A stretch of 64,000 nucleotides of DNA from Minisyncoccia bacterium (GTDB lineage: Bacteria; Patescibacteriota; Minisyncoccia; Phycocordibacterales; UBA9973): positions 94,492-158,491 of the forward strand of contig JBAQNN010000002.1 in the NCBI GenBank assembly GCA_049303835.1. Reading direction: 5' to 3'. This document shows positions 1 through 64,000 of the stretch, piece by piece; position 1 is the stretch's first letter, and every line of letters starts with the position of its first letter. The notes beneath the pieces are model-generated. The model did no database searches. It saw only the letters and a program-made list of their open reading frames with translations, and had not been told where the DNA came from. A program made the position numbers and the translations under genes.

Positions 1-495
1 AAGCAGAAGTAAATCCGGGTCCTGGATAATAGCTGAAGCGAGAAGCAGTCGTGCTTGTTGCCCTCCGGAAAAAGTTTTGATTATTCTGTCGTGTACTTTG
101 GTATGACCCCTGAGATTTACCACTTCTAAAACATCGTCTATCCGGGGATCAATGTCATACACTTTCGCTGAAGTTTTATTTTGGAAGCATTTTAAAAAGA
201 ATTCTCTTACGGTCAGGTCAAGTTGGTCGCGAGGAATCACTTGTAAGGCTTGGGCGATGCTTATTCCATTCACTATATTTATAATCCCTGATTCCGGAGA
301 GAGTACCCCGGAAATCAAACCAAAGATAGTACTCTTGCCGGCTCCATTTTGACCCATTAAAGTGAATTTTGTACCTCGTCTTATGGTAAAGCTCACTCCG
401 TCCAAGATAGGCATATTAACCCCCCATTCATATGAGACATTATCAAAACGAACTATAGTTTCTTGGGTTTTTGGTGTTTCTTTAACTTCTTTCAT
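1..495 (-). CDS. ABC-F-type ABC ATPase, N-terminal part (gene runs off window start)
   Basis: Own translation of minus strand from ATG (complement of 493-495): MKEVKETPKTQETIVRFDNVSYEW... It has a Walker A (GQNGAGKST) and then FSGGQQARLLLASAIIQDPDLLLL at the window edge. It is absent from the ORF track because it has no stop inside the window. Confidence 0.8.
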   Translation of the reverse strand, partial: MKEVKETPKTQETIVRFDNVSYEWGVNMPILDGVSFTIRRGTKFTLMGQNGAGKSTIFGLISGVLSPESGIINIVNGISIAQALQVIPRDQLDLTVREFFLKCFQNKTSAKVYDIDPRIDDVLEVVNLRGHTKVHDRIIKTFSGGQQARLLLASAIIQDPDLLLL

Positions 496-539
496 TGGTG
501 TAGATTAACCTATTTAAGACAAAATAGCGAGTATTTTGC

Positions 540-569
540 TTGACAAATGGTGTATCTTTGTGATATACT
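540..569 (+). promoter_or_regulatory. sigma70-like promoter of cold-shock gene (TTGACA, 18 nt, TATACT), giving a ~75-nt 5' UTR
   Basis: TTGACA at 540-545 and TATACT at 564-569, read directly. A long leader is typical of csp genes. Confidence 0.45.
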
Positions 570-649
570 TACTACTGTACAAAGTAGGTGCGAAAAGAGT
601 CGATTTTAGAGCTATCTATTTGTAATTTAATAACTTAAATAAAAAATCA

Positions 650-847
650 ATGACTGGTACAATAAAAAGACTCACTGATAAAGGTTTCGGCTTTATAACC
701 GGAGAAGGCCTTGCGAAAGATTTATTCTTTCACAGCAATTCTTTGGTTGGCGTAACCTTTGATGAGCTCAAAGAAGGTGATGCTGTTTCTTTTGAAACTG
801 AAGAATCACCAAAAGGATTGAATGCTGTGAACGTACAACGCGCATAA
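650..847 (+). CDS. cold-shock protein (CspA family)
   Basis: 65 aa, GTIKRLTDKGFGFI... with RNP1-like KGFGFI and FFHSNSL motifs. Confidence 0.9.
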   Translation: MTGTIKRLTDKGFGFITGEGLAKDLFFHSNSLVGVTFDELKEGDAVSFETEESPKGLNAVNVQRA

Positions 848-860
848 TATTCTCTCTAAT

Positions 861-890
861 AAAAAACCACCCATCTCGGGTGGTTTTTTA
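861..890. terminator. bidirectional rho-independent terminator (csp / thioredoxin-like gene)
   Basis: A-run, stem CCACCC (867-872) / GGGTGG (878-883), 5-nt loop, then a T-run. It lies between convergent genes. Confidence 0.75.
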
Positions 891-900
891 TTTTGAGTTT

Positions 901-1164
901 TTATTTATCTTGTGCCCAAGCTTTTAGATTCTCGTAACTATCCTGCCCACAAATCCACTTTTCTGTTTTTGTATTATAAAAAAAAGGCACCCCTCCACAG
1001 AAATCTTTATCAAGGGCAATCAATCGTGCTTCATTCTCTTTATTGTGCCAAACTTCAATGGCTTCCACTTTTATTCCCTCTTCTTTTTCCAGTCGCCCCA
1101 CCAGCTCATGCATAGAAACACAGTGCGGACACTCGGTTCCATAAAATTCAAGTAGGTGTGACAT
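901..1164 (-). CDS. thioredoxin-fold / glutaredoxin-like protein
   Basis: 87 aa with a CPHC redox motif near the N-terminus and GGVPFF later. Confidence 0.7.
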   Translation of the reverse strand: MSHLLEFYGTECPHCVSMHELVGRLEKEEGIKVEAIEVWHNKENEARLIALDKDFCGGVPFFYNTKTEKWICGQDSYENLKAWAQDK

Positions 1165-1169
1165 AAAAA

Positions 1170-1421
1170 CTATTTAGTTAATCTTGATAAACGAGACTTT
1201 TTGTTAGCGGCGTTATTCTTCTTGATGACCCCTCTTTTAGCAGCTTTGTCTATCACCTGATAAGCGCCCGAGAGCATTTTTAATGCTTCAGCCTTGTCTG
1301 TCTTGGCAATTTTCTCAATCTTTTTGATTATTTCCTTCATCACCTTTTTTCTTTGGTCATTGAGGGCCTTTTTGCGAAGTGATCCGCGAATAGCTTTTTT
1401 AGCTGATTGTGTTATTGGCAT
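1170..1421 (-). CDS. rpsT: 30S ribosomal protein S20
   Basis: 83 aa, basic, MPITQSAKKAIR...; typical S20 N-terminus and length. Confidence 0.9.
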   Translation of the reverse strand: MPITQSAKKAIRGSLRKKALNDQRKKVMKEIIKKIEKIAKTDKAEALKMLSGAYQVIDKAAKRGVIKKNNAANKKSRLSRLTK

Positions 1422-1480
1422 ATATGTTAATTTAACAGAAAAACCTTAAAAATGCAACTCGTCCGTCCGTAAATGAAATA

Positions 1481-1489
1481 TGATATAAT
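1481..1489 (+). promoter_or_regulatory. extended -10 (TGATATAAT) 6 nt upstream of ruvA ATG; predicted leaderless mRNA
   Basis: Read directly: TATAAT at 1484-1489, ATG at 1496. Confidence 0.45.
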
Positions 1490-1495
1490 CAGCTT

Positions 1496-2086
1496 ATGAT
1501 TGGAAGTATCAGAGGGAAAATAGCGCTAAAAACAGAAAAATTTATCCTGGTAGAGACTGGCGGGGTGGGCTATAAAATAAGCATCTCCCCTGACACTTTA
1601 TCCAAGACCTCAAAAATTGGAGATGAAATTTTTCTTTTCATTCACACGCACGTGCGCGAAGACGCATTAGACTTATACGGATTTCTAAACCTTAGAGAAT
1701 TAGAGTTTTTTGAAATGCTCATTAATGTATCCGGCATAGGACCAAAAGGAGCACTCGCCATTTTGGGGATCGCTTCAATTGACACACTAGAGCACGCCAT
1801 AGGCACCGGAGATACGAGCTATCTCACAAAGATTTCCGGTATCGGCAAAAAAACAGCGGAAAAGATAGTAATTGAATTGCGAGACAAACTAGCCGAGAAG
1901 ATAAAAGGTTCTCATGAAGAAGGATCTCTACAAGGAGAGTTGGACGTTTTGGAGGCTCTAAAATCACTTGGCTATTCTCAAAACGAAGCTCGTGATGCCT
2001 TGAAAAAATGTGCCCCGGATACAAATACTAATACAAAAATCCGCGAAGCCTTGAAAATTTTAGGAGGCCATGCCAAAGGCAGGTAA
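1496..2086 (+). CDS. ruvA: Holliday junction helicase subunit RuvA
   Basis: 196 aa, MIGSIRGKI..., HhH motifs (ISGIGPKGA, ISGIGKKTAEKI), C-terminal domain III. Confidence 0.9.
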   Translation: MIGSIRGKIALKTEKFILVETGGVGYKISISPDTLSKTSKIGDEIFLFIHTHVREDALDLYGFLNLRELEFFEMLINVSGIGPKGALAILGIASIDTLEHAIGTGDTSYLTKISGIGKKTAEKIVIELRDKLAEKIKGSHEEGSLQGELDVLEALKSLGYSQNEARDALKKCAPDTNTNTKIREALKILGGHAKGR

Positions 2087-2096
2087 AAAATAAATT

Positions 2097-2939
2097 ATGC
2101 CAGAATTACCGGAAGTTGAAACTACCAAGAGAGGTCTAGAAAAGACCATTTTGGGGTTGGCAATAAAAGACGTGTGGACTGACTTATCTACAGCAGATAA
2201 ACGCAAAAGCGACACTGTCGCCAATCCAAAATATTTTAAAGTTTTTAAAAAAGAAATTCTAAATAAAAAAGTAACTTCTATAGAAAGAAGGGCAAAAAAT
2301 ATTTTGATAAACCTGTCCGGAGACAAAACCATTCTAGTCCACATGAAGATGACCGGGTATCTTTTTTACGGCAAAGACCCAAAAATTAAATTTGCGCACG
2401 TGATTTTTACTTTAAGTAACGGCTGCTATTTGGTTTTTTCCGACATGCGAAAGTTTGGAAAAATGACTTTACTGAGCCGTCGGCAGGAGGAAGTACTTTC
2501 AGGACTAGGCCCGGAACCATTGGAAAAACAATTCACGATTACAAATTTTAAATTACGAATTAGCAAAAAACCCAACGGTAAAATTAAAACTGTCCTGATG
2601 AATCAAAGTGTCCTCGCCGGTATTGGAAATATTTATTCCGATGAGATACTTTGGCGCGCCGGAGTATGTCCCGAGAGAAAAGTTTATAATCTAAAAGAAA
2701 CAGAAATTAAATTAATTTTTAAAGCCATTAAAGAGACACTCGCTAAGGGCATAGATTTTGGCGGAGATTCAATGTCGGATTATAAAAATATTTATGGCTT
2801 GCCGGGGAAATTTCAACTTCATCATCAGGCCTACAGACGTACGGGAGAAAAATGCCGAAAACCGCACTGTAAAGGCATCATAAAAAGAAAAGTCATAAAC
2901 GGTCGTAGCGCGCACTTTTGCTCAGTACATCAGAAATAA
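2097..2939 (+). CDS. mutM: formamidopyrimidine-DNA glycosylase (Fpg/MutM)
   Basis: 280 aa, N-terminal MPELPEVET, H2TH region, C-terminal zinc finger CxxC...C. Confidence 0.9.
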   Translation: MPELPEVETTKRGLEKTILGLAIKDVWTDLSTADKRKSDTVANPKYFKVFKKEILNKKVTSIERRAKNILINLSGDKTILVHMKMTGYLFYGKDPKIKFAHVIFTLSNGCYLVFSDMRKFGKMTLLSRRQEEVLSGLGPEPLEKQFTITNFKLRISKKPNGKIKTVLMNQSVLAGIGNIYSDEILWRAGVCPERKVYNLKETEIKLIFKAIKETLAKGIDFGGDSMSDYKNIYGLPGKFQLHHQAYRRTGEKCRKPHCKGIIKRKVINGRSAHFCSVHQK

Positions 2940-2984
2940 AAAAGATAAAATTCCTTAGACTATCATATATGATATACTAAAGAA

Positions 2985-3464
2985 TTAAATTTTTAGCATT
3001 CCAAAGAGTGCCACACCCAAGGCTACCGAGACATTTAGTGATTCCTTTTTTCCACGCATTGGAATCTCAGCAACAATATCGCACTTTTTTAAAATATTCT
3101 TTGGTATACCTGTCACTTCCGCCCCGACAATGAACGCGTTTCTATTTTGTAACTTTACTTTTTTGTAATCAATAGACTTTTTATCTTGTTCTATGCCAAT
3201 AATTAAATATTTTTCTTTCTTTAATTTAGTGAGTAATTGTAAAATATTTTTCTTCTGTTCCCATTTCACAAATTCTTCCGCCCCGAGCGCAGACTTTGCC
3301 AAGTCTCCTCTCTTCCTACCGAAACGATCCAGCGGCGTAGGCGTGTACCCCGTCAAATAAATCTTATCTATCCCCGCCGCATCCGCCGTGCGAAACATCG
3401 CTCCGACATTTTCCACACTTCGTATGTCATTTAATATTAAAATGTTTTTTTGATTCATAATCAT
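2985..3464 (-). CDS. SpoU/TrmH-family RNA 2'-O-methyltransferase
   Basis: 159 aa, NVGAMFRTADAAG and IPMRG..ESLNVSVA motifs of the SPOUT class. 4-nt overlap with uvrC. Confidence 0.8.
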   Translation of the reverse strand: MIMNQKNILILNDIRSVENVGAMFRTADAAGIDKIYLTGYTPTPLDRFGRKRGDLAKSALGAEEFVKWEQKKNILQLLTKLKKEKYLIIGIEQDKKSIDYKKVKLQNRNAFIVGAEVTGIPKNILKKCDIVAEIPMRGKKESLNVSVALGVALFGMLKI

Positions 3465-4690
3465 TTTAGAAAGTTTCTATTCCTCATATTTTTATGATAA
3501 GCGATAGCAAAGCGGTGAGATTCACTGTTTGCTAATAAAATTTCTTTTTTATATTTCAACCCAAACTCTCTATCCCCCATTATTGCTCTGGCTTTATGAT
3601 GTTCATCTTTTACAACTGAGACTACCGGGATATTTATTTTTAATTTATTTAAAATTTTTCTAGCAATATTTATTTGCGCCATACCGCCATCCACCACTAT
3701 CAAATTCGGGTAAGTCCATTCTGTGTGGGCAAGGCGTCTTTCCAATACTTCTTTCAAGGCTCCAGTATCGTTCGCATCAGTTTGCGTTCTAATTTTAAAT
3801 TTTTTATATTCATTTTTTACCACTTCCCCATCTTCCATCACCACCATGACCCCCACCATATTTTTGCCACCCATATGCGCAATATCATAAGCCTCTATAC
3901 GAGCTCCTGAAACAAGAAAATTTTTATTCGTGTGGGCCCCGCCCGGTACTCCGGGAAGGGAGGAACGAGAAAAATTTTCTTGTTTCAGGAGTGCCACATC
4001 GTTTATGTGCTTCAGTGCAAACATTTGTCTCTTTATTTCCCCCGCTTTCTCAAATTCCTGCTTTTTAGCATACTCTTGCATTTCTTTTTTAAGATTTTTA
4101 AAAATTCTTTTCTTTTTACCCTCAAAAAACAAAATAATATTTTTTATATTTTGTTTATATAATTTTTTATCGTTCAAATCAGGAACCAGGTTTATCTGTT
4201 TATAAAATTCCAAATAGTTCTTGCTTTTCTCGTCCAAAAATGGAAAAATCCTTCGTACTATTTTTAAAGCTTCTCTGAGTTGGGAGCCATTCGGGTAAGG
4301 TCCAAAAACGTTCTTTTCATTTTTTAAATTTTTTCCTCTAACAATAATTACTTTTGGAAGTTGTTCGTCTGTGACACAAACATAATTAAAACTTTTATCC
4401 GATTTTTCTTTAGTATTATACTTCGGCTGATGTTTTTTAATGAGTTTTGCTTCCAGAATAAGCGCTTCCAAGACACTGTCTGTGATCTGCCATTTTATTT
4501 TATCCGCCTTAAAAACCATATCCACTAAGATGGGTCCCCTCGTCTGTATCAAGTCTTTCCCAAAATAACTTCTCACCCTATCTTTAAGCGACGTAGCTTT
4601 GCCAATGTAAATGATTTTCCCTTTTTCTAAGAAAAAATAGACACCGGAATTATCAGGTATTTTAAATTTTTTTAGATTTTTACTATTCAT
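3461..4690 (-). CDS. uvrC: excinuclease ABC subunit C (short form, no C-terminal HhH)
   Basis: 409 aa, GIY-YIG (GVYFF...IYIGKA), UVR domain (EFEKAGEIKRQ), then the IEAYDIAHMGG endonuclease region. Confidence 0.85.
   Translation of the reverse strand: MNSKNLKKFKIPDNSGVYFFLEKGKIIYIGKATSLKDRVRSYFGKDLIQTRGPILVDMVFKADKIKWQITDSVLEALILEAKLIKKHQPKYNTKEKSDKSFNYVCVTDEQLPKVIIVRGKNLKNEKNVFGPYPNGSQLREALKIVRRIFPFLDEKSKNYLEFYKQINLVPDLNDKKLYKQNIKNIILFFEGKKKRIFKNLKKEMQEYAKKQEFEKAGEIKRQMFALKHINDVALLKQENFSRSSLPGVPGGAHTNKNFLVSGARIEAYDIAHMGGKNMVGVMVVMEDGEVVKNEYKKFKIRTQTDANDTGALKEVLERRLAHTEWTYPNLIVVDGGMAQINIARKILNKLKINIPVVSVVKDEHHKARAIMGDREFGLKYKKEILLANSESHRFAIAYHKNMRNRNFLK
3904..3991. repeat. in-frame hairpin insertion inside uvrC (22-bp perfect stem, GC-rich core)
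   Basis: 3904-3925 CTCCTGAAACAAGAAAATTTTT is the exact reverse complement of 3970-3991. The core contains CCCGG-TACT-CCGGG. Confidence 0.7.
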
Positions 4691-4691
4691 A

Positions 4692-7358
4692 TTATCTTCT
4701 TAAAACTTTTTTAAGGTATTTACCTGTATGAGATTTGCTATTATTGGCGACTTCTTCCGGAGTTCCTTTGGCTACAATATTTCCTCCTTTCACTCCACCC
4801 TCAGGTCCAATATCTATAATGTAATCTGAGCTTTTAATAATATCAAGGTTGTGTTCTATGAGAACAACGGTATTGCCTTTGGAAACCAGTTTATTTAAAA
4901 CTTCTAAAAGCTTTTGTACGTCATCATAATGAAGCCCGACTGTCGGCTCATCTAAAAGGTAAATAGTTTTTTCTAAATGCGGACGATAAAGTTCGCTTGA
5001 GATTTTTACCCTCTGTGCTTCCCCTCCGGATAGCGTCGTCGCTGGTTGTCCAATCTCAAGATATCCTAGACCCACATCCATCAAAGTCTGTAGCCTGTCA
5101 GAAACTGCTGGAATATCTTTAAAAAATTCCAATCCTTTTTCCACCGTCATACGAAGCACTTCATAAATATTTTTCTTCTTATATTTTACAGTAAGAGTTT
5201 CTTTATCAAAACGCTTTCCTCCACACACATCACAAGTCACATAAACCGTCGGCAAAAAATGCATCTCTACGGCAATTTCTCCATTACCCTCACAAGCTTC
5301 ACAACGTCCGCCCTTCACATTGAAAGAAAAACGGTTTGCTTTCCAGCCTCGCAATCGTGCTTCTTCTGTAGAAGCGAAAAGATCTCGAATATGCGTAAAA
5401 GCACCAGTATAAGTGGCTATATTTGATCTAGGAGTCCTGCCTATTGGTGACTGATCAATCAATATCGCGCGAGAAAGATACTCCGTACCAGAAAATGAAG
5501 AACAGTTAGATACCTGCGCTGTGCGATATTTTCTTTCATAACGCGCCTGTAAATTTTTATAAAGAATTTCATACATAAAAGAACTTTTACCAGAACCAGA
5601 AACTCCAGTGATGGATGTCATCACTCCGAGGGGCACTTCCACATTCATGTTGTTTATATTAAAAATTTTTCCCCCACTTACCCTAAGCGCACCCTTGGCT
5701 TGTCGTCTTTTTTCCGGAACTTCTATTTTTATTTCTTCCCGTAAATAAGCGAGAGTTCTAGAATTATTTACATTCTTTTTGGCAGTTAATAAATCCTCTA
5801 AATAACCGGAAGCTATCACCTCTCCACCGTGCACTCCTGCCTTAGGTCCGATATCCACAATATAATCAGAAGCATAGATAGTGTCTTCATCATGTTCCAC
5901 GATCAAAATTGTATTCCCTAAATCACGAAGATTTTGAAGAGTTTTAATTAATCTATCATTGTCTCGCTGGTGAAGACCTATCGTGGGTTCATCTAATACA
6001 TAAAGCGCACCGACCAACCTAGAACCAAGCTGGGAGGCCAGACGGATGCGTTGCGCTTCTCCCCCAGAGAGCGTGTTGGCCTTACGAGACAGTTGCAGAT
6101 AGTCCAAACCGACATCCAACATAAACTGGAGCCTAGCTTCTATCTCCCTCACCACCGGCACAGATATTTCTTTCTCTTGTGGGGAAAGTTTTAAATTCTT
6201 AAAGAAGTCATGCGCATCTTTAATGGAGAGCGAAGACAATTCCAAGATATTTATTTTTTTGTTTTTATCCGCTTCTAAAAATACATTGAGAGCTTCGGGA
6301 CGCAGTCTGGCACCATGACAAGTATCACACGGCTCATCTCCCATAAAATATTTTGAACCCAAACCATTACATTCCGGACAAGCCCCATAGGGAGAATTAA
6401 AAGAAAACAGCCTCGGCTCAACTTCCGGAAAAGAAAAGCCGTCATTTTTACAAGCAAATTTTGAGGACATAATAAATTCATTATCTCCGATCTTGATAGT
6501 AACCAGTCCGTCGGATTCAATAAGCGTTCGCTCTATCGCCTCGGATAAACGCATCCTACTTGCTTCTTTGTCATCAACAAACTCATGCACCGCAAAACTA
6601 TCTACTAGAATATCTATGTTGTGAGCTTTGTTTTTAGAGAGAGTAATTTGTTCTCGCAGTTTTTTCATCGCGCCATCCAAACGGATTTCGGCAAAACCTT
6701 TGCCAAGTAAATCATAAAGCATTTGGTAATATTCCCCTTTCCTCCCACGAACTACTGGTGAAAAAATACTAATTTCTGTTTCATCAAACTCCACCCCCAT
6801 CACTTTCCTCACATTCTTTTTTGGAGTTCGGGAAGAAGAATTTTGAACGGGAAAGGTTCCAGCCGGAGGCTGGAGTAATCCGGAAAAATTCTTCTTCCCG
6901 AACTCTCCCACTTTTTCCAAAACAAAATTCAAAATTTCTTCATTGGAAAGTTTTTTAATTTCCTCTCCACACAAAGGGCAATGCGGATGTCCGATGCGCG
7001 CATACATCACCCGCAAATAATCATAAATTTCTGTGATAGTAGCCACAGTGGAACGTGGGTTATTTGAACGAGATTTTTGGTCAATAGAAATTGCCGGTGA
7101 AAGACCGGTAATCTCATCCACATCTGGTTTCGGCATTTGATTTAAAAATTGTCGCGCGTAAGAAGACAGGGATTCCACATATCTCCTTTGCCCTTCCGCA
7201 AAGATAGTGTCAAAAGCCAAGGATGATTTTCCAGACCCGGAGACACCGGTAATAACCACCATCTTATTTCGTGGCATCTCCACGTTTATATTCTTTAAGT
7301 TATGGGTCCGCGCCCCCTTAACTACTATTTTATCTATATTTTTCTCTTGTTTTGTCAT
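4692..7358 (-). CDS. uvrA: excinuclease ABC subunit A
   Basis: Two ABC modules (GVSGSGKSS twice, LSGGEAQR twice) and zinc modules. I prefer the internal start [11 protein letters not shown] at 7358 over the track start at 7394. Confidence 0.9.
6824..6905. repeat. in-frame hairpin insertion inside uvrA (21-bp perfect stem, GC-rich core)
   Basis: 6824-6844 GAGTTCGGGAAGAAGAATTTT is the exact reverse complement of 6885-6905. Inner hairpin CCAGCC-GGA-GGCTGG at 6859-6873. Confidence 0.7.
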
Positions 7359-7438
7359 ATTTGTCCGCCCACTAGCGGATAACGCAATGCACACCCCGCT
7401 TTGTTCATAGGGGGTGTCTATCTCAATAATCTAACATA

Positions 7439-9577
7439 CTACTGTTTCTTTTCCAATTTCAACTTGAGTACTCCAATTTCATCCCTCAGTATCGCCGCTG
7501 TTTCAAAATCCAGCTCTTTCACCGCCTTATTCATTTCTTTCTCTTTGATTTTTATTATTTTTTCGTAAATTAGATCACCTATCTCTTCGTCCGAGAGATA
7601 CGATTGCCCTAGGCTAGTGTTTGGTATTCTACTTCTCGATTTTTCCTCTGTTTTTAATCTTTTTGAATAAGCTTTCTTAAAAATTTCCAGATCAAGACCG
7701 AGTTCTGTGTTAACCGTCTTGCCATGTTCGCTTTCCAATTCTTCCGTGATATCTTTTATCTTTTTCAAGATAGTCTTCGGGGTGATGCCATGTTTTTTAT
7801 TATAAGCAAGCTGAATATCTCTACGACGCTTCGTTTCATCAAGAGCGTATTTCATCGCTTTAGTAATGGAGTCGGCATAAAGAATGACTTTTCCTTCGCT
7901 GTTGCGGGCAGCACGACCAATGGTTTGAATCAGAGATGTCTCCGAACGTAAAAACCCTGCCTTGTCTGCATCTAAAATTCCTATTAATGCAACCTCGGGC
8001 AGGTCTAACCCTTCACGGAGAAGATTTACTCCCACCAAAACGTCAAATTCTCCTTTTCTAAATTGAGTCAGGATTTTAATCCTCTCTATGGTTTTTATAT
8101 CACTATGTAAATATTCTGCTTTTATTTTTTTACCCTCCTTGGCGGGTAAATCCTTCAAATAAAGAGAAAGGTCTTCCGCCATCTTTTTGGTAAGTGTCGT
8201 CGCTAAAACCCTGAAACCTTTTTTAATTGTTTTTTCTGTTTCTTCTATAAAATCTTGAATCTGACCTTTGTAGTCTCCTTTTTCATTTACGGGGCGCACT
8301 ACCGTCTCCGGATCTACCAGCCCCGTAGGGCGAATAATCTGCTCCACAATCTGTGTACTTTCTTTTCTCTCCACCTCACTCGGGGTGGCACTAGTGTAAA
8401 TCACCGAACCGATGCGTGCTTGAAATTCTTCATATCTAAGAGGCCTGTTGTCCTTGGCGGAAGGAAGCCGGAAGCCATATTCCACTAGAGTATTTTTACG
8501 AGAAGCATCCCCGGCGTACATACCGTTCAATTGAGGCAGAGTAACGTGCGATTCATCAATGATGGTAAGAAATCCGGTTTTAGGGAAATACGAAAGCAAC
8601 GTCTCCGGAGGCTCCCCTTCTTTCTTGCCGGACAAGTGTCTGGAATAATTTTCTATGCCATTACAATAGCCGACTTCTTTTATCATCGCCAGGTCGTAAT
8701 TTGTTCTTCTTTTGATTCTCTCCGCTTCTAAAAGCTTTTTTTCTTTCTCAAACTTTTTTAACTGGCTATTTAGTTCTTTTTTTATTTCCACTAAAGCTTT
8801 GTTTTTTTTGGTCTCTTCAGTAATAAAGTGTTTCGCGGGGAAAATAAACAAACTATCCTCTTCTTTTAAAATTCGCGAGGAGATTGGATCAACTTTTATT
8901 ATTTTTGAAATTTTTCCATTTTTAAACTCTATTTGATACATCGTGGTCTCGGACACGGGCATAAATTCCACTCGGGGGCCAACAGAACGAAAAGTCCCAG
9001 GGGTCAAATCCGCATTGGTTCGTTCAAAATGAATTTCAATCAATTTTTTCATCAAAACTAATCTGTCTAATTTCATTTCCAACTCTAATTTGAGATTTAC
9101 TTTTTCATATTCTTCTGGAGAACCCAATCCATAAATACAAGAGACCGATGCGACAATAATGACATCCGGCCTGGAGAGGAGAGCTTGCGTAGTAGCATGA
9201 CGCAGACGATCAATTTCTTTATTTATCTGCGCATCTTTTTCAATATACGTGTCCGTTGTCGGCATATAAGCTTCCGGCTGATAGTAGTCGTAATATGAAA
9301 CAAAATAATGCACCGCCGATTCCGGAAAGAATAATCTGAATTCTTGGGCAAGCTGGGCAGCCAGAGTCTTGTTGTGCGCTATTACCAATGTTGGTTTGTT
9401 GTACCCTGCTATGACATTTGCCATAGTAAAAGTCTTGCCCGTACCCGTTGCCCCGAGGAGGGTTTGTTTTTTCATCCCGCTCTCTAGCCCTTTCAATAAA
9501 GCAGAAATAGCCGCAGGTTGATCCCCTGCTGGTTTAAAAGGATTATGTAATTTAAAGACTGCCTTACTTTTCAACAT
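7439..9577 (-). CDS. uvrB: excinuclease ABC subunit B
   Basis: 712 aa, helicase motif I GATGTGKTF, DESH, C-terminal UVR domain (FETAAILRDEI). Confidence 0.95.
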   Translation of the reverse strand: MLKSKAVFKLHNPFKPAGDQPAAISALLKGLESGMKKQTLLGATGTGKTFTMANVIAGYNKPTLVIAHNKTLAAQLAQEFRLFFPESAVHYFVSYYDYYQPEAYMPTTDTYIEKDAQINKEIDRLRHATTQALLSRPDVIIVASVSCIYGLGSPEEYEKVNLKLELEMKLDRLVLMKKLIEIHFERTNADLTPGTFRSVGPRVEFMPVSETTMYQIEFKNGKISKIIKVDPISSRILKEEDSLFIFPAKHFITEETKKNKALVEIKKELNSQLKKFEKEKKLLEAERIKRRTNYDLAMIKEVGYCNGIENYSRHLSGKKEGEPPETLLSYFPKTGFLTIIDESHVTLPQLNGMYAGDASRKNTLVEYGFRLPSAKDNRPLRYEEFQARIGSVIYTSATPSEVERKESTQIVEQIIRPTGLVDPETVVRPVNEKGDYKGQIQDFIEETEKTIKKGFRVLATTLTKKMAEDLSLYLKDLPAKEGKKIKAEYLHSDIKTIERIKILTQFRKGEFDVLVGVNLLREGLDLPEVALIGILDADKAGFLRSETSLIQTIGRAARNSEGKVILYADSITKAMKYALDETKRRRDIQLAYNKKHGITPKTILKKIKDITEELESEHGKTVNTELGLDLEIFKKAYSKRLKTEEKSRSRIPNTSLGQSYLSDEEIGDLIYEKIIKIKEKEMNKAVKELDFETAAILRDEIGVLKLKLEKKQ

Positions 9578-9754
9578 TAATAGAGCTTACCTCATCAAAG
9601 ACATTATTGTAAGCATTGACCACTAAATAAAAAGCCAGACCCGAGCTTATAATAGTAAAAATAAACAAATATAAAAGCGAATGATTCAATTCTTTTATTG
9701 ACGACATAATAGACATTATACCACAAACAATTTTTCTGCTATAATATTCTGGCC

Positions 9755-10279
9755 ATGGAAAATTTTAAATTTATACTAATTTCAATAATTATTATCGCAG
9801 GCATGGGACTGCTCGGCTATTGGGCAATACGCACACTACCAACAGGAGACGTATATGTCAGCAAACAAAAACAACAAATACTTGAAGAAGAAAACAGAGA
9901 ACTCACAGAAGAAATCAACAGGTTAAAAAAAGAACTAACAGCATTACAACCAAAAGAAGAGGAAAAACCGGAAGTAACTACAACCACTCCAACCAAACCG
10001 ACAACTGTGACTTATAAACATCAAAGTCTGATCAATGATCTACAAAAACTTGTTACTGGTGGAATTTTTATGAAACAAGGATCACAAGGTACCAGAGTGG
10101 GCACTCTACAAACTTTCTTGAATATATATAATAATACTTCAAAAAAAGTGGACAACGACTATGGCGCGGGAATGAAAACAGACGTTATGAATTTCCAAAA
10201 AGCAGAAAAAATAACAGCGGATGGAGAAGCAGGGCCTACCACCTTCCAAAAAATGATAGATTGGCTCAAGAAACAATAG
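9755..10279 (+). CDS. membrane-anchored protein with C-terminal peptidoglycan-binding domain
   Basis: N-terminal TM helix, coiled-coil/Thr-Pro linker, PG_binding_1-like GSQGTRVGTLQTFLN...DGEAGPTTFQKM. Confidence 0.7.
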   Translation: MENFKFILISIIIIAGMGLLGYWAIRTLPTGDVYVSKQKQQILEEENRELTEEINRLKKELTALQPKEEEKPEVTTTTPTKPTTVTYKHQSLINDLQKLVTGGIFMKQGSQGTRVGTLQTFLNIYNNTSKKVDNDYGAGMKTDVMNFQKAEKITADGEAGPTTFQKMIDWLKKQ

Positions 10280-10290
10280 AATTCTATTTG

Positions 10291-10363
10291 TGCGCCCGCT
10301 CGGGATCGAACCGAGGACCTTATCCTTAAAAGGGATCTGCTCTACCAGCTGAGCTACGGGCGC
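10291..10363 (-). tRNA. tRNA-Lys (anticodon UUU), no encoded CCA
   Basis: Hand-folded cloverleaf: acceptor GCGCCCG/CGGGCGC, D arm GCTC-AGCTGGTA-GAGC, anticodon loop CTTTTAA, T arm CTCGG-TTCGATC-CCGAG. Confidence 0.9.
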
Positions 10364-10404
10364 ATATTTCTTTATGAATGTACAAATCTGATAGTACCAT
10401 ATTT

Positions 10405-11052
10405 CTAGAAAGCTTCAAGTAAAAATTGCTCAAAGGCGGATTCGGCGTCCAGACCTTTTTTTCGGGCCTCGGGCAAAAGGTAGGAAATTTTAGATACATA
10501 ATTTTTCAATTGTTCTTCGGAAAATTTACTAAAATTCTTTTTCAAAAGCATATCTTTAATTTTCCAAAAAAGCACACCGATTAACTCTTCCATTACAACT
10601 CCTTTGTCTACAGCCTGACGAAAATAAATCCAGGTGTTCAACTTGTCTTTGTTGGCAAACGCGTTTGCCAACAAAAAATTATCAAATTTTTCCTTTTTTT
10701 CTTTCGGTAATTCAAAAATATTCAGCTCTGCCCTCGCTTTTTTGAAAGCATCCAGAATCGGTTTGTTCAGTTTACTTTCCAAAAAAACAAAAATATTACC
10801 AGAACTACTCATCAGATCTAATTTTTCTAACACAAAATCACGCGTCTCTTCATGTTCAAATACGCCCAGAAAAATTACCGCCAATTTCGCAGAAAATAGA
10901 CTGGAGCCAGAATACAAACTCTCAACCTGGGCCCGGCTAAAATCATTCCTGTTCACAGAAAAAACTTCTGTACCTTCAGGTATAGATTTTATAAATTTTT
11001 CATAATTTAATATTTTATTTTGTGCATCATCACCCGAAAAGAGGTAAAGCAT
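10405..11052 (-). CDS. probable DNA polymerase III delta subunit (HolA-like, short)
   Basis: 215 aa, MLYLFSGDD...; N-terminus and overall pattern resemble short HolA proteins. No strong motif, weak call. Confidence 0.4.
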   Translation of the reverse strand: MLYLFSGDDAQNKILNYEKFIKSIPEGTEVFSVNRNDFSRAQVESLYSGSSLFSAKLAVIFLGVFEHEETRDFVLEKLDLMSSSGNIFVFLESKLNKPILDAFKKARAELNIFELPKEKKEKFDNFLLANAFANKDKLNTWIYFRQAVDKGVVMEELIGVLFWKIKDMLLKKNFSKFSEEQLKNYVSKISYLLPEARKKGLDAESAFEQFLLEAF

Positions 11053-11060
11053 AAAATTAA

Positions 11061-11555
11061 CTATAACTTAACAGATTTTTTATATTCTATATAAGGAGCC
11101 CCATATTTTATAGTCAAAATATCCTCCTCTTTTTTTAAAAAGAAAAATTTGGCTATAAAAAAATTAACAAAAGCAAAAACAACAATAAAAATTGCATTGC
11201 TTACCAAACCGAGCCCTAATGTTAGGAAAAATAATCCTAGGTGGGTAGGAGCGCGAGTAAAACGATATGGCCCATGAGTAAAGGTTTCTTTGTTGATATT
11301 TTCTTTGTTTAGCTTACGAGATGTTTTCTGTGCCCAAACAATCAAAAAAGTGGCAAAAATCAAAAACAAAAAACCTAGTAACACAACACTGTAACTATCA
11401 AAAACCCCTAGGCTGGAATTAAAAAACAAATCCAAGCAAATACTAATTAATAAAAGAAAAAAGAAAAAGAAATACGAGTGTGCTAAAACTTTATGTACAC
11501 TTTGTTTTGGAGGGCTAGTTTTATTGAAATCTTCCATACCCTTATCATACCACAA
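11061..11555 (-). CDS. isoprenylcysteine carboxyl / phospholipid methyltransferase-family membrane protein
   Basis: 164 aa, four predicted TM helices, GPYRFTRAPTHLG motif typical of the ICMT/PEMT family. Confidence 0.6.
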   Translation of the reverse strand: MWYDKGMEDFNKTSPPKQSVHKVLAHSYFFFFFLLLISICLDLFFNSSLGVFDSYSVVLLGFLFLIFATFLIVWAQKTSRKLNKENINKETFTHGPYRFTRAPTHLGLFFLTLGLGLVSNAIFIVVFAFVNFFIAKFFFLKKEEDILTIKYGAPYIEYKKSVKL

Positions 11556-11559
11556 AATG

Positions 11560-14016
11560 CTACTTTACTTCTCCCAAATTTTTCCCTGAACCAGAGTGCA
11601 CCAGAAGAGGGACATCTGTTTTAAAATGAAGATATGACCGCAAGAGTACCCCCTCCATGGCTTCTTTGATTATTTTATCGGCTGTATCCAATACACCGTC
11701 TTCGGTCTCATATACTAATTCGTCGTGAATTTGTAAAATCAAATGAACCTTATCCAACATACCGGCGTTTTTTAGATCCTCTTCCGCATACCTTATGGCT
11801 AATTTAATAATATCAGCTGCTGTACCCTGTATCGGTGCGTTTGTGGCCGTTCGCTCAGCCATATTTTTTAAAAAAGGAATTCTGGAGTTAATGTTTGGGA
11901 AATAACGCCTACGACCAAATAGAGTTTCCGTATAAGAATGTTTTTCGGCAAAAACTTTTACTCCATTTAAATAGTCCCTCACTCCCCTAAACTGATGAAA
12001 ATAATTATCGTAAAATTTTTGAGCTTCTTCGCGAGTACCTCCCAGATTTTTACGCAAGGCCGAAACCCCCATGCCATAAATAATACCGAAGTTTATAACT
12101 TTTGCCTTCCGACGCATCTCGCTGTCCACTTTCTCTATCGGAACTCCGAAAACAAATGAAGCGACCCCGGCATGAATATCTTTTTTTTCTTTAAAAACTT
12201 GGGTCATCTTTTCGTCCAAAGAAAGCATCGCTGCGACCCGCAATTCAATCTGGCTATAATCAAAAGCAATAAGTTTGTGCCCTTTTTCTGCGATAAAACC
12301 ATCCCTGATTTTTTTCCCCAATTCTGTTTTTATTGGTAAATTTTGTAGATTTGGATCCTGAGATGAAAATCTGCCGGTGGTAGAGCCATTTTGAATAAAC
12401 TTAGCGTGTAGGCGACCATCATCACCCGCCATTTTAGGGATAACATCAATATAAGTGGAAAGTAATTTCTGTAATTCCCGGTAAGCCATTATTTCTTTTA
12501 TTATTTCATTCTCTTCTTCCAATTCTTCCAATACCGAAATCTTGGTAGAAAAACCTCCACTGGCATTTTTCTTTGCCTTGTTTTTACCTGGAGATTTTAT
12601 TCCTAATTTATTAAAAAGTATTTCTCCCAGTTGTTTGGGAGAATTGATATTGAATTCTGTTCCGGCCTGCTGGTATATTTTTTTTGTTAAAATATCCAAT
12701 TCTCTGTGATATTCTTCTGATAACTTTTCAAAATATTTTTTATCTATCAAGACCCCATGGTCCTCCATTTTTTTTACGATGGGTATAATCGGTTTTTCTA
12801 TTTCTTCATAAACTTTTTCAAGATTTTGTTCTTTTAATTTTTTGAAAATATGCTCATAGGCTGTTTCAAAAGATTCGGTATGCGCATAAAGTAAAATATC
12901 TTCCAGATTTGGATTAGAAATATCAGAATTGATAATCCATAAAGCAATACTAGCTTCTTGTAGTTTTTTTGAGTCCACAGAATCCTGGCGAGAGTGCTCG
13001 GAGGAATCTTCGCTACTGGCAGAAAAACCTTGCTCCTCCAGGACAGATTGCGAATGACGGAGAGCATCTTCGCCAGGATTCTGACTTTCAAAAAAGTTTC
13101 TTAAACGTCCAAGCAAACTTCTGAATTCAAATTGGGCGAAAACTTCTTCAATTTTTTTGAAATCAGCATTTTCCCAAAAAGTCTTCTCTGGCAAAGAGAA
13201 ATTTATTGGCGCATCTGTACGGATGGTCGCCAGTGTTTTTGAAAATAAAGCTTCTTCTTCGTTATTTTTTAATAGCTCAATCATCCTAGGACTAATGCCC
13301 ACTTTTTTAAATTGTAATTCGTAATTTGTACTTCGTAATTGCTTATAAATTTCTTCTATGGTGCCAAAATTTACAATCAAGTTTTCAGCCGTCTTTTCAC
13401 CTATACCTTTGATACCAATAATATTGTCAGATGGATCTCCTCGTAATCCCTTGTAGTCTGGTAAAAGCTTTGGTTTAAAACCAAAACGTTTCACTACCGC
13501 ATCCTCATCATATAAAATAGTATCGTTGATTCCCTTCTTTAGGGTATATATTTGAACTTTCTTATCATCCACCAACTGCATGGTGTCCATATCTCCGGAA
13601 GCAATAACAATATTCAGACTTCTGTCTTTTTTGTATTTCTCAACGATAGTTCCCAACACATCATCCGCCTCAAACCCGGGAGCATCGTAAATAGGAATAC
13701 TGAAAGCCTCAAAAATCTTCCGAGAGTTTTGTAATTGCACAATGAGTGCTTCGTCGGCTTTTACCCGACCGGCCTTATACGCATCATAAGCTTCGTGTCT
13801 AAAGGTCTTTTGTGGCAAATCATAGCAAGCGACGATATAGTCTGGCTTTAGCTCGGTAATTATTTTCATCAACATGCTGGAAAGTCCGTATAGTGCCCCG
13901 GTAGGTTCACCTTTTCCAGACAAAAATTCCGGCAAGGCGTGGTAAGCACGATGAATGATGGCATGAGCATCCAACAGGACCAATTTTTTATTTTTCTGTT
14001 CTTCTGTTTTAGGCAT
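11560..14016 (-). CDS. polA: DNA polymerase I
   Basis: 818 aa, 5' nuclease domain (LLDAHAIIHRAYHA), pol motifs DYSQIELRV, RRKAKVINFGIIYG, QIHDELV. Confidence 0.95.
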   Translation of the reverse strand: MPKTEEQKNKKLVLLDAHAIIHRAYHALPEFLSGKGEPTGALYGLSSMLMKIITELKPDYIVACYDLPQKTFRHEAYDAYKAGRVKADEALIVQLQNSRKIFEAFSIPIYDAPGFEADDVLGTIVEKYKKDRSLNIVIASGDMDTMQLVDDKKVQIYTLKKGINDTILYDEDAVVKRFGFKPKLLPDYKGLRGDPSDNIIGIKGIGEKTAENLIVNFGTIEEIYKQLRSTNYELQFKKVGISPRMIELLKNNEEEALFSKTLATIRTDAPINFSLPEKTFWENADFKKIEEVFAQFEFRSLLGRLRNFFESQNPGEDALRHSQSVLEEQGFSASSEDSSEHSRQDSVDSKKLQEASIALWIINSDISNPNLEDILLYAHTESFETAYEHIFKKLKEQNLEKVYEEIEKPIIPIVKKMEDHGVLIDKKYFEKLSEEYHRELDILTKKIYQQAGTEFNINSPKQLGEILFNKLGIKSPGKNKAKKNASGGFSTKISVLEELEEENEIIKEIMAYRELQKLLSTYIDVIPKMAGDDGRLHAKFIQNGSTTGRFSSQDPNLQNLPIKTELGKKIRDGFIAEKGHKLIAFDYSQIELRVAAMLSLDEKMTQVFKEKKDIHAGVASFVFGVPIEKVDSEMRRKAKVINFGIIYGMGVSALRKNLGGTREEAQKFYDNYFHQFRGVRDYLNGVKVFAEKHSYTETLFGRRRYFPNINSRIPFLKNMAERTATNAPIQGTAADIIKLAIRYAEEDLKNAGMLDKVHLILQIHDELVYETEDGVLDTADKIIKEAMEGVLLRSYLHFKTDVPLLVHSGSGKNLGEVK
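12978..13083. repeat. hairpin-forming GC-richer segment inside polA linker
   Basis: 12978-12991 CAGAATCCTGGCGA is the exact reverse complement of 13070-13083. Stem extends by TGCTC/GAGCA; inner GGAGGA (13000-13005) pairs with TCCTCC (13034-13039). Confidence 0.55.
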
Positions 14017-14023
14017 TATCTTA

Positions 14024-14032
14024 ATTATACCA
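14024..14032 (-). promoter_or_regulatory. extended -10 (TGGTATAAT on minus strand) 7 nt upstream of polA ATG
   Basis: Read directly from the reverse complement of 14017-14032. Confidence 0.45.
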
Positions 14033-14060
14033 TTTAGAACGAAACCAATCTTTGAGTTAT

Positions 14061-14516
14061 TTATCTGAGTTTAAAATGCTTGTGTTCATTTTTATCCGTT
14101 AAAATATGGATTTTTTTGGCGTGTCCCGGTATTACCCCGGCTACATTTTCTGGCCATTCAATAAAAACCAAGTGCTCTTCGTTATTGATTATATCTTCCC
14201 ATCCCAGGTGTAATAATTCATTTTCATTTTTCAGACGATACGCATCCAGGTGAAACATAAATTTATGTTTTTTGTTTTTAAGAGAATATTTTTTTATTAT
14301 TACAAATGTCGGGCTGTTTACTTTATTTTTTACCCCGAGATGTCGGGCTATAGCCTGAACAAAAGTAGTCTTACCGGCACCCAAGTCCCCCGACAAACCG
14401 ACCACTAACGCTCCTTTTTTATTTCTTTTTTCTCCGAGTATTTTTTCAAGAAACATTTTCGCTATTTCCTTGGTTTCCCTGACGTTTTTTGAAATTTTTG
14501 TGGCATTTTTAGGCAT
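14061..14516 (-). CDS. tsaE: tRNA t6A biosynthesis ATPase TsaE
   Basis: 151 aa, GDLGAGKTTFVQ P-loop and SPTF...HLDAYR motifs. Confidence 0.85.
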   Translation of the reverse strand: MPKNATKISKNVRETKEIAKMFLEKILGEKRNKKGALVVGLSGDLGAGKTTFVQAIARHLGVKNKVNSPTFVIIKKYSLKNKKHKFMFHLDAYRLKNENELLHLGWEDIINNEEHLVFIEWPENVAGVIPGHAKKIHILTDKNEHKHFKLR

Positions 14517-14537
14517 ATAGGTTATACTTTACCATAA

Positions 14538-16235
14538 ATGGCTTCATTTGATGAAGAAAAACAAAATAAGCAGCTGGCAGAGTTGCACAAACAGGAAGAA
14601 GAGCAGTTGGTGGCTACTTTAGCTGAATCAAAATATGGCATTCCTTATATAAATCTATACCGCCTCGGTGTAGACAACGAAGCTCTGCGAGCAATATCCG
14701 AGCAAGATTCCAGAGAGATGAAGGTGGCCCCTTTTAAACTTTTTGGAAAAAATATTTTTATAGCCGTGCGCGCCCCTTCGGATAATCTTTTTGCCAGACT
14801 AAAAGAAGATATGGAAAGAAAAGGTCTCGTCCCTGTTTTTTATATGGCCTCCCTGGCGAGTCTAAATAAGGTCTGGGATAGATATAAAGAAATTTCCATG
14901 GCTGAGAGTTCTAGAATCGGAGGGTTGGATATCTCCGGAGAAGTTTTAAGGGATACAGCCAAGCAAATTGAAAAAATTCAAGACATAGAAAAAATGGTGG
15001 CAGAATCTCTGGAGGGAAATAAAATACATAAAATTTCTCGTTTGCTTGAAATAATCTTAGCTGGGGCTATAGCCATTAAGGCTTCCGATATCCACATAGA
15101 ACCAGAAAAAGATAGGGGCAGATTGCGACTACGCTTGGACGGAGTGCTTCAAGATGTAAACTTTTTCGGAACGGATGTATATAAACTACTAAACTCTCGC
15201 ATCAAACTCTTGTCTGGGATGAAACTGACCTCCACTGTGGCACAAGATGGGCGTTTTAATATTATAGAGGGAGATGAAGAAATAAGTATTCGTTGTTCCC
15301 TAATTCCAGGCTCTTACGGTGAATCAATAGTGATGCGTATCTTGGATCCAAAATCACTGCAAGTAGAACTAGAAGAACTTGGTATTGAATCTCGTCTTTT
15401 TGGAATTATAAAAGAAGAAATCGTGAAACCAAACGGCTTGATTCTGGTCACAGGTCCTACCGGATCCGGAAAGACGACCACTCTTTATGCTTTTTTGCGA
15501 AGAATATATTCTCCAGATATAAAGATAATAACCATAGAAGATCCAGTAGAATATCATCTTACGGGGGTAACTCAGACCCAAGTAAACATGGAGAGGGGTT
15601 ATACTTTTCCGGAGGGATTACGCTCCACCTTGCGCCAAGACCCGGACGTGATCATGGTCGGAGAAATTCGCGACGGAGACACTGCCTCTATTGCCGTGCA
15701 GTCTGCCTTGACGGGACATATGGTCTTCTCTACTCTCCACACCAACAACGCAGCCGGAGTCATCCCCCGTTTAATTGACCTCGGAGTCAATCCAAAAATT
15801 CTGGTATCTGCTTTATCTATCTCCATAGCCCAACGCTTGGTACGCAAACTTTGTACTTTTTGTAAAAAAGAAAGAGAGCTTACTCCAGCAGAAATAAAAA
15901 CAATGAAAATAATTACCGACGGAATGACTGAAGAGAAAAAACAAATTTCAAATTACAATATAAACCCTGACGGACCTTTCAAAACTTTTGAGGCTGTCGG
16001 TTGCGATAAATGTAACAGTACCGGATTTAAAGGACGCATCGGAATTTTTGAAGCGATAAAAACAGACGAAGAGATAGAAAAAATAATCCCAGAAAATCCG
16101 AGTGAGCGTGAAATCAAAAAAGTAGCCAAGACCCAAGGGATACTCTCTATGAGACAAGATGGATTGATAAAAATATTAAATGGAGTTACTTCTTTCTCGG
16201 AAGTACAAAGCGTCGTGGATCTAAATGAAGAGTAA
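14538..16235 (+). CDS. pilB: GspE/PilB-family type II/IV secretion (type IV pilus assembly) ATPase
   Basis: 565 aa, Walker A GPTGSGKTTT, Asp box, Walker B VIMVGEIRD, His box, C-terminal CxxC...CxxC. Confidence 0.9.
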   Translation: MASFDEEKQNKQLAELHKQEEEQLVATLAESKYGIPYINLYRLGVDNEALRAISEQDSREMKVAPFKLFGKNIFIAVRAPSDNLFARLKEDMERKGLVPVFYMASLASLNKVWDRYKEISMAESSRIGGLDISGEVLRDTAKQIEKIQDIEKMVAESLEGNKIHKISRLLEIILAGAIAIKASDIHIEPEKDRGRLRLRLDGVLQDVNFFGTDVYKLLNSRIKLLSGMKLTSTVAQDGRFNIIEGDEEISIRCSLIPGSYGESIVMRILDPKSLQVELEELGIESRLFGIIKEEIVKPNGLILVTGPTGSGKTTTLYAFLRRIYSPDIKIITIEDPVEYHLTGVTQTQVNMERGYTFPEGLRSTLRQDPDVIMVGEIRDGDTASIAVQSALTGHMVFSTLHTNNAAGVIPRLIDLGVNPKILVSALSISIAQRLVRKLCTFCKKERELTPAEIKTMKIITDGMTEEKKQISNYNINPDGPFKTFEAVGCDKCNSTGFKGRIGIFEAIKTDEEIEKIIPENPSEREIKKVAKTQGILSMRQDGLIKILNGVTSFSEVQSVVDLNEE

Positions 16236-16244
16236 AATAAAAAA

Positions 16245-16387
16245 ACATTAATCTCTAAACAATCCTTTCAGGGCTGAGCCCCAAAAGTAACAAAGTATTA
16301 TAGGATAGTACCAGCAAACTAATTAAAGCGCCAAAACGTCCTATGCAAATTCGTATAACCTGTGGCTGATTGCTTAGAGATTAATGT
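16245..16387. ncRNA. candidate structured RNA or MITE-like element closed by a 20-bp inverted repeat
   Basis: 16245-16264 ACATTAATCTCTAAACAATC versus the reverse complement of 16368-16387 (19/20 match), enclosing a 103-nt GC-richer core. No family recognised. Confidence 0.3.
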
Positions 16388-16539
16388 CTTCTTCTCTCAC
16401 CATGGTGGTGACTTCTCTCAAAAAACTCTGAGAGAATTATACTATATGTAAAAGTGCACAAGTGCTATAATGTCAATAAGTATGTGTATACCCTGTTGAT
16501 AAATGCACTATGGATACAGTATAGCATACTATAAATGTA

Positions 16540-17550
16540 ATGTCAAGTAAAAAAGGTGAAAAAATAGAAGAGTCTATCTTAGACCAGACCTTGCGTCCTG
16601 GTAGCTGGGAGGAGTATATAGGCCAAAAACACATAAAAGACAATGTTAAAATCCTACTACGGGCAGCCGAAGAACGTGGACACATACCCGAACACATCCT
16701 TTTTTACGGCCCCCCAGGTCTAGGTAAAACCACCCTGGCTCATTTGATTGCCAAAGAAACTGGCAGACAAATGAAAGTGACTTCCGGTCCAGCGATAGAG
16801 AAAGTAGGCGATTTAGCTTCTATCCTGACAAATTTGACTGCTGGCGACATTCTTTTTATAGATGAGATACACAGACTCAATAAAATGGTTGAGGAAATAC
16901 TTTACCCGGCGATGGAATCCGGGGTCCTAGATATCATCATCGGCAAAGGACCTTCGGCGCGGACAATTCAGCTTGATTTACCACCATTTACTTTGATTGC
17001 AGCGACCACTCGCGTGGCCCTCGTTTCCTCCCCTCTTCGTTCTCGTTTCTCAGGTGGAGTCTTTCGTTTGGAATTTTACTCTAACGAAGAAATTGCAAAA
17101 ATTATTGAACGCTCAAGCAAACTTTTAAAAACAAAACTGGAGGTTGAAGCTTTAAAAGAAATTGCCAAGAGAAGCAGATTTACTCCGCGCACTGCCAATT
17201 ACTTTTTGAAACGTTGCCGAGATTTTGCCCAAGTACACAAGAAAGACTTAGATCAAAAGACAGTCCGGGAAGCACTCAACATGCTCGCCATAGATGACAT
17301 TGGACTAAATTCATCCGATAGAAAATTCTTGGAAATATTGATAGAAAAATTCAATGGTGGGCCAGTGGGATTAAAAACAATAGCAGCAGCAATGTCCGAA
17401 GAAGAAGCCACAGTAGAAGAAGTAATAGAGCCATATTTAATACAGCTCGGACTACTTGAACGTTCCCCTCGCGGACGCATCGCCACCCCTAAAGCATACG
17501 AACATTTAGGATTTGATATACCAGAAAATTTACAAAAAAAATTACTTTAA
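16540..17550 (+). CDS. ruvB: Holliday junction helicase RuvB
   Basis: 336 aa, Walker A GPPGLGKTT, Walker B FIDEIHR, sensor regions. Confidence 0.95.
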   Translation: MSSKKGEKIEESILDQTLRPGSWEEYIGQKHIKDNVKILLRAAEERGHIPEHILFYGPPGLGKTTLAHLIAKETGRQMKVTSGPAIEKVGDLASILTNLTAGDILFIDEIHRLNKMVEEILYPAMESGVLDIIIGKGPSARTIQLDLPPFTLIAATTRVALVSSPLRSRFSGGVFRLEFYSNEEIAKIIERSSKLLKTKLEVEALKEIAKRSRFTPRTANYFLKRCRDFAQVHKKDLDQKTVREALNMLAIDDIGLNSSDRKFLEILIEKFNGGPVGLKTIAAAMSEEEATVEEVIEPYLIQLGLLERSPRGRIATPKAYEHLGFDIPENLQKKLL

Positions 17551-17553
17551 ATT

Positions 17554-18090
17554 ATGTCAGGCCATAACAAATGGGCGCAGATAAAACACAAGAAAGCCAT
17601 CACCGACGCAAAAAAGAGTAAGATCTTCTCCAAGCTTGTGCGTTTCATTTCTGTAGAAGCAAAACTTTCTGGTGGAAAAGAGTCACCCGGGCTTCGCGCG
17701 GCCATTGAAAAGGCCAAGAAAGTGAATATGCCGGCGGACAATATTGAAAGAGCTATTAAGAAAGCGAGTGAGCCTGGGGCACATATGGACGCCATCACTT
17801 ATGAAGCTTATGGCCCGGGTGGAGCAGGAATAATTATTGAAACGTTGACTGATAGTAAAAACAGAACGGCACAAGATATAAAACACATTCTTACAAAAAA
17901 CGGTTTTTCCTTGGGAGGTATCGGCTCTGTCACTTGGGCGTTTAAAAAAGAAAAAAGCCCCGAGGGGCTCATCTGGACACCGACTAGCACTACTTCTCTT
18001 TCAGATACAGACTTGGAACTTTTAGATAAACTCGTGGAGGACTTGGAAGAAAATGATGATGTGCAGGATGTGTACACGAATGCCGAATAG
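17554..18090 (+). CDS. YebC/PmpR-family regulator (short, 178 aa)
   Basis: MSGHNKWAQIKHKKA... canonical YebC N-terminus. Shorter than the usual ~240 aa. Confidence 0.8.
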   Translation: MSGHNKWAQIKHKKAITDAKKSKIFSKLVRFISVEAKLSGGKESPGLRAAIEKAKKVNMPADNIERAIKKASEPGAHMDAITYEAYGPGGAGIIIETLTDSKNRTAQDIKHILTKNGFSLGGIGSVTWAFKKEKSPEGLIWTPTSTTSLSDTDLELLDKLVEDLEENDDVQDVYTNAE

Positions 18091-18108
18091 AAGTGTTAAA
18101 ATAACATT

Positions 18109-18588
18109 ATGCGAATTTTAGGAATAGATCCGGGATATGAAAGACTTGGGGTCGCTATATTAGAAAAAAATAAAAACGGTGATAAGGAAAAAGTACTTTT
18201 TTCCGAATGTTTTAAAACTTCTGTTAAATTAGAATTTGCGGAACGATTAAATTTAATTGGCGAAGAAGTCAGAATGATTATAAAAAAATTCAAGCCGGAA
18301 GTTCTTTCCGTAGAAACTTTATTTCTAAATACCAATCATAAAACAGTCATGCGGGTGGCCGAAGCCCGCGGAGTAATAATTTATGAAGCTTCTCGTGCTC
18401 ATCTTAAAATATTTGAAGCCTCTCCCCCGCAAATAAAAATAGCGACTACCGGTTATGGTAAATCAGACAAGGCACAAATAATTAAAATGGTAAAAATGCT
18501 CGTAAAAATGGACAATTCTAAAACCTCAGATGATGAGTTGGATGCTATTGCTATAGCCATCACCGCTTTCGCACATACAAAAATTTAG
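18109..18588 (+). CDS. ruvC: Holliday junction resolvase RuvC
   Basis: 159 aa, MRILGIDPGY..., catalytic D/E pattern, DELDAIAIA near the C-terminus. Confidence 0.9.
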   Translation: MRILGIDPGYERLGVAILEKNKNGDKEKVLFSECFKTSVKLEFAERLNLIGEEVRMIIKKFKPEVLSVETLFLNTNHKTVMRVAEARGVIIYEASRAHLKIFEASPPQIKIATTGYGKSDKAQIIKMVKMLVKMDNSKTSDDELDAIAIAITAFAHTKI

Positions 18589-18597
18589 TTATCCACA
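18589..18597 (+). promoter_or_regulatory. perfect DnaA box TTATCCACA (extended TAGTTATCCACA, TAG = ruvC stop)
   Basis: Read directly. Confidence 0.5.
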
Positions 18598-18711
18598 CGA
18601 TATATCTATTTGCTATTGCCAAGCGTTTTTTATTTTGTTACAAAGTAGGAAATTATTAGTAGGTCGCTTTCCCGCGAGAGCGGGGTAAAAATAAAATATT
18701 AAATTTTATAT

Positions 18712-18840
18712 ATGCACGACGAGGACGAAGAAATAGAAGAAGGAGGGTTTAAGGTGGGTGATGACGAAGAACTTGATTTACCTCCAGAAGGGTTAGACGA
18801 CTTTGGGTTGGATGAAGAAGACCCTGATAAAGACAGATAA
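18712..18840 (+). CDS. possible 42-aa highly acidic micro-protein
   Basis: Own translation: MHDEDEEIEEGGFKVGDDEELDLPPEGLDDFGLDEEDPDKDR. It is followed immediately by a strong terminator and is below the track size cutoff. Confidence 0.3.
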   Translation: MHDEDEEIEEGGFKVGDDEELDLPPEGLDDFGLDEEDPDKDR

Positions 18841-18845
18841 AAACT

Positions 18846-18871
18846 AAAAAACGCCCACTCGGGCGTTTTTT
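18846..18871. terminator. bidirectional rho-independent terminator
   Basis: A-run, ACGCCC (18851-18856) / GGGCGT (18861-18866), 4-nt loop, T-run. Abuts the tyrS stop. Confidence 0.75.
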
Positions 18872-20045
18872 AGTTTTGTGTAACTTTCACGAATCTTTTT
18901 TTGCCGATTTTAAGCGTTAAGTTTTCTGAAACTTTTAAATTTACATCTGTAATATTAGTATTATTGCCTAAATCATGGATGGCGTTTTCTAAAACAAGTC
19001 TGCGCCATTCCCCTTTTGAAGACAACACTTTGCTCTTTACTAAAACTTCACTCAACAATTCTCCCGCGCCGGCTTTTATCTCTTCCATTTCATCCGGAAT
19101 TTCTTTTTTCTGAAAAGTTTTTACAAAGTTTTCCTCGGCCTCTTTCGCTTTTTTCTCCCCATGATAGATTTTCACAATTTCAAAAGCCAGACGCATTTTT
19201 GCATCCCGTGGGTTTTCATTTTGAGGGATTTCTAAATCAGAAATATTTGTGCAAAGTTTAAAGTATTTAGGAATAAGCTCATCACGCAAAGCCATAATCT
19301 TACCAAACATATCATTTGGTTCATCGGTTATGTTTACGACATTTCCCCAAGAAGTGGACATTTTTCTTCCGTCCGTTCCCTCCAGCATTGAAACCGTCAA
19401 AATATCCTGTTCCGGCATCCCATAGTGTTTTTGAACTGTTCTACCGGCTTTCAAATTAAACAATTGATCAAAACCCCCTATTTCCACATCTGCTTTTACA
19501 ACAACACTATCATATCCTTGCATTAGCGGATACAAAAACTCACGCAGAGATATTTCTTCTTCTTTGTCAATTCTATCTTTGAAATTACGCCTATTGGACA
19601 TTTGTTGAACAGAAAAACTCTCAGCTAGTTCTGAGATTTCTTTAAATCCTAGTTTTCCCAACCATTTACTATTGTATTTAAATTCCGTTTTCTTTAAGTC
19701 TATAATCATGCCTAGTTGTTTGGCATAATTTTTCATATTTATTTTTATTTGTTTAGCTGTGAGCATCGGACGTTTTTCCAATTTATCTGATGGGTCTCCT
19801 ATCGTGGCCGTAAAATCTCCAACTATTAAAACGACCTTATGCCCCAGGTCTTGAAATTGTTTTAGTTTTTGCAATGGCACCGCTCTTCCTAGGTGAATTT
19901 TGGGTCCGGTTGGGTCAATACCTAGTTTTACCCGAAGAACTTTTCCTGAAAGAAGCTGTTTTTTGAGGTGTTCTTTTACAAAGACATCTTCCACTCCTCG
20001 GTTTAAAATTTCATCTATTTTTTTCTCATCCGTTATCACTTTCAT
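18870..20045 (-). CDS. tyrS: tyrosyl-tRNA synthetase
   Basis: 391 aa, GIDPTGPKIHLGRAV (HIGH-type), GDFTATIGDPS, KMSTS, C-terminal S4-like region. Confidence 0.85.
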   Translation of the reverse strand: MKVITDEKKIDEILNRGVEDVFVKEHLKKQLLSGKVLRVKLGIDPTGPKIHLGRAVPLQKLKQFQDLGHKVVLIVGDFTATIGDPSDKLEKRPMLTAKQIKINMKNYAKQLGMIIDLKKTEFKYNSKWLGKLGFKEISELAESFSVQQMSNRRNFKDRIDKEEEISLREFLYPLMQGYDSVVVKADVEIGGFDQLFNLKAGRTVQKHYGMPEQDILTVSMLEGTDGRKMSTSWGNVVNITDEPNDMFGKIMALRDELIPKYFKLCTNISDLEIPQNENPRDAKMRLAFEIVKIYHGEKKAKEAEENFVKTFQKKEIPDEMEEIKAGAGELLSEVLVKSKVLSSKGEWRRLVLENAIHDLGNNTNITDVNLKVSENLTLKIGKKRFVKVTQN

Positions 20046-20052
20046 AACTCGA

Positions 20053-20061
20053 ATAATACCA
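20053..20061 (-). promoter_or_regulatory. extended -10 (TGGTATTAT on minus strand) 7 nt upstream of tyrS ATG
   Basis: Read directly. Back-to-back with the PBP promoter in a 39-bp spacer. Confidence 0.4.
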
Positions 20062-20068
20062 CATTTTC

Positions 20069-20077
20069 TGCTATAAT
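20069..20077 (+). promoter_or_regulatory. extended -10 (TGCTATAAT) 7 nt upstream of PBP ATG
   Basis: Read directly. The same TTTTCTGCTATAAT string recurs at 9732-9745. Confidence 0.45.
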
Positions 20078-20084
20078 TCTATTA

Positions 20085-22607
20085 ATGCTTAAAATATTTC
20101 AAAACAAAAAATTATTGAAAAATCTGGCCTTATTGTTGGTTAGTCTTTTTGTTTTAATCTCCGGAATAGTGCTTGTTCTACTTTTTTCCTTAAAAATTCC
20201 GGATTTTCATTCTATAGAAGAAAGAAGGGTGGAAAACTCTACCCAGATTTTTGATCGTACTGGAGAAGTTTTGCTTTTTGATATACACCAAGATGTAAAA
20301 AGAACTGCCATCCCATTTGAACAAATGGGTATAAACATTAAGAATGCCACTGTGGCTATTGAAGACTCGGAATTTTATAACCATAGTGGAATACGCATAA
20401 CTTCTATAATCCGTGCAGTTTTTTCAAATATTTTTGGTGTCGGCATTGGTGGAGGCGGATCAACCATAACTCAGCAGTTAGTAAAAAATACCCTGTTGAC
20501 TCAAAGTAGTGGCCTGGGAAGATATGTCAGAAAAATAAAAGAATGGTTTTTGGCGGTAAAAATAGACAGCTCCATCCCGAAAGAAAAAATTTTGGAAGCC
20601 TATTTGAATGAAATTCCTTACGGAGGAAATATTTACGGCATCCAGGCCGCCAGCAAAACCTACTTCAATAAAAATGCAGAGGGTCTCTCTTTGGCAGAGG
20701 CAGCGTATTTGGCAGCTATCCCCCAATCTCCAACCGTTCTTTCTCCATACGGAAAAAACAAAGAAAGATTGGAAACTAGAAAAAATTTAGTACTTTCTAG
20801 AATGTTGGAACTTAAATTTATTTCTGAAGATGAATACAAAAAGGCAAAGAGTGAGGTGGTGGCTTTCATCCCCCAAGCGACGATGGGTATCCGAGCGGCA
20901 CACTTTGTTTTTTATATTAAAGATTACATAGAACAAAAATATGGGCAATTGGCCACCGGGGGTGGACTCAAGGTGACTACGACAATTGATGCAGAACTAC
21001 AGGCAAAAGCGGAAGAATTTGTAAAAGAGGGAGCTCTAAAAAACGAGAGAGATTGGAACGGTAAAAATGCCGGTCTGGTAGCCATAGACCCAAAAACGGG
21101 ACAAATTTTAACGATGGTTGGTTCAAGGGATTATTTTGATAAAGAAATTGACGGTAACTTCAATATAACCACCGCCAACAGACAACCTGGATCCTCTTTT
21201 AAGCCTTTTATTTACGCTACGGCCTTCAATAAAGGCTTTACTCCTGACACCGTGCTGTTTGACTTACCTACGGAATTTCAAACAACCTGTGACGCATCAG
21301 GCAGAGCCTTGCCTGGACGTAGTCAGAGCAACTGCTATATGCCGGACAACTATGATGGAAAGTTTCGTGGTCCAATGAGTCTAAAGGATGCCTTGGCCCA
21401 ATCAATCAACATTCCAGCGGTAAAACTTCTTTATTTATCTGGTTTGTCTGATTCACTCAAAACAGCCGAGAGTATGGGAATAAGTACTTTGGGAGATGTC
21501 GGCCAGTATGGGCTTACTCTCGTCATCGGAGGTGGTGAGGTTTCACTTCTTGATATGACTTCCGCTTATGGAGTTTTTGCCAACGAGGGAATAAAAAATC
21601 AACACACTGGAATTTTAAAAATTGAAGATTTAAAAGGAAATGTTTTAGAAGAGTTTAGGCCAAACGCGCAAGAAGTTCTGCCTAAAAACACAGCCTTAAC
21701 CATTTCCAATATTTTGTCCGACGAAGAAGCTCGTGTGCCCACCTTTGGATCTCATTCCTCTTTATATATTCCAAACAAAAATGTAGCGGTAAAAACAGGA
21801 ACGACAAACAACAACAAGGATGCTTGGATCATCGGATACTCCCCATCTATCGCAGTGGGTGTCTGGGCTGGAAACAATGACAACACGCCAATGAAAAAAG
21901 GAGGAGCTGCAATGGCGGGACCTATTTGGAACAAATTTATGAGTGAAGCATTAAAAAACCTACCAAATGAAAGTTTTGAAGAACCAAACTTAGAAATTGA
22001 TCCAACTCAAGTAAAACCTGTTCTTCGTGGATTTTGGCAAGGAAACGAAAACTTTTTTATAGATAAAATTTCCGGTAAGTTGGCTACGGAAAACACCCCC
22101 AAAGAAACTTTGATAGAAAAAGTTGTTACTAATGTGCACTCAATTTTATATTGGGTGGACAGAGATGACATTTTGGGTCCTCCTCCCCTCGGTAAAGACA
22201 ACCCGGTACAGTTTAACCACTGGGAAACACCCGTACAAAACTGGTGGGCACAAAACAAAAATAAATACCCCACCACAACCTGGAGCGACAAGCCAACCTC
22301 ATCAGACGACATACACACCGATTCTTCAAGTCCTTCAGTTTTAATTACTGAACCAAACAATGTAAAGGTTTATTCTCCTAATCAAAAAATAAATCTTGAA
22401 ATTCTTACTTCTGGCCCGTTTCCTTTACAAAAAATAGATATTTTTATAAATAATATTTATTACGAAACAGTGGAAACTCCTTTCAACTTTTCCTTCCTAC
22501 CTAGAGAGTTGGAAAACCTAGAAAATAACAATGAATTAAAAATAATTTCTTACGACACAGCATTTAATCGTAGTGAGGTAAGTGTAATTTTTAGAGTGGA
22601 TCTGTAA
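20085..22607 (+). CDS. class A penicillin-binding protein (transglycosylase + transpeptidase)
   Basis: 840 aa, GT51 motifs (EDSEFYNHSGI, GGSTITQQL), transpeptidase SxxK (GSSFKP), SxN, KTGT. Confidence 0.9.
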   Translation: MLKIFQNKKLLKNLALLLVSLFVLISGIVLVLLFSLKIPDFHSIEERRVENSTQIFDRTGEVLLFDIHQDVKRTAIPFEQMGINIKNATVAIEDSEFYNHSGIRITSIIRAVFSNIFGVGIGGGGSTITQQLVKNTLLTQSSGLGRYVRKIKEWFLAVKIDSSIPKEKILEAYLNEIPYGGNIYGIQAASKTYFNKNAEGLSLAEAAYLAAIPQSPTVLSPYGKNKERLETRKNLVLSRMLELKFISEDEYKKAKSEVVAFIPQATMGIRAAHFVFYIKDYIEQKYGQLATGGGLKVTTTIDAELQAKAEEFVKEGALKNERDWNGKNAGLVAIDPKTGQILTMVGSRDYFDKEIDGNFNITTANRQPGSSFKPFIYATAFNKGFTPDTVLFDLPTEFQTTCDASGRALPGRSQSNCYMPDNYDGKFRGPMSLKDALAQSINIPAVKLLYLSGLSDSLKTAESMGISTLGDVGQYGLTLVIGGGEVSLLDMTSAYGVFANEGIKNQHTGILKIEDLKGNVLEEFRPNAQEVLPKNTALTISNILSDEEARVPTFGSHSSLYIPNKNVAVKTGTTNNNKDAWIIGYSPSIAVGVWAGNNDNTPMKKGGAAMAGPIWNKFMSEALKNLPNESFEEPNLEIDPTQVKPVLRGFWQGNENFFIDKISGKLATENTPKETLIEKVVTNVHSILYWVDRDDILGPPPLGKDNPVQFNHWETPVQNWWAQNKNKYPTTTWSDKPTSSDDIHTDSSSPSVLITEPNNVKVYSPNQKINLEILTSGPFPLQKIDIFINNIYYETVETPFNFSFLPRELENLENNNELKIISYDTAFNRSEVSVIFRVDL

Positions 22608-22610
22608 AAT

Positions 22611-22868
22611 CTACTTTATGTCTCGTGGAGTTTTTTTTCCAAAAGATTCTTCTAGTTTAGATAGAATTAAATTCTGTTTTAAAAAAACTTCATTTTTGTA
22701 GATAGGTTTTATGTTTAAATAAAGTATATTATCTTTTATCTTAATATCTTCAGATGATATACTTATCTTAACAACTTCAGATATAATCTTCTTTATCACT
22801 TCTTTTTTTTCTTCCTCTCTAAAAAGAATTTTATTAAACCTAGCCAGCAAGTCCTTAATTTCAATCAT
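22611..22868 (-). CDS. small protein downstream of dnaN, possibly DUF721/DciA-like
   Basis: 85 aa. The call rests on position after dnaN and a loose pattern (ILYLNIKP...EVFLKQNLILSKLEESFG). Weak. Confidence 0.3.
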   Translation of the reverse strand: MIEIKDLLARFNKILFREEEKKEVIKKIISEVVKISISSEDIKIKDNILYLNIKPIYKNEVFLKQNLILSKLEESFGKKTPRDIK

Positions 22869-22875
22869 ATGAGTT

Positions 22876-23973
22876 TTATCTATTCATTGGCATAATGAGA
22901 TAGGTAAAAGAAGAATCAGAGACCGGGGATACAACCATAGGACTTCCTGTGCCGGAGAGTTTTATAGAAACACTATCAGTGACAATTGACTGAAAACAGT
23001 CCAAAAAGTATTTATAGTTGAAAGAAAGTTCTATGTTTTCACCGTTTATAACGGCATCTAAATAAGTTTTATTTTCTCCCACATCGTTGTTGGAAGATGA
23101 AAACTCTAAAATCTTTTCTTTTGGAATAATCTTTAAATTAACTTGATTAAACTTGTCTGAAAAGATATTAGACAACTTTAAGGCATTCAATAAATCTTGT
23201 TTGAGAACCACTACCTCCGTAGTTGTGTTTTTGGGAATAATTTGACGATAATCTGGAAAAATACCGTCAATTATTCGTGAAGTTAAGTAAATGTTATCAG
23301 AAGAAAGTGAAATTTGATTTTTATTAAAACAAACCTTTAGGACCCCCTGAAATTCCCCAAAAACCTTCAAAATTTCAGCTATGTTTTTATAAGGAACAAG
23401 AATACCTGAAATTTCCTCAACCCCCTTCGCTTTTACCTTTTTTTCGGCCAACCTAAAAGAATCTGTTGAAACAAAAACCAAATTATCTCCGTTGGTATAT
23501 ATAAAAACACTTGAAATTTCTGGCTTTATATCGGAAACAGAGGAGCTATAATAAACTGATTTAATTCCCTCAATAAGTTTTTTTGATTCTATTTCAAAAC
23601 TTGTTCCCGTCACAGTGGGAATGGTTGGAAAATCTTCGTGAGGCTGACATTTTAATCTTATTTGACTTTTTTTTGTTTTAATTAAAAGATTTTCATCCTT
23701 TTTTTCCAACTGAACATTTTCATTTTGAGAAACGTTGGAAAAAATAGCGTTTAGCACCGAACCTGAGATAGCCAAAGTTCCTTCTTTTTCTATTTTAGCT
23801 GAAATTTCAACTTCAATACCCAAGTTTAAGTTGGTGGATCTCATTTTTAATGATTTACCCGAAGCAATCAATAAAATTGAGCTTAAAACGGGAAGGGTTA
23901 GATTTTTGCCGGTAATTCTCTCTACTTGAGATATTCCATTTTTGAGTTTTTCAACCGAACATTCTATTTTCAT
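22876..23973 (-). CDS. dnaN: DNA polymerase III beta sliding clamp
   Basis: 365 aa, three-domain clamp pattern, MKIECSVEKL..., position next to dnaA. Confidence 0.9.
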   Translation of the reverse strand: MKIECSVEKLKNGISQVERITGKNLTLPVLSSILLIASGKSLKMRSTNLNLGIEVEISAKIEKEGTLAISGSVLNAIFSNVSQNENVQLEKKDENLLIKTKKSQIRLKCQPHEDFPTIPTVTGTSFEIESKKLIEGIKSVYYSSSVSDIKPEISSVFIYTNGDNLVFVSTDSFRLAEKKVKAKGVEEISGILVPYKNIAEILKVFGEFQGVLKVCFNKNQISLSSDNIYLTSRIIDGIFPDYRQIIPKNTTTEVVVLKQDLLNALKLSNIFSDKFNQVNLKIIPKEKILEFSSSNNDVGENKTYLDAVINGENIELSFNYKYFLDCFQSIVTDSVSIKLSGTGSPMVVSPVSDSSFTYLIMPMNR

Positions 23974-24212
23974 ATATTTGTTTATATCTTATATAAATAA
24001 ATTATTAGTAATATTAGTGTTGTTAATAAGTGGATAATTATTTTTATATTTATTAAATATACTTATTTTTAATTTATAAACTGAACTTAAATCTAATAAC
24101 TTTTTGTCTTATGTTTATGAAAATATTTTTTATTTTTAATTTTTCTTTTTATTCGCGTTAATTAACAGATTTTGTCTGGTTTGTTATATTGTTTTTCCCT
24201 ACTTATAAACAG
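23974..24212. other. candidate oriC / DNA unwinding region (very AT-rich dnaA-dnaN spacer)
   Basis: 239-bp spacer, by eye >80% AT with A/T tracts. One near-consensus DnaA box at 24029-24037 (TTATCCACT on the minus strand). Confidence 0.5.
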
Positions 24213-25556
24213 CTATTTAAACATAATTCTTATTTGTTCCAACTCTTGCAGCAACGAAGAATCATTTTTTAAGTCAGTTTTTATTTTTAAACAAGAGTGG
24301 ATGACTGTCGTGTGATCCTTTCCCCCCAATTTTTGTCCAATTAGCGGATAAGATACATTAAAGTCTTCTCGGAGTAGATACATGACTACTTGTCTTGCTC
24401 TGACTATTTCCTTTTTTCTTGTTTTCTCATAAATTGAAGATTCTTCCAATTTATAATATTCACTCACTATCTTTACTACATCCTTTATGGCCATGTTTTT
24501 CTTTGGTCTAAGGTTGTTTTTGAGTAGATTTTTTACCTCTACAAGCGTCAATGGTTTGTTTTTTAGTTTATATTGGCAAACAATAAGGTTAAGACTTCCT
24601 TCCAGCTCCCTGATGTTTCCCTGAACTGCCCCCGCCACGTAATCTATCACCTCCTCAGCCAAATCAACATTTAATTCACGGAGTTTAACCTTTAAAATAG
24701 CCAGACGTGACTCATATTCAGGCTCAGATATGTCAACGATCATACCAGCAGCAAAACGAGACTTTAGTCTATCCGCCAGCTCTGGAATGTAGTTTGGGTG
24801 TTTGTCTGAAGAAAAGATAATCTGTTTGTTGTTTTCATAAAAAGTGTTAAATGTGTGAAAAAGTTCTTCTTGAATTTTTTCCATTTTTCCAATGAATTGG
24901 ATATCGTCTATTATTAACAGGTCGTATTTACGATATTTTTCTTTAAAAGAATTTGCTTTGTTGTTTTGGAGTGAATTTACAAAATCTGTGGCAAATTTTT
25001 CCAAGGTCATATAGTGTACCTTTTTATTTGGATATTTTTCTTTTATTGAGTTTCCCACCGCCTGAATCAAGTGTGTTTTTCCTAGTCCAGTACCTCCATA
25101 AATAAAAAATGGGTTATATTTTGTTCCAGGAGAGTCTATTATTGCCTGGGCTGCAGCATAAGCGAGCTCATTGAAAGTTCCGACGATAAACGAATTGAAT
25201 TGATAGCGTGGATTTAGGTTGTCTTCCAGATTTATGTATAAATCTTTTAGGGGTAGTTCTTTTTCTATGGTTATTTCATTTATTGGCGCTGGTTCTTGTT
25301 TTACATTTTCTGTTTTAACAATAGTATATTCTACGGCACGCATATTTTCATAGGCATCGGCAATGGTTTTGGTTATCAATTTGTGATATTTATTGATAAG
25401 CCAGTCGCGGACGAACTCGTTTGGCACCCCAATATAAACAATACCGGTATCTTCTTTTATGATGGATGTGTTTTTAAACCAGGTACTAAAATTTGCTTTT
25501 GATATACCAGATTCTATTTCCATTAGACAACTTTTCCACAACTCTTTTGTATTCAT
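24213..25556 (-). CDS. dnaA: chromosomal replication initiator DnaA
   Basis: 447 aa, AAA+ Walker A GGTGLGKTH, Walker B LLIIDDIQF, C-terminal DNA-binding HTH (GGKDHTTVIH). Confidence 0.95.
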   Translation of the reverse strand: MNTKELWKSCLMEIESGISKANFSTWFKNTSIIKEDTGIVYIGVPNEFVRDWLINKYHKLITKTIADAYENMRAVEYTIVKTENVKQEPAPINEITIEKELPLKDLYINLEDNLNPRYQFNSFIVGTFNELAYAAAQAIIDSPGTKYNPFFIYGGTGLGKTHLIQAVGNSIKEKYPNKKVHYMTLEKFATDFVNSLQNNKANSFKEKYRKYDLLIIDDIQFIGKMEKIQEELFHTFNTFYENNKQIIFSSDKHPNYIPELADRLKSRFAAGMIVDISEPEYESRLAILKVKLRELNVDLAEEVIDYVAGAVQGNIRELEGSLNLIVCQYKLKNKPLTLVEVKNLLKNNLRPKKNMAIKDVVKIVSEYYKLEESSIYEKTRKKEIVRARQVVMYLLREDFNVSYPLIGQKLGGKDHTTVIHSCLKIKTDLKNDSSLLQELEQIRIMFK

Positions 25557-25624
25557 TGTTTTTATCTTACACTATTTATAAAACAGGGGGTATATGTAAT
25601 ATCTTATTAACTATGTTGATAAGC

Positions 25625-25633
25625 TGTGGATAA
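25625..25633 (-). promoter_or_regulatory. perfect DnaA box (TGTGGATAA on + strand) in dnaA-rpmH spacer
   Basis: Read directly. Lies in the dnaA upstream region. Confidence 0.6.
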
Positions 25634-25710
25634 GTTTGTTGCCGGCATGATTTGTTTATCACACAAGACTTGGATTTGATAAAAACCGGATGATGTTATA
25701 TACTACCTGT

Positions 25711-25845
25711 ATGTCACAAACATATCAACCTAAAAAGAGAAAAAGAGCAAAAGCCCATGGATTTTTAGTTAGATCTAAGACCAAAACAGGCCAAAAGGTT
25801 CTTTTAAGAAGAAGAAGAAAAGGACGAGCGAAGCTCTCTGTTTAA
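25711..25845 (+). CDS. rpmH: 50S ribosomal protein L34
   Basis: Own translation (44 aa, below track cutoff): [44 protein letters not shown]. Confidence 0.9.
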
Positions 25846-25868
25846 AACACACTAGAAGCCGAAAAAGT

Positions 25869-26192
25869 ATGCTCAAAAAAATAAATAGGGCTGACAGAAA
25901 GACGGTGGAGAACATCTTCAAGAAAGGAAAATTCCTCAATTCTTTAAATTTGACCTTTAAATTTTTAAAAATTACCCAAGAAGACAAAAAAATCTCTATT
26001 TTAGTTCCTAAAAGTGTAGCAAAGTCGGCAGTAAAAAGAAATTTATTGAGGCGTTTAGGGTATAGAGCCATGGAAAAACAAATAAAGAGCTCCCCTTCTG
26101 GAATTATAGGGGTTTTTATATTTAAGAAGTATCAGGAGGATGTTTTGGTATTAGAAAATGAAATTAAAGACATTTTTTCTAAAATTAATTGA
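25869..26192 (+). CDS. rnpA: RNase P protein component
   Basis: 107 aa, basic, position after rpmH, AVKRNLLRRRL-type RNR motif (AVKRNLLRRLGY). Confidence 0.85.
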   Translation: MLKKINRADRKTVENIFKKGKFLNSLNLTFKFLKITQEDKKISILVPKSVAKSAVKRNLLRRLGYRAMEKQIKSSPSGIIGVFIFKKYQEDVLVLENEIKDIFSKIN

Positions 26193-26373
26193 TTTTTATC
26201 AAAAAAAGGTTTCAATTTTTAAAAAACCGAGTTGTGTTTTTTATCCGACTTGTTCCGAGTACACAAAACAAGCTATAGAAAAATATGGACTCCCTAAAGG
26301 AGTTCGTTTAGGATTTTTGCGTATTTTACGATGTCACCCCTGGCAAAAAAATCATATTGATCCACTACTTTGA
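26158..26373 (+). CDS. yidD: membrane protein insertion efficiency factor YidD
   Basis: 71 aa, CVFYPTCSEY...RCHPW motifs. Confidence 0.85.
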   Translation: MKLKTFFLKLIDFYQKKVSIFKKPSCVFYPTCSEYTKQAIEKYGLPKGVRLGFLRILRCHPWQKNHIDPLL

Positions 26374-26403
26374 TTTTTTTGTGTTTTCATATAGAATGAA
26401 TTA

Positions 26404-27138
26404 ATGCTTAGTAATATTTGGAATGTTGTTTTATATCAACCACTACTAAACGCCCTAGCTTTTCTCGTTTCCATTATCCCTGGTGGGGATGTGGGGATAG
26501 CTGTTATTCTCCTTACTATTCTTGTAAAAGTTATTCTTTTTCCTCTTTCTCAAAAATCCATAGAAAGTCAGGCTCAAATGAGCGTTTTAACCCCAGAACT
26601 CAATAAAATCAAAGCGAGCGGGGCAAGCAAAGAAGAACAAGCCAGGCAGACCTTTGAGCTCTATAAACAACACAAAACCAACCCTTTCTCTGGGTGTCTT
26701 TTGGTTTTAATTCAAATTCCCATTATTTTTGCCCTATACTATGTATTTTTGAAGGGAATAAATTTTGAAGGTGGGCACCTGTACTCCTTCATTCATATAC
26801 CAGAGCATAGTAATATGCTTTTCTTGGGTCTCCTAGACATTACTCAAAAAAGTCTGATTTTGGCTGTTTTGGCGGGCCTTTCCCAATACTTACAAGCACA
26901 TTTTGTACCAAAACCACCTGTTCCTTCTGTTGTAAGTGGTACTTCCCCCTCTTTCTCCGATAGTTTTGCCAAAAGTATGAACATGCAGATGAAGTACATC
27001 TTTCCTTTCATTGTCGCCTTTATCGCTTATAGTATTTCTGGCGCGGTTGCATTGTATTGGATTACGAGTAACCTATTTATGGTAGGACAACAGATTTATG
27101 TAAAAAAGAAGGAGTTTACAACATTAGTTATAAAGTAG
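26404..27138 (+). CDS. yidC: membrane insertase YidC (short Gram-positive-like form)
   Basis: 244 aa, five TM helices, conserved order after yidD. Confidence 0.85.
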   Translation: MLSNIWNVVLYQPLLNALAFLVSIIPGGDVGIAVILLTILVKVILFPLSQKSIESQAQMSVLTPELNKIKASGASKEEQARQTFELYKQHKTNPFSGCLLVLIQIPIIFALYYVFLKGINFEGGHLYSFIHIPEHSNMLFLGLLDITQKSLILAVLAGLSQYLQAHFVPKPPVPSVVSGTSPSFSDSFAKSMNMQMKYIFPFIVAFIAYSISGAVALYWITSNLFMVGQQIYVKKKEFTTLVIK

Positions 27139-27164
27139 AAAGTCATAAAGTTTATAAAGAATAG

Positions 27165-27650
27165 ATGGATAAAAACGAGATACAAAAATTAATAACAGAA
27201 TTGATTGAAAAAACTACAGTGAAATTAAATGATGTTTCTGTGGTAGAAGACGGGCCCAAAAACATCTGGGTTGCAGTAGAGGTGAGTGAACCACACTTCT
27301 TTATTTCACACGACGGTGAAGGTTTGCAAGCCCTAAACCATATTGTTCATAGAATTATTGAAGCTAAAAACCCTTCCCCCGCACCTGGTTTAGGAGAAAA
27401 AGCAGGGCTGGGAATCCTGGTGGATGTAAATGGTTTTCAAAAAAAGCACGTGGAGAATGTCCGAGCCATAGCTCATATGATGTCTGAGAGAGCGAGATAT
27501 TTTAAATCAAACATAGAAGTTGATCCGATGTCAGCCTTTGAGCGTAGAATTGTACACGAATTTTTATCCGATGCGCCTGATCTCAAAACCGAATCCATGG
27601 GTATGGGGCGTGATCGCCGAGTAGTTATCAAATATATCGGCTCTATTTAA
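27165..27650 (+). CDS. jag: Jag/SpoIIIJ-associated RNA-binding protein (KH + R3H)
   Basis: 161 aa, C-terminal R3H (ERRIVHEFL), position after yidC. Confidence 0.75.
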   Translation: MDKNEIQKLITELIEKTTVKLNDVSVVEDGPKNIWVAVEVSEPHFFISHDGEGLQALNHIVHRIIEAKNPSPAPGLGEKAGLGILVDVNGFQKKHVENVRAIAHMMSERARYFKSNIEVDPMSAFERRIVHEFLSDAPDLKTESMGMGRDRRVVIKYIGSI

Positions 27651-29007
27651 GTTCCAATTCCCAAAGGAAAGAGTCTTTTTTGTTTACAAAAAATAGATAA
27701 TTTTCCTCTGTATCAAGCGCGAGTTTTATGCTATCTGTCTCCTCTCCTCCTTCCACAGTGGTTGGGTCTAAAAGAAGAGTCGCATTTCCGGTAGTTAAAT
27801 CTATTTTCCAGAATTGATCTCCGAAAGATACTTCTCCACGATACCAAATATCCGGATATCCCGCTCCGGTAATTACTTTAGGAACTCCACAGTAGATGAC
27901 ATCGCTCACACTTCCCCAGACACATTTTTCCGGTAAAGTCCTTACCCCAAGAACTTCTGATGTCTTTGTGTCTGTATGGTAGATACCGAGAGCTAGGTTG
28001 TTGTTTCCATAAAGAATAGATTTTCCATCTGGACTAGTGAGGGTGGTCAATCCATTTATATTGCCGAAAATTTGGTGCAAGTTTTTATTATTTATTGGGT
28101 CCACGCCATATACAAATCCGGGGACAGAAGCGGCAGGTTTTGTGGTTAAAGTCATGAGTTTGTTGTTTGGCCACTCGGGCAACCACTCGGTGAATGGTGA
28201 ATCAAAGATTTGAGATTTTTTGTTGGTGGTCAGGTTTAAAGTTGTACCCACAATATTTTCTCCGACCTCAAACAGATAAAGAATACTTCCTTTGTCTCCC
28301 GACAGGCTCACATCCCTTATGTCTTCTGGCAAGAATGTTCCAGTTATTTCATTTTCTCCTGTAGTGTCTCCCCCCAAGACTTCTTTTGGCAAATTACCGA
28401 CAAAAGTAATGATGATGTTTCCATCTTCTTTTAAATATCTCATTATCACAGACTCTCCTTTGTTGCCAAAGAATGCTTCATATACTTTAGGAATCATTGT
28501 TCCGGAAAACTTCCTTTCTTCTATTTTATCCGCGAAAGTCTGATAGATGTTTCCTGTAGCTCTATCCACATACCTTAGAGCCGACACGAATTCTGTCGCC
28601 GGTGGGGTTGGTTTTGTGGTGGTCGTTGTTTTTGGAGTTGTTTCTTCCGGGGTGGTGGTATTTTCAGCAGGAGGAGTTGTCGGCGCTACCACAGGAGGAA
28701 TTTCTACTAGTCTTTCTTTAGTATAAACAGTAAAACCAGCCACGGGCATACTGGAGACCTTTTTAAGTTTTACTTCTTCCTGCTCGGGTCCTGGCTCGTA
28801 ACCGGAGACATCAGTAGGAGTGTCTCCTTTGGGCGTCGTCGGTGATTTGCCTCCCGTTCCAAATGGATTGAATTGTGAGATAAAGTTTGTCCCCTCTCCT
28901 TCTTCTCCTAGTGTCCCCGTGCCTTGTTGTAAATATAAAAATCCAAACACTACCAGGATAGTGATGATCAGAATTATTATTAAAAGTATAAAATTTCTTT
29001 TTGACAT
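27643..29007 (-). CDS. membrane-anchored protein with Thr/Pro linker and PD40/TolB-like beta-propeller repeats (last gene of T4SS-like operon)
   Basis: 454 aa, N-terminal TM helix, TTPPAENTTTPEETTPKTTTTTKPTPP linker, SPDGKSILY-type repeat. Confidence 0.5.
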   Translation of the reverse strand: MSKRNFILLIIILIITILVVFGFLYLQQGTGTLGEEGEGTNFISQFNPFGTGGKSPTTPKGDTPTDVSGYEPGPEQEEVKLKKVSSMPVAGFTVYTKERLVEIPPVVAPTTPPAENTTTPEETTPKTTTTTKPTPPATEFVSALRYVDRATGNIYQTFADKIEERKFSGTMIPKVYEAFFGNKGESVIMRYLKEDGNIIITFVGNLPKEVLGGDTTGENEITGTFLPEDIRDVSLSGDKGSILYLFEVGENIVGTTLNLTTNKKSQIFDSPFTEWLPEWPNNKLMTLTTKPAASVPGFVYGVDPINNKNLHQIFGNINGLTTLTSPDGKSILYGNNNLALGIYHTDTKTSEVLGVRTLPEKCVWGSVSDVIYCGVPKVITGAGYPDIWYRGEVSFGDQFWKIDLTTGNATLLLDPTTVEGGEETDSIKLALDTEENYLFFVNKKDSFLWELELK

Positions 29008-29016
29008 ATGTTTTTA

Positions 29017-29994
29017 TTATCTGCCATCCACTGACCAATGCCAAGGTTCGGATGGTAAGTTAGAAAGACCGTATTTACCGGCATTTGCTTGTAGCCACAC
29101 AAAGCACTTATTATCGCGGGTTTGAATAAATTTTCCATCACACTGTAGATCAAATGCCTTGCCATGGTTGTGATTTGATTGACCTGGAAGAGCTGTGGGT
29201 GGATTACATTTTGCACTTGCGTTTTCGTAGTCTCCATTACAATATTTTATTCTTAATTGTTTCTGTTGTTCTGTAGATCTATATCCCCCACCTGTTATGT
29301 TTAATCCGGCACTTTTTGATGCAACTAGCATGGCGTTAATGTTTGAAACAATATCTTTACATGCAAACATGCTAATTTGGGTTTTTACCACTCCGGCGCT
29401 ACATCCAGATGTAACTCCTGGGGGGTTCCCAGAATCGCTTGCTATTGCGTCTGCTAGTGTTACCTCTACTGTTATTTTTTCTAAACTACTCAGATCAGTC
29501 TTTAGAATATCTGGATTTATTTGGTTTAAGATTGTCCAAGCGCCCAAAGCGAGCACAAGTCCAAAAATAGCGCCAGTGATTCTATGTTTACCGTTTTCTT
29601 TATTAGATATCAGTTCACTAGTCATATACTCCAAACCACCCACCACTATCATTATCACAGCCAACACAGCGCATATACCGATGAAAATACGTATCATTAT
29701 GTTCAAATACTCACCTATTTTGGAATTTTCTCCCTCTGCGCTTGTCGGGTCAAAGGTTTTTAGTTGTCCATCTTCACACCCAGGAGTACCTTTTTCACAA
29801 GGCAGAGGGGCTAAAAAATTATATTTCAAATCATTTTCTTGTGTAGCATTTACGCAGGACACCCCATCAGGAGCAAGTATTTTATCTCCTGTGCATTCAA
29901 CTGCCAAAACAGAGTTGGTGGAGACAAAAAAACTAAAGATTAAAAAAACCAATTGTAATGAGACTATTATCTTTTTAAGCATATCTTTTTTCAT
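29017..29994 (-). CDS. fusion protein: VirB2/TrbC-like T4SS pilin domain + C-terminal M15 (VanY-like) peptidoglycan peptidase
   Basis: 325 aa: signal peptide, YNFLAPLPC motif, two hydrophobic helices (IRIFIGICAVLAVIMIVVGG, ITGAIFGLVLALGAWTILNQI), then GYRSTEQQ...SNHNHGKAFDL...EPWHWS. Confidence 0.6.
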   Translation of the reverse strand: MKKDMLKKIIVSLQLVFLIFSFFVSTNSVLAVECTGDKILAPDGVSCVNATQENDLKYNFLAPLPCEKGTPGCEDGQLKTFDPTSAEGENSKIGEYLNIMIRIFIGICAVLAVIMIVVGGLEYMTSELISNKENGKHRITGAIFGLVLALGAWTILNQINPDILKTDLSSLEKITVEVTLADAIASDSGNPPGVTSGCSAGVVKTQISMFACKDIVSNINAMLVASKSAGLNITGGGYRSTEQQKQLRIKYCNGDYENASAKCNPPTALPGQSNHNHGKAFDLQCDGKFIQTRDNKCFVWLQANAGKYGLSNLPSEPWHWSVDGR

Positions 29995-30980
29995 TAAAAT
30001 TCTACTCTTATTTCTTTACTTGTACCACCGAAAATTTTAAAGGTATCCTCAATCTCCAATTTTATTATAGATGTTCCCGACTGGCCCGACTGGACTGCGA
30101 GGGGCATAATATTCTTTTTATAAGCTGGCACAGCGACTTGATAATCGTTGATAAACCAATTAAATACGAGAGTCGGTATTCGTATTTCTTTAGGTGAGAT
30201 AAAATAAGGTACAGCCTCTATAATTTCATTTCCTTGTATCTTGTGTCCATCAGACAGAATCGTCTCCCAGACAGTTCCCGTAGTCGGGTTCTTTCTGTAA
30301 AATAGAATTTTTGGTTCTACTGTCCCCACAGTAATATTTGCAGCAGAAGAATATTTTTGATCTGTGGTGGAGGCCGTCACTCCTATAGTGCTAGTATCTT
30401 CCAGGTAATCATCTACATAGCTAAAAGAGTTTTTGCCATAACCGGAGGCATCTTGTTTGTTTGTATAGTCTCTCTTCCAAGCATAAACGAGGTTTTTAGA
30501 ATTTACTGTTTGGGTTCCATTTCTAATTTCTGGCATGGCCACTATTTTTATCTCGCTTCCGGTCGTCGGCATAGCCTTGCCACGATAAAAAGGTGGCACA
30601 TGAGAATCGTTTGCTTGCCAAAGGAGAGTCATAATGGATGGGCGGATCGTTATTCTCTTGTCTATAGTTCCGTCCGGTAGAGAGATAGAAGCTACGATGC
30701 TGGTCTCTTTTCCTGCCTCCGGAGCTGTAAGAGAAAAAGACTTTTTACCGATTCCAGACAAAACATTTTTCCCGTCCACAGACCATACGATGAGGACACT
30801 ATCCAGATTGCTGACATAGCTATTCAAGTTGATATTTACATTTTCATTTGGGCCAGGATTTTCCGGAGAGATGTCCACCAAGATACTACTTGAAGAAACA
30901 GCGGTTACTTCGGAAGGGAGAAAAATCCCTGTCAATAAAAGTGTTACTATTAAATATGAAAGTAAAAATCTTAATTGCAT
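29994..30980 (-). CDS. secreted protein of unknown function (T4SS-like operon)
   Basis: 328 aa, N-terminal signal/anchor. Its stop overlaps the start of the next gene by 1 nt. No motif recognised. Confidence 0.6.
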   Translation of the reverse strand: MQLRFLLSYLIVTLLLTGIFLPSEVTAVSSSSILVDISPENPGPNENVNINLNSYVSNLDSVLIVWSVDGKNVLSGIGKKSFSLTAPEAGKETSIVASISLPDGTIDKRITIRPSIMTLLWQANDSHVPPFYRGKAMPTTGSEIKIVAMPEIRNGTQTVNSKNLVYAWKRDYTNKQDASGYGKNSFSYVDDYLEDTSTIGVTASTTDQKYSSAANITVGTVEPKILFYRKNPTTGTVWETILSDGHKIQGNEIIEAVPYFISPKEIRIPTLVFNWFINDYQVAVPAYKKNIMPLAVQSGQSGTSIIKLEIEDTFKIFGGTSKEIRVEF

Positions 30981-31012
30981 AACTCAGCCTAATTATATCA
31001 TATCTGCTTTAC

Positions 31013-31047
31013 AACTTTATAACTTTCAACTTTTGAACTTTATAACT
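31013..31047. repeat. five degenerate 7-8-nt direct repeats AACTTTNN (AAAGTT in mRNA sense)
   Basis: acAACTTTatAACTTTcAACTTTtgAACTTTatAACTa directly after the virB4 stop. Followed in mRNA sense by TGATATAAT. Confidence 0.6.
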
Positions 31048-32893
31048 ATTGTTTACCCTCAGTTTCCGCTCTCTCCTGCTCCTCCTTGGCTTTTCTGTTT
31101 GAAAGTATTTGGGAAGGGTCGGAAGTGATTATCTGGTCTTCAGTATAAGAAGAAATGACTTTTATGGCTACATGCTTTAGGCCGGCAAAGAATATTCCCT
31201 CCCCGAGGCCTGACTCCAAAAGCAGATATTTTTCTTCATCCGTCAGGTTGAAGGTTTTTTGTAAAATATCTATAGTGGTCGGTGATTGTTTAAGGAGAAG
31301 TTGAATAGAAGAGTTTGTAATGATGGGGACACCATAAGGAGATTTCATAAAGTCGGCGGCGTCTTGGGTGATGGTGGAAAGACCGAGATAATATTTTCTA
31401 CCTCTTTTGGCGATAGAGTATAAGAATGAAGCGGTGTCTTCAGATTTCATCATCCACCAAGCCTCATCTACTACCAAGAGGCGCTTTTTCAAATTTTTTC
31501 GTACGGTATTCCAGATATAATGCATGATGATATACATGGCGACGGGTTTTAACTCGTCTTCCATGTCGCGGACGGAAAATACTACGAATTTTTTATTGAT
31601 ATCCACATTGGACGGTCTGTTTAAGAATGTCGCCCAAGAACCCCTCGTATATTTGGCTAGTCTGGTGACGATTGAATCACTTCCATCCATCCCTCCGAGC
31701 ACCATTTCAAAATCTGACAGAAGAGGAGGTTCAATGTTTGAGAAATCAGATTCAGGAGTGATATCTTTCATCGCATAAGTTTCGGAAATAGCTCGGTCTA
31801 CCATTGAATCTTCTTCAGGGGTGAGTCCGCCTAGCATCAATCTGAAAAGCCCTACCAAGTTTATGATATTTGAACGGAGGACATCTTCGGCTGTTTCGCC
31901 TTCGTGAGGAATAGGTAAATCAAAAGGATTGATGTGGTGATCGGAAGAAAGAGAAATATTGAAATATCTTCCACCGACCGCCTCTGACAAGAACTCGTAT
32001 TCCCTTTCCGGATCTATCACTATGACATCAACATCAAACATTAAAGATCTCAAAATTTCTAGCTTAGTGGCATACGATTTTCCGGAGCCGGACTTGGCAA
32101 AGGTCACGGAGTTGTAATTCTCTAGTGAAAATCTATCAAAGATGACTAGGCTGGAATTGTGCCTGTTGATGCCGTAAAGTATTCCTTTGTTGGAAGTCAG
32201 GTCAAAAGAAATAAATGGGAATACACTACTAAGTGGTTCAGAATTCAACTTCTGATGAATACCAAGTATGTCTGTATTTATGGGTATGACGCTCTTAAAA
32301 CCGTCTTCTTGTTGGAAGAGAGCCGGTTTGATATAGATGAGTTTTGATTCAAGGATTGATTTTATCTCATTTTCTATTTTGAAAAGTTCCAACTCGTTGT
32401 CGGCATAAATGGTGATGTAAATACCCACATCAAACATTTTTTCTTGCGCTTGGATCAGATTATTGCGCAGGCCCTCTAGGTCTTGGTAGGCAGTATCAAG
32501 CATAGGGTCGCGCACCATACCCTTACTCTCTCGTACACTTATCTGACTCTGCACCTCGGCGACTTTTTTCTGAAATTGTCTCAAGACCAGAGAAGTGTCT
32601 ATCGGATGAATAAAAATTGAAATATCAAAAACTTTATCCAGATTGATTATAGGAGAGAACCAATTGTCTGTCAGAAATCTAGGATAGGAAATGATGAAAA
32701 AAGTACGAGCGATTTTATCTCCCAAGCTTATGGATTTAGACGATATTTTCAGAGCTGAAGGAGCGATGACATCTTGGAGCTCCAGGGTGGCGGATTGGTA
32801 GATTTCTTCCGGCATCACTGCCAAGACGGAAGCTCTCACTTCCTTTTCCTCCCCTCCTTTTTGTCCACCTAATAATTTTTTTAAAAAGTCCAT
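31046..32893 (-). CDS. virB4: VirB4/TraE-type T4SS ATPase, C-terminal 3/4 (split gene, part 2)
   Basis: 615 aa, Walker A AKSGSGKSY, Walker B LLVVDEAWWMM, ITQDAADF. The N-terminus matches the DxIAPS...yP region that sits at about aa 215 of single-chain Gram-positive VirB4 homologues. Confidence 0.85.
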   Translation of the reverse strand: MDFLKKLLGGQKGGEEKEVRASVLAVMPEEIYQSATLELQDVIAPSALKISSKSISLGDKIARTFFIISYPRFLTDNWFSPIINLDKVFDISIFIHPIDTSLVLRQFQKKVAEVQSQISVRESKGMVRDPMLDTAYQDLEGLRNNLIQAQEKMFDVGIYITIYADNELELFKIENEIKSILESKLIYIKPALFQQEDGFKSVIPINTDILGIHQKLNSEPLSSVFPFISFDLTSNKGILYGINRHNSSLVIFDRFSLENYNSVTFAKSGSGKSYATKLEILRSLMFDVDVIVIDPEREYEFLSEAVGGRYFNISLSSDHHINPFDLPIPHEGETAEDVLRSNIINLVGLFRLMLGGLTPEEDSMVDRAISETYAMKDITPESDFSNIEPPLLSDFEMVLGGMDGSDSIVTRLAKYTRGSWATFLNRPSNVDINKKFVVFSVRDMEDELKPVAMYIIMHYIWNTVRKNLKKRLLVVDEAWWMMKSEDTASFLYSIAKRGRKYYLGLSTITQDAADFMKSPYGVPIITNSSIQLLLKQSPTTIDILQKTFNLTDEEKYLLLESGLGEGIFFAGLKHVAIKVISSYTEDQIITSDPSQILSNRKAKEEQERAETEGKQ

Positions 32894-32900
32894 AATTGTA

Positions 32901-32975
32901 TTTAGGCTTTAGCTTTTAGGCTCTAGGCTCTAGCTTTTGAGTTTGCTAATGCCTAAGGCCTAGTTGCCTAGCGCC
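32901..32975. repeat. heptad hairpin element copy A, (NNTAGGC)n - loop - (GCCTANN)n
   Basis: TTTAGGC TTTAGC TTTTAGGC TCTAGGC TCTAGC / ttttgagttt / GCTAAT GCCTAAG GCCTAGT TGCCTAGC GCC. It fills the gap between the two virB4 parts. Confidence 0.8.
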
Positions 32976-33614
32976 CTACTCTATTTTAATCTTACCCTCC
33001 AATTCTCCGGGGTTGAAAACTTTATAAAATACTTCCACTACTTCTTCGGTATTCAGCTGGGCCGAATTTATTCCACAACGAGACAATCCTTGCTGGATGA
33101 CAGCTACCCTCTCTTCTAGTTGAGATCTCTTCTCTTCAAAATCTATCTGTTTTGCGGCTCGCACTTCTTCTGAATTCTTTTTGGAAAATAGCTTTCCCAA
33201 TATCCCGGAATCTGATTTTAAAGTTGTACGTGAATATGGTATTACAATAAAGAAGTTTTTTGTCATGATACTGACAGATTCAGTAAAGCTTCTTATAAAC
33301 TCTATATATTCCCTAGTTTGCAACTTGATCAACGGCTCATTTTGCACTTTTACTCTGTTTTCTAAAAGGAGTAAATAAGGTCTGATGTCCAGCCTTCTGG
33401 ATTGGACTGATATCTGTACCGGAAAATCCAAGGTGTTTAAAAAATTTTGAAATTGAAGAATGGTCGCATGTTGTTCATCGGAAGATTTCAAGGATAGGTT
33501 GACCGAGTTTGCGAGTACGATGGCTCGGAGCTCACCTTCTTTTAGCACGATGATGCCATCGCGTATCTCTTTGATTGGTATAAATTCTTGTGTTGCTTTT
33601 GCTTTTAATGCCAT
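32976..33614 (-). CDS. virB4: VirB4 N-terminal domain (split gene, part 1)
   Basis: 212 aa, ATQEFIPIKEIRDGIIVL...NLSLKSSDEQHATILQFQNFLNTLDFPVQI resembles the N-terminus of Tn916 Orf16/PrgJ-type VirB4 (recalled from memory). Confidence 0.65.
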   Translation of the reverse strand: MALKAKATQEFIPIKEIRDGIIVLKEGELRAIVLANSVNLSLKSSDEQHATILQFQNFLNTLDFPVQISVQSRRLDIRPYLLLLENRVKVQNEPLIKLQTREYIEFIRSFTESVSIMTKNFFIVIPYSRTTLKSDSGILGKLFSKKNSEEVRAAKQIDFEEKRSQLEERVAVIQQGLSRCGINSAQLNTEEVVEVFYKVFNPGELEGKIKIE

Positions 33615-33623
33615 AAATTTTTT

Positions 33624-33700
33624 CTAGGGCTTTAGGCTCTAGGCGTTAGGCTTTAGCTTTTGTTTCGCTAGAGCCTAGTGCCTAAGGCCTAGCTGCCTGC
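33624..33700. repeat. heptad hairpin element copy B
   Basis: CTAGGGC TTTAGGC TCTAGGC GTTAGGC TTTAGC / ttttgtttc / GCTAGA GCCTAGT GCCTAAG GCCTAGC TGCCTGC. The last 12 nt supply the end of the prgI-like ORF. Confidence 0.8.
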
Positions 33701-34129
33701 ATTTTTCTTTTTACTCAAATCAAGCACGTCCAAGCTCCAGGCCAAATCTCGCAACCTACTTCCATCCAATTTTGAACTGACATTTGGCAGTACTTCATTT
33801 TTATTTTCATCCATGTTTGTAGTTTGCGATTTATTATTTGCTACCCTACCGGTCTTCTTCTTCCAAATATAAAGTTTGTTTTGAGAAAAATATTTAAACC
33901 CTGCTTCAATCATGTTTATAAAAGGCTTATTGTTTGGTTTATAGAAAGTAAGAGCTAAAGAAAACCCGGCGATAATCAAAATAGGGATGGCGCTAAAGAC
34001 GAGCCCTAATAATTTATAAAGCACAAAACACAAACCTGCTCCGCCGGCCAAATAAGCAAACTCCCTAAAAGTAAAAGGGCCGAATATTTTATCTTCTATT
34101 TCTAAAAATTGTGGAACCTTGAATTGCAT
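33689..34129 (-). CDS. PrgI-family (VirB3-like) two-TM T4SS protein
   Basis: MQFKVPQFLEIEDKIFGPFTFREFAYL then two TM helices. I prefer the ATG at 34129 over the track GTG at 34141. Confidence 0.65.
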   Translation of the reverse strand: MQFKVPQFLEIEDKIFGPFTFREFAYLAGGAGLCFVLYKLLGLVFSAIPILIIAGFSLALTFYKPNNKPFINMIEAGFKYFSQNKLYIWKKKTGRVANNKSQTTNMDENKNEVLPNVSSKLDGSRLRDLAWSLDVLDLSKKKNAGS

Positions 34130-34140
34130 AAATACAGGCA

Positions 34141-34542
34141 CTAGGCTTTAGGCGCTAGGCTCTAGCTGAGAAATTAGTTTATTCAACATTTTCATAATTT
34201 CTTCTAATAAAGAACCCACTTTATTATAATCTAATTTTGCAGTTTTGGGTAATTTTTTAGATATTATTAGCTGAGTTTCTAGCTCCGCACCAGAAGCAAA
34301 GGCAATAAGTAAGAATCTTTTGAATTCTGGAATTCCTCCTCGCATTTTCCCTTCTGCAATATTAGAAGGTATGGATACTGCCGCCCTACGAATTTGTGAG
34401 GTTAAACCATAAATTTCTTCCTTCGAAAATTTGTCTGTGAGTTCATAAACTGCTATTACAAGCTCTATCGATTTTTGCCACACGACTAAATCTCTATATG
34501 TTTTCATGTGTTTTTTACTAGCGCCTAATGCCTAGAGCCTAG
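34141..34542 (-). mobile_element. heptad hairpin element copy C carrying a four-helix-bundle (IVS-type) gene in place of the loop
   Basis: Left arm 34141-34166: CTAGGC TTTAGGC GCTAGGC TCTAGC. Right arm 34518-34542: CTAGC GCCTAAT GCCTAGA GCCTAG. By hand pairing the arms form a ~26-bp helix around the ORF. Confidence 0.55.
34148..34507 (-). CDS. four-helix-bundle protein (23S rRNA intervening-sequence protein family)
   Basis: 119 aa, MKTYRDLVVWQKSIELVIAVYELT...SIPSNIAEG...AELETQLIIS, the signature pattern of this family. The last codons (LEPSA) are encoded by the repeat arm. Confidence 0.85.
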   Translation of the reverse strand: MKTYRDLVVWQKSIELVIAVYELTDKFSKEEIYGLTSQIRRAAVSIPSNIAEGKMRGGIPEFKRFLLIAFASGAELETQLIISKKLPKTAKLDYNKVGSLLEEIMKMLNKLISQLEPSA

Positions 34543-34548
34543 AAAATA

Positions 34549-35100
34549 TTACTCCGGTATCTCCCTATACGGATCAATTTTAGGAACATCTGCTCTATTT
34601 CCACTGGTCTTTTCTTCTTTAGTAATATTTTCTATTGAGTGGTCCGTCTCTACAACAGGATTTTTTACAAGGCCGGATAGTTTTTGGGCCAAAATGGGAT
34701 GTGGAGAATCTATCTCCAGTTTTTCCGGCACAATCTCAATCCCAGCGGATTTTAGTATCTCTGTGTCGTTCTCCTCTTCTTTTATCTTTGATGAATCTAT
34801 TAATTTTTCTCGGATTTCCTTCAATATTTTTTCATTAACGTCATTTACTATGGTGTGGATTTTTTCCTCCGGCAGTTTTAGACTGTTTCTGACCGACTCT
34901 TCAAATTTATCCGGATGAGTAAACCCAAACATCACCATGTGTGTCTCAAGTGACAATTGACCCATCTGTTCTACGTTTAGATTTTCTTTTTGACCTATTT
35001 CTATAATGTTATCGTCCACATTGGCCGCCATGATTGACCATTTTAGGTCTTCCGGCAAGCTCTCAAATTTTTTTTGTATTTCTTCTAATGATATTTCCAT
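34549..35100 (-). CDS. acidic hypothetical protein (T4SS-like operon)
   Basis: 183 aa, no TM helix, no motif recognised. Confidence 0.55.
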   Translation of the reverse strand: MEISLEEIQKKFESLPEDLKWSIMAANVDDNIIEIGQKENLNVEQMGQLSLETHMVMFGFTHPDKFEESVRNSLKLPEEKIHTIVNDVNEKILKEIREKLIDSSKIKEEENDTEILKSAGIEIVPEKLEIDSPHPILAQKLSGLVKNPVVETDHSIENITKEEKTSGNRADVPKIDPYREIPE

Positions 35101-35127
35101 AATATTTTTTATTAGAGCTGATAATTA

Positions 35128-38127
35128 CTAGTGTCCTCCGTGTCCCGCATCGTGTCCAGCATCATGTCCCCCACCAGAAGGCGCTTCCGGAGGATGTTCG
35201 TGTTTTGGTTCGGCAGATGCCTTTGGTGTGGCGTGTCCTCCGCCTCCCTTTCCTTCTTTCTTGTGGCCACCTTCTTTGTCGTGCTCTTCCTTATGGAACA
35301 CATCTTTATCTTTTCCTAGATCATATTTTTCTTTTTCAAGTCTCCTCATTTGATCTGGTGCGGTTTTTAGCCTATTTAATTGACCCAGTTCTGTTGTGGC
35401 TTTAAACGCAGCATTCTTTATTGCAGTCATTCTAGGATCGTTATCAGGAACGTTCTGCTTGACAAGCTCTTGAAGTTTTAAATCTTCCCTCTTCATAGTA
35501 AACGTGAGTTGGGCTATTCTCTTTTCTACCCCTTTCAGATTGACTTCATCTTTACCGTTTTTATTTTTTTCAACCAGTTTAGTGATTTCTCCCGAAATGT
35601 CGTCTTTTACCTCCATATTTTTTCCTTCTTCCATTATTGTAGTTAAATTTTCTAACGCCACAGTATTCTCTGTCAACCTGTCTTCTATCTTTTGTAGTTT
35701 TTTATGCCCTTTTTCAATATCAGTGGCGAATGATCCCTGGGCCGCTTCTCCCGTGCCTTTTACTCCCGTAGCTTCCTTGAATTTTCTGGTCACTCCAAAC
35801 GCTGCTGCTCCGGCTGTTGTGACCTTTGCCGCCGTAGCTATACCCGCTATACCCGCGATACCACCGATTCCAGCAAGTGCTGCTGCCACCCCAGCTTTCA
35901 TTACAACCTTCTGGGTTCTTCCTTTGTTTATATCGTCTATTGTGGGTTCTTTGTGTGCTTCTTTAAACATTCTCTCAAATCTTTCTTTGTCGAATCCACT
36001 TCCTTCTCTTGTTTGTGCTTCTTTTTCTGCATCCTTTTTTTCTTCAGCCCAGTTCTTATATTCTTTTGAATCTTTGTAATTGTTTTGGTCAACCATTCCA
36101 CCACTTGCTTTCAACAAAGAACGCGCGAGAGAAGCCGTTAATCCATTTTGTCCGAAGTTATTTATAAATTCTTTCATTCTGTCGTGATTGAGTTCATCCG
36201 CCGATTTGTATCCCTTTGGTCGCTCACCGTTTTTCTTCTTAAATTCTTCCTCACTAATTCCATTCTTCTTTGCTATCGCAAGATTACTGTCGTATTCATC
36301 TTGTTTTTTCTTTGACCATGCTTTTACTTCGTCACCACTCATACTTGTTTTATAGAGCTTTGATTCTTCTTCTAATTTCTTCTTTTGCTTTTCTTTTCGT
36401 CCTTGGTATCCTCCCTCATTTGCAGAACCCAAATTTATGCCGGTTCCGCTTACAAATTTCTTTCCAAGACCAGTGGCCCGAATATCGAAGGATGCCTTTG
36501 ATCCATAATCTGCTGTTTTTAGCATCTTTCTTGCTGCCCAACCAGTGAACCCCCTTTCTTTATTGTTTGCGGCGGTTTTTAGACCCTCACTGCTTGCAAC
36601 TTTACTCGATATCGCGCCTATTGCTTGTGTTGCCATAAGCGATGTACCTCCTGTAGCAGCACCCAAGGCGAGTCCCCCAATTAGTTTTGCACCAGTCATC
36701 AATTTTTCTCCCAAGGCGCCGGAACCCTTTTTGGCATATTCTGTAGCTTTGAGTAAGAGAATTAGAATTACTAAGGCAGGAATTATGATGAGCAAGATAG
36801 TTTCTATGAAGCTCGCGTTTGATTTAGAAATAATTTGGTCAAATATCTTTGCTTGAATCAGCATAAATATAAAATACATAAAGAACATGAAAATCGGCGC
36901 CATAAAAGCGGTTTTAAGCAAACGTTTGAACCAAGCATCCCAACCCAAATATTCAACACTACTTAAAATTGGAATGGTTGAAGACATAAAAGCAAAAGGA
37001 GAGAATATAATTAGAACAAAAAGTTCAATCATACGGCCCACAAAGCTGATGCCGGCAACAAAAAAACAATATGCGGCAAAAAACATGAGCACTCCAGCGA
37101 TGATTGTGATTCCAATCAACATACCCCCAGAAACTTCAGTTGAAGCTTTAACTCCTCCTATTTCTTGGGTTTTAAGTTTTGCAAAAAAATCTGGGGTTAA
37201 TAAACTAGTTGGATTGAATGCGTTTACCATACCACCAGCGACATCCTTTTCTCCATTTGCCGTGTTTTGATATTCCCGTACTTTACCATCTGCGTTTACT
37301 GTGTTGACTTCCATTTTATTGTAAAAAACCAAAGCCAAAACATTAGAAGTATCAATAATTACTTGAGTAAAGAACATAGAAAAGTTTATCAAGAGAGCAA
37401 TAACGATGACTTTCACTATCATTTTTTTTGCATCGTGTCCCGCTAAATCTAAAATTATTTTTATAGCGATAAAAAGGAGAATGAGTATAAAGAAAATATT
37501 TGAAAGATCTCGAACTACACCCCAAGCAGTAGGGATGAATGTAGAATTAGCAAACAATTTGCCACTAAGTGTGATGAATATTAAAACATTAAAAAAATAA
37601 GCTGATAACCACAACAAGAAAGAAGGAATAACATAAAAAAGACCATAAGATGCCTGCACAAAACATCCGGGATAAAAGGAAGAGTCACTTCCTCCTAGCC
37701 CGGTTACTCCAAATCCGCAAATATTTTTTCCAATTTCATTCTCAAATGCAGTTTTTGGGCTATTTGTATTTTGTACATCTGTTCCATCTGCCGCTGCATC
37801 AGATGCTTTTGGTCTCCACTGCCCCCCTCCAGCTTCACAAACACTTTTTGTCTTTTCAGTTACTACACTATTTGTGGTACAAATTCCGGTTACTTCGTCT
37901 TTATTGTCTGGAACCCATCTTTTAGTAAAACCCTCAAGTAGTTCAAGATCCGTACATTTTTGTTGTGTTTCAAACTTTTCTCTTCGTATTATATCGCCAT
38001 TCCTATTTGAAACTTCACAGGTTCCTGTTCCTGTTTGTGCCTCTACTTTCTCAGCCATCCCAAATACCCCGCCCAGTACGATGAGTATCAATAAATATGG
38101 TATTATTTTTTTTACTCTATTTTTCAT
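35128..38127 (-). CDS. polytopic membrane protein, VirB6/TrbL-like, with Cys-containing N-terminal ectodomain, long coiled-coil tail and His/Gly-rich C-terminus
   Basis: 999 aa: signal peptide, about 8 TM helices between aa ~150 and 480, charged coiled-coil region. Ends with GGGGHATPKASAEPKHEHPPEAPSGGGHDAGHDAGHGGH. Confidence 0.5.
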   Translation of the reverse strand: MKNRVKKIIPYLLILIVLGGVFGMAEKVEAQTGTGTCEVSNRNGDIIRREKFETQQKCTDLELLEGFTKRWVPDNKDEVTGICTTNSVVTEKTKSVCEAGGGQWRPKASDAAADGTDVQNTNSPKTAFENEIGKNICGFGVTGLGGSDSSFYPGCFVQASYGLFYVIPSFLLWLSAYFFNVLIFITLSGKLFANSTFIPTAWGVVRDLSNIFFILILLFIAIKIILDLAGHDAKKMIVKVIVIALLINFSMFFTQVIIDTSNVLALVFYNKMEVNTVNADGKVREYQNTANGEKDVAGGMVNAFNPTSLLTPDFFAKLKTQEIGGVKASTEVSGGMLIGITIIAGVLMFFAAYCFFVAGISFVGRMIELFVLIIFSPFAFMSSTIPILSSVEYLGWDAWFKRLLKTAFMAPIFMFFMYFIFMLIQAKIFDQIISKSNASFIETILLIIIPALVILILLLKATEYAKKGSGALGEKLMTGAKLIGGLALGAATGGTSLMATQAIGAISSKVASSEGLKTAANNKERGFTGWAARKMLKTADYGSKASFDIRATGLGKKFVSGTGINLGSANEGGYQGRKEKQKKKLEEESKLYKTSMSGDEVKAWSKKKQDEYDSNLAIAKKNGISEEEFKKKNGERPKGYKSADELNHDRMKEFINNFGQNGLTASLARSLLKASGGMVDQNNYKDSKEYKNWAEEKKDAEKEAQTREGSGFDKERFERMFKEAHKEPTIDDINKGRTQKVVMKAGVAAALAGIGGIAGIAGIATAAKVTTAGAAAFGVTRKFKEATGVKGTGEAAQGSFATDIEKGHKKLQKIEDRLTENTVALENLTTIMEEGKNMEVKDDISGEITKLVEKNKNGKDEVNLKGVEKRIAQLTFTMKREDLKLQELVKQNVPDNDPRMTAIKNAAFKATTELGQLNRLKTAPDQMRRLEKEKYDLGKDKDVFHKEEHDKEGGHKKEGKGGGGHATPKASAEPKHEHPPEAPSGGGHDAGHDAGHGGH

Positions 38128-38176
38128 CTCTTTTACTATTCCAGCAACCTCTTAACTTAAAAAACCTTAAACATAT

Positions 38177-40564
38177 TTAAAACGTATCCTCTCCCGCATG
38201 TGTATAGTCCGTCTTATTAGATCTAAAGACAGAGTTGCAATCTATGTCTGCACTGATTCTTTTATCTGTTTCACCTCCACCCAACCAGCTACAAATTCCA
38301 GTACAGGTAATATCTCCGTAAATATTTTTTGCATTGACTATAGGAAGATCTTTGTAGCCTTCTTCTCCCTCGTCATTGTTTTCGTTTCTGAAGGTGAAAG
38401 ATTGCCCTTGGTTAGAGGAATCTGATCTTATTATCTCTCCATGGCTATATCCAGAAACTATCGGAATGCTACAGAACTTTGCAAGTTCCGTCATTTGTCC
38501 ATGTTGTTTGCTTTCTCTTCCTCCAATTTTGTCCCAGTCAGCATTTTCTCTCTGTCCTTCACATTCTGTAGCCATATTCTTTATACTATTCCTTTTGTCG
38601 TTTAGTGAGTCCACATCTGATCTAGCGTTTTCTATTGTTATAGAAGATGAAACTGAAGATTTTATTGAATTATATTGTTTCTTTAACAGAACCATAGTTT
38701 TTTCCTGGGCAGAACCAGCTTCTGGTTGTGTCGCTATCGCCGCTAAGCCTGTTTTTTGTGCCGCTTTTTCGTTTCCTGCTATCGCCTTTAACCTTGCAAG
38801 CGCCTGAGCTTTTTCTCTTTTTATTCTTATAGCTTCGTCCATTTTTTCTGGAAAACCATCCATATTACTTATCTCCTCTAAATACAATATTGAGTTAGGA
38901 AGTTCATTTATCATTCTCATTATCACCCAATCCTTAAAGGAATCTACTGCAAACTTTAATTCTCTAACAGCATCAGTCGCTGCTTTTATTTTTAGATCAT
39001 CATCCCCAGCCTGATCTTTTTGTAGTTTATTTACAATTCTTCCCTGTTCTTCTTTTAATCTTTTTTCCCAGTTTTTGTCTGGTCCAGGAATACACTGGTC
39101 TAGTTTTTCAGCAAGTTGAGAGATCCCAAGACTTTCTGGATTAATATTATTTATTAGTTTCGGTATTATTTCTAGAAGAATTATTTCAGTTTCTGTGTTT
39201 GCTATGTCCCCAGGTATATAGGTACCATTACCAGTATTTCCTATTTCCTCGATCGTTTCTTCAGCACCTGTTTCTGGATTGATTTTTGTAACAATAGTTT
39301 TTCCATGCAATTGTTTTTTAAATTTATCTAATATGATTTCTTCGTCAGGCCCGGAGTCCCAGGACGAGTTAGCTCCTCCCTCATCAGGGCTTCCAAGAGT
39401 TAGCCCATTATAGCTCCAATCGTCCACTACAGGCTCAGGGTTTTTCTTGCTTGCTAGGCTATTTAGCCCGTCTCCTATGAATTTATTTAATAAAGCATCA
39501 AAAATGGTTGAAAGACTATTCCCCATAGCTGCTCCGAGTTCACTTTGGCGAAAGTTTGATCCTAGGGCATTTGTTATCTGGCTTGATACGACAGCGCCAG
39601 GAGTTGTACTTACTAATCCTCCTGGACAAGTATTTTCTTCTTGCCAATCTTGTTTTTCAGTTGCAACCCCATTTTGATAATCCATGTTGTAATTATCACA
39701 CCGCGTCTTTTCTTCTGGTGTTGGTTGTCCGTCGATGTTAAACTGACAAAAACTCTCATCATATTTTTGTGATGGCTTGAAGCTCGGTCTCTGAAATTCG
39801 TTCACTCCATTATTGTAGGATGGATTTGATGGACAAGTTTGTGGAGACAAGAACCCCATTCCCTGTTGTAGGGTTGTTTGTACCTTCTGTGCAGCTGTTT
39901 GAGTGGTTCCTTGTACTCGTCTAGCGAGTTCTTCTGTAGCGAGCATTTGGAAGCCTAGATAATTGTTTTGTGGATATTGAGTGTTTATGAGGAAAGCATC
40001 CCAGCCCCCTACATTGAAATTATTTTGATAGTTGCGAAGTTGTACTGGGTCAGTCATGACCTTACTCAAAGAATATGCTGCGTTATCACTGAGTTGTCTT
40101 TTATATGCGTTTATTGTGTTTAAAGCAAAATCTTTACCAAAAGGATATTTTAGATTGTCATAACCGAATGTGTCTACTAAATTTTTTACTTCTGATTTAG
40201 CGATGTCTTCAAAAAATGATTGTGGGTTTTCTAAAAAGAGAGGGCTTCCATGAAAACCCGAATTTATCCAGTTTACAGTACTTTTTGTTATCTCTTGTAG
40301 GGCTTTTCGGGCTACGGCTTGCAAAACTTGCTTCAAGATTTCTTGATACCATGTTTGTACAGCCTTTGAGGCAGTTATAGCGTTGGAGGCATTTCCTTGT
40401 ATTCCCAACGCAACCTTTATTCCACTCCATATCCCCCCCAAGATATCCATTACAGTAACTGCCTCAGCCTTCCTTGGTTCAATAAATAAAAAAGAGGGGA
40501 CAAGAATCATAATTAGCAGGAAAAGAGAGATTAACTTTTGAATTTTTGGGTTCTTAAAAATCAT
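38177..40564 (-). CDS. large secreted/anchored protein of unknown function (T4SS-like operon)
   Basis: 795 aa, N-terminal hydrophobic anchor ending ...PRKAEA, several Cys pairs, no motif recognised. Confidence 0.55.
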   Translation of the reverse strand: MIFKNPKIQKLISLFLLIMILVPSFLFIEPRKAEAVTVMDILGGIWSGIKVALGIQGNASNAITASKAVQTWYQEILKQVLQAVARKALQEITKSTVNWINSGFHGSPLFLENPQSFFEDIAKSEVKNLVDTFGYDNLKYPFGKDFALNTINAYKRQLSDNAAYSLSKVMTDPVQLRNYQNNFNVGGWDAFLINTQYPQNNYLGFQMLATEELARRVQGTTQTAAQKVQTTLQQGMGFLSPQTCPSNPSYNNGVNEFQRPSFKPSQKYDESFCQFNIDGQPTPEEKTRCDNYNMDYQNGVATEKQDWQEENTCPGGLVSTTPGAVVSSQITNALGSNFRQSELGAAMGNSLSTIFDALLNKFIGDGLNSLASKKNPEPVVDDWSYNGLTLGSPDEGGANSSWDSGPDEEIILDKFKKQLHGKTIVTKINPETGAEETIEEIGNTGNGTYIPGDIANTETEIILLEIIPKLINNINPESLGISQLAEKLDQCIPGPDKNWEKRLKEEQGRIVNKLQKDQAGDDDLKIKAATDAVRELKFAVDSFKDWVIMRMINELPNSILYLEEISNMDGFPEKMDEAIRIKREKAQALARLKAIAGNEKAAQKTGLAAIATQPEAGSAQEKTMVLLKKQYNSIKSSVSSSITIENARSDVDSLNDKRNSIKNMATECEGQRENADWDKIGGRESKQHGQMTELAKFCSIPIVSGYSHGEIIRSDSSNQGQSFTFRNENNDEGEEGYKDLPIVNAKNIYGDITCTGICSWLGGGETDKRISADIDCNSVFRSNKTDYTHAGEDTF

Positions 40565-40594
40565 TTGAAGTATTTTAATTATATAATTTTTTAC

Positions 40595-41476
40595 TTAATC
40601 ATTCAATTTATTATACACTTCCTCACTCAGATTCTTGATTGTTTCCTCTAAAGAAACGCTATTTTTTTCGTACTGACTTATTCCTATAAGCGAAACGATT
40701 GCATCCGTGTCATACATCTTGATGTCTTCTATGTTTTCTGCAATTCTTTCCATCCCGTTTATAAAACTCAAATGAAGTGGAACCAAAGATTTTGGTACTC
40801 CTATTTTTAATATTTCGTCTATCAAACTTCTCGTTTGTTTTATTATTGGGTCTAAGTCTTTTAAAACACTTGTGTCCACATTATTTTCATCTATTACAAA
40901 TTTACCCAGCACCTCGATAACGCTTCCCTTTATGGGGTTTTTGGCATAAGCACTGTTTAGCTCATCGTTGTATGTCCTTATTGTTGCGTATTGATTTTCG
41001 TCCAGGATTTTTATATCCGCTTGGGTAAACACCTTTCTAGGTAAGATATTTTGCATTTTTTCGGAAAGAGAGGTAGTTATGCTGTCCACTGTCTTTTCAT
41101 CTACATTTCCTTGCTGATTAAGAGTTGCTACTGTTGAGAACAGTTCCCTTGAAAATTTCTCTGTCTCTGTGAGATTTTCAGTGTAATCTGGGCTGTCTTC
41201 AGTTGTAATGTTTGTGTCAAAACCTTGTTCAGCTTTCAATTTTTTTATTACCGAACTATCTGGGGCTCCGGGAGTAGTTTCTTTTGTTGTCGGGTCTAGA
41301 CCCCACAATGGCTCCTCCCAATCCAAAATTCCATCCCCATCTGTATCTTTATTTACTAGGTCTCCTATCGCCACAGTGTCATAAGTCAGTCCATCTTGTC
41401 CGCCCTTAACAAAATCTACAGTATTTTGAAACACAGAAGTGTTTTTCGCCAAAAAAAGGATGACGAGAAAAACCAC
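40595..41476 (-). CDS. membrane-anchored protein with one thrombospondin-type-3-like Ca-binding motif; first gene of T4SS-like operon (true start probably upstream, see findings)
   Basis: 293 aa from GTG. Contains DTDGDGILDWEE. The reading frame stays open 5' to 41562. Confidence 0.55.
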   Translation of the reverse strand: MVFLVILFLAKNTSVFQNTVDFVKGGQDGLTYDTVAIGDLVNKDTDGDGILDWEEPLWGLDPTTKETTPGAPDSSVIKKLKAEQGFDTNITTEDSPDYTENLTETEKFSRELFSTVATLNQQGNVDEKTVDSITTSLSEKMQNILPRKVFTQADIKILDENQYATIRTYNDELNSAYAKNPIKGSVIEVLGKFVIDENNVDTSVLKDLDPIIKQTRSLIDEILKIGVPKSLVPLHLSFINGMERIAENIEDIKMYDTDAIVSLIGISQYEKNSVSLEETIKNLSEEVYNKLND

Positions 41477-41562
41477 TGCCGAGCAGATTAAAATTACTCT
41501 TTTGTGTTTTGACCAAAATTCTTTAATTATGCTTTTATTGTACCACTTCTTTTGGAAGTAAA

Positions 41563-42417
41563 CTAGTTTTTAGCAAGCATTGACCAGTCTGATAGTGACA
41601 AATCTTCCGCTCTTTTATCTCCCAAGTTTGCCGAAGACAATTTTTCGGTAGAAATCAACCCTTTTAGGTTTGAAGAAAGCTTTTTGCGCTTGTGGGCAAA
41701 GCCATTTTTCACTATTTCCCAAAATTTTTCTTCATTTATTTTATTTTTATAAAAAAATTGACGAGAAATATTTTTTATCTCAATGATTGCCGAATCAACC
41801 TTGGGCTCGGGAGAAAAATACCTCTTATTTACCTTCATAACCATTTTCGGTTCCCCATATGCCTTCACGGAGATAGAAAGGATACTCTCCTTCCCGTCTC
41901 TGGCGACTATTCTAGACGCCACCTCGTGCTGAACCATGAGCACCATACGCTCTGGCTGATTTTCTGCTGTCAAAAATTTTTTTAAAATAGCGCCAGTGAT
42001 GTTGTAAGGAATGTTGGCAATTAGCTTATAGCTACACAAAATATTCTCGGACTCACCACGCATATTCACCTGCTGGTGAATTGCTTTTCTCGCGCCGTCG
42101 CGCTGCGAAGAGGTTCGCTCTAGAACATTTTGTTTCAGGTTAAAGTTCAAAATATCTTCATTTATTAACACAAAAGCACCTAACTGAATTTGTGTGGCAA
42201 ATTTGGTTTTTAAAAACTCAAAAAGTTCTCTATCTTTTTCTACTGCTACTACAGTGGCTCCGGTCTGTAGAAGTTTTTCTGTTAGCGCTCCCTTGCCCGG
42301 ACCAATCTCTAGGACAACATCACCAGGTTTTATTTCTCCCGCCTCGATAATCTTCTTGAGAGCTAGCTCAGATTTCAAAAAATTCTGTCCAAGTGATTTT
42401 TTTGCTTTGTGTATCAT
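41563..42417 (-). CDS. rsmA: 16S rRNA (adenine1518/1519-N6)-dimethyltransferase RsmA/KsgA
   Basis: 284 aa, SLGQNFL, VLEIGPGKGALT, ANIPYNIT motifs. Confidence 0.9.
   Translation of the reverse strand: MIHKAKKSLGQNFLKSELALKKIIEAGEIKPGDVVLEIGPGKGALTEKLLQTGATVVAVEKDRELFEFLKTKFATQIQLGAFVLINEDILNFNLKQNVLERTSSQRDGARKAIHQQVNMRGESENILCSYKLIANIPYNITGAILKKFLTAENQPERMVLMVQHEVASRIVARDGKESILSISVKAYGEPKMVMKVNKRYFSPEPKVDSAIIEIKNISRQFFYKNKINEEKFWEIVKNGFAHKRKKLSSNLKGLISTEKLSSANLGDKRAEDLSLSDWSMLAKN
42036..42133. repeat. in-frame GC-rich hairpin insertion inside rsmA (homologous to the pcrA copy)
   Basis: Closing stem ACAAAAT.TTCT / AGAA.ATTTTGT. Hairpin ATTCACC-TGCT-GGTGAAT (42064-42081) and hairpin GCGC-CGTC-GCGC (42092-42103). 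Confidence 0.7.
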
Positions 42418-43955
42418 ATTGAAAGAATATTTTTAAGTTCATACAAATTTTTTGGGAAGTAACTTTTTATGGTTGGATCCATTAATTTTTCTACTGGAGA
42501 AAAATTATCTGTTAGAATTATATGATTTTCCTCTTTTAAAGATTGGGTAGAAATTATTTTGTCTGATAAAAAGTTATTTTCTCCCGACAACAATTTTTGT
42601 CTGAGCTCTGTTTCATTTATCGGAAGTTTTCCGTTTATACCAACCAACACTATGTTTTGTGGAAGTTCTCTCTCTGCACCAAAAGCGAATATGTAAAAAT
42701 TTGGGAAACTAGTTTTAAAAGTATTTAGTACACTATGAGTAAAAATAGATTTTTCTCCCGAGATTGAGCCGATAAAATTTATTGCATAGATTCCACCCTC
42801 ATTTAGTCTTTCTTTTACCTTACTATTCCATTCTTTTGTTAATAAATACCAAGGTACAGATATAAATGAATTATATGCATCACCAAATATTACATCATAT
42901 TTTTCTGTGTTTTTATTTATGACATTTTTTGCATCTCCTACGATTGTTTTTATATTGTATTTTTTTAGATCAAAAAAAGCATTGCCGATATTGATCATTT
43001 CTGGGTCTATTTCAACAACCGAAACACTCGCATCTTTATAATAATTCTCAAAATGTTTTGGCATTGTATATGCCCCAGCACCAATGACGAGAATATTCTT
43101 TATTTTTTCTTTTAAGCTAGCAAAGACAGGATATATTTCCGGGTAATATTCAATTTTTTTTTGGGGTTCAATGCTGTGAAAATCAAAATCCAAAACTAAA
43201 ATCCTAGAATCCCCATATGAAGAAAAATTGGTATCAACGACTTTTGCATCGTAATAGTTTGTTTCTTTTTCAAATACTATCTTAGGGTTTGATGTCTCCC
43301 GCTGTGTGAAATATAAAATTGTTGGCACTAGAATTATTGTCAAAATAAAAATCAAAAGCACTTTTCTATTTTTAAAGGCAAAAATTCCTCCTACCAAAAA
43401 TAATATGATAGACATCAACCAAATTGCTTCCTTGCTTCCGATATGAGAGATAAAGAAAAATCCGGTCAAAAATACACCGAGGATGCCACCGAATGACCAA
43501 GCAAAGGATAATGTGCCGTACTCGCTGCCGATTTTTGAAAAGTCGTTGGCGAATCTTTTTAAAATTATCGGCTGGATGAGTCCTATCGCCAGTGTCGGAA
43601 GCAGGAAGAGATATATAGATAAATATAAATTTAATTTTAAGATAGAATCCGAAGAATTTGTGATAAAATCTGTATTTTTTGCCAATAGTGGAATTATAGA
43701 AACTAGTATTGCCGAAGCGAGGAATGCCAAAGGAAGTGATTTGTCCCCGTCTGTTTTGTCTGCTATCTGCCCGCCGACATAACTACCAAAGGCTAGGCCA
43801 AGTAGAGTTATACCTATAACCGATGTCCAAGTAAATACCGAGGAACCGATGATAGGGGCGACTATTCTGCTTGAAATTAATTCAACTACCATCACCGAAA
43901 ATCCAGCAAGAAAAGAACTTAGTACGTAGAGTGATTGTTTGTTGAGAATTTGCAT
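42414..43955 (-). CDS. fused polytopic membrane domain + spermidine synthase-like methyltransferase-fold protein
   Basis: 513 aa, about 7 N-terminal TM helices. C-terminal VLVIGAGAYTMPK...VVEIDPEM...GDA pattern of spermidine synthase-like proteins. Confidence 0.65.
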   Translation of the reverse strand: MQILNKQSLYVLSSFLAGFSVMVVELISSRIVAPIIGSSVFTWTSVIGITLLGLAFGSYVGGQIADKTDGDKSLPLAFLASAILVSIIPLLAKNTDFITNSSDSILKLNLYLSIYLFLLPTLAIGLIQPIILKRFANDFSKIGSEYGTLSFAWSFGGILGVFLTGFFFISHIGSKEAIWLMSIILFLVGGIFAFKNRKVLLIFILTIILVPTILYFTQRETSNPKIVFEKETNYYDAKVVDTNFSSYGDSRILVLDFDFHSIEPQKKIEYYPEIYPVFASLKEKIKNILVIGAGAYTMPKHFENYYKDASVSVVEIDPEMINIGNAFFDLKKYNIKTIVGDAKNVINKNTEKYDVIFGDAYNSFISVPWYLLTKEWNSKVKERLNEGGIYAINFIGSISGEKSIFTHSVLNTFKTSFPNFYIFAFGAERELPQNIVLVGINGKLPINETELRQKLLSGENNFLSDKIISTQSLKEENHIILTDNFSPVEKLMDPTIKSYFPKNLYELKNILSI

Positions 43956-43962
43956 ACATTCA

Positions 43963-45990
43963 TTATAAGTAAATCGTTTTTATTCCGCTAGTTTCGCCTT
44001 CTTTTTCTAATAAATCTGCTGGGATGTCGGAAATAAATTCCGAAGGAGCGTTTATTTGGCGTGAGCCGAAAATGGTGCGGAAATTTGCAAAGGATAAAAA
44101 TAATTTTTCTTTCGCGCGAGTAAGGGCTACATAAAATAGTCGGCGTTCCTCTTCTCTATCCTCGCCTGTTTGTCTCTCGTTCTGTCTTTCGTGCGGAAAG
44201 AGTCCGTCTTCCAGCCCTGTGACAAAAACGTATTTAAACTCAAGGCCCTTTGAAGCATGGACAGTCATGAGTTTGACGGCATTTATCGTTTCTTTTTTTT
44301 CTGTTTGGATCATTAACGAATCTTGGTCACTCGCCAGAGCTCCATCTTCTAAAAGCTTTTCTATGCCTGCACCGTTTTCTAAATTATCGTATTTCAAAGC
44401 CAAGGTAGCAAGCTCTTTGATGTTTTCCAGTCTTTCTATGTCCTCCTCTCCCCCACCCAAAAGCTCTTGTTCAATGCCGGATTTTTTGACCACAAACTTT
44501 ATCACTTCACTCGCTTTGGCGGTTTTTATTTTTTCTTTTATTTCTTCCAGAATTTGATAAAAATTGTTTATTTTCACTCTGACTTTTATTGGTAGCCCCC
44601 CGATTTCATTAGCAAAAATTTTTACTAAAGTGACCTTACCTATTCCTCGCGCCGGGAAATTGATAATTCTTTTTATATCCGAGAGGCTGTCAGGGTTTAA
44701 GGCGGCACGTAAATATGCGAGGGTGTCTTTGATTTCTTTTCTTTCAAAAAACTTTACTCCGAGGACCTGATAAGGAATATTGTAGCGGAGCATCGCTTCT
44801 TCCAGTGCGCGGGATTGAAAGTTTGCGCGATACAAGACCGCAATCTCTGAGTGTGAGCCTAGAGAAGAATGTTGATCCATAATTTCTAAAATTTTTGTCG
44901 CCACAAACTCTGCTTCGTCGGTTTCATCCAACGCTTCGTAGAGTCCTATTTTATCGCCCACTACATTTTCAGTAAATAAATTTTTATCCGGGCGGTATTT
45001 GTTTTTTTTGATTATCTCATTGGCCGCTTCCAAAATATTCTTTGTAGAACGATAATTTTGTTCTAGTAAGATTATTTTTGCATTCGGATAATCTTTTTCA
45101 AAACTCAAAATATTTTTTAAATTTGCTCCGCGCCAGGAATAAATATTCTGATCCGCATCTCCCACTACGCAGATATTTTTGTTGTTTTCGGAAAGCAGTT
45201 TGGACATCAAATATTGCACTTCGTTGGTGTCTTGATATTCGTCTACATGGATGAAGTCCCATTTTTCTTGATAAATTTTCCTAATTTCTGCATTTTCTTT
45301 TAATAATTTTGTCGCTTTCAAAAGCAAGTCGTCAAAATCAAGCGAATTTTCCTTCATCTTTTGTTTTTCATACAAATTCCACACCTGGGCCACTATTTTC
45401 CCTAGAGTGTCACTAGCCCCTTCCGCATAATCGGATAAGTGCACGAATTTCCCCTTTTCGCGCGAGATTATATTTTTTATTTTTTTTGGATCGTATTGTT
45501 TCGGATCTATGCCAAGCTCTTTTAAGATATTTTTTATCAAAGTCGTCGCATCGCCCTCATCTAAAATTGTGAAATATTTTGTGAGTCCGAGCAATTTAGC
45601 ATTTTGTTTTATTATATAAACTCCGAGTGAGTGAAATGTAGAAACGAAAGGCGCAGAAAATACTTCTCGCCTGGGGTCGCTGTCTCCACGTGCTCGTGGA
45701 GCGCTCCCTCTCGGCTCGTCAGCCTGCGAGAGACCCCACTCAAGAAGATTTTCTGCGCCCAGGGCAGACATGATTCTCTCCCGCATTTCTTTCGCTGCTT
45801 TGTTTGTGAAAGTCACAGCCAAAATCTTCTCCGGAGCGATTCCATTTTTTATCAAATTTACGATTCTGTGGGTGATAGTCTTGGTTTTTCCTGCTCCTGC
45901 TCCGGCGACGACAAGAAGCGGACCGTCCATATGAAGCGCCGCCTCTTTTTGTTCGTTATTTAGCCCCGCCAAGTGCTCCAAATTAGTCAC
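43963..45990 (-). CDS. pcrA: ATP-dependent DNA helicase PcrA/UvrD (GTG start)
   Basis: 675 aa, motif I AGAGAGKTKT, Ia, II VDEYQDTN, TFHSLG, VHASKGLEF. Confidence 0.9.
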   Translation of the reverse strand: MTNLEHLAGLNNEQKEAALHMDGPLLVVAGAGAGKTKTITHRIVNLIKNGIAPEKILAVTFTNKAAKEMRERIMSALGAENLLEWGLSQADEPRGSAPRARGDSDPRREVFSAPFVSTFHSLGVYIIKQNAKLLGLTKYFTILDEGDATTLIKNILKELGIDPKQYDPKKIKNIISREKGKFVHLSDYAEGASDTLGKIVAQVWNLYEKQKMKENSLDFDDLLLKATKLLKENAEIRKIYQEKWDFIHVDEYQDTNEVQYLMSKLLSENNKNICVVGDADQNIYSWRGANLKNILSFEKDYPNAKIILLEQNYRSTKNILEAANEIIKKNKYRPDKNLFTENVVGDKIGLYEALDETDEAEFVATKILEIMDQHSSLGSHSEIAVLYRANFQSRALEEAMLRYNIPYQVLGVKFFERKEIKDTLAYLRAALNPDSLSDIKRIINFPARGIGKVTLVKIFANEIGGLPIKVRVKINNFYQILEEIKEKIKTAKASEVIKFVVKKSGIEQELLGGGEEDIERLENIKELATLALKYDNLENGAGIEKLLEDGALASDQDSLMIQTEKKETINAVKLMTVHASKGLEFKYVFVTGLEDGLFPHERQNERQTGEDREEERRLFYVALTRAKEKLFLSFANFRTIFGSRQINAPSEFISDIPADLLEKEGETSGIKTIYL
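45650..45759. repeat. in-frame GC-rich hairpin insertion inside pcrA (about 29 extra codons between motif Ia region and TFHS)
   Basis: 12-nt perfect terminal inverted repeat GGCGCAGAAAAT / ATTTTCTGCGCC, extended by CTTCT/AGAAG and TGGGGTC/GACCCCA. Hairpin CTCCACG-TGCT-CGTGGAG (45684-45701) and hairpin GGCT-CGTC-AGCC (45713-45724). Confidence 0.75.
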
Positions 45991-45996
45991 TTATCA

Positions 45997-46005
45997 AATA
46001 TAACA
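45997..46005 (-). promoter_or_regulatory. extended -10 (TGTTATATT on minus strand) 6 nt upstream of pcrA GTG
   Basis: Read directly. Confidence 0.4.
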
Positions 46006-46010
46006 CAGAT

Positions 46011-46316
46011 TTAGTTTCCTATTTGATTCATTATTCCGGAAGCTTTATCTTTAAATTTTAAAGCCTCTTCTTCTATTATTTTTTCAAAGTCTTTTACTTT
46101 TTCTTTTAAAAACATAAAAATATCTTCCGGCCCCGCATTTCTGTCTAGAAGTTTTTCAAATTCATCTTGATCTTCTTCTTTCATCACTTCCATCACGCGC
46201 ATTAGAACGTTTTGATAAATCAAAGCCCCGACACGAAGGATAATTTCTTGACGTTCTTCTGGCGGAAGATTCTCTAGTTCAAGCACACTGCTGATATTTT
46301 TTTGAATTGGGTTCAT
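46011..46316 (-). CDS. small acidic hypothetical protein
   Basis: 101 aa, helical, no motif recognised. Confidence 0.5.
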   Translation of the reverse strand: MNPIQKNISSVLELENLPPEERQEIILRVGALIYQNVLMRVMEVMKEEDQDEFEKLLDRNAGPEDIFMFLKEKVKDFEKIIEEEALKFKDKASGIMNQIGN

Positions 46317-46341
46317 AATTTTTTGTTATTAGTGATAAAAA

Positions 46342-48669
46342 CTACTCTTTAATTTTTAATTGGTCTAATTTTCCAATCTCCGCTGCTTTTTGTAATGCCC
46401 GCGCCATATACTCTCCGTTTGTTTCAGCCCTGAGGTGGAGAGAGGCCAAACCTCTTGGTTTGATGCCCGTGATTGTGGCGAGTTTATTAAGATAAATTAA
46501 TTTAGGATCGGAATCTTCACCTATCTTACCAAAATGAACCCAGTTTTTAGCCTTTAAATTACTGAAGCTTTCCCATTCGTCTCTGTCTTTAAATATATGT
46601 TCTACGTTGTGTCCGTGAACTTTCAAAGCCCGAACCAAAGTTTCTCCATCTAGATGAAAAGGGTTGTTTGCAAACTCTGGATGATGATTCAAAAAGTCAT
46701 TCTCGTCTGGAGAAAGTCCTGGGAAGTAGTACTGTGGGCCACCCATATTCATACCAGGGAATCTAGAATCATAATAATAATTTGTTCCACCTGGTCCGCG
46801 TCCTGGTTCTACCGCTCCTCCGACGCCTATCCTTGTGCCTGTCCTGATTGTGTTGTTTGGTGTGCTCATTTTTTCTAGTACTTTTGCCCTGGTGGCTTCA
46901 ACGTCAGTATGCGTATCTACACGAGATACTTCTACTTTTTCTGGAAAATTTTCCGTTTCAAATTTGTGTACTGGAGGGTAGGCTTTGTCTCCCAAGTGAA
47001 AAGATTCTGGCGTTTCAGAGTATGGGTTTCCTTTAATATTAAAAGGTGAACTTGTGGTCTCGGGATGAGAAGCTGAAGCTACTGTCTCAACTGTGGGTGA
47101 CTTCGGATGTTTATATTCGTATTTTTCTGTGTCTTCCTCAAATTGTGACCCAGAACCATGTTCTTCTACCAGTCCACTTCCGACTTTTAGTTCATCAACT
47201 TTTAATTCTCCATTTTCTAATTTAAGCTGATATGCCACTTCATTTGCCGGCCTTACCCATATCTCTTCACCCGTAACCTTATCTACGTAACCATGTTCTA
47301 AGGCGACTCTGTGCGCTGCTCCACCAGAAAATTCGTACAAAGCTTTTGTGTCATTCACATCTCCTTTAAAACCTAGGCTCTTTGCGAGCTCTGTATTTTC
47401 CACTATTTGTCTTCTAAACGCGTGTTCTATTCCTTCCCCTTTTTGTATAATTGCTGTCTCGTCTGGTTTGATAGTTTCTGTTGCGCCAGTCGTGGCGGAT
47501 TCAGTCTTTATGCTTTCCGGTGTTTCGGTGTCAATTTCTGTTTTTAGATGTCCGGGCTTTGTTTCAGGAGTATCCAAGTGACCAGCGGAGGGATGTAATA
47601 TTTGACCCATTCCATAACCTGTTCCTATTGATGCCGCTCCGCCGACTACCATACTAGCCATAGCTTTTCCTATTAATCTGTTTCTTTTGCTTTTTTGTTC
47701 CTTCTCTAATATGTCAGCGTAAGTTTTTTTAACTTCAGATAAATTTCCTTCTCCAAAGAACTCTGCCAGCTTTTGTTTTGCGAGTTCTCTTTCTTCTTCT
47801 GATTTGTCTTTAAAAATTAAATCATAAAGTTTTGCTGTTCCTTGTCCGGCACCTAGCCCGACGAACGTACGTGTTGTTTTTATACCTAAATAAGCAAGAC
47901 TTCCTCCAGCTGCGGCTACTGAGCTAGGTAAAACTGTAAAAGCAAATCCCGCTGATAATGCGAAAGACATAGCAATTTTTGTGGGTCTTTTTTGCACCAT
48001 ATACCAATCCAAAAGTTTTTTTGCTAGATTTTTTTCTTTTGGTGGCAGATTTTCTGCTTTTAAAGCATTTAGTTTTGTTTGCTCATCAATTATAACTTTA
48101 GTGAAAATTTCATTTTTTGTCTTTTTTGCTGAGAACATTGCGTTTCCGTATTCTACTGTAGCTTTTTCGTATTCTTTTTCTAACTCTTTTAACTCCGGAG
48201 GAATTTCAGAGTCTTCTATTTTCGCTCCGAAAATAAATCTTTTAGCACGAGTAAATTTTTCAGCTCCGGCCAAAAACTTCTTGTATTCTTCCGCATATTT
48301 TGCTCTAGCATCATCTAGTCTTTTTTCTACATCTAATATTGGGGTGGGTGCTACTTCTGTTGGGGTAATTTTTAAACCTTCTTTTTTCTCCCGGATTGTA
48401 TCTTTTAAGACGCTTATTTTATTATCAACAGTTTCTTTTGCGGAGGAGAAAACTTCAGTTAGATCAGAAAAAGACTCAAATTTTGATGATTGGACGTTCA
48501 TTTCTTCCACTATTTTTTTTACCTCTTCCGTACCGGCACCTCTGGTCAAAGCCTCATTCATTTGATCTAAAACATATAGGTAGTGTCTCGTTACGTCATC
48601 AAACTCAATCAGCCTTTTAATAAGTAAGTCCTTATCTTCCCCGACCCCCGCACTTGTTTCTTGTTTCAT
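46342..48669 (-). CDS. large hypothetical protein with central TM segments
   Basis: 775 aa: coiled-coil N-terminal part, 2-3 TM helices around aa 225-350, unknown C-terminal domain. Confidence 0.55.
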   Translation of the reverse strand: MKQETSAGVGEDKDLLIKRLIEFDDVTRHYLYVLDQMNEALTRGAGTEEVKKIVEEMNVQSSKFESFSDLTEVFSSAKETVDNKISVLKDTIREKKEGLKITPTEVAPTPILDVEKRLDDARAKYAEEYKKFLAGAEKFTRAKRFIFGAKIEDSEIPPELKELEKEYEKATVEYGNAMFSAKKTKNEIFTKVIIDEQTKLNALKAENLPPKEKNLAKKLLDWYMVQKRPTKIAMSFALSAGFAFTVLPSSVAAAGGSLAYLGIKTTRTFVGLGAGQGTAKLYDLIFKDKSEEERELAKQKLAEFFGEGNLSEVKKTYADILEKEQKSKRNRLIGKAMASMVVGGAASIGTGYGMGQILHPSAGHLDTPETKPGHLKTEIDTETPESIKTESATTGATETIKPDETAIIQKGEGIEHAFRRQIVENTELAKSLGFKGDVNDTKALYEFSGGAAHRVALEHGYVDKVTGEEIWVRPANEVAYQLKLENGELKVDELKVGSGLVEEHGSGSQFEEDTEKYEYKHPKSPTVETVASASHPETTSSPFNIKGNPYSETPESFHLGDKAYPPVHKFETENFPEKVEVSRVDTHTDVEATRAKVLEKMSTPNNTIRTGTRIGVGGAVEPGRGPGGTNYYYDSRFPGMNMGGPQYYFPGLSPDENDFLNHHPEFANNPFHLDGETLVRALKVHGHNVEHIFKDRDEWESFSNLKAKNWVHFGKIGEDSDPKLIYLNKLATITGIKPRGLASLHLRAETNGEYMARALQKAAEIGKLDQLKIKE

Positions 48670-48779
48670 ATGTCTTCATATTATATGACTTTTAATTTTT
48701 TTAGACCAATTTTTACTCAAAAAGCTACCAAAATTATTCAGTTTAGTAGCTTTTTTGTCAAATTTTAACCCCCAAATAG

Positions 48780-48788
48780 TTATCCACA
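48780..48788 (+). promoter_or_regulatory. perfect DnaA box (extended TAGTTATCCACA)
   Basis: Read directly. Intergenic. Confidence 0.5.
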
Positions 48789-49043
48789 GACCCCCCTTGT
48801 CGGATTGACTTTTGACCCTTTTTGAGCTATTCTATATCTCGTAGTCCTGGAGAGAAGTTGGGCGCGAACTGGCTGTAAGACAGAAGAGATTGTAACCATC
48901 GTGAGAACCTTTGTTTACAGAACCTATTGGTCGTCCTGTAATTCTACCCTTATTCTAAAAGGCTAGAAAAGGAAATCTCGCGAAATTTAGTTTGTTTTAT
49001 AAAACCTACAAAAAAAACAGTTAGTAAAATATTAAGGTCTATC

Positions 49044-50159
49044 TTGACGTCCTCCCTGCTATTTGGGGCCCTTTTTGTGCCTACTCGGGGGGTAGAGGCT
49101 GGAATCCTTTCCTCCCTCTCTTCTATGTTTGTGGGGGATCCAGTGTATGCACAATCTGATCCAAATATAATAAAGCCACCCCAGCCAGGCAGTAATTCTC
49201 AGAATATTGCTCTCTTGCAAGCCAACGTCTCTTCTGCCTCTGTTTTGGAAGATAAAAGTATTAATAAAGATGAGGTTTTAGATATGATAACAATAGACAC
49301 CACAAACAGTATTATTTCTGATAATGCTCTTTTGCCATCTCTGGCCGGCTTTGTCGGGGCTGATGGCATGGATGCAAATACAGATGTTTCTTTTGAAGAT
49401 ATCAGTGTTTATGTAGTAAGAAAGGGTGATTCCTTGTCCCAAATAGCTGATATGTTTGAAGTTTCTGTAAATACCATACTTTGGGCCAATGATATGAAAA
49501 AAGGCGATAAATTAGTAGAGGGAGACACACTTTTTATATTACCCGTCTCTGGACTAAAACATGTTGTAACTAAAGGACAAACCCTGAAGAGTATCGCCCA
49601 GAAATACAATGCGGATATTGGGGATATAGTCAGTTTCAATGGAATTACAGAGGATACTAAATTGGTAATTGGAGATGAATTGATCATTCCAGGCGGAGAA
49701 ATGTCTGTGGATGGGCCAGTCAAAACGACCACCGCGAAAGGTGTTGTGGCTACTGCCAAGACTTCACTGAAGAGTATTGCAGGGTACTTTATAAATCCGG
49801 TTCTAGGGGCCATCAAAACCCAAGGACTACACGGCAAAAATGCTGTTGACCTGGCTGCTCCGATAGGTACGCCGATACGTGCGGCAGCTTCCGGGACAGT
49901 TCTTCTTGCTCGTATGGGATGGAATGGAGCTTACGGAAACATGGTCATCATTCAACACCCAAATGGTACTAAAACTCTTTACAGTCATTTATCCAAGATT
50001 GCAAGCACGACAGGACAAAGTGTTTCTCAGGGAGACACTATCGGCTATGTCGGGAATTCAGGAAGAGTCAGAGCGGCCAAAGGAGGAAATGGTGCGCACT
50101 TGCACTTTGAAGTTTATAACGCCAAAAATCCCGGGGCTGATCGCTCCTGGAAGCAATAA
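49044..50159 (+). CDS. secreted LysM-LysM-M23 peptidoglycan endopeptidase (TTG start)
   Basis: 371 aa, two LysM repeats (YVVRKGDSLSQIA..., HVVTKGQTLKSIA...). M23 motifs HGKNAVDLAAPIGTPI and GAHLHFEV. Confidence 0.85.
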   Translation: MTSSLLFGALFVPTRGVEAGILSSLSSMFVGDPVYAQSDPNIIKPPQPGSNSQNIALLQANVSSASVLEDKSINKDEVLDMITIDTTNSIISDNALLPSLAGFVGADGMDANTDVSFEDISVYVVRKGDSLSQIADMFEVSVNTILWANDMKKGDKLVEGDTLFILPVSGLKHVVTKGQTLKSIAQKYNADIGDIVSFNGITEDTKLVIGDELIIPGGEMSVDGPVKTTTAKGVVATAKTSLKSIAGYFINPVLGAIKTQGLHGKNAVDLAAPIGTPIRAAASGTVLLARMGWNGAYGNMVIIQHPNGTKTLYSHLSKIASTTGQSVSQGDTIGYVGNSGRVRAAKGGNGAHLHFEVYNAKNPGADRSWKQ

Positions 50160-50166
50160 AAGATTT

Positions 50167-50919
50167 TTATTCTAAATACAAAAGCGCAGTCATTGCGAGA
50201 ACTCCGATGATGACAGCTACTATCTGCAAAGCTGAATGCTCTGCTTTTTTTGTTTTATGAAGTTCTGGAATCAAATCTGCCACAGCTACATAGATAAATC
50301 CACCGGCGGCAATTGGCAGAATCCACAAACTGAAAGCCTCTCCTGCTTCTCCTAAAACAAAAGCCAAAATCATTCCCAAGATGGCGCAAAGTCCAGAAAG
50401 AAAATTAAGAAAGAGTGCACGTGATTTGGTGTAGCCAGAATGAAGCAACACAGCAAAGTCCCCTATCTCTTGCGGAATCTCGTGCAAGATCACTGCAATG
50501 GTAGTAGCTATACCCACTGGTACGCTTACAAGGAAACTAATTCCAATGATGATGCCGTCTATAAAATTGTGAACCCCGTCAGAAAAAAGAATGAGCTTTC
50601 CTACCGGATGAATTTCTTCCGTATCTTCGCCGTGGTGGTGCCAGTGGAGAAATTTTTCCAAGATAAAAAATATTAAGACCCCGACGATTACGAGGATACT
50701 CACGTGGGTGGCGTTGGCGATATGTTCAAAGGCTTCCGGAATGAGATGAATAAAAGCATCTCCTAGAAGTGCGCCGACGGCCAGGGAAATAAAAACAAAA
50801 ATATATTTTCGCAAGAGATCTTCTCTGATTGAAAGTGCAAAAACTCCAATCAAGGAAATTAAGCTCACTATCACCACACTGACAAAAGAATAAATGTATG
50901 TGCTTATCATGCTATTCAT
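50167..50919 (-). CDS. ZIP-family divalent metal transporter (ZupT-like)
   Basis: 250 aa, 8 TM helices, HNFIDGIIIG and HEIPQEIGDF motifs. Confidence 0.85.
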   Translation of the reverse strand: MNSMISTYIYSFVSVVIVSLISLIGVFALSIREDLLRKYIFVFISLAVGALLGDAFIHLIPEAFEHIANATHVSILVIVGVLIFFILEKFLHWHHHGEDTEEIHPVGKLILFSDGVHNFIDGIIIGISFLVSVPVGIATTIAVILHEIPQEIGDFAVLLHSGYTKSRALFLNFLSGLCAILGMILAFVLGEAGEAFSLWILPIAAGGFIYVAVADLIPELHKTKKAEHSALQIVAVIIGVLAMTALLYLE

Positions 50920-50968
50920 CGTATATTAAATAAAAATAGTTTGCAAAAAAATTAAGAGAAATTAGAAA

Positions 50969-51002
50969 GGGGCGGGGTGTCGATTTCTCGACTCCCCGCC
51001 CC
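50969..51002 (-). terminator. GC-rich rho-independent terminator of the small GC-rich ORF
   Basis: GGGGCGGGGtGTCGA-tttc-TCGACtCCCCGCCCC. In minus-strand sense it is followed by a U-rich tract (CTTTCTAATTTCTCTTAATTTTTTTT). Confidence 0.7.
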
Positions 51003-51026
51003 GATGGGTGGCTGTGGCGTGTCAGA

Positions 51027-51188
51027 TCAGAAGAGCTTCTTGACGATCTCCCTGAAGCTCTCCAGGTTGGAGAGCGCGAGAAGGGTCGCGACGACGATGG
51101 TGAGCACCCCGAGCGAGATGCCCAGCATGGTCTTGGTGGGGTTTCGCTTCGGTGAAGGGTTGTCTTCATCCAGTCCGAGCATGGTCAT
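51027..51188 (-). CDS. 53-aa single-pass membrane protein encoded by a ~58% GC ORF (compositionally foreign)
   Basis: Own translation: MTMLGLDEDNPSPKRNPTKTMLGISLGVLTIVVATLLALSNLESFREIVKKLF. SD AAAGGAG lies 6 nt upstream, with its own promoter and terminator. It is below the track cutoff; the track shows only two long out-of-frame ORFs here. Confidence 0.55.
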   Translation of the reverse strand: MTMLGLDEDNPSPKRNPTKTMLGISLGVLTIVVATLLALSNLESFREIVKKLF

Positions 51189-51210
51189 GTTTTTCTCCTT
51201 TCCGAATTTG

Positions 51211-51238
51211 ATACTACAATAAAGACGCCTTTTGTCAA
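51211..51238 (-). promoter_or_regulatory. sigma70-like promoter (TTGACA, 16 nt, TAGTAT on minus strand) of the GC-rich small ORF
   Basis: Read from the reverse complement: ccTTGACAaaaggcgtctttattgTAGTATc. Confidence 0.45.
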
Positions 51239-51252
51239 GGATAGATTTTTTG

Positions 51253-51323
51253 TGCGGGATGGGAGAATCGAACTCCCAACCTCAGTTTGGAAAACTGACG
51301 TTTTACCATTAAACTAATCCCGC
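51253..51323 (-). tRNA. tRNA-Gly (anticodon UCC), no encoded CCA
   Basis: Hand-folded: acceptor GCGGGAT/ATCCCGC, anticodon arm TCAGT-TTTCCAA-ACTGA, T arm GGGAG-TTCGATT-CTCCC. Confidence 0.9.
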
Positions 51324-51377
51324 ATCTGTCTTCTAACTATATCTTTTATTTTATATTTTTTCAACCAAACTTCAGTA

Positions 51378-52307
51378 TTATTTATTTACTATAAATTCCA
51401 CCAGAACGAAAATCAGCCAGAAAATAAATAGTAGATATCCTTCTTTTTTTGAAATGGTACGGCCCGAGCGCATAAACCGAAACAAAATAAAAGAAGCTAC
51501 CACCATAAATATTCCGGTTACATAAATTATTTTTTGAGGAAAGAAAAATGGTCTTACCAATGCGAGGATTCCGACGACGATAGTCGCGTCCGCCAATACT
51601 GTTCCTAGCAAGTCCCCGACTGCCAGAGAATCATCATTTTTACGTAGAGACTTTAAAGAAAAGAAAAATTCCGGCATAGTGGTTCCCAGTCCTACGATAA
51701 ACATTCCTACTAGTATCGGACTTATTCCCAAATAATAAGCGAGAGAGGATGCCGAAGATACTGTAAAATGAGAACCAATCAACAAGATAGACATGCTAAA
51801 TATTAGCATTAATGAATTTTTACGGTAATTATTTGTTTTGTCTGAAGGAGTCTCTCCGTCAATTCCATTTTTTAAAGCTAAATAGTAAAATATTCCTCCA
51901 GTAATGATGAGCGTCAGGCCCTCAATGCGGGAAAAATATCCGTCTAAACCCAATATGAGTGGCAACAAAAGTAAAAATGGATAGACATTGTAATTTTTGA
52001 GAATTTTACTTTCAATTTTTAATCCCCTTCCGGTTAGTAAAATTAATAGAGCAAAAATCAAAGTTAGGTCCGCCACATTTGAACCAAAAAGTACGCCGAG
52101 ACCGAAAGACGGTATTCCTTCTAGTGCAGAATTTATGGCTATAAAAGTCTCAGGTAGAATTGAGATGATAGCGATGATGATAAACCCTACCGTGTATTTA
52201 GAGAGTCTAAAACTCTCTGCTAATTGTGCAGCGTACCTGGTAGCCATAGTCGCACCTTTTATAACCATAAAAAGGGCTACCGTGAAAATAAAGATATTGT
52301 TAAGCAT
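51378..52307 (-). CDS. Ca2+/Na+ antiporter (CaCA/YrbG family)
   Basis: Two alpha-repeat regions (GLGVLFGSNVADL, GDLLGTVLADAT), about 10 TM helices. The track start at 52376 overlaps tRNA-Pro, so I use the internal ATG MLNNIFIF at 52307. Confidence 0.8.
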   Translation of the reverse strand: MLNNIFIFTVALFMVIKGATMATRYAAQLAESFRLSKYTVGFIIIAIISILPETFIAINSALEGIPSFGLGVLFGSNVADLTLIFALLILLTGRGLKIESKILKNYNVYPFLLLLPLILGLDGYFSRIEGLTLIITGGIFYYLALKNGIDGETPSDKTNNYRKNSLMLIFSMSILLIGSHFTVSSASSLAYYLGISPILVGMFIVGLGTTMPEFFFSLKSLRKNDDSLAVGDLLGTVLADATIVVGILALVRPFFFPQKIIYVTGIFMVVASFILFRFMRSGRTISKKEGYLLFIFWLIFVLVEFIVNK

Positions 52308-52336
52308 AAAATTGTGCGTATTGATCCTCTCTTCGT

Positions 52337-52407
52337 TCGGGCCGCTGGGAATTGAACCCAGTCTAAATGCTCCCAAAGCACTTGTACTACCGGTATACTA
52401 CGGCCCG
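52337..52407 (-). tRNA. tRNA-Pro (anticodon UGG), no encoded CCA
   Basis: Hand-folded: acceptor CGGGCCG/CGGCCCG (C1-G72), anticodon arm AGTGC-TTTGGGA-GCATT, T arm CTGGG-TTCAATT-CCCAG. Confidence 0.9.
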
Positions 52408-52433
52408 GATTACTTAAAAACTAAATGAGTATA

Positions 52434-52862
52434 TCATAAAATGATGTCGCTGACCACCTTTACTCTGGCTTTTTTATTTTTTAAATCCAGATATACAACC
52501 AGGAGATCCACTTGCCACTCTTTACCTTCGGAGATTTTTTCGGACAAAAGATATGTTTGAATTGTCCGTGACATTCGTTTTAGTTTCCAGGGATGCATAT
52601 TATCTTCTGGTCTGTAGTTGTTGTCTGTTGTTACATGTGAAACATTGTCTAGCGTTACACGGGAAACACTCTTTACTTCTATAAAATACAGCCTGTTATT
52701 TTTTTCAGCTATTATGTCTATCTCCCCCCATTTTTTAGTATAATTTCTTTCCAATATTGAAAAACCGTGTTTCACGAGAAACTTTTCAGCTATGTTTTCC
52801 CCAATTTCTCCTATCTTTTGGGTTTCTGATGTAAATTTTTTAGGCATTTTAATAAGTTTCAT
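52434..52862 (-). CDS. YraN-family (UPF0102) endonuclease with an internal 2 x 24-nt tandem repeat
   Basis: GEIGENIAEKFLVKHGFSILERNY...GEIDIIA...YFIEVKS. Start ambiguous (GTG 52871, ATG 52862 or ATG 52847). Confidence 0.75.
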   Translation of the reverse strand: MKLIKMPKKFTSETQKIGEIGENIAEKFLVKHGFSILERNYTKKWGEIDIIAEKNNRLYFIEVKSVSRVTLDNVSHVTTDNNYRPEDNMHPWKLKRMSRTIQTYLLSEKISEGKEWQVDLLVVYLDLKNKKARVKVVSDIIL

Positions 52863-53003
52863 GTGTAACACGTTTCACGTGAAACACTTTACTAAATTTT
52901 AGTGTCTTTTATCATAAAACCCTTACTTTTCAACGTATTTTTGATAAAAATGATCCCAAAAGACAGTTTTGAAATGTGTCCTTTATAAACATTACTAACA
53001 TAG

Positions 53004-53012
53004 TTATCCACA
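53004..53012 (+). promoter_or_regulatory. perfect DnaA box (extended TAGTTATCCACA)
   Basis: Read directly. Intergenic between yraN and tRNA-Gly. Confidence 0.5.
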
Positions 53013-53075
53013 TTTCGCAGTCTTTTTGAGTAATATCCTTTATCTGATGAGGTTTTTGATAAAGGACAAAATTTG

Positions 53076-53146
53076 TGCGGCCAGAGAGAATCGAACTCTC
53101 GTCTCATCCTTGGCAAGGACGTGTTCTACCACTAAACCATGACCGC
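53076..53146 (-). tRNA. tRNA-Gly (anticodon GCC), no encoded CCA
   Basis: Hand-folded: acceptor GCGGTCA/TGGCCGC, anticodon arm CGTCC-TTGCCAA-GGATG, T arm GAGAG-TTCGATT-CTCTC. Confidence 0.9.
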
Positions 53147-53249
53147 TCTTTGTTTGTGAACAAGAACCAGGGATTAAAAATACTGTTTGATTATAATATT
53201 TTATTGATACTAAAGCAATTACAAAAATAGCTTGAAAAATAAGCACTAT

Positions 53250-53278
53250 TTGCCAATATTTTCTGAATAGTGTAAAAT
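53250..53278 (+). promoter_or_regulatory. sigma70-like promoter (TTGCCA, 17 nt, TAAAAT) upstream of tRNA-Arg
   Basis: Read directly. About 25 nt upstream of the mature tRNA 5' end. Confidence 0.4.
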
Positions 53279-53302
53279 AACAGTGTATTATTAGATAATT
53301 CT

Positions 53303-53374
53303 GCACCCGTAGTGAAATGGATATCACAACAGTCTTCGGAACTGTCGTTGGGGGTTCGAGTCCCTCCGGGTGCA
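53303..53374 (+). tRNA. tRNA-Arg (anticodon UCG), no encoded CCA
   Basis: Hand-folded: acceptor GCACCCG/CGGGTGC, anticodon arm ACAGT-CTTCGGA-ACTGT, T arm GGGGG-TTCGAGT-CCCTC. Confidence 0.9.
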
Positions 53375-53440
53375 CAAAGTGCGGGGTACTTTGTGCAAGG
53401 CGGAGCGCGACGGCGCGAGCCAGGGTCGTGCAAATTTTCA
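53371..53440. repeat. GC-rich structured segment between tRNA-Arg and cca, sharing a 16-nt exact match with the rsmA insertion
   Basis: Hairpin TGCACAAAGT-gcggggt-ACTTTGTGCA uses the last 4 nt of the tRNA. 53404-53419 AGCGCGACGGCGCGAG equals the reverse complement of 42089-42104. Confidence 0.65.
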
Positions 53441-53450
53441 GTAGAAAATT

Positions 53451-55079
53451 ATGCCTGACCACAATAATGTTATGGAACAAGATCTAAAAAATTTAATACA
53501 AAAAATACCCAAGGAGGTTTCACATGTAACAAGTACACTAGAAGAAGCTGGTTTTGAAGTGTACCTAGTCGGCGGCTGTGTTCGCGATTTACTGATGAGC
53601 AGAGAGCCCAAAGATTGGGATGTCACTACCAATGCCAAACCGGATCAGATTATTGGTCTTTTTGAGAAAACTATTTACGAAAACACCTTTGGAACCGTAG
53701 GAGTAGTTGTTCCACGCCTGTCCGCCAAAGCCTTGGCGTCGGAGGATGAAACAACAGAAAAAGAGGTTTCACATGAAACTATGATTATTGAGGTCACTCC
53801 ATACAGAATTGAGGCAAAATATAGTGATTTTAGGCATCCAGATGAAGTAAAATTTAGTCAAAAACTAGAAGATGATCTAAAAAGACGCGATTTTGGTGTT
53901 AACGCGATGGCCCTAAGTCCTAAAGGACATCTGGTTGATTTGTTTGATGGTCTAAAGGACATCAAAGATAAGATACTTAAGGCTGTCGGAAACCCAGATG
54001 ACCGATTTGAAGAGGATGCTCTCAGAATGTTGAGAGCTGTCCGTTTTGCTTGTCAACTTGATTTTTCTGTGTCGTATGAAACAACGGAAAGTATTTTGAA
54101 AAATGCGGAATTAATAAAAAAAATTTCTGCCGAAAGAATTCGTGATGAGTTTGTAAAAATGGTTATGTCGCCGAATTCTGCGAGTGGAATGGTGATGTTG
54201 CAAAAATTTAATTTGTTAAAAAATATAATTCCGGAATTAGAAGAGGGGATAGGGTGCGAACAATCGGGCGAACACATATACGATGTTTGGAATCATTTAC
54301 TGGCCGCCCTTCAGCATGCTTCAGACAAGAATTGGCCTTTAGAAATAAGGCTTTCTGCACTTTTTCATGATATCGGGAAACCTCGTTCTAGACGAAGCAT
54401 AACTTCACCTGATGCTTTTGCTCAGTCGCTCGGTCCCTCGTTTCACTCAGCCACTCCTTCACAAAAGCATACAGGTTCAGTTTCTAAATCTAAGAAAAAA
54501 TTTACTTTTTATGGTCATGAAGTTGTCGGCGCACGGATGACAAAAAAAATAATGGAACGGTTAAAATTTTCAAACAAAGAAATTGAAGCTGTGGAAAAAC
54601 TCGTACGCAACCACATGTTCTTCTCGGACACGGAATTGATCACCCTCTCGGCGGTGCGAAGAATCATCACCAAGGTTGGGAAAGAAAACATCTGGTCTCT
54701 AATGGACGTCCGTGAGTGTGACAGGGTCGGGATGAAGAAAAAAGAAGCGCCATATCGCCTGCGGAAGTACTTTGCGATGATAGAAGAGGCACTGAGGGAC
54801 CCAATATCTGTAAGCCAATTAAAGATAAACGGCGAATTTATGCAAAAAGAGCTCGGAATTGTTCCTGGTCCCAGAATGGGGTGGATTTTGAGTGCTCTTC
54901 TAGAGGAAGTCTTAGACGCTCCGGAGAAAAATACTGTGGAACATCTCTCGGAATTAGTGAAATCTCTGAATATGCTAGGAGATGCTGAACTCAAAACTCT
55001 TGGTCTTCGTGGAAAAGAAAAAAAAGAAGAGCTTGAAGAAGAAGAAGTTGCCAAACTTCATAAAAAACACGGAGTCTAA
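53451..55079 (+). CDS. cca: CCA-adding tRNA nucleotidyltransferase with HD domain
   Basis: 542 aa, GGCVRDLL, DWDVTT, RRDFGVNAMA, HDIGKP...YGHE. Carries two apparent insertions (aa ~90-115 and ~312-345). Confidence 0.85.
   Translation: MPDHNNVMEQDLKNLIQKIPKEVSHVTSTLEEAGFEVYLVGGCVRDLLMSREPKDWDVTTNAKPDQIIGLFEKTIYENTFGTVGVVVPRLSAKALASEDETTEKEVSHETMIIEVTPYRIEAKYSDFRHPDEVKFSQKLEDDLKRRDFGVNAMALSPKGHLVDLFDGLKDIKDKILKAVGNPDDRFEEDALRMLRAVRFACQLDFSVSYETTESILKNAELIKKISAERIRDEFVKMVMSPNSASGMVMLQKFNLLKNIIPELEEGIGCEQSGEHIYDVWNHLLAALQHASDKNWPLEIRLSALFHDIGKPRSRRSITSPDAFAQSLGPSFHSATPSQKHTGSVSKSKKKFTFYGHEVVGARMTKKIMERLKFSNKEIEAVEKLVRNHMFFSDTELITLSAVRRIITKVGKENIWSLMDVRECDRVGMKKKEAPYRLRKYFAMIEEALRDPISVSQLKINGEFMQKELGIVPGPRMGWILSALLEEVLDAPEKNTVEHLSELVKSLNMLGDAELKTLGLRGKEKKEELEEEEVAKLHKKHGV
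54407..54476. repeat. hairpin-forming segment within the insertion between HDIGKP and YGHE of cca
   Basis: ACCTG.ATGCTTTTG (54407-54420) pairs with CAAAAGCAT.CAGGT (54462-54476): 14 bp with a one-nucleotide bulge, 41-nt GC-richer loop. Confidence 0.5.
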
Positions 55080-55080
55080 G

Positions 55081-55089
55081 TTATCCACA
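55081..55089 (+). promoter_or_regulatory. perfect DnaA box (TAAGTTATCCACA, TAA = cca stop)
   Basis: Read directly. Confidence 0.5.
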
Positions 55090-55150
55090 TTCCTATCCTT
55101 AGGATAGAGATGGGCTTTTTAATTTTTTGTTTCTATTGTAGTATTTAGAT

Positions 55151-55696
55151 ATGAAACATCACACTATGCCAACCGAGATGCCGGAGATTGTTCTTCGTCT
55201 TGAGCACTACAATGATATATTTTCTGATTTTGACATCCGGCCGTACTCCAAAAGAGCTCTTTCTATAGATTTCTTAGATGAAATAAAACGGGCTACTTCT
55301 GACAAAGAAAATGGGGCAGTAGAGCTCATCTTTCATGTGCCCGAAAAAGATAGAGACGAATCAAGAGAAATAACAATAAGGGAACGTCTAATTGAGCATT
55401 TCAGACGTCACCACCATCTATTGGAAGTAGAAAAAAAACGAATTATGAAGCTCGGAACATGGATGGTTATTATGGGAATTATTTGTATGGTCGCTGCGAC
55501 CTTTGTGATTTTTGAAGATCCTTCACAGAATCTACTTTTATCTTTTTTGGTGGTGTTTTTGGAACCGGCTGCTTGGTTTTTGCTCTGGGAGGGAATGGAC
55601 CAAATTATTTTTAACTCAAAAAGTTTGAATTCTGAACTAAATTTTTACCGTAAAATGTCTAGTCCACACGGAAATATACATTTTAAATCATATTAA
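55151..55696 (+). CDS. hypothetical membrane protein
   Basis: 181 aa, two TM helices near aa 100-150, no motif recognised. Confidence 0.55.
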   Translation: MKHHTMPTEMPEIVLRLEHYNDIFSDFDIRPYSKRALSIDFLDEIKRATSDKENGAVELIFHVPEKDRDESREITIRERLIEHFRRHHHLLEVEKKRIMKLGTWMVIMGIICMVAATFVIFEDPSQNLLLSFLVVFLEPAAWFLLWEGMDQIIFNSKSLNSELNFYRKMSSPHGNIHFKSY

Positions 55697-55698
55697 AA

Positions 55699-56505
55699 AT
55701 GAAAATTGGTATTTTTGATTCCGGACTGGGAGGGCTGATCATCGCGAAAGCTGTGAAAAAAGTGCTGCCAGAGTATGACTACGTATATTTGGGCGACACC
55801 AAGAGGGTGCCGTACGGCAATCGTTCTTATGATGCTGTCTTTGAATTTACCCGAGAGTGTGTGGACTATCTTTTTCACAAAGAAAATTGTGCAATTGTTA
55901 TAATTGCCTGTAATACTGCTTCGGCGCGTGCGTTGCGAAAAATTCAACAAGAATATTTACCTCAAAATTTCCCCAAAAATAAATTTCAGCGAAAAGTTCT
56001 AGGTGTTTTGATTCCCGCGGCAGAAGAATGCACAAAATTTGAAAAAATTGGAGTACTGGGGACGAGGGGAACTGTGGATTCAAATACCTTTCCAGTAGAG
56101 ATACGAAAATTTAACAGACGGGCAAGCATTTTTCAGAATTCGGCGCCGATGCTCGTGCCTTTGGCCGAAGAAGGGGAGACAAAAAATGTCTTGCCGTTTA
56201 TTAAAAAATATTTACAACCTTTCAGAAACAAAAAATTGGATGCTTTGGTTCTCGGTTGTACCCATTACCCAATATTTAAAAGCCAAATTAGGAAGTTGTT
56301 GCCCAGGGGTGTAAAAGTGATTTCTCAAGATGAGATTATCCCAAAAAAATTGAAAAATTATCTAAAAAGACACCAAGAAATCACCCAAAAACTTTCCAGA
56401 AATCACACAGCCAAAATCTTGGTGACTGATATGACAAAAAGTGTAGAAAAATTAACTCAAAAGTGGTTTGGAAAAGATATCAAACCAAAACTAATCAATC
56501 TCTAA
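55699..56505 (+). CDS. murI: glutamate racemase
   Basis: 268 aa, IGIFDSGLGGL, IIACNTAS, LGCTHYP motifs. Confidence 0.9.
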   Translation: MKIGIFDSGLGGLIIAKAVKKVLPEYDYVYLGDTKRVPYGNRSYDAVFEFTRECVDYLFHKENCAIVIIACNTASARALRKIQQEYLPQNFPKNKFQRKVLGVLIPAAEECTKFEKIGVLGTRGTVDSNTFPVEIRKFNRRASIFQNSAPMLVPLAEEGETKNVLPFIKKYLQPFRNKKLDALVLGCTHYPIFKSQIRKLLPRGVKVISQDEIIPKKLKNYLKRHQEITQKLSRNHTAKILVTDMTKSVEKLTQKWFGKDIKPKLINL

Positions 56506-57290
56506 ACCAAAGTAATCCAAAGTGGGCAATGGTCTGAGCCATAATAGTCGTTTAGCATTCCCGAGTCTTTGATTTTTGGCAGGATTTTTTTGTCGGCGAA
56601 AAAATAATCAATTCTCCAGCCGACGTTCCTGTCTCGTGCGCGGGTTTTCTGGTCCCAGTAGGTGTAGACATCTTTTTTGCCTGGGTTTAAATTTCTCCAA
56701 ACATCTATAAAATTATTTTTTACTACTTTATCCAGCCAAGCGCGTTCTATCGGCAAGAATCCCGTATTTTCTTCATTTTCTTTTGGCCGAGCCAGGTCTA
56801 TCGCTTCGTGGGCAGTGTTTACATCTCCGCAGAAGATTACATTTTCGCCATTTTTGCGGAGTTTTGAAATAAATTTTAAAAAAGCATCATAAAATTCAAG
56901 TTTGTATTTTAATCTTTCCGGGCCTTGTCCACCGTTCGGGAAATAGCAGGTTATTATTGTATAATTTTTTAATTTTATACCAATTAGTCTACCCTCATCA
57001 TCTAATTTTTCCACACCCATGCCGTAGAAAACCTTCGTGGGCTTTTCTTTGGTGTAAATAGCGACTCCGCTGTAACCCTTTTTAGTTTTGGGATGCGAAA
57101 AATAAGAAAAATATCCGGGAACGTTCCGTACATCTTCCGGTAATTGTTCTGGTTCTGCTTTTGTTTCCTGTAGGCACAAAACATCTGGACTTTTATCAAA
57201 AAGGGGAGTAAAAAATCCTTGCTTTGCTGTCGCCCGGAGTCCATTTGTGTTCCAAGAAATTATTTTTACCTGTTCTTTGGTATGGTTCAT
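56502..57290 (-). CDS. xth: exodeoxyribonuclease III
   Basis: KIISWNTNGLRA, LCLQETK, GSDHCPL motifs. I use the ATG at 57290 (MNHTKEQ), which removes the overlap with the xer gene given by the track start at 57329. Confidence 0.9.
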   Translation of the reverse strand: MNHTKEQVKIISWNTNGLRATAKQGFFTPLFDKSPDVLCLQETKAEPEQLPEDVRNVPGYFSYFSHPKTKKGYSGVAIYTKEKPTKVFYGMGVEKLDDEGRLIGIKLKNYTIITCYFPNGGQGPERLKYKLEFYDAFLKFISKLRKNGENVIFCGDVNTAHEAIDLARPKENEENTGFLPIERAWLDKVVKNNFIDVWRNLNPGKKDVYTYWDQKTRARDRNVGWRIDYFFADKKILPKIKDSGMLNDYYGSDHCPLWITLV

Positions 57291-57294
57291 ATTT

Positions 57295-58212
57295 TTATTT
57301 TTGATTATGAAATTTTTTATGGATCTCACGGAGATGTTTGTCGGTCACGTGAGTATATATCTGAGTGGTGCCTATGTTCGCATGACCCAACATCACTTGG
57401 ACCGACCTTATGTCCGCGCCGTTGTTTAATAAATCAGTGGCAAAAGAATGTCTGATGACGTGAGGGGTGACTTTTTTGGTGATGCCGGCCTTGATAGCGT
57501 GTTGCTTTACGATTCTTTCAACAGATCTGCGAGTAAGGGGCGCTCCTGTGCCAGGTGTAGGGGAATCTCCGACTTGGATAAATAATGCGTCGCTCATATC
57601 TTTGCGCACGTCCAAATATTTTTTTACCGCTTTTTTTGCTTCATCGGATATAAAGACTACTCGTACCTTGCCTCCTTTTCCTCGGATGGATATCTCATCT
57701 CTTTTAAAATCAAAATCATTGGTGAGGGAACAGAGTTCGGATACGCGCAAGCCGGTGGAAAATAATAATTCAAGGATGGCTTTGTCTCGCAAATCTTTCA
57801 AGGTGTTTCCACTTGGGGAATTTAGAAGCCTCACTAGTTCGTCTGGAGAGATGAGGTCAAGCGATCGTTCGGGAGTTTTGGCCAATTCTATCTGATCTCT
57901 TGGCATGGATTTTATCTCTCTCTTGGTTAAGTATTTCAAAAAAACCCGGAGAGCGATCAGATAATAATTTTGAGTTTTTTTGGAAACAGTATTTCCATTT
58001 TGTCTGTTGTTGCCGGTACTTTGTCTGTTTAACCAGAGGCGAAATTCTCGTACGGAGGCATCATTGATATCGCTCGGACTTTTTATTTTAGCAAATTCAA
58101 AAAAACAAGTGAGATAATGCTCGTAGTTTTCTACTGTCCTTATCGCCCGGCCTTTTTCTATTTCCAAATATTCCAAGAATTCACGTTTGAGTTTGTCTAT
58201 CTCTGTCGCCAT
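57295..58212 (-). CDS. tyrosine recombinase XerC/XerD family
   Basis: 305 aa, ...RHSFATDLLNNGADIRSVQVMLGHANIGTTQIYTHV catalytic region. Confidence 0.85.
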   Translation of the reverse strand: MATEIDKLKREFLEYLEIEKGRAIRTVENYEHYLTCFFEFAKIKSPSDINDASVREFRLWLNRQSTGNNRQNGNTVSKKTQNYYLIALRVFLKYLTKREIKSMPRDQIELAKTPERSLDLISPDELVRLLNSPSGNTLKDLRDKAILELLFSTGLRVSELCSLTNDFDFKRDEISIRGKGGKVRVVFISDEAKKAVKKYLDVRKDMSDALFIQVGDSPTPGTGAPLTRRSVERIVKQHAIKAGITKKVTPHVIRHSFATDLLNNGADIRSVQVMLGHANIGTTQIYTHVTDKHLREIHKKFHNQK

Positions 58213-58218
58213 GACCCA

Positions 58219-58227
58219 ATTTTAACA
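58219..58227 (-). promoter_or_regulatory. extended -10 (TGTTAAAAT on minus strand) 6 nt upstream of xer ATG
   Basis: Read directly. Confidence 0.4.
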
Positions 58228-58281
58228 TAATTTACGAAAATATTGTGCGACACCCAATGGGTTGCATTTTTACGCAGTTTA

Positions 58282-58290
58282 TGCTAATAT
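58282..58290 (+). promoter_or_regulatory. extended -10 (TGCTAATAT) 7 nt upstream of rpsO ATG
   Basis: Read directly. Confidence 0.4.
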
Positions 58291-58297
58291 ATTGAAC

Positions 58298-58561
58298 ATG
58301 TTAGCTACAAAGAAAAAACAAGCAGTTATAAAAAAGCACCAGATTCATGATAAAGACACAGGCTCTCCGGAGGTGCAGGTGGCCGTTTTGTCTACGCAGA
58401 TTGACGCCTTGGCAAAACACTTAAAGAAACATAAAAAAGATAATCACTCTCGTAGAGGTCTGATAAAGATGGTTGCCGACAGACGCACTCATTTGAAATA
58501 TTTGGAACGCAAAGACAAGTCTCGCTACGCTGCTCTGGTAAAGAAAATGGAACTCGCCTAG
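58298..58561 (+). CDS. rpsO: 30S ribosomal protein S15
   Basis: 87 aa from the internal ATG: [35 protein letters not shown]...HSRRGL. The track start at 58262 is a TTG extension. Confidence 0.9.
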
Positions 58562-58593
58562 TTTGTCTCTAAAATAGCCAAACTTTTTTACAG

Positions 58594-58602
58594 TGCTATA
58601 CT
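58594..58602 (+). promoter_or_regulatory. extended -10 (TGCTATACT) 6 nt upstream of NYN-domain gene ATG
   Basis: Read directly. Confidence 0.4.
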
Positions 58603-58608
58603 ATATAT

Positions 58609-59118
58609 ATGACAGTTATAAAACATAAAGAACAAAGAGTCGGGGTTTTTATTGATACTCAAAATTTATATCACTCAGCTCGCAATTTGTATCAAGCGCG
58701 AGTAAATTTCGGTGCGGTTTTGAAAGATGCAGTCGCCGGCAGAAAGCTCGTGCGTGCTGTCGCTTATGTCATCACGACAGAGGCAGGAGATGAAAAGAAT
58801 TTTTTTGAAGCTTTGTCCAAACTCGGCATTGAAACGAAGACGAAAGATTTGCAAATATTTGCCGGTGGCGCCAAGAAAGCGGATTGGGATGTGGGGTTAG
58901 CAGTGGATGCCATCAAGATGTCTCCTCGTCTGGACTCGGTGGTCATAATCTCCGGGGACGGAGATTTTATTCCCCTTGTGGAATATTTACAGACTATCGG
59001 AGTGCAAGTAGAAGTAGTTTCGTTTGGTAAATCAACTTCAGGGAAACTGCGTGAAGCAGTGGACGACTTCGTGGACCTTTCCCTCAACCCTAGAAAATAT
59101 TTAATGAGTTCAAATTAA
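58609..59118 (+). CDS. NYN-domain (LabA-like) predicted RNase
   Basis: 169 aa, VGVFIDTQNLYHSARN..., ...VVIISGDGDFIPLVEYLQ motifs. Confidence 0.8.
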   Translation: MTVIKHKEQRVGVFIDTQNLYHSARNLYQARVNFGAVLKDAVAGRKLVRAVAYVITTEAGDEKNFFEALSKLGIETKTKDLQIFAGGAKKADWDVGLAVDAIKMSPRLDSVVIISGDGDFIPLVEYLQTIGVQVEVVSFGKSTSGKLREAVDDFVDLSLNPRKYLMSSN

Positions 59119-59302
59119 TTTTGAAAACTTTTTGCTTTTTTGTCCCAAAATGCTAAGATAAATCCGAAGTCGTGAGTCTTTTAAAAAGTTTATCAGTTAA
59201 CTAACAAGTTCGTCTTTAGATAGAGATAGTGTCTCACTTTTTTGTGAAACAGTACTTTATTCTGAAGATGAGCCCTGCTCGCTTAGGCGGGTAAACCCAT
59301 AA

Positions 59303-61438
59303 ATGGGGCAAAATATGCAAAAAAAAGAATATAGTGTGGAGATTGGGGGTAAGACGATGACCGCTATTTTTAGTGATTTGGCGGAACAAGCGCATGGTTC
59401 GGTAATATTAAAATATGGAGAGACTATCGTCCTAGCTACCGCTTGTATGTCCAAAGACAGTCAGGCAGGGTTGGGATTTTTTAATTTGACGGTTGACTAT
59501 GTAGAAAAATTTTATGCGGCCGGAAAAATTTTAGGTTCGCGTTTTGTCAGGAGAGAAGGCAAACCTTCGGAAGAAGCGGTCTTGGGAAGTAGGGTGATAG
59601 ATCGTACCTTGCGTCCTTTGTTTGATCAGTCAGTGCGCCATGCCGTGCAAGTGATAGTGACGGTCTTGTCGGTAGATGAAAATGACCCGACGATTTTGGC
59701 TATCAATGCGGCCTCTCTCGCCCTCCTTGTATCGGATATTCCTTGGAACGGACCCGTTGGTTGCGTGCGTATCGGGAAATACGATAGTGAAGATTTGAAA
59801 ATTAATCCCGCACAATCTCTCCGAGTGAATGAAGAAACACAATACAAATTTGATATGACTGTCTGTGGGAAGAATGGGCACATCAATATGATTGAAGCTT
59901 CCGCTCGTCAAGCGAAAGAAGCGGAACTGGAAGAAGCACTCCAAGTCGCGAGTGCGGAGATAGTCAAGTTGGAAGATTTTCAGAAAAAAATAGCGTCGGA
60001 AATCGGTAAAGAAAAGAGAGTGATAGAAAAAGGAACAATCTCTCCGGAAGCGGTTGCCTTGTTTAACGAAAATATTTTACCGAAAATGGAGGATGCTATA
60101 TTTGAAGGTCCGGGCAAAACAAAGATTGATGCCCTCCATACTACTTGGAATAATTTGGTGAAAGAAAAGTTTCCTGATAGAGAAGATTTTAGTTTGGAAG
60201 ATAATTTGTTTGATGATACAGAAAATGAAATTCTGCACAAAAAAGCGATAGACGAAGACAAGCGCGCCGACGGCAGGAAAATGGATGAGCTTCGTGACTT
60301 ATATGCGCAAGCAGGAGGGCTCTCTAGTCAGCTTCACGGGTCCGGAATTTTTTATCGCGGAGGGACTCACGTGCTCTCAGTGTTGACACTTGGTGGTCCG
60401 GAAGAAAGAAATTTAGTGGATGGTTTACAATTGAAAGTAGAAAAAAGATTTATGCATCACTATAACTTTCCACCGTATTCATCAGGAGAAGTGGGAAGAT
60501 TTGGCACGACCAATCGCCGAGAAGTGGGGCACGGAGCACTCGCCGAAAAAGCACTTGCGATGGTATTGCCTTCGGTTTCGGAATTTCCTTACACGATGAG
60601 AATCGTCTCCGAATCAATGGCGTCCAATGGTTCCACTTCTCAGGCTTCTATTTGCGCCGGTGTGCTTGCGCTCATGGATGGAGGAGTTCCCATCAAAGCT
60701 CCAGTCGGTGGTATCGCCATGGGGCTGATGTATGAGGATGACAAAAAATATAAAATACTTACTGACATTCAGGGTCCGGAAGATCATCATGGTGATATGG
60801 ATTTCAAAATTGCAGGAACTAGAGAGGGAGTCACTGCTATCCAATTGGACGTAAAGGTAGAAGGAGTGCCGATAAAGATATTGGGTGAAGCGATGATTCA
60901 ATCAAAAAAAGCCAGGGTCACCATCATAGACAGAATTGAAAAAGAAATTGCCAAACCTAGGGAAAATATTTCTATTAATGCTCCAAAAATATTGATCATT
61001 AAAATCAATCCGGAGAAAATAGGATTGGTCATCGGCGGAGGAGGAAAGACCATCAAAGAAATAAAAGAAAAATCTGGCGCGGAGATAACCATAGAAGATG
61101 ACGGTACAGTATATCTGACAGGGAAGGATGGTTCTGCGGAGAAGGCCAAAATGATAATAGAAGAAATGACCCACGAATTTAAAGTGGGAGAAATGCTGAA
61201 GGGTGAGATTGTAAAGATAGCTGATTTTGGAGCTTTTGTGAGACTAAATGATTTCTCTGACGGCATGGTGCATATCTCTGAGATTGCCCCATTTCGTGTG
61301 GAGCGTGTTTCGGATATAATAAAGGAAGGAATGATAGTCCCTGTCAAAGTCATAAATATTGATCCTGAACGTGGACGTATCGGGCTCTCAATCAAAGAAG
61401 CGGATAAAGACTTTTTCAAAAACAATGGATCCCGTTAG
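59303..61438 (+). CDS. pnp: polynucleotide phosphorylase
   Basis: 711 aa, two RNase PH domains, KH (GLVIGGGGKTIKEI) and S1 (GEIVKIADFGAFV). The alternative ATG at 59315 is also possible. Confidence 0.95.
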   Translation: MGQNMQKKEYSVEIGGKTMTAIFSDLAEQAHGSVILKYGETIVLATACMSKDSQAGLGFFNLTVDYVEKFYAAGKILGSRFVRREGKPSEEAVLGSRVIDRTLRPLFDQSVRHAVQVIVTVLSVDENDPTILAINAASLALLVSDIPWNGPVGCVRIGKYDSEDLKINPAQSLRVNEETQYKFDMTVCGKNGHINMIEASARQAKEAELEEALQVASAEIVKLEDFQKKIASEIGKEKRVIEKGTISPEAVALFNENILPKMEDAIFEGPGKTKIDALHTTWNNLVKEKFPDREDFSLEDNLFDDTENEILHKKAIDEDKRADGRKMDELRDLYAQAGGLSSQLHGSGIFYRGGTHVLSVLTLGGPEERNLVDGLQLKVEKRFMHHYNFPPYSSGEVGRFGTTNRREVGHGALAEKALAMVLPSVSEFPYTMRIVSESMASNGSTSQASICAGVLALMDGGVPIKAPVGGIAMGLMYEDDKKYKILTDIQGPEDHHGDMDFKIAGTREGVTAIQLDVKVEGVPIKILGEAMIQSKKARVTIIDRIEKEIAKPRENISINAPKILIIKINPEKIGLVIGGGGKTIKEIKEKSGAEITIEDDGTVYLTGKDGSAEKAKMIIEEMTHEFKVGEMLKGEIVKIADFGAFVRLNDFSDGMVHISEIAPFRVERVSDIIKEGMIVPVKVINIDPERGRIGLSIKEADKDFFKNNGSR

Positions 61439-61491
61439 AAATTTAACTGACGGGAGTAGTGGTAAAAATTAGCATATTAATTTCTAACGGG

Positions 61492-62385
61492 ATGGAGGAA
61501 AATAAAACACAATCCACCGCAAATGAAGAAAGTAATAAACTGGTAAAGACCTATGCCGAAGATATGGCGAGGGTTCTTGAAAATGATAAAGAAGGTTTAG
61601 TAAAAAAGATAATTCATGGAGACGAACAACACGAACAAGAGAAGAAAAATCTATCTCCTGAGTCAAAAAAGAATAAACTCTTTATGCTTATCGGCCTTAT
61701 CCTCATCTTCCTAGCTTTGTTAATTTTGTCGTATTTTCTTTTAAAGAAAAAGGAGATCAATACAGCCGCGGTACAAGAACAATTTATTCCCATCATTTTC
61801 AATGACAAGAGCACCTTTGTGGAAGTCGGAACTTTCAACAAAGAAGAGATAGTGCAGACCATCCTAAGTCATGTAAATAACACCGAAGTAAAAATCGGAG
61901 GTATAGAGGGAATTTATCTTACGGAGAACAAAAAGATTGTCGGGTTGCGGAGATTTATTTCCCTTATTAAGGGAAATTTGATCCCTGTTGAAAACAAGCT
62001 TCTGGTAGATGATAATTTTTTAATGGGTTCAATGCTGACAGGACTCAGATCTTCCTCGCCTACAGGCGGAGACTTTTTTATCTTGCTCAAGACTCGTTCT
62101 CTCTCGGATATTTTTGATTCTATGCGCGCTTGGGAAGAAAAAATGCTTACCGATTTGCACAAATTTATGGGAATCAGTTTGTCAGCAGAGACAAACTATC
62201 TTTTCACAAAAGATTTTGAAGACGGCATAGTAGAAAACAAAAACGCGCGCATCCTTCGCAATAAAGAAGGGGGGATAGTGTTGATGTATGTTTTTGCAGA
62301 TGAAAATTCTGTCATCATCACTAGTTCGGAACCCGTCACTCACGAAATAATCCTCCGCCTAGCCTCTGCCGGGAAGAAGCAGTAA
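61492..62385 (+). CDS. hypothetical single-pass membrane protein
   Basis: ORF open from 61459 (GTG). I prefer the ATG at 61492 (MEENKTQ...). TM helix LFMLIGLILIFLALLILSYFLL. Confidence 0.5.
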   Translation: MEENKTQSTANEESNKLVKTYAEDMARVLENDKEGLVKKIIHGDEQHEQEKKNLSPESKKNKLFMLIGLILIFLALLILSYFLLKKKEINTAAVQEQFIPIIFNDKSTFVEVGTFNKEEIVQTILSHVNNTEVKIGGIEGIYLTENKKIVGLRRFISLIKGNLIPVENKLLVDDNFLMGSMLTGLRSSSPTGGDFFILLKTRSLSDIFDSMRAWEEKMLTDLHKFMGISLSAETNYLFTKDFEDGIVENKNARILRNKEGGIVLMYVFADENSVIITSSEPVTHEIILRLASAGKKQ

Positions 62386-62393
62386 AAAATAAA

Positions 62394-63068
62394 ATGCCAG
62401 AAAAATTTAACATAAATCAACAAGAATATTGGGACAGGCAACACAAAAAAAGAGAAGCGGAATCTTTAGAGTTAATAAATGTACCAAACGAATTTGCCAA
62501 GAATTGTTTGAAATATATAAAACCAGAAGGAAAAGTTTTAGAAATTGGTATTGCTAATGGAAGAGATTCTAGATATTTTGTTAAGCAAAATAAAAATAAA
62601 ATAGTTGGGGTTGATATTTCAACAGAAGCGATTAGACAACTCATTGATGCTGCTATTTCTGATGGTACAATAAGTAGTATATTACCAGTTGTTGCTGAGG
62701 CTAGTGAAATTCCAGAATTATTAGAAGATCAAGAATTTTATGATGCCTTTTATTCTCGTTCAGCATTGCACTTAGACGATAAAAAAATTATTTTATTTTT
62801 TGAATATGTGGTATCTCATTTAAATAAAGATGGTATATTAATGGTTGAGGGAAAGCCAAAAGAAGATCAAAAAATAGAGAGGTCTATAGAAGTTGATAAA
62901 AATTGTTTTGAAGATATTGATGGTCATATTCGTCGTGTTTGGTCAGAAGATAATATAAAATCTTTATGTGATTCTTTTAATCTTGAAATAGTTGAGATAG
63001 GAAGAACTACAGAAGTTTGGCAAGGGAAAGAAACTAAATTTATTCATTTTATCGCAAAGAAAAAATAA
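62394..63068 (+). CDS. class I SAM-dependent methyltransferase
   Basis: 224 aa, VLEIGIANGRDS (motif I-like), VGVDIS, methyltransferase-fold pattern. Confidence 0.7.
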   Translation: MPEKFNINQQEYWDRQHKKREAESLELINVPNEFAKNCLKYIKPEGKVLEIGIANGRDSRYFVKQNKNKIVGVDISTEAIRQLIDAAISDGTISSILPVVAEASEIPELLEDQEFYDAFYSRSALHLDDKKIILFFEYVVSHLNKDGILMVEGKPKEDQKIERSIEVDKNCFEDIDGHIRRVWSEDNIKSLCDSFNLEIVEIGRTTEVWQGKETKFIHFIAKKK

Positions 63069-63069
63069 T

Positions 63070-63588
63070 ATGATAAACGAACAACCAAGAGCAATAATTT
63101 CTGCAATTCTTTTAAAAAATCAAGGTAATGAAAAAAAGATTTTTCTTCAAACTAGATGGAAGCCAAAAACAAGTCCGACTTATTCTGGAATGCTGGAAAT
63201 CCCTGCTGGTGGTATCGATTCTTATGAAAATGTTTACAATTCCTTAAGGAGAGAAGTAAAAGAAGAAACTAACTTAGATATAGTTAAAATTTTAAATGAT
63301 TATCAAGGAGAAATTTTTGAACCCAGGAAGAATGACAAAGCTTTTATTTTTAGGCCTTTTATCTGCCAGCAAGCCCTTGAAACAAACAATGGTTTACCAT
63401 GGATTGGTTTTGTTTTTTTGTGTGAAGTTACTGGTGAATTAAAAATCAACGAAGGTGAAGCAAAAGATCCAATTTGGGTTTCGATTAAAGAGTTAGAAAA
63501 TATTGTAAACAATAAACCAGAAAGTGTTTTTCCATTACAATTACCCGTGCTTAAATATTTTGTTGAAAATTTTTATAACTTTATATGA
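63070..63588 (+). CDS. NUDIX hydrolase
   Basis: 172 aa, Nudix box GGIDSYENVYNSLRREVKEETNL. Confidence 0.8.
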   Translation: MINEQPRAIISAILLKNQGNEKKIFLQTRWKPKTSPTYSGMLEIPAGGIDSYENVYNSLRREVKEETNLDIVKILNDYQGEIFEPRKNDKAFIFRPFICQQALETNNGLPWIGFVFLCEVTGELKINEGEAKDPIWVSIKELENIVNNKPESVFPLQLPVLKYFVENFYNFI

Positions 63589-64000
63589 AATCAGAAATAG
63601 AAGTAAAAGCGAAAGTAAAAAATAAAGATGTTTTAGTATCCAAACTTAGAGAAATTGGATGTGTCTTGAATGAACCGGTTGTCCAGGATGACTGCATTTA
63701 TAATAAAAAGGGAATTGATTTATCAAGTCATAGTCATGGCACCCCAGTTTTGCGTATTAGAGAACAAAAGGGGCGAATAGTTTTTACTCTGAAAAAGAAT
63801 AGGAGTAATGATCTTGATTGTATAGAAAAAGAAATTGAGATAACTGATAAAAATACCTTGGAAGAAATTATAGAGTTACTCGATTATGAAAAAACAGTGG
63901 AAGTCCATAAAAAAAGACAAAGAGGAAAGTATAGTGATTATGAAATCTGTCTTGATGAAGTAGAGGGGCTCGGTTTTTTTATAGAAGTGGAAAAAATGTC
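63585..64000 (+). CDS. CYTH-domain protein (class IV adenylate cyclase / triphosphate tunnel metalloenzyme), runs off window end
   Basis: Own translation: MKSEIEVKAKV... (ExExK motif) ...LRIRE...FTLKK...ICLDEVEGLGFFIEVEK. ATGA overlap with the NUDIX stop. Confidence 0.75.
   Translation, partial: MKSEIEVKAKVKNKDVLVSKLREIGCVLNEPVVQDDCIYNKKGIDLSSHSHGTPVLRIREQKGRIVFTLKKNRSNDLDCIEKEIEITDKNTLEEIIELLDYEKTVEVHKKRQRGKYSDYEICLDEVEGLGFFIEVEKM

Follow-up and report, generated by a model that had tools for sequence, protein, structure and literature searches.

Heptad-periodic inverted arms around a four-helix-bundle gene, and two ORF-less hairpins, in the junctions of a Patescibacteria T4SS-like operon: a probable cassette of the 23S rRNA intervening-sequence type

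The intervening sequences (IVSs) of ribosomal RNA are located within the 23S (or the 16S) rRNA gene, at helix 9, 25 or 45, and are excised by RNase III without religation. The question of their origin has stood since about 1990, and few protein families that lack an assigned function are as large as that of IVS/S23p. In the IVS of Coxiella (PMC4990558), the S23p ORF goes along with a terminal stem of 28 bp and with tandem heptamers, which are located upstream of the ORF and vary in copy number between strains; RNase III cleaves within the stem. Heptamer repeats have also been reported in pairs, i.e. the convergent GGGAATC pairs of Xanthomonas (PMC4692102), the "class 3" sites of Geobacter metallireducens (PMC2700814) and the TAACTGA arrays of Beggiatoaceae (PMC4679880); in these papers, the repeats are read as G-quadruplexes, as regulator/IHF sites or as translational signals, and the searched text of the three papers does not mention the four-helix-bundle (4HB)/S23p family.

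Here, we describe a locus from a 64-kb stretch of DNA, which as a whole is referred to as the window. The host is a chromosomal Patescibacteria T4SS-like operon, with all of its genes on the minus strand in the order geneX, 4HB, PrgI, VirB4 N-domain and VirB4 ATPase, and three elements are located in its stop-to-start junctions: two short-loop hairpins (A and B), and one pair of arms that surrounds the gene of a 119-aa 4HB protein (cassette C). The positions of the elements and of the neighbouring genes are listed in Table 1.

Table 1. Positions in the window of the three elements and of the operon genes around them
Feature	Position	Strand	Details or basis
Host operon segment with the three insertions	31046..35100	-	Pfam, NCBIfam
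183-aa gene (geneX)	35100-34549	-	Host operon member
Cassette C, 5' arm	34518..34543	-	mRNA sense TCTAGGCTCTAGGCATTAGGCGCTAG
4HB cargo gene, 119 codons, 23S rRNA-IVS / S23p / TIGR02436 family	34148..34507	-	PF05635 and TIGR02436 profile matches
Cassette C, 3' arm	34135..34166	-	mRNA sense GCTAGAGCCTAGCGCCTAAAGCCTAGTGCCTG
PrgI-like gene	34129-33689	-	Pfam/NCBIfam
Solo hairpin B, ORF-less	33624..33703	-	5' arm 33703-33667, loop 33666-33658 (TTTTGTTTC), 3' arm 33657-33624
VirB4 N-domain / TrsD-like gene	33614-32976	-	Pfam/NCBIfam
Solo hairpin A, ORF-less	32901..32979	-	5' arm 32979-32945, loop 32944-32935 (TTTTGAGTTT), 3' arm 32934-32901
VirB4 ATPase	32893-31046	-	Pfam/NCBIfam

The original prediction held that three sites within 1.7 kb are built of the 7-nt units NNTAGGC and GCCTANN, and these sites are real: TAGGCNNTAGGC is matched 11 times in the window with at most one mismatch, every time between positions 32917 and 34541, whereas shuffled sequences average 1.8 matches and never exceed 5 (0 of 100 shuffles reach 11). 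Tandem Repeats Finder places period-7 arrays at exactly the hairpin and arm sites, where families of direct and inverted repeats are also recovered by a repeat search; the unit consists of a 5-nt core, TAGGC, and two free positions. Neither a further copy of the array nor a second 4HB gene occurs elsewhere in the window.

The boundaries of the elements lie next to, or inside, the ends of the operon genes. The 5' arm of cassette C extends from 6 nt past the TAA of geneX, the 183-aa gene upstream, to 10 nt ahead of the ATG of the 4HB gene; the 3' arm codes for the last six codons of the 4HB ORF (LEPSA) plus its TAA stop, and the ATG of the PrgI-like gene (34129) is located about 6 nt beyond. The stop codon of the PrgI-like gene is the first TAG of hairpin B (33691-33689), with the ATG of the VirB4 N-domain gene 9 nt downstream of the hairpin; the stop codon of the latter gene is, in turn, the first TAG of hairpin A (32978-32976), with the ATG of the VirB4 ATPase (32893) 7 nt downstream. 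Since 7 is not divisible by 3, a run of three heptads supplies a TAG in all three frames. Hairpin A was also considered as the splitter of VirB4, and this was rejected: the split into 212 and ~615 aa occurs in every ortholog, hairpin-free ones included. The split itself resembles TrsD/TrsE.

The arms of cassette C are 84-91% complementary as inverted-repeat pairs, and they pair across the ORF in the minimum free energy folds of both strands. For hairpin B, the predicted fold has -44.2 kcal/mol on the plus strand (23 Watson-Crick and 6 G-U pairs, z -5.0) and -34.8 kcal/mol in the mRNA sense (z -4.5), and for hairpin A the two strands give -31.2 and -31.4 kcal/mol; the six plus-sense G-U pairs that were first counted in hairpin B are exact, while its helix of about 33 bp comes down to 29 predicted pairs. 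Intrinsic (Rho-independent) terminators were rejected, as the mRNA-sense sequences after B (GAAAAAAUUU) and after A (AAAUACAAUU) place no U-tract behind either stem, and a scan for terminators and promoters makes no call at hairpins A or B. The real terminators of the window differ in look from the hairpins. With Rfam at gathering thresholds, only five tRNAs and no rRNA are found in the window; in E-value mode, no family matches positions 32800-34700.

The ORF-less hairpins are related to the cassette by sequence: when the two ends of C are fused, A and B can be aligned to them, the inner non-heptad ends included, with a score of 50 (shuffle mean 4.5, maximum 17), and the nearest sequence relative of hairpin A is hairpin B. 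The relation between a MITE and its autonomous partner, to which the three copies had been likened, is consistent with this alignment: here, too, a longer copy with an ORF has its two ends in common with short derivatives without one, and presence or absence varies at orthologous sites. The term "autonomous element" holds as an analogy only, because no transposase is present; no clear target-site duplication was found, and the insertion of the elements, unlike that of MITEs, is confined to stop-to-start junctions. The REP/REPIN-RAYT system (PMC3116915) is similar in that extragenic palindromes are located between co-oriented operon genes, the coding copy is flanked by the same repeats in inverted orientation and the type of repeat is matched to the gene; it differs in that the cargo here is a 4HB protein and not a Y1 (HUH) transposase, in the heptad arms, and in the number of copies, i.e. 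three in 64 kb.

The protein that is encoded by the cassette belongs to the family of the ORF-bearing IVSs: it matches PF05635 (E 6e-36) and TIGR02436 (E 2e-34) at 123 and 118 bits, above the curated cutoffs of 33.8 and 24 bits, respectively, and it matches the structure of XCC0516 (PDB ID:2GSC) with E 4e-22. The AF2 model consists of four helices (pLDDT 96), and a Foldseek search with this model yields TM values of 0.91 to 2GSC and about 0.75 to Avd; the protein is a pentameric Avd-like scaffold. Its identity as Avd itself, the accessory protein of diversity-generating retroelements (DGRs), was rejected (NF033474, 16.4 bits against a cutoff of 80), and no reverse-transcriptase domain occurs in the operon proteins that were scanned. 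The cassette is a promoterless gene.

The layout of stem plus ORF is, as had been proposed, that of an ORF-bearing 23S rRNA IVS. In Coxiella and in Leptospira (Ralph & McClelland 1993, cited in PMC4990558), the IVS has a sense PF05635 ORF in the loop of a terminal-repeat stem of ~25-30 bp, tandem heptamers in the arm upstream of the ATG (in the Coxiella IVS, within the stem), no promoter of its own, and a sporadic distribution that suggests horizontal transfer, all of which are shared with cassette C. The differences are that the host transcript of cassette C is a protein-coding operon instead of helix 45 of 23S rRNA, that the 4HB gene of the window is intact and conserved whereas that of Coxiella is decaying, that ORF-less copies are located here at neighbouring junctions, and that RNase III cleavage, which is described for Coxiella, is presumed here from the likeness. 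No gene of RNase III was found in the window by its signature motif.

The comparison with orthologous operons that lack the element, which had been proposed along with the prediction, has revealed empty junctions: in four operons (L235-L238), with VirB4 N-domains 84-91% identical to that of the window, all three junctions measure 4-26 nt. The gene order of the host operon is kept in L121-L148 and L231-L238; the ORFs in the related loci are crude six-frame calls. Cassette C is present alone in L121, L131 and L064, and together with hairpin B in L141 and L147; hairpin B has an identical loop in L141 and L147/L148, and is missing in L121, L131, L064 and L235-L238. Hairpin A occurs in the window only, the other orthologs examined having a 4-28-nt spacer at its position. 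One of these is L231, which is 99% identical to the window in VirB4-N, 98.7% in VirB4-C, 90% in PrgI and 63% in the 4HB protein; the arms of its 4HB gene consist of TAGCT heptads, as does its solo hairpin B, and its 4HB protein is nearest (75%) to that of the TAGCT-type cassette of L154, located in a very distant operon. In L233, we find a GIY-YIG ORF (84 aa, catalytic domain only) with an inverted repeat of its own and a matching solo at the next junction, and in other lineages the full 4HB cassette is located at the B position (L175) or at the A position (L195).

The three elements are insertions relative to the orthologous operons, the cassette is exchanged as a unit of ORF and arms, and the solo hairpins share the arm type of the neighbouring cassette. 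A mobile hairpin element, the first of the two readings originally offered, fits the empty junctions, the occupation of other junctions in other lineages, the swaps and the absence of hairpin A at 99% identity of VirB4-N. The second reading, i.e. engineered RNase III processing sites, is unlikely because several orthologous operons carry no hairpin at all. That the 4HB gene belongs to the constant core of the CPR T4SS operon, as synteny had at first suggested, was rejected in view of the empty and the swapped sites. At site A, the filled and the empty form would agree with an insertion into the TAA stop, at its TA, but most of the old 26-nt spacer is gone as well; neither a transposase, nor an integrase, nor a clear target-site duplication was found, the sole ORF of the elements being that of the 4HB protein. 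Within the TAGGC clade, the identity of the 4HB proteins roughly tracks that of the neighbouring T4SS genes, and purifying selection acts on the 4HB gene to a similar degree as on the VirB4 domains; a cassette that is mostly vertically inherited and is maintained in this way is not simply junk.

Free-standing homing endonuclease genes are small promoterless genes that are located between conserved genes and are variably present. A raised divergence in the immediate flanking genes, which suggests co-conversion, is common to them and to the cassettes, and is of relevance to the GIY-YIG ORF of L233; unlike them, the 4HB protein has no nuclease domain.

Inverted arms with heptad periodicity are typical of the 4HB gene family as a whole. 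Inverted-repeat flanks were found at 65% of 72 metagenome 4HB ORFs and at 2% of 254 control ORFs, with a lag-7 self-identity of the 4HB flanks of 0.60 against 0.37-0.43; in a replication set from viral contigs, where distant relatives but no close ones of the 4HB protein of the window exist, the values were 65% and 4% of controls, so that the enrichment over control ORFs is 16-30 fold. A strict lag-7 array detector was dropped, as arrays in which two positions are free escaped it. The 5' arm finds its best partner in the 3' arm of the same locus in 41 of 70 loci. The heptad unit differs by lineage and its type co-varies with the lineage of the 4HB protein; in 43 of 47 loci, the 5' arm is the G-rich one whichever strand is read, and G-quadruplexes were rejected as a general reading, given units such as TAGCTTn that have no G runs. 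The paired heptamers of Xanthomonas, Geobacter and Beggiatoaceae are alike: they are 7-nt tandem arrays, often in convergent inverted pairs, between co-oriented genes near the upstream stop codon, with the G-rich strand 5' on both strands and stops in all frames.

In operons that are unrelated to each other, the 4HB members are located tightly between genes of their own orientation, with hardly any spacer other than the arms (median about 55-60 nt): the neighbour is co-oriented in 63/70 cases upstream and in 51/59 cases downstream, with median gaps of 62 and 54 nt, and the 92 neighbouring proteins match 156 different Pfam families. One member, for example, is located at the sdhA|sdhB junction, and another site is a tRNA pair. 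The expected association with 23S rRNA is absent, both in the window and beside 20 related cassettes, i.e. those that on one side at least had no protein-coding gene nearby in the same orientation. Among the at least 120 TAGGC-array loci listed, an HMM from close homologs, also after iteration, finds four with a 4HB gene, three of them with the gene adjoining the array, which indicates that most such arrays elsewhere are solos or plain tandem arrays.

Taken together, we consider it probable that the region consists of a 23S-rRNA-IVS-type insertional cassette and two ORF-less derivatives, which RNase III would process. The elements would be transcribed from the operon promoter, and the TAG codons in all frames of the 5' arm would end any upstream ORF that runs into the element, as they do in the case of the PrgI-like and VirB4-N genes. 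Within the polycistronic RNA, the two arms may then form a stem of about 25-30 bp, which RNase III would cut as it does the homologous IVS stems of Coxiella, Leptospira and Salmonella; the cut would free the 4HB RNA and divide the operon transcript at gene boundaries, and the next start codon, 2-12 nt from the base of the stem, could be exposed either by the cleavage or by a ribosome that terminates in the arm.

A different explanation is, in our view, possible but rather unlikely: the heptad arrays would primarily be binding sites for a sequence-specific protein (the pentameric 4HB protein or an unknown recombinase), acting on DNA or single strands as the subterminal repeats of transposon ends do, with the RNA stem being incidental and with cassette and solos forming a self-maintaining pair like RAYT and REPIN. 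The comparison of G-U with A-C pairs, proposed as an indicator of the folding strand, does not point to the mRNA strand and was rejected as uninformative: the stem mismatches amount to 56 G-U and 57 A-C across the family, with no sense-strand preference, and in the TAGGC clade the antisense folds as well as or better than the mRNA sense. The conserved 5-nt core is paired at 145 of 165 positions and the two free positions are Watson-Crick paired at 19 of 67, i.e. at chance level, which is easier to reconcile with a sequence-specific recognition of the core than with selection for an uninterrupted RNA helix. The 5' location of the G-rich arm on both strands, as in terminal inverted repeats, the co-variation of heptad type with 4HB lineage and the match of solo and neighbouring cassette in three different types point the same way, as do the structural relative Avd, which holds RNA and reverse transcriptase in the DGR particle, and the proposal (PMC2700814) that similar paired heptamers of Geobacter are regulator-binding sites. 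Against these stand the 4HB protein itself, which has no known catalytic or sequence-specific nucleic-acid-binding activity, and the lack of a recombinase nearby; the match of solo and cassette could also stem from co-transfer of the segment from geneX to B (PrgI 90% against VirB4-N 99%), and the Coxiella heptamer stem is cleaved at the RNA level, with S23p probably untranslated (PMC4990558).

That the hairpins are T4SS regulatory devices selected by the host and not selfish insertions, serving processing or stability, or a translational coupling that sets the PrgI:VirB4-N:VirB4-C ratios, seems to us improbable. The stop codon at the 5' base of each stem and the ATG 7-12 nt after its 3' base would suit such a role, as would the operon genes without obvious Shine-Dalgarno sequences, the conservation of hairpin B with its loop and the purifying selection on the 4HB gene; however, the four closely related operons do without all three elements, like cassettes are located in unrelated housekeeping operons, and the same site holds a cassette of a different type or a GIY-YIG cassette in relatives. 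Lastly, we give very little credence to ordinary spacers, intrinsic terminators or slippage microsatellites unrelated to the 4HB gene: among the long simple repeats of bacteria, those of 7 nt are the most common (as cited in PMC4679880), and among the matches listed most TAGGC arrays in genomes other than this one lie more than 4 kb from any 4HB gene, but the stems lack the U-tract, the terminator call and the appearance of the window's real terminators, the arrays are inverted pairs that are limited to 1.7 kb and missing in orthologs, and the flanks of 4HB genes stand far above those of control ORFs.

For the IVS-type cassette, rRNA seems to be a rare and special location; its usual place is where one gene of an ordinary operon stops and the next one starts, and what defines the element is the heptad-periodic inverted bracket, the unit of which co-varies with the protein. 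The arms are relevant to annotation, as insertion markers, because gene calls at such insertions extend the upstream genes by spurious C-terminal tails and displace the start that is called for the gene downstream. Much more tentatively, the S23p/TIGR02436 4HB genes (about 20,000 clusters at 50% identity) may be the coding members of one very widespread, unrecognised class of operon-hitchhiking elements, in which each 4HB lineage would recognise its own 7-nt unit and would maintain or propagate arms and ORF-less solos without a known transposase; the 23S IVSs and the orphan heptamer pairs of Xanthomonas, Nostoc and Geobacter would then be the same system, and heptamer pairs that have been reported separately in these three genera might have a common explanation.

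In a T4SS-like operon of the window, an IVS-type four-helix-bundle (4HB) cassette and two derivatives without an ORF are inserted at junctions between a stop and the next start codon. Hairpins A and B are ORF-less and short-looped ("solos"), while in cassette C a pair of arms surrounds the 4HB ORF; the arms are built of heptads, i.e. 7-nt units with a 5-nt core (TAGGC in the window) and two free positions. Allowing at most one mismatch, TAGGCNNTAGGC has 11 matches in the window, all inside 32917-34541, against 1.8 expected on average (maximum 5) in dinucleotide-preserving shuffles; Tandem Repeats Finder reports the same sites as period-7 arrays, and a repeat search of the window has recovered three-copy direct families and inverted pairs at the hairpin sites. 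RNA folding gives hairpin B -44.2 kcal/mol on the plus strand (23 Watson-Crick and 6 G-U pairs) and -34.8 kcal/mol in the mRNA sense, i.e. on the minus strand, and hairpin A about -31 kcal/mol on either strand; the arms of C are paired with each other across the ORF on both strands. Since arrays, coordinates and folds agree, the original prediction of three hairpin copies, with their arms and loops and the ORF in C, is correct apart from the B helix, for which 29 pairs are predicted, not about 33. Hairpin A is nearest in sequence to B, and each of the two can be aligned with the ends of C joined together, inner non-heptad ends included.

Coordinates of the elements and of other features (window positions, unless a related locus from another genome, metagenome or IMG/VR contig is named by its L-number)
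Feature	Coordinates	Remarks
Hairpin A (plus-strand coordinates)	left arm 32901-32934; loop 32935-32944; right arm 32945-32979	
Hairpin B (plus-strand coordinates)	left arm 33624-33657; loop 33658-33666; right arm 33667-33703	
Cassette C	arms 34135-34166 and 34518-34543; ORF 34148-34507	ORF on minus strand
AAAGTTnn array (mRNA sense)	31005-31047	one-directional, about five 7-8-nt units
dnaA-dnaN region, probable replication origin	22876-25556	minus strand: dnaA 24213-25556, dnaN 22876-23973; AT-rich tandem repeats between, 24034-24153
GC-cored perfect hairpins	858-892; 18840-18877	A-runs and T-runs at flanks
Palindromic 16-mer GTTTCACGTGAAACAC	52856-52887	two tandem copies, beside tRNA cluster
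Short tandem array TAATTTGTAATTCG	13308-13340	period 14 (sub-period 7); unrelated in sequence to TAGGC heptads
GIY-YIG element	L233:1660-1960 (also L234)	84-aa ORF bracketed by inverted repeat ATCCCGTTAGAG/CTCTAACGGGAT
ORF-less hairpin, termini as GIY-YIG element	L233:2375-2505 (also L234)	110 nt, -40 kcal/mol, z -6
Internal duplication of cagctagagccta in cassette 3' arm	L147:750-800; L148:1205-1255	11 nt apart
4HB cassette	L179:2411-2926	about 10 perfect TAGGGAY/RTCCCTA units per side
Heptad-armed 4HB cassette	L200:1231-1850	between two tRNA genes

Every gene in the region is on the minus strand, the order in the mRNA sense being: a 183-aa gene (geneX); the 5' arm of C, the 4HB gene and the 3' arm of C; a PrgI-like gene; hairpin B; a 212-aa, TrsD-like VirB4 N-domain gene (VirB4-N); hairpin A; a 615-aa VirB4-type ATPase (VirB4-C); a 328-aa protein; and a pilin/VanY protein. 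The operon is chromosomal, since dnaA, dnaN, ksgA and uvrD also lie within the window, with the probable origin about 5 kb from it. In profile searches, the ORF of cassette C is a four-helix-bundle protein of PF05635 (E 6e-36) and TIGR02436 (E 2e-34); its predicted structure aligns with XCC0516 (PDB 2GSC) at TM 0.91 and 42% identity, DGR Avd being a more distant structural likeness.

The first TAG of hairpin B is the stop of the PrgI-like gene, the first TAG of hairpin A is the stop of VirB4-N, and the 4HB gene ends within the 3' arm of C, which supplies its final six codons and its stop; at each element, about 6-12 nt separate the 3' arm from the next ATG, and three successive TAGGCNN units bring a TAG into each of the three frames. 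A terminator scan of the window has not called the hairpins, whose 3' sequence in the mRNA sense is A-rich, not U-rich, and Rfam has assigned them no known RNA family; the two GC-cored hairpins look like bidirectional intrinsic terminators and show the form of real terminators in this genome. The AAAGTTnn array begins at the TAG that ends the VirB4 ATPase gene and occupies some of the space before the 328-aa gene, with no inverted partner found. VirB4-N aligns along its entire length with the TrsD/TraD family. All Patescibacteria operons examined encode VirB4 in two pieces, a 212-aa N-domain and an ATPase of about 615 aa, whether or not a hairpin separates the two genes; hairpin A is thus rejected as the cause of the split.

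The close 4HB homologs are from Patescibacteria (75-100% identity, all about 119 aa), and operons of the same order have been found via 4HB and VirB4-N homologs.

Junction states in orthologous operons, by VirB4-N identity to the window
Locus	VirB4-N	geneX/PrgI	PrgI/VirB4-N	VirB4-N/VirB4-C
Window	100%	4HB, TAGGC arms	solo TAGGC	solo TAGGC
L231/L232	99/97%	4HB, TAGCT arms	solo TAGCT	26-nt spacer
L233/L234	92%	84-aa GIY-YIG ORF, inverted repeat ATCCCGTTAGAG	ORF-less hairpin, same termini	4 nt
L238, L235, L237, L236	91-84%	empty	empty	empty
L147, L141	86, 83%	4HB, TAGGC arms	solo B, loop as in window	empty
L131, L121, L064	75-73%	4HB, TAGGC arms	empty	empty

The comparison has revealed empty, filled and swapped junctions, by which the elements are shown to be insertional and exchangeable, as the mobile-element reading of the original prediction had it. 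Operons lacking the element, proposed there as a check, do exist: all three junctions are empty (4-26 nt) in L235-L238, and some are in others. L231 shares 79% identity with the window in geneX, 63% in 4HB, 90% in PrgI, 99% in VirB4-N and 98.7% in VirB4-C, while its 4HB is nearest (75%) to the TAGCT-type cassette of L154, a very distant operon; this divergence amid near-identical VirB4 genes, together with the kinship to L154, shows that ORF and arms are exchanged as a unit, for which we regard the sequence comparison as decisive. In L233/L234, the element ends contribute the last base (A) of the TAA stop and the first two bases (AT) of the following ATG, and a degenerate TAGGC-like arm is left upstream. 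More distant operons have full 4HB cassettes, built with yet other heptads, upstream of PrgI (L154, L158, L170), at the B position (L175) or at the A position (L195). The cagctagagccta duplication in L147/L148 looks as if it came from slippage or a nested event.

At 50% identity, the 4HB family falls into about 20,000 clusters. A search with 61 aligned, diverse members has led to 80 metagenomic loci (46-63% identity to the window protein), nearly all with period-7 arrays flanking the ORF on both sides; the units are lineage-specific (TAGCTTn, TAGGGAY, CAGTGRT, TAGTGGC, CAGCTTT and others), TAGGC occurring in only one of the 80. The predicted association of heptad arrays with 4HB genes is borne out: at a score of at least 28, the flanks form an inverted repeat around 65% of 72 4HB ORFs, against 2% for 254 control ORFs taken from these loci; 39 IMG/VR contigs replicate the result (65% versus 4%). 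Best-window lag-7 self-identity is 0.60 at 4HB flanks versus 0.37-0.43, and 0.46 at other lags; in 41/70 loci no 3' arm partners the 5' arm better than that of the locus itself, and in 58/70 it ranks among the top three. In some IMG/VR cassettes (L258, L260-L263, L270, L272, L277), 40-60 nt separate the 5' heptad array from the ATG, with a Bacteroidota-type promoter-like TAnnTTTG between; not all family members are therefore promoterless.

The upstream neighbour shares the orientation of the cassette in 63/70 cases and the downstream one in 51/59 (median gaps 62 and 54 nt), and 92 neighbour proteins have matches in 156 distinct Pfam families, at most three to any one (e.g. sdhA/sdhB junctions, sugar-nucleotide genes, ABC transporters). 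In L169, L186 and L190, the cassette is downstream of the succinate dehydrogenase flavoprotein gene (sdhA), followed in L169 and L190 by the iron-sulfur subunit gene (sdhB); L200 offers a stable-RNA context other than rRNA. An association with 23S rRNA genes, suggested originally as a point to check, is not found: there is no rRNA in the window, nor beside any of 20 scanned cassettes without a close co-oriented protein-coding neighbour on at least one side. Among the matches listed from species-representative genomes, three TAGGC heptads occur at more than 120 loci of many phyla; a 4HB gene adjoins the array in three of these (L031, L064, L112), about 20 form hairpins with a short loop, of which half sit tightly between ORFs of one direction, as A and B do, and most others are one-directional arrays.

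Heptamers, paired or tandem, between co-oriented genes have been interpreted in Xanthomonas and Nostoc as G-quadruplex-forming (PMC4692102) and in Geobacter metallireducens as global-regulator sites (PMC2700814), and occur in Beggiatoaceae as TAACTGA arrays (PMC4679880); the searched text of these papers does not mention the 4HB family. The L179 unit is one base from the GGGGA(C/T)T heptamer described as over-represented in Nostoc (PMC4692102). Full-text searches for PF05635, TIGR02436 and S23p have yielded no description of operon-embedded 4HB cassettes or cognate solos, though earlier notice elsewhere is possible.

As to mechanism, 43/47 loci have the G-rich arm on the 5' side whichever strand is read, and the sense-strand mismatches of 47 stems divide into 56 G-U and 57 A-C, so the asymmetry expected to reveal the folding strand is absent. 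Within the TAGGC clade, 145/165 core positions are complementary, Watson-Crick pairing at the two free positions is about at chance (19/67), and antisense folds match or exceed sense folds in stability. These data do not favour selection for a continuous mRNA helix, and are compatible with sequence-specific core recognition or with selection for all-frame stops. RNase III processing would most likely be the RNA-level consequence, by analogy with the homologous Coxiella IVS, which has its own S23p ORF, a 28-bp terminal stem and tandem heptamers in strain-variable number, and is cut by RNase III within the stem in vitro and in vivo (PMC4990558). The finding holds up and is wider than originally supposed, the heptad bracket being shown to be family-wide around 4HB genes.

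Follow-up and report, generated by a model that had tools for sequence, protein, structure and literature searches.

Rickettsia palindromic elements (RPEs) are palindromic repeats of about 100–150 bp found in a small, AT-rich, host-dependent genome (Ogata et al., 2000, as summarised in PMC10969869). According to the same summary they form several subfamilies, about half of them lie in unrelated housekeeping ORFs, always in frame and read through, and the rest are intergenic; the segment that they encode appears to be compatible with the fold of the protein, and no transposase is known for them (PMC10969869). The repeat family from CPR bacteria dealt with here is like the RPEs in being a multi-copy, stably folding palindrome with in-frame, stop-free copies in unrelated genes. 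It comes, however, from another phylum and is likened to RPEs by functional class; membership in RPE-1 to RPE-10 is not claimed and kinship is not expected. Unlike in RPEs, conservation lies in an inner three-way junction that bears two hairpins, the terminal stem differs from copy to copy and is built from host flank copied inverted, and both orientations are found at one hot spot.

The mobile GC clusters of yeast mitochondria are likewise GC-rich palindromes in a very AT-rich genome; they are optional at their sites, have in-frame copies in var1 and are tied to recombination and gene conversion. They differ from the CPR family in being organellar, shorter (about 30–50 bp) and accompanied by AT-rich direct target duplications. 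Long perfect inverted repeats with both arms translated are present inside coding genes of Nematomorpha mitochondria, which implies that arm complementarity is kept up despite the coding constraint, as here, but these palindromes are not members of a dispersed family built around a conserved core (PMC6649704). RU/ERIC (PMC2759123) and the Coxiella MITEs (PMC5896051) share with the CPR family open frames and an occasional in-frame fusion to an ORF, but they are mainly intergenic, their terminal inverted repeats are conserved, they are accompanied by direct target duplications, and their in-frame housekeeping copies are exceptional, whereas about half of the CPR copies are of this kind. Template-switch (quasipalindrome) mutagenesis can in one event create or perfect a stem and rewrite an arm as reverse complement, which matches the copy-specific arms of the CPR family; it is, however, a general process rather than an element and leaves the core common to hundreds of copies unexplained (10.1101/2023.04.19.537475). 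A full-text literature search retrieved no description of such elements in CPR/Patescibacteria. In-frame palindromic repeats have so far been treated largely as a Rickettsia curiosity. The family is best read, with a probability of roughly 0.7, as a selfish palindromic DNA repeat of the RPE-like kind that is tolerated in surface loops; that CPR bacteria have a system of their own, apparently an abundant one, suggests that selfish DNA of this kind turns up repeatedly in reduced, AT-rich, host-dependent genomes.

The window is the whole 64-kb stretch of DNA that was analysed. Its rsmA gene (16S rRNA dimethyladenosine transferase; 41563–42417, minus strand; Pfam RrnaAD, E = 3.7e-56) encodes a protein identical to P0001 from a 232-kb Minisyncoccia MAG contig and carries in frame a full-length copy of the repeat at 42036–42133 (minus strand; fold z = −4.3), where a first-pass annotation of the sequence had located an insert with the closing stem and both hairpins as found here. 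The insert is a GC-rich palindrome of 98 nt that folds as a long closing stem with two hairpins (GACG and AGCA loops); the peptide read from it is ...QNVLERTSSQRDGARKAIHQQVNMRGESENILC.... The closing stem P1 consists of ACAAAATATTCT / AGAACATTTTGT at 42036–42047 / 42122–42133; in mRNA sense, its 5′ arm is ACAAAAUGUUCU (42122–42133, minus strand) and its 3′ arm AGAAUAUUUUGU (42036–42047, minus strand), as defined by the fold and the multi-copy alignment. The first-pass annotation had counted this stem as part of the element. The stem is indeed present, but its outer part is copy-specific: the outer ACAAAAU of the 5′ arm is the host codons (K)QN and the outer AUUUUGU of the 3′ arm is this 5′ flank copied inverted. 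Hairpin 1 (42092–42103, minus strand; fold and R2 consensus, R2 being the covariance model described below) has a 4-bp stem and the conserved GACG loop (CGTC on the plus strand), so that the plus strand reads GCGC-CGTC-GCGC. Hairpin 2 (42060–42084, minus strand; covariation and R2) has a 10-bp stem with one bulge and the conserved AGCA loop (TGCT on the plus strand), with the plus-strand motif ATTCACC-TGCT-GGTGAAT at 42064–42081. As minus-strand RNA the element has a minimum free energy of −37.2 kcal/mol versus −23.4 ± 3.2 for shuffled sequences, none of 200 of which were as good. It is a mosaic, the P2 stem being of the subfamily A type and the hairpins of the subfamily B type.

A second full copy, of subfamily D, lies in frame in the pcrA/uvrD-type helicase gene (43963–45990, minus strand; Pfam UvrD-helicase, E = 9e-88) at 45649–45760 (minus strand; core 45655–45754), between helicase motifs Ia and Ib; its peptide is ...AENLLEWGLSQADEPRGSAPRARGDSDPRREVFSA..., and its arms GGCGCAGAAAAU / AUUUUCUGCGCC are again specific to the copy. 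Its minimum free energy is −66.6 versus −38.3 for shuffled sequences (z = −7.6). The two elements have one common fold architecture, as had been claimed, and all four linear motifs that they were said to have in common are present. This does not mean that a comparison of the two sequences suffices: their pairwise alignment scores above shuffles, but only modestly (z = 3.4), in that its score is reached by 17 of 2000 dinucleotide shuffles and exceeded by some unrelated windows of genomic DNA. Since primary-sequence similarity was thus insufficient alone, homology was assessed with the independent covariance model R2, built from 81 copies, all from genomes other than that of the window. R2 matches the rsmA copy with 90 bits (E = 2.4e-20) and the pcrA copy with 79 bits (E = 1.3e-17), whereas its best match outside the family has 19 bits; structure and intermediate copies establish the proposed homology of the two. 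The R2 scan finds three copies in the window, the third being a shortened intergenic one at 53390–53465 (plus strand; 33 bits, E = 8.7e-6), with both hairpins and the greater part of the long stem missing, which lies directly 3′ of a tRNA gene (53303–53374) and overlaps the start of a CCA-adding/poly(A) polymerase-like ORF (53451–55079; Pfam).

The family occurs widely in the AT-rich genomes of Paceibacteria/Nomurabacteria (CPR). Within 1.29 Mb from 80 related genomes there are 81 copies; the family is also present in more than 120 metagenome stretches, with 95 R2 matches in them. The host proteins span about 12 families and include RsmA, PcrA (two sites), UvrC, RecG (two), TGT, PGM/PMM, Aminotran_5 (two), TsaD, a class-I aaRS and an LTD protein. 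In the metagenome set, which is the unbiased sample, about half of the copies are intergenic (43 of the 90 checked for ORF context). Some intergenic copies resemble an A-tract, a stem and a T-tract. Of the 83 genome copies 73 lie in long ORFs, as do 47 of the 90 metagenome copies, and all 120 are in frame and without a stop codon, which rules out a translational bypass element of the T4 gene 60 or mitochondrial byp type. In coding copies 3.4–3.9 of the six frames are open versus 1.5–2.0 after shuffling. The rsmA and pcrA copies of the window have the same orientation relative to their genes, as the first-pass annotation stated, but this is not a rule of the family: among the metagenome copies 22 have the same and 25 the opposite orientation. 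The 4:1 bias to the same orientation in the genome loci is put down to non-independent hot-spot copies because it is gone in the unbiased sample. Occurrence in unrelated genes and in intergenic DNA, in many genomes and in both orientations, bears out the earlier preference for a mobile or templated element over lineage-specific loops.

Might the insert instead be a module selected in its host genes, as a cis-regulatory mRNA structure or as a useful peptide loop? The structure is strongly conserved and the element recurs in DNA-repair and RNA-modification genes, as would be expected of such a module. Yet either orientation can occupy one site, which results in different RNAs and different peptides, and more than one reading frame of the element is used among the coding copies. 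Codon-position entropies of paired columns are 1.44, 1.17 and 1.04 for positions 1, 2 and 3, respectively, and the unpaired columns are conserved most (0.5–0.8); the third codon positions are thus not the most variable, codon-level constraint is lacking and the peptide itself is not under selection. Many orthologues are without the insert, and the insert in RsmA has a low predicted order (see below). An intrinsic terminator is rejected for the coding copies, as a scan of 40–48 kb gave nothing better than shuffles except for hairpin 2 on the plus strand. With all this against it, a selected module is hardly credible. An intein is rejected likewise: the insert has only 28–35 aa, at least about 130 aa being needed, and its peptide varies with orientation and frame.

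RsmA orthologues can be compared with and without the insert. The insert adds 28 residues to the window RsmA, in line with the extra residues noticed earlier, and the linker at this site has 9–15 aa in 42 of the loci scanned versus 35 aa in the window protein. For example, P0043 with EQNVLRNYKII and P0002 with EQNVL-(28 aa)-RNYKII represent the empty and the filled site. The insert is missing at this site from about half of the RsmA orthologues and species, and the site used in the window's pcrA is empty in most pcrA orthologues. In an alignment with the solved structure of B. subtilis KsgA (6ifs) nothing matches RsmA residues ~100–125, where there is a variable linker. The AlphaFold2 model of RsmA has pLDDT values below 50 at the N-terminus and at residues 100–108 and 114–124, and nowhere else. 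From the alignment and this model we read the insert as probably occupying a permissive, poorly ordered surface loop, and the conserved frame suggests that it is translated as part of the host protein. Across species the rsmA site is filled by subfamilies A, B and D and by reverse-complemented A; in L017 it holds the same variant as the pcrA copy of the window (GVSQADGPRGSAPRARGDSDP), and in L014 a remnant of the 3′ arm only. Much of the variation in length among CPR core proteins goes back to these elements, for example, that of RsmA (249–318 aa) and of the PcrA loops, and such inserts affect alignments, phylogenies, structure prediction and annotation.

What is conserved in the family is a nucleic-acid fold, namely a three-way junction that bears two hairpins; the GACG and AGCA loops and the junction nucleotides are invariant, and loops and junction are the best-conserved parts of the element. 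In an alignment of 17 copies 86.9% of the cells are paired versus 66% after shuffling (0 of 500 as high), and 31 of 39 pairs are altered on both sides; slid controls yield 38–50%. The hairpin 2 helix is paired in 98% of the cells, with changes on both sides in 8 of 10 pairs. It should be noted, however, that covariation is here a weaker proof of a functional fold than usual because template switching gives compensatory changes without selection. G·U pairs outnumber A·C mismatches in the stems by 109:46 in copies with the same orientation as the gene, by 38:11 in the opposite orientation and by 18:2 in intergenic copies, the G·U pairs always being on the element's own strand, whatever the orientation of the gene. 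This asymmetry may in part be inherited from the consensus and favoured by model-based alignment.

A conserved fold whose very stable closing stems reach about 30 perfect bp could also act in RNA. The stem would then join the flanks and the element would be excised from the mRNA, for instance through cleavage of the RNase III type and subsequent ligation, so that the protein would be made without the insert. The conserved loops and the lack of codon-level constraint on the peptide agree with this, and intervening sequences in rRNA and tRNA are known in CPR genomes (PMC13011429). Excision would, however, lift the very constraint that is seen in the 120 in-frame, stop-free copies; the orientations are equally common, so that the mRNA carries either strand; and about half of the unbiased sample is intergenic. 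Nor does any ribozyme or intron family match: Rfam at the gathering threshold found only tRNAs in the window, its E-value mode gave only chance-level matches for the rsmA and pcrA elements, and 14 element-carrying loci had no match. A self-splicing intron, a ribozyme or another curated Rfam family is therefore rejected, and removal from the mRNA is extremely improbable. Insertion in rRNA is rejected, too: some metagenome flanks are superficially rRNA-like, but Rfam found no rRNA.

The arms behave quite differently from the interior. While the interior is conserved, the outer 12–16 nt of each arm are wholly different between copies, and yet in 25 of 83 copies the stem extends by at least 6 perfect bp past the model, versus 0.1% in controls. 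In L035, for example, host GGAGAAAAT is mirrored as ATTTTCTCC, the mirrored part being missing in empty alleles, and in the pcrA copy of the window GGCGCAGAAAAT is mirrored as ATTTTCTGCGCC. At pcrA site 2 the LD(S/N/G)G codons vary from species to species in step with the P(L/P)S codons downstream, the two being exact reverse complements. In the three coding hot spots examined, (C/G)AAAAT precedes the 5′ junction. We know of no described transposon class with an inverted duplication of the target flank. It is conceivable, although distinctly unlikely, that the three-way junction is the substrate of a new structure-specific mobility system, in which the folded strand would integrate 3′ of an A-rich motif and hairpin-primed gap closure would duplicate 7–20 nt of the target flank inverted rather than direct, each copy thereby becoming a self-correcting palindrome. 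If this were true, CPR bacteria would hold a new transposition chemistry that is survivable inside essential genes. In any case, the inverted flank duplications and co-varying arms offer a natural system for the study of template-switch and fold-back synthesis with minimal repair machinery.

More conventional would be a classical MITE or a REP/PATE-type element moved by an IS transposase or an HUH enzyme (IS200/IS605, RAYT) encoded elsewhere. The elements are short, non-coding, palindromic and multi-copy, and their fold is kept on one fixed strand, as in elements that move as single-stranded DNA. The terminal arms, however, differ between copies, and no conserved terminal inverted repeats common to the copies were found. 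Direct target-site duplications were not found either, the flanks being inverted repeats; the one ambiguous case, a 7-nt direct repeat in L030, is TTCGGAA, which is itself nearly palindromic. Classical cut-and-paste transposition is unsupported because both these signatures are lacking. The orientation is unbiased with respect to genes and to GC skew (in the flanks of intergenic copies the skew on the element strand is positive in 15 and negative in 24), by which a lagging-strand or orientation bias of the IS200/IS605 type is ruled out. Among 52 ORFs of the window Pfam revealed no transposase or dedicated enzyme but only an XerC/D-like recombinase, and tblastn with IS200 and IS608 TnpA probes found no Y1 transposase in 2.18 Mb, which is weak evidence. 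Carriage by phages or plasmids was not seen in exact-pattern scans of IMG/VR or in blastn searches of phage and plasmid collections. An element of the MITE or REP class is thus very unlikely. The conserved junction and loops give phylogenetic profiling something concrete to start from in a search for the responsible enzyme.

In the genome L030 the copies in rsmA and pcrA have unrelated flanks, but their cores show 100% identity over about 96 nt; core identities are 97% in L012, 93% in L043 and 86% in L017. The near-identical cores with unlike flanks in L030, L012 and L043 again favour the mobile or templated element. In L012, however, only a core of about 70 nt is common to the copies, which could be due to gene conversion between old copies just as well as to a fresh transposition. 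The insertions could be ancient ones in a few permissive loops that are inherited vertically, the similarity between sites being due to gene conversion and template-switch repair with no ongoing transposition. The mosaic of subfamilies A and B in the rsmA copy of the window and the failure to find a transposase agree with this, as does pcrA site 2, which is filled in nearly all loci scanned and has LDxG/PLS flanks that are constant across core types and orientations. Yet the identity in L030 spans the whole unit, about half of the species lack an insert at the rsmA site and most lack one at pcrA site 1, and the many unrelated genes and intergenic sites with unrelated arms demand many independent arrivals at some time. 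We therefore regard such a history without ongoing transposition as unlikely, although the insertions at the hot spots (rsmA loop and pcrA site 2) may for the most part be old and passed on vertically.

For the selfish repeat that we prefer the following course of events is proposed. The element would spread at the DNA level by transposition and/or gene conversion between copies and would land in or beside A-rich sequence. Within genes it would survive only if the frame is kept, no stop codon is introduced and the surface loop is permissive; it would then be transcribed and translated with the host protein, to which it would add some 28–35 poorly ordered residues. The one-strand G·U pairs may indicate that a folded single strand is recognised by a putative factor, or recent descent from master copies. 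In its outer part the closing stem is not carried by the element but consists of host flank and its inverted copy, and we infer that the arms are made and kept perfect by fold-back DNA synthesis, either hairpin-primed or by template switch, during insertion or afterwards. If the two arms recombined, the core could be inverted in place.

The window also has three in-frame palindromic inserts of other families, in UvrC, UvrA and PolA. No similarity was seen for those in UvrA and PolA; only the one in UvrC resembles a known type, namely 'type E' from the rsmA hot spot (score 35).

The rsmA gene of the window (41563-42417, - strand) carries at 42036-42133 (- strand) an element that is a 49% GC island in a window of 38% GC. 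The stems and loops that the first-pass annotation had read in this interval are present exactly as listed: as - strand RNA its fold comprises two hairpins and two stems, a closing one of 12 bp and an imperfect one (MFE −37.2 kcal/mol, z −4.3). The extra residues claimed for RsmA are borne out by comparison with orthologues of 65–75% identity, which range in length from 249 to 318 aa and reveal an insertion between the DIL.F strand and YKIIANIPYNIT. For example, one orthologue (P0043) reads EQNVLRNYKII where another (P0002) reads EQNVL[28 aa]RNYKII. KsgA from B. subtilis (6ifs) has no counterpart to RsmA residues ~100–125, and in the AlphaFold2 model of RsmA (mean pLDDT 83) values below 50 are found at the N-terminus and at residues 100–108 and 114–124, the latter two stretches falling within the insert. 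A Minisyncoccia (Paceibacteria, CPR) MAG encodes an identical RsmA on a contig of 232 kb.

The copy in the pcrA/uvrD-type helicase gene (43963-45990, - strand) spans 45649-45760 and has the same fold architecture (MFE −66.6 kcal/mol, z −7.6), as had been claimed; between the two copies there are many compensatory differences. A similarity above that of shuffled sequences is seen modestly by plain local alignment (z 3.4; 17 of 2000 dinucleotide shuffles as good), and some unrelated genomic windows outscore the pair. Scanning the window and the loci of relatives with derived covariance models recovered both window copies, a third, truncated one and 81 elsewhere. The first model, R1, was built on an alignment of 15 rsmA-site copies from relatives plus the two window copies, and found the 81 copies in 1.29 Mb, the sum of 80 rsmA loci taken from genomes of GTDB species, every one a MAG of Nomurabacteria, Paceibacterota or the like. 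The second, R2, was trained on those 81 foreign copies only and gave 90 bits (E = 2.4e-20) for the rsmA copy, 79 bits (E = 1.3e-17) for the pcrA copy and 33 bits (E = 8.7e-6) for the truncated intergenic copy at 53390-53465, all other window sequence remaining at or below 19 bits. Moreover, the rsmA site of one relative (L017) holds the subfamily of the window's pcrA copy (...GVSQADGPRGSAPRARGDSDP...). Because of the R2 and L017 results, both window copies belong to one family, and the homology asserted in the first-pass annotation stands.

In the 17-sequence alignment 39 pairs form four helices, with 86.9% of cells paired as against 66% in column shuffles (0 of 500 as high) and 38–50% with slid partners; 31 of the 39 pairs show changes on both sides. 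The GACG loop, the AGCA loop and the junction nucleotides are near-invariant across the family, and no Rfam family matches the element. For in-frame copies oriented like their host gene, the entropy of paired positions is 1.44, 1.17 and 1.04 at codon positions 1, 2 and 3, which means that variation does not concentrate at third positions, and conservation is highest in the unpaired columns of loops and junction (0.5–0.8). The encoded peptide is wholly different when the orientation or frame of the element changes. Judged from this codon-position pattern and from the change of peptide with orientation and frame, the peptide is a passenger and the nucleic-acid fold the thing conserved. It is unlikely that the element is a regulatory structure specific to one gene or a peptide under selection, given that both orientations occur, that there is no codon-level constraint and that the peptide varies. 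Coding copies have 3.4–3.9 of the six frames open, shuffles 1.5–2.0 and intergenic copies 1.5–2.1. On the element's own strand G.U pairs exceed A.C mismatches (109:46, 38:11 and 18:2) however the element is oriented in the gene, which points to a single strand of the element being the species that folds; the asymmetry may be partly inherited from the consensus and helped by the model-based alignment.

In the genome loci of relatives, 73 of 83 copies lie inside ORFs that are 200 aa or longer; all 73 are read through in frame. Three hot spots exist in coding sequence. In 42 loci the rsmA loop is empty; it is filled in ~36, half of the latter with the element family. At pcrA site 1, which lies between FTNKAAxEM and PFVSTFHS, most loci are empty, the window and L047 having the same insert. 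Site 2 of pcrA, flanked by ILEIxD and LSEIAILYR, is filled in nearly all loci, often by two tandem elements, and is empty in the window. One and the same site can hold in different species subfamily A (...ERTLGRSDGDGQRKFSAENFRGESENIL...), B (...LKSIAQADEPSIAISQQGNMCGFQ...), D, or the reverse complement of A or D, and other palindromic families also occupy these rsmA and pcrA sites. For an unbiased sample, JGI metagenomes were scanned with a degenerate 20-base core pattern, yielding at least 120 stretches; R2 gave at least 95 matches on the retained loci. Among the matches listed, 43 of the 90 copies checked for ORF context are intergenic and 47 are in ORFs, 22 in the orientation of the gene and 25 opposite; no strand bias of element copies was found. 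Hosts among these listed matches include a class-I aminoacyl-tRNA synthetase, RecG (two), phosphoglucomutase, TsaD, an LTD-domain protein, cysteine-desulfurase-type aminotransferases (two), UvrC, PcrA, RsmA and one TGT gene with two copies. No element copy was found in IMG/VR with exact patterns or in the phage and plasmid collections by blastn. The synthetase (L118:6571-10302, -; 1244 aa) also has a His_Phos_1 (histidine-phosphatase) domain inserted between the halves of its catalytic domain. The intergenic copies of four metagenome loci (L094, L124, L106, L107) are enclosed in a conserved outer frame, CAAAACTCGTCG...CGAGAAAGAGTTTTG, and in three loci (L156, L159, L113) the frame is a different one, CTAGTGACGCGAGCGG...ACGCGAGCGAATTAATAAC; such framed intergenic copies may be larger composite repeats, and Rfam detected no RNA gene in the outer-framed metagenome copies.

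The outer part of the closing stem differs from copy to copy, yet it pairs with itself near-perfectly within each. Perfect pairing of at least 6 bp, typically 8–10 bp, continues beyond the 98-nt model in 25 of 83 copies (random positions, 0.1%). Comparison with empty alleles identifies the 5′ arm as host sequence and the 3′ arm as an inverted copy of it. For example, empty alleles of pcrA site 1 read AAAGGGCAAAAT-ACA-ATTCC, a filled one (L035) AAAGGAGAAAAT-[core]-ATTTTCTCC-GGA-ATTCC, and the window GGCGCAGAAAAT-[core]-ATTTTCTGCGCC. Species-to-species variation of the host codons LD(S/N/G)(G/E/R) at pcrA site 2 is matched in exact reverse complement by the P/S/R-L-S codons downstream (TAGATAGTGG/CCACTATCTA, TAGACAACGG/CCGTTGTCTG, TTGGATGGAGG/CCTCCATCCA), with both core orientations. 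All three coding hot spots have their 5′ junction after (C/G)AAAAT (...KQN or ...G(A/E)EN). Since one-arm substitutions in the close pair L012/L043 are uncompensated, perfect arms imply recent templating. The arms are probably made by fold-back DNA synthesis, hairpin-primed or by template switch, and the core might be flipped in place by recombination between them. Template-switch or fold-back synthesis is described as creating and perfecting hairpins (10.1101/2023.04.19.537475).

In L030 the copies at rsmA and pcrA site 2 are identical over ~96 nt (32 codons) between unrelated flanks, and rsmA and pcrA copies within one genome are 97% (L012), 93% (L043) and 86% (L017) identical. In L012 only a ~70-nt core is common to both copies, the 17-bp closing stems differing and each being internally complementary, and the rsmA copy of the window combines, as a mosaic, a stem of subfamily A type with hairpins of subfamily B type. 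Core-only sharing and this mosaic argue that gene conversion between copies contributes, besides or instead of transposition. An 'empty' rsmA site (L014) retains a 23-nt remnant of the 3′ arm, a visible sign of decay. Near-identical cores in unrelated genes, together with intergenic copies, support the earlier proposal of a mobile or templated element rather than lineage-specific loops.

An intron, intein or bypass element is ruled out because all coding copies are in frame and free of stop codons, and a classical MITE by the lack of conserved termini and of a direct duplication. No IS transposase is encoded in the window (Pfam on window ORFs) and no HUH transposase was detectable by tblastn in 2.18 Mb with approximate IS200/IS608 TnpA probes. 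Mobile GC clusters of yeast mitochondria are a parallel. Functionally the closest system is that of the Rickettsia palindromic elements, about half of which are described as lying in frame within unrelated housekeeping ORFs (PMC10969869), sequence relatedness not being claimed; coding palindromes reported from Nematomorpha mitochondria are another parallel (PMC6649704). The conserved internal three-way junction and the copy-specific, flank-derived arms set the present family apart, and no description of such elements in CPR/Patescibacteria was found in the literature.

Three other GC-rich palindromes are inserted in frame into genes of the window for DNA repair and replication: in uvrC (3903-3992, -; gene 3461-4690) and uvrA (6823-6906, -; gene 4692-7394), each with a perfect closing stem of 21–22 bp and fold z −9.1, and in polA (12977-13084, -; gene 11560-14016), with a 22-nt closing stem at 86% and fold z −5.9. 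Their membership in the rsmA/pcrA family is excluded by R2 (at most 19 bits). That in uvrC is similar to 'type E', found at the rsmA hot spot of L049 and L078. Among the other palindromic families at the rsmA/pcrA hot spots (L004-L078) are C (...KFFSGPRxSGSLSQPDHSKN...), E (...FSSLRPS..W.PREAQN...) and G (...FSNGLAGxGTRxTEDLRK...), which are sometimes in tandem with the element family. Many element-free rsmA linkers (including L047, L059, L061, L037, L033, L046, L008 and L066) show direct tandem duplication of 12–15 nt of host codons from immediately downstream, e.g., AGCTATAAGCTA...AGCTATAAGCTA encoding SYKL...SYKL; slippage may have produced these duplications, or they may be the mark of a different process at this loop. 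An imperfect 100-nt palindrome at 40367-40466, in an ORF (38177-40564, -) for a large secreted or hypothetical protein, matches the element models weakly (14–17 bits, E 0.1–0.5) and may be a degenerate or unrelated hairpin.

Intergenic 32902-32956 and 33601-33710 contain repeated TTAGGC(N)TAG-like units with a strong fold (GC-corrected z ~−4.9), and similar CCTAG/GCCTA units occur in some rsmA linkers of relatives (e.g., L010, L052, L021). A type IV secretion-like cluster (29017-34507, -; TraG P-loop, PrgI, T4SS pilin plus VanY) adjoins a free-standing '23S rRNA intervening sequence protein' gene (34148-34507). A 54-codon ORF (51027-51191, -) for a small hydrophobic protein (MTMLGLDEDNPSPKRNPTKTMLGISLGVLTIVVATLLALSNLESFREIVKKLF) has ~63% GC in a 38% GC genome, a composition that suggests foreign origin, and is followed by a perfect GC-rich hairpin (50969-51002; GGGGCGGGG...CCCCGCCCC). 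The cumulative GC-skew minimum and a switch in gene orientation lie near 50 kb (~48-53 kb), beside a tRNA cluster; since dnaA and dnaN (24213-25556) are ~25 kb away from this minimum, the origin of replication may lie apart from dnaA. A strongly folding leader (59201-59310; GC-corrected z −4.8) immediately precedes the polynucleotide phosphorylase gene (59303-61438, +) and may be an ordinary pnp autoregulatory hairpin.

Follow-up and report, generated by a model that had tools for sequence, protein, structure and literature searches.

The window, which is the whole 64-kb stretch of DNA analyzed here, contains a pcrA/uvrD gene (43963..45990, (-) strand) whose 675-aa product matches the Pfam UvrD-helicase (E 1e-87) and UvrD_C (E 2e-68) domains and the PcrA protein of G. 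stearothermophilus (1pjr; E 3e-160). The alignment to 1pjr covers query residues 6-79 and 115-664, with 35 residues between the matched blocks compared to 5 in 1pjr, and the rest of the gene is intact by both the Pfam and 1pjr matches. The extra segment corresponds to a 110-nt palindromic element (45650..45759, (-) strand), which is a complete copy of a family that we call T1, scores 93.5 bits with covariance model R1, begins at codon position 1, and encodes residues 78-114 (G78-P114; GAENLLEWGLSQADEPRGSAPRARGDSDPRREVFSAP). As a preliminary description of this DNA had stated, the pcrA ORF remains open across the element without a stop codon.

The T1 element is composed of a long outer stem (P1) that encloses a 65-nt three-way-junction core, GGGGTC...GACCCC (45673..45737, (-) strand), which is conserved in the T1 family. 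The 5' arm of P1 (GGCGCAGAAAATCTTCTTGAGT; 45738..45759, (-) strand) lies outside of the conserved core, fits the family arm consensus, and pairs with the 3' arm (AGGCGAGAAGTATTTTCTGCGCC; 45650..45672, (-) strand), which, like that of most copies examined, contains a one-base bulge. Pairing between the arms is perfect over 12 nt and imperfect over ≈28 nt. The perfect 12-nt terminal repeat, GGCGCAGAAAAT, was described correctly from the start, and it occurs exactly twice in the window as an inverted pair at 45650-45661 (+) and 45748-45759 (-). Within the core, hairpin 1 (P2; CUCUC-GCA-GGCU-GACG-AGCC-GAGAG; 45708..45732, (-) strand) has a GACG loop at 45717-45720, and hairpin 2 (P3; GCGCUCCACG-AGCA-CGUGGAGACAGC; 45679..45704, (-) strand) has a conserved AGCA loop and five inner base pairs that are hypervariable across T1.

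Folded as RNA in the mRNA sense, the 131-nt region containing the element has a predicted energy of -69.1 kcal/mol compared to -47.9 ± 4.1 kcal/mol for shuffled sequences (z = -5.15; 0/200 shuffles), and the same region folded as DNA of the + strand gives z = -5.03. The predicted RNA shape is a three-way junction formed by the long outer stem, a GGCU-GACG-AGCC hairpin with a CUCU/GAGG extension, and a CUCCACG-AGCA-CGUGGAG hairpin. GC content reaches 62% over 100 nt and 72% over 60 nt at the element, which is the top GC peak of the 64 kb (38% GC overall). All structural statements of the preliminary description, which had placed a GC-rich three-way-junction hairpin at 45650-45759, hold at these coordinates. 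At gathering thresholds, Rfam 15 matched only five tRNAs in the whole window and did not match the element, and at E ≤ 10 over 45500-45900, its only match was SNORD81, at chance level and beside the element rather than over it. A hammerhead ribozyme was also considered, because CUGACGAG recalls the CUGAUGA box, and was rejected, because this motif sits within a hairpin and is not followed by a GAAA box.

Judged from alignments to orthologues, the pcrA segment is an in-frame insertion. The segment from EMRERI to TFHS is 44 aa in the window PcrA and 18 aa in the closest empty-site homologues, for a net gain of +26 codons (78 nt); insertion is thereby upheld, with a slightly smaller gain than the ≈29 extra codons proposed earlier. 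Alignment to PcrA orthologues delimited the insertion, as had been anticipated, and the 18-aa empty loop is present in 51/114 homologues, including the nearest ones (P0003/4/5). The empty allele reads I[SA]EI[QE]KNAKGQ(D/N)x(I/V)PFVS, and its closest carriers are 89-91% identical. At this position (pcrA site 1), which is unoccupied by T1 in L080, L028, and L004, the original loop was not cleanly interrupted but remodelled, in that 113 nt in the window substitute for 35 nt of host loop in the empty alleles; no target-site duplication was found in this filled/empty alignment. A neighbor-joining tree built on core columns shows a patchy distribution of the site-1 T1 allele, and the six closest relatives of the window (distance 0.05-0.08) are all empty. 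Since L001, L002, L007, and L156, which are MAGs and contigs of independent origin, have this site filled by the same element, the pcrA element is not an assembly artefact. Filled alleles have MSALGAEN in place of the ISEIQKN of empty alleles, and tryptic peptides across the junctions would, if the element is translated, include ...GDSDPR / EVFSAPFVSTFHSLGVYIIK.

Palindromes elsewhere in the window were located by a seeded inverted-repeat scan. One of these, in frame in rsmA (42034..42135, (-) strand), is a T3-like element of the same superfamily and adds 81 nt (27 codons) compared to L080. Covariance model R1, which was built from 72 family members, aligned to it at full length (42045-42123; 35 bits, E about 2e-7), bearing out the expectation that related copies exist beyond pcrA. 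The rsmA element shares UCGCAG-NNN-GACG-NNN-CGAG and a hairpin with an AGCA loop with T1. By BLAST and the covariance model, the pcrA copy is the only T1 element in the window, which is a part of the genome; a marginal intergenic match to the model lies at 61430-61493, and no likeness to T1 was detectable by either method in the palindromes of uvrC, uvrA, and polA. The polA palindrome segment had no match among solved structures, and its status as an insertion is unconfirmed.

A scan of metagenomes for the core pattern found at least 120 matching contigs, and at least 91 distinct T1 copies were found in Nomurabacteria, Paceibacterota, and Kaiserbacteria-like genomes and in groundwater metagenomes, with many T1 contigs coming from sites such as Hainich or Rifle; all named source records are labelled Nomurabacteria, Paceibacterota, Patescibacteria group, or similarly as CPR MAGs. 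Full-length matches to the core at 12 other genome loci are 88-94% identical, in genomes where PcrA itself is just 71-86% identical. Two copies occur within one gene in L002, L007, L132, L156, and L111. The complete unit is ≈110-125 nt, and the length of the core is fixed in 74/76 of the metagenome and genome copies listed. The arms, which are usually 28-32 nt long, have a weak consensus (GGAGAAAATTCTCTTTTnnGGGG / CCCCnnAAAAGAGAATTTTCTCC) that both arms of the pcrA copy fit; farther than about 12 nt from the junction, conservation drops to 0.03-0.8 bits per position, and the termini vary among copies. T1 is defined mostly by shape: sequence is conserved at the junction and in the GACG and AGCA loops, and the arms and the stem of the second hairpin need only pair. 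The T1 pattern was absent from IMG/VR viral contigs, and BLAST gave no match to T1 in plasmid and phage collections. The earlier statement that such elements are undescribed in CPR bacteria agrees with a literature search for CPR/Patescibacteria, whose coverage mostly excluded subscription journals, so that its empty return is not proof of absence; the T1 family is apparently undescribed so far.

Conservation of shape is evident in the T1 alignment, in which 94.4% of cells are paired compared to 77% in shuffles and ≈40% when the partner is slid. Double-sided changes number 372 versus 115 in shuffles, and 0/500 shuffles reached as high a count. In hairpin 2, each of the pairs between positions 47-51 and 56-60 of alignment A3 has 22-38 double-sided changes, with G-U and broken pairs nearly absent, and in hairpin 1, pairs 24-31 and 25-30 of the same alignment covary and are 100% paired. 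Among 77 mismatches scored in a fixed pairing register, G.T exceeds A.C by ≈2.5 fold on the same strand of the element, regardless of whether copies are sense (18:7), antisense (17:7), or non-coding (20:8). This asymmetry suggests that the fold of T1 acts at the DNA level and is strand-specific.

In AT-rich contigs, 48/54 of the listed T1 copies lie inside ORFs of at least 150 aa, and the host genes encode PcrA, RecG, UvrB, TsaD, TGT, Def, Fmt, and a class-I aaRS. The T1 consensus is free of stops in all six frames; nevertheless, a single frame is used for each orientation by 29/31 of the listed same-sense copies (P = 3e-12 vs 1/3) and 23/26 of the listed antisense copies (P = 9e-9 vs 1/3), which implies that T1 is probably read through and translated within host proteins. 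The resulting peptides would be G[VL]SQADGPRGSAPRARGDSDP in the sense orientation and GSLSPRARGALPLGPSACETP in the antisense orientation. The PcrA insert lies between a helix (residues 63-85) and a strand (115-118), and AlphaFold2 places residues 84-109 in a coil of low confidence (pLDDT < 50) flanked by confident elements. The mapping on the PcrA structure that had been called for therefore yielded a coil, and the suggested position in a surface loop is presumed from it.

Several observations indicate that T1 moves. Two unrelated loci (L085/L153 and L108) share a 115-nt copy at 100% identity, including its perfect 29-bp arms, which implies that the arms travel with the element; the 3-bp direct repeats TAG and CTA flank the copy. 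The copies listed are divided 32:28 between the two orientations relative to the host ORF, and the bulge tracks the orientation of the core, implying that whole units are inserted either way round. Short flanking repeats at 68 copies are in weak excess over permuted flanks, and GCGAG direct repeats flank T1 copies in GC-rich contigs, where GCGAG-flanked hairpins of other families were not found. A consistent target-site duplication was not found across T1 copies, the T1 loci read contained no parent IS, and neither a transposase nor any other partner gene could be assigned to T1. T1 is thus a multicopy element at many sites in both orientations that is polymorphic between close relatives and has lately transposed whole, together with its arms.

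We consider it likely that the pcrA segment represents a family of selfish mobile DNA elements, small and non-autonomous, in Parcubacteria/Paceibacteria. A trans-acting enzyme would move T1, with one particular strand in its folded, single-stranded form as the recognition target instead of a terminal sequence, and arm complementarity would be upheld by selection for the fold, by hairpin-templated correction, or by both. Intragenic copies would be transcribed and translated as part of the host mRNA, and would survive only where ≈26-37 extra residues, rich in G/S/P/A/R/D, make a tolerated, disordered surface loop from which the host gains no benefit. Some alleles, such as that at pcrA site 1, may then pass between lineages via homologous recombination.

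Certain features could instead imply that T1 is domesticated, such that its hairpin regulates or stabilizes mRNA or DNA or its loop serves as a functional module, and host selection keeps it. Five orthologous, apparently vertically inherited pcrA site-1 copies preserve pairing by compensatory changes at 8 pairs, which is unexpected for pure selfishness, barring a bias in templated repair. The loops are strongly conserved, and genes for DNA repair or replication contain 4/5 of the intragenic palindromic elements of the window. Moreover, the same two PcrA loops (sites 1 and 2) are occupied in about half of relatives, by several families and in both orientations, and this repeated filling could stem from targeting of particular sites or from a role at the level of the host, and not just from tolerance. 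However, both orientations are equally common in genes, so that host mRNAs carry either strand, and the G.T excess tracks the strand of the element and not that of the mRNA. The peptide is free to vary where the stems covary (ADE, AGG, VDG; PRARG, VRART, GAEAP), the functions of the host genes are unrelated, many close relatives lack the element, and GC-rich relatives carry copies of this family between genes. On balance, we regard a benefit to the host as improbable.

The arms raise a different issue, since the preliminary description took the 5' arm (GAENLLEW) as ancestral and the 3' arm as an inverted copy of host sequence. By this account, a GC-rich insert arrived and the 3' arm was made by template switching or fold-back copying of host GAENLLEW. 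The arms do differ strongly among copies, the stem at pcrA site 2 extends a few bp into conserved host codons (e.g., an Asp codon), and in L110, 8 bp of the left flank are duplicated in inverted orientation, a feature missing in L085; local stem extension therefore seems to occur. It is not the origin of the arms of the window's pcrA element, because the sequence of the 5' arm is missing from the empty allele, the arms show the family consensus and a characteristic length, they relocate with the core between loci, and the position of the bulge implies insertion of whole units. The claim of a host-derived arm thus fails; for the window's pcrA copy, local formation of the palindrome is already largely disproved, and as a general origin we give it very little credence. 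We give equally little to an intervening sequence, whether an intron-like hairpin that is excised, a segment that is bypassed, or a mini-intein, that would leave PcrA without the extra loop. The long, near-perfect stem would juxtapose both junctions, and true inteins (367 aa, PF14890) do interrupt PcrA at another site in the relatives P0020 and P0108. In contrast, T1 is stop-free with an extreme frame bias, neither of which removal at the RNA level would need; Rfam ribozyme and intron matches are absent; and the two orientations yield different RNAs and peptides. An intein was rejected, because the insert of 26-37 aa compares to about 130 aa or more for inteins, the 37 residues lack a Cys/Ser/Thr...Asn splicing architecture, and the window PcrA has no Pfam intein domain.

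Beyond the reading of T1 as selfish mobile DNA, we raise tentatively, as a possibility rather than an expectation, that T1, T2, T3, T4, and others form an unrecognized, Parcubacteria-specific class of mobile elements defined by structure. A dedicated or host enzyme would recognize single-stranded DNA that is folded into a three-way junction and has fixed GACG/AGCA loops, and arms and stems would drift and be re-homogenized by hairpin-templated copying in each round. Spread would be homing-like, with co-conversion of flanks, into surface loops of essential genes, which would be the sole safe harbors in compact genomes. Hairpin modules may also be swapped between families, as chimeras such as the element at site 2 of L025 point that way.

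CPR/Patescibacteria, whose genomes are very small and densely packed with genes, are generally considered poor in selfish DNA. T1 alone is on at least 120 metagenome contigs, and 64 kb of one genome hold at least five palindromic elements inside essential genes, counting the unconfirmed polA insertion. Such elements inflate and fragment the protein alignments of marker genes used in CPR phylogeny, and they make hypervariable surface loops that are possible strain markers. T1 is unusually informative about how an element of this kind works, given its covariation, conserved loops, strand signature, frame filtering, and recent transposition, and it provides a defined substrate for tracing the enzyme responsible.

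GC-rich palindromic clusters and double-hairpin elements reportedly occur in fungal mitochondria. As in T1, mitochondrial palindromes are GC-rich hairpins in AT-rich, compact genomes that are tolerated and translated in coding sequence (translation of T1 being probable), and stringent secondary structure is retained alongside protein function; unlike T1, they are organellar, and the two have no sequence or junction architecture in common. In the coding palindromes of Nematomorpha mitochondria, both arms encode conserved protein regions, whereas T1 adds a loop (PMC6649704).

REP and REPIN sequences, which form super-families and are mobilized by RAYT (TnpA-REP) and by single-strand transposition of the IS200/IS605 type (PMC3733652), share with T1 a GC-rich palindrome, a strand-specific signature, and prominent CGTC/GACG motifs, and REPINs form one long hairpin. 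They are recognized by the fold of a single strand and not by a duplex end, which for T1 is a proposal. REPs are 20-40 nt, conserved in sequence, and extragenic, with a GTAG or CGTC tag at the end of the stem, whereas T1 is 110 nt and intragenic, with GACG in a hairpin loop, variable stems, and conserved loops and junction. Assignment of T1 to the REP/REPIN class was rejected on the basis of its size, intragenic site, variable stems, and loop position of GACG. Bacterial MITEs, including Correia, ERIC, Nezha, and others (reviewed in PMC10969869), are likewise small, non-coding, multicopy elements with terminal inverted repeats and, occasionally, in-frame gene fusions, and the 3-bp direct repeats beside the two recently transposed T1 copies are MITE-like. 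However, the terminal repeats of MITEs are conserved in sequence and match the transposase of a parent IS, whereas a parent IS was not found for T1 and its termini are hypervariable, which is unusual for MITEs moved by a transposase; T1 is also mostly intragenic in AT-rich hosts and inconsistent in target-site duplication.

The closest parallel is that drawn by the preliminary description to Rickettsia palindromic elements (RPE-1 and related; Ogata et al., 2000), which a review describes as in-frame palindromic repeats of ≈100-150 bp in several families, judged compatible with protein folding and, like T1, without an identified mobilizing enzyme (PMC10969869). The parallel stands as an analogy and not as membership, since the comparison is by description rather than by sequence, and the named T1 sources are all CPR, in another phylum (Patescibacteria/Parcubacteria). 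Unlike RPEs, T1 is GC-rich in AT-rich hosts, forms a three-way junction with two internal hairpins, keeps its arms and one hairpin stem solely as base pairs, and inserts in both orientations, each with its own frame. RPEs and T1 are alike as structured, hairpin-forming palindromes of ≈100-150 bp (110 nt in the window and 115 nt in L085) that are multicopy, occur in several families, and lie in frame in unrelated housekeeping genes of bacteria with small genomes, with a conserved peptide for each family. If our reading of T1 is true, it would be a second independent instance of the phenomenon known from Rickettsia, in which selfish DNA resides inside proteins.

The pcrA/uvrD-type gene of the window (43963-45990, minus strand; 675 aa; Pfam UvrD-helicase and UvrD_C; 1pjr, E = 3e-160) contains a 110-nt palindromic element (45650-45759, minus strand), whose ends form a perfect 12-nt inverted repeat that has no further occurrence in the window. 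In the mRNA sense, the element region folds at -69.1 kcal/mol compared to -47.9 ± 4.1 for shuffled sequences (z = -5.15; 0/200). A long outer stem encloses two hairpins, GGCU-GACG-AGCC with a CUCU/GAGG extension (hairpin 1) and CUCCACG-AGCA-CGUGGAG (hairpin 2), and the opposite strand, as DNA, adopts an equivalent fold. GC content is 62-72% in the element compared to 38% in the window. The element starts at codon position 1, is free of stop codons, and codes for residues 78-114. Because the inverted repeat, fold, GC peak, and stop-free frame all hold, the preliminary description of a GC-rich, three-way-junction hairpin lying in frame in pcrA was confirmed.

Solved PcrA/UvrD structures match residues 6-79 and 115-664 of the window PcrA and skip the segment between. 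We examined 120 close PcrA homologues, every one of them encoded in a MAG of Minisyncoccia, Paceibacterota, or Nomurabacteria. The stretch from EMRERI to TFHS is 18 aa long (I[SA]EI[QE]KNAKGQDKIPFVS) in 51 of these, including the nearest ones, and 36-61 aa long in about 50 others. Thus, structures and short homologues alike go without the segment, as had been proposed. Compared to the syntenic contig L080 (PcrA 89% identical), where 35 nt correspond to 113 nt in the window, the net gain is 78 nt; hence, the claim of extra codons stands, but their number is 26 rather than about 29. The window's filled allele lacks the host loop QKNAKGQNEV, and residues upstream of the insert also differ, reading MSALGAEN in the filled and ISEIQKN in the empty allele. 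These differences imply that GAENLLEW, formerly taken as ancestral host sequence, is not ancestral. By these alignments, the pcrA segment is an insertion, though not a clean one. In two PcrA homologues, P0020 (1032 aa) and P0108 (1073 aa), an insertion of 367 aa containing the intein splicing domain PF14890 follows window PcrA residue ~281, and pcrA of this clade therefore hosts inteins besides palindromic elements.

The 65-nt conserved core of the element (45673-45737, minus strand) defines a repeat family, T1. Full-length core matches of 88-94% identity were found in 12 other genome loci, in both orientations and at two PcrA loops (site 1, and site 2 after residue ~375), in genomes whose PcrA is just 71-86% identical to that of the window. 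At least 120 metagenome contigs contain the core pattern TCTCGCAGGNNGACGNNCCGAGAG, and the metagenome matches listed together with the genome loci give at least 91 distinct T1 copies. The two PcrA loops also host at least three other families of the same architecture, T2 (core GGTCCTCGGTTCTCCGGGTCCCTATCCCGGCCAGACC), T3, and T4, and elements there sometimes occur in tandem pairs. By these matches, the pcrA segment is evidently one copy of a large repeat family, and the finding is real and broader than had been supposed. Other in-frame, GC-rich hairpin families occur in rsmA of L080 (10713-10790) and at pcrA site 2 of L004, L019, and L028, encoding P/S/G/E-rich peptides (NTSPQPSPSKGEGGNG; SPLEEYPKGEVDEFSTPSRKRATPQEGN; GPHPPQTPPSAGGEESSPPAKGE). 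The element repertoire of these genomes is far larger than T1-T4. Chimeras at L025 (11191-11271 and 14007-14087) and L031 (2201-2282 and 12213-12294), scoring 41-50 bits with a T1 covariance model, join T1 hairpin 1 (GGCUGACGAGCC) to T3 hairpin 2 (AAAUUUUCAGCAGAAAAUU); hairpin modules appear to have been exchanged between families.

In T1, shape is kept more than sequence. In a gap-free alignment of 72 copies, the junction, GACG loop, and AGCA loop show little or no variation, and sequence varies widely in the outer stem and in the five inner hairpin 2 pairs while complementarity is retained. Paired cells amount to 94.4%, compared to 77.0% after column shuffling and ~40% when the partner is slid, and cells changed on both sides number 372, compared to 115 ± 10 in shuffles; on any measure, 0/500 shuffles reached the observed value. 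Part of hairpin 1 is set by the search pattern and is uninformative on covariation; the two pairs that the pattern leaves free covary, with 100% pairing. The arms, typically 28-32 nt long, have a weak consensus in common (GGAGAAAATTCTCTTTTnnGGGG), which the window copy fits, and in most copies examined the 3' arm is bulged by a single base. Moreover, five orthologous site-1 copies of equal length (window, L001, L002, L007, and L156) show compensatory double changes at 8 pairs, which implies that pairing is maintained in place as well.

In AT-rich contigs, 48/54 T1 copies lie inside ORFs of at least 150 aa, in unrelated housekeeping genes encoding PcrA (two sites), RecG, UvrB, TsaD, TGT, peptide deformylase, Fmt, and a class-I aminoacyl-tRNA synthetase. 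The last is a 1244-aa ORF (L099 6571-10302, minus strand), whose synthetase core also holds an embedded histidine-phosphatase domain (PF00300, residues 575-734). The T1 consensus is stop-free in all six frames; nevertheless, 29/31 same-sense copies are in the frame giving G[VL]SQADGPRGSAPRARGDSDP (P = 3e-12), and 23/26 antisense copies in that giving GSLSPRARGALPLGPSACETP (P = 9e-9). Such a bias would be expected if the peptide is translated and filtered, and not if the segment is removed from the RNA. The peptide alters freely wherever the stems covary, which places the constraint on the nucleic acid. In an AlphaFold2 model (54 homologues), PcrA residues 84-109 are coil (pLDDT < 50) between a confident helix (63-85) and strand (115-118).

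T1 occurs in genes in both orientations, so host mRNAs carry either strand. With a fixed pairing register and few mismatches, G.T mismatches exceed A.C by ~2.5-fold in every class (55:22 overall; sense 18:7, antisense 17:7, non-coding 20:8), always on the same strand of the element, and hairpin 2 is almost purely Watson-Crick. Together, these observations point to folding of a specific single strand of the element, and not of the host transcript; most simply, this would be single-stranded DNA during transposition or replication.

Two unrelated loci, L085/L153 and L108, contain the same 115-nt T1 copy at 100% identity, its perfect 29-bp arms included, and direct repeats of 3 bp border it (TAG...TAG and CTA...CTA). 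The entire unit moved recently, and its arms moved with it. On the PcrA core tree, the site-1 T1 allele is patchy: the six proteins nearest to that of the window lack it, whereas carriers lie at distances of 0.08-0.21. Since the empty allele retains the ancestral loop, it cannot have arisen from the filled allele by excision, and the pattern implies that the filled allele spread via recombination or re-insertion. The two orientations relative to the host ORF are about equally common (32 to 28), and the 3'-arm bulge tracks the orientation of the core, so whole units inserted either way. Across 68 T1 copies, short flanking repeats show a weak excess, and a general target-site duplication was not found. 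In contigs of 47-60% GC, copies are mostly intergenic (e.g., L107 5118-5234, L160 6278-6402, and L127 7078-7183; L160 is Paceibacterota/Kaiserbacteria-like, judged from a neighbouring protein), and these are flanked by GCGAG...GCGAG(C), which may represent a target motif or else a duplication of 5 bp. Copies in L082, L138, L155, and L158 have the right flank GGAGGTTTTCAAACATGCTC in common. L110 1839-1953 and L085 7002-7116 are the same T1 copy and have the left flank in common; in L110, the right flank opens with 8 bp that duplicate the left flank in inverted form (GACCATAG...CTATGGTC), and the sequence diverges beyond them, which could reflect fold-back stem extension or rearrangement at the element. 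Searches of viral contigs, plasmids, and phages returned no T1 copies.

The covariance model, built from the 72-copy alignment, scored the pcrA copy at 93.5 bits and, in keeping with the anticipated rsmA relative, matched an element in that gene (42045-42123; 35 bits, E about 2e-7). It has UCGCAG-NNN-GACG-NNN-CGAG and the AGCA-loop hairpin in common with T1, has T3-type arms, and compared to L080 represents an insertion of 81 nt. Three further window genes contain in-frame, long-stem, GC-cored palindromes. That in uvrC (3904-3991, minus strand, ORF 3461-4690; 88 nt, 22-bp perfect arms, z = -7.4) spans residues 234-263, in the linker directly ahead of the RNase-H-like domain; its GC-rich, T4-type inner hairpin (CCCGG-AGUA-CCGGG; CCCGGAGUACCGGG) recurs in L014, in the T4 element of pcrA site 2. 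In uvrA (6824-6905, minus strand, ORF 4692-7394; 82 nt, 21-bp perfect arms, z = -6.6; residues 164-191), ~37 residues at the palindrome are extra, solved UvrA structures aligning continuously across this point. The imperfect 106-nt polA palindrome (12978-13083, minus strand, ORF 11560-14016; 22-nt arms 86% complementary, z = -4.1) covers residues 312-347, which lie after the 5'-3' exonuclease domain and before the polymerase domain; no PDB structure match covers this segment. An intergenic AT-rich hairpin (61429-61493, plus strand, between ORFs 59303-61438 and 61459-62385; 15-bp perfect arms) matches the T1 model over its full length, though marginally (14 bits, E 0.16); CUGACGGG and AGCA are at the expected places. 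It could be a relative that has decayed or just an ordinary terminator. The window's strongest short GC-rich hairpin (50956-51002; 47 nt, 60% GC, about -31 kcal/mol) sits in an intergenic stretch beside tRNA-Gly (51252-51323).

We conclude that the window copy belongs to a widespread, structure-defined, selfish, predicted-translated element family of Parcubacteria. No Rfam family matches T1, and full-text literature searches turned up no account of elements of this kind for CPR bacteria. T1 fails one defining feature of MITEs, termini that are conserved in sequence and linked to a parent IS, and is unlike REP/REPINs in size, in location, and in what is conserved. Mitochondrial coding palindromes (PMC6649704) and GC clusters are looser analogues. 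Rickettsia palindromic elements comprise several families of ~100-150-bp palindromic repeats lying in frame in unrelated genes, each family encoding a conserved peptide (PMC10969869). T1 behaves as these do, bearing out the suggested resemblance as an analogy of behaviour between hosts of different phyla, with no claim of membership, and we rate T1 as a fresh variation on the RPE/MITE type.
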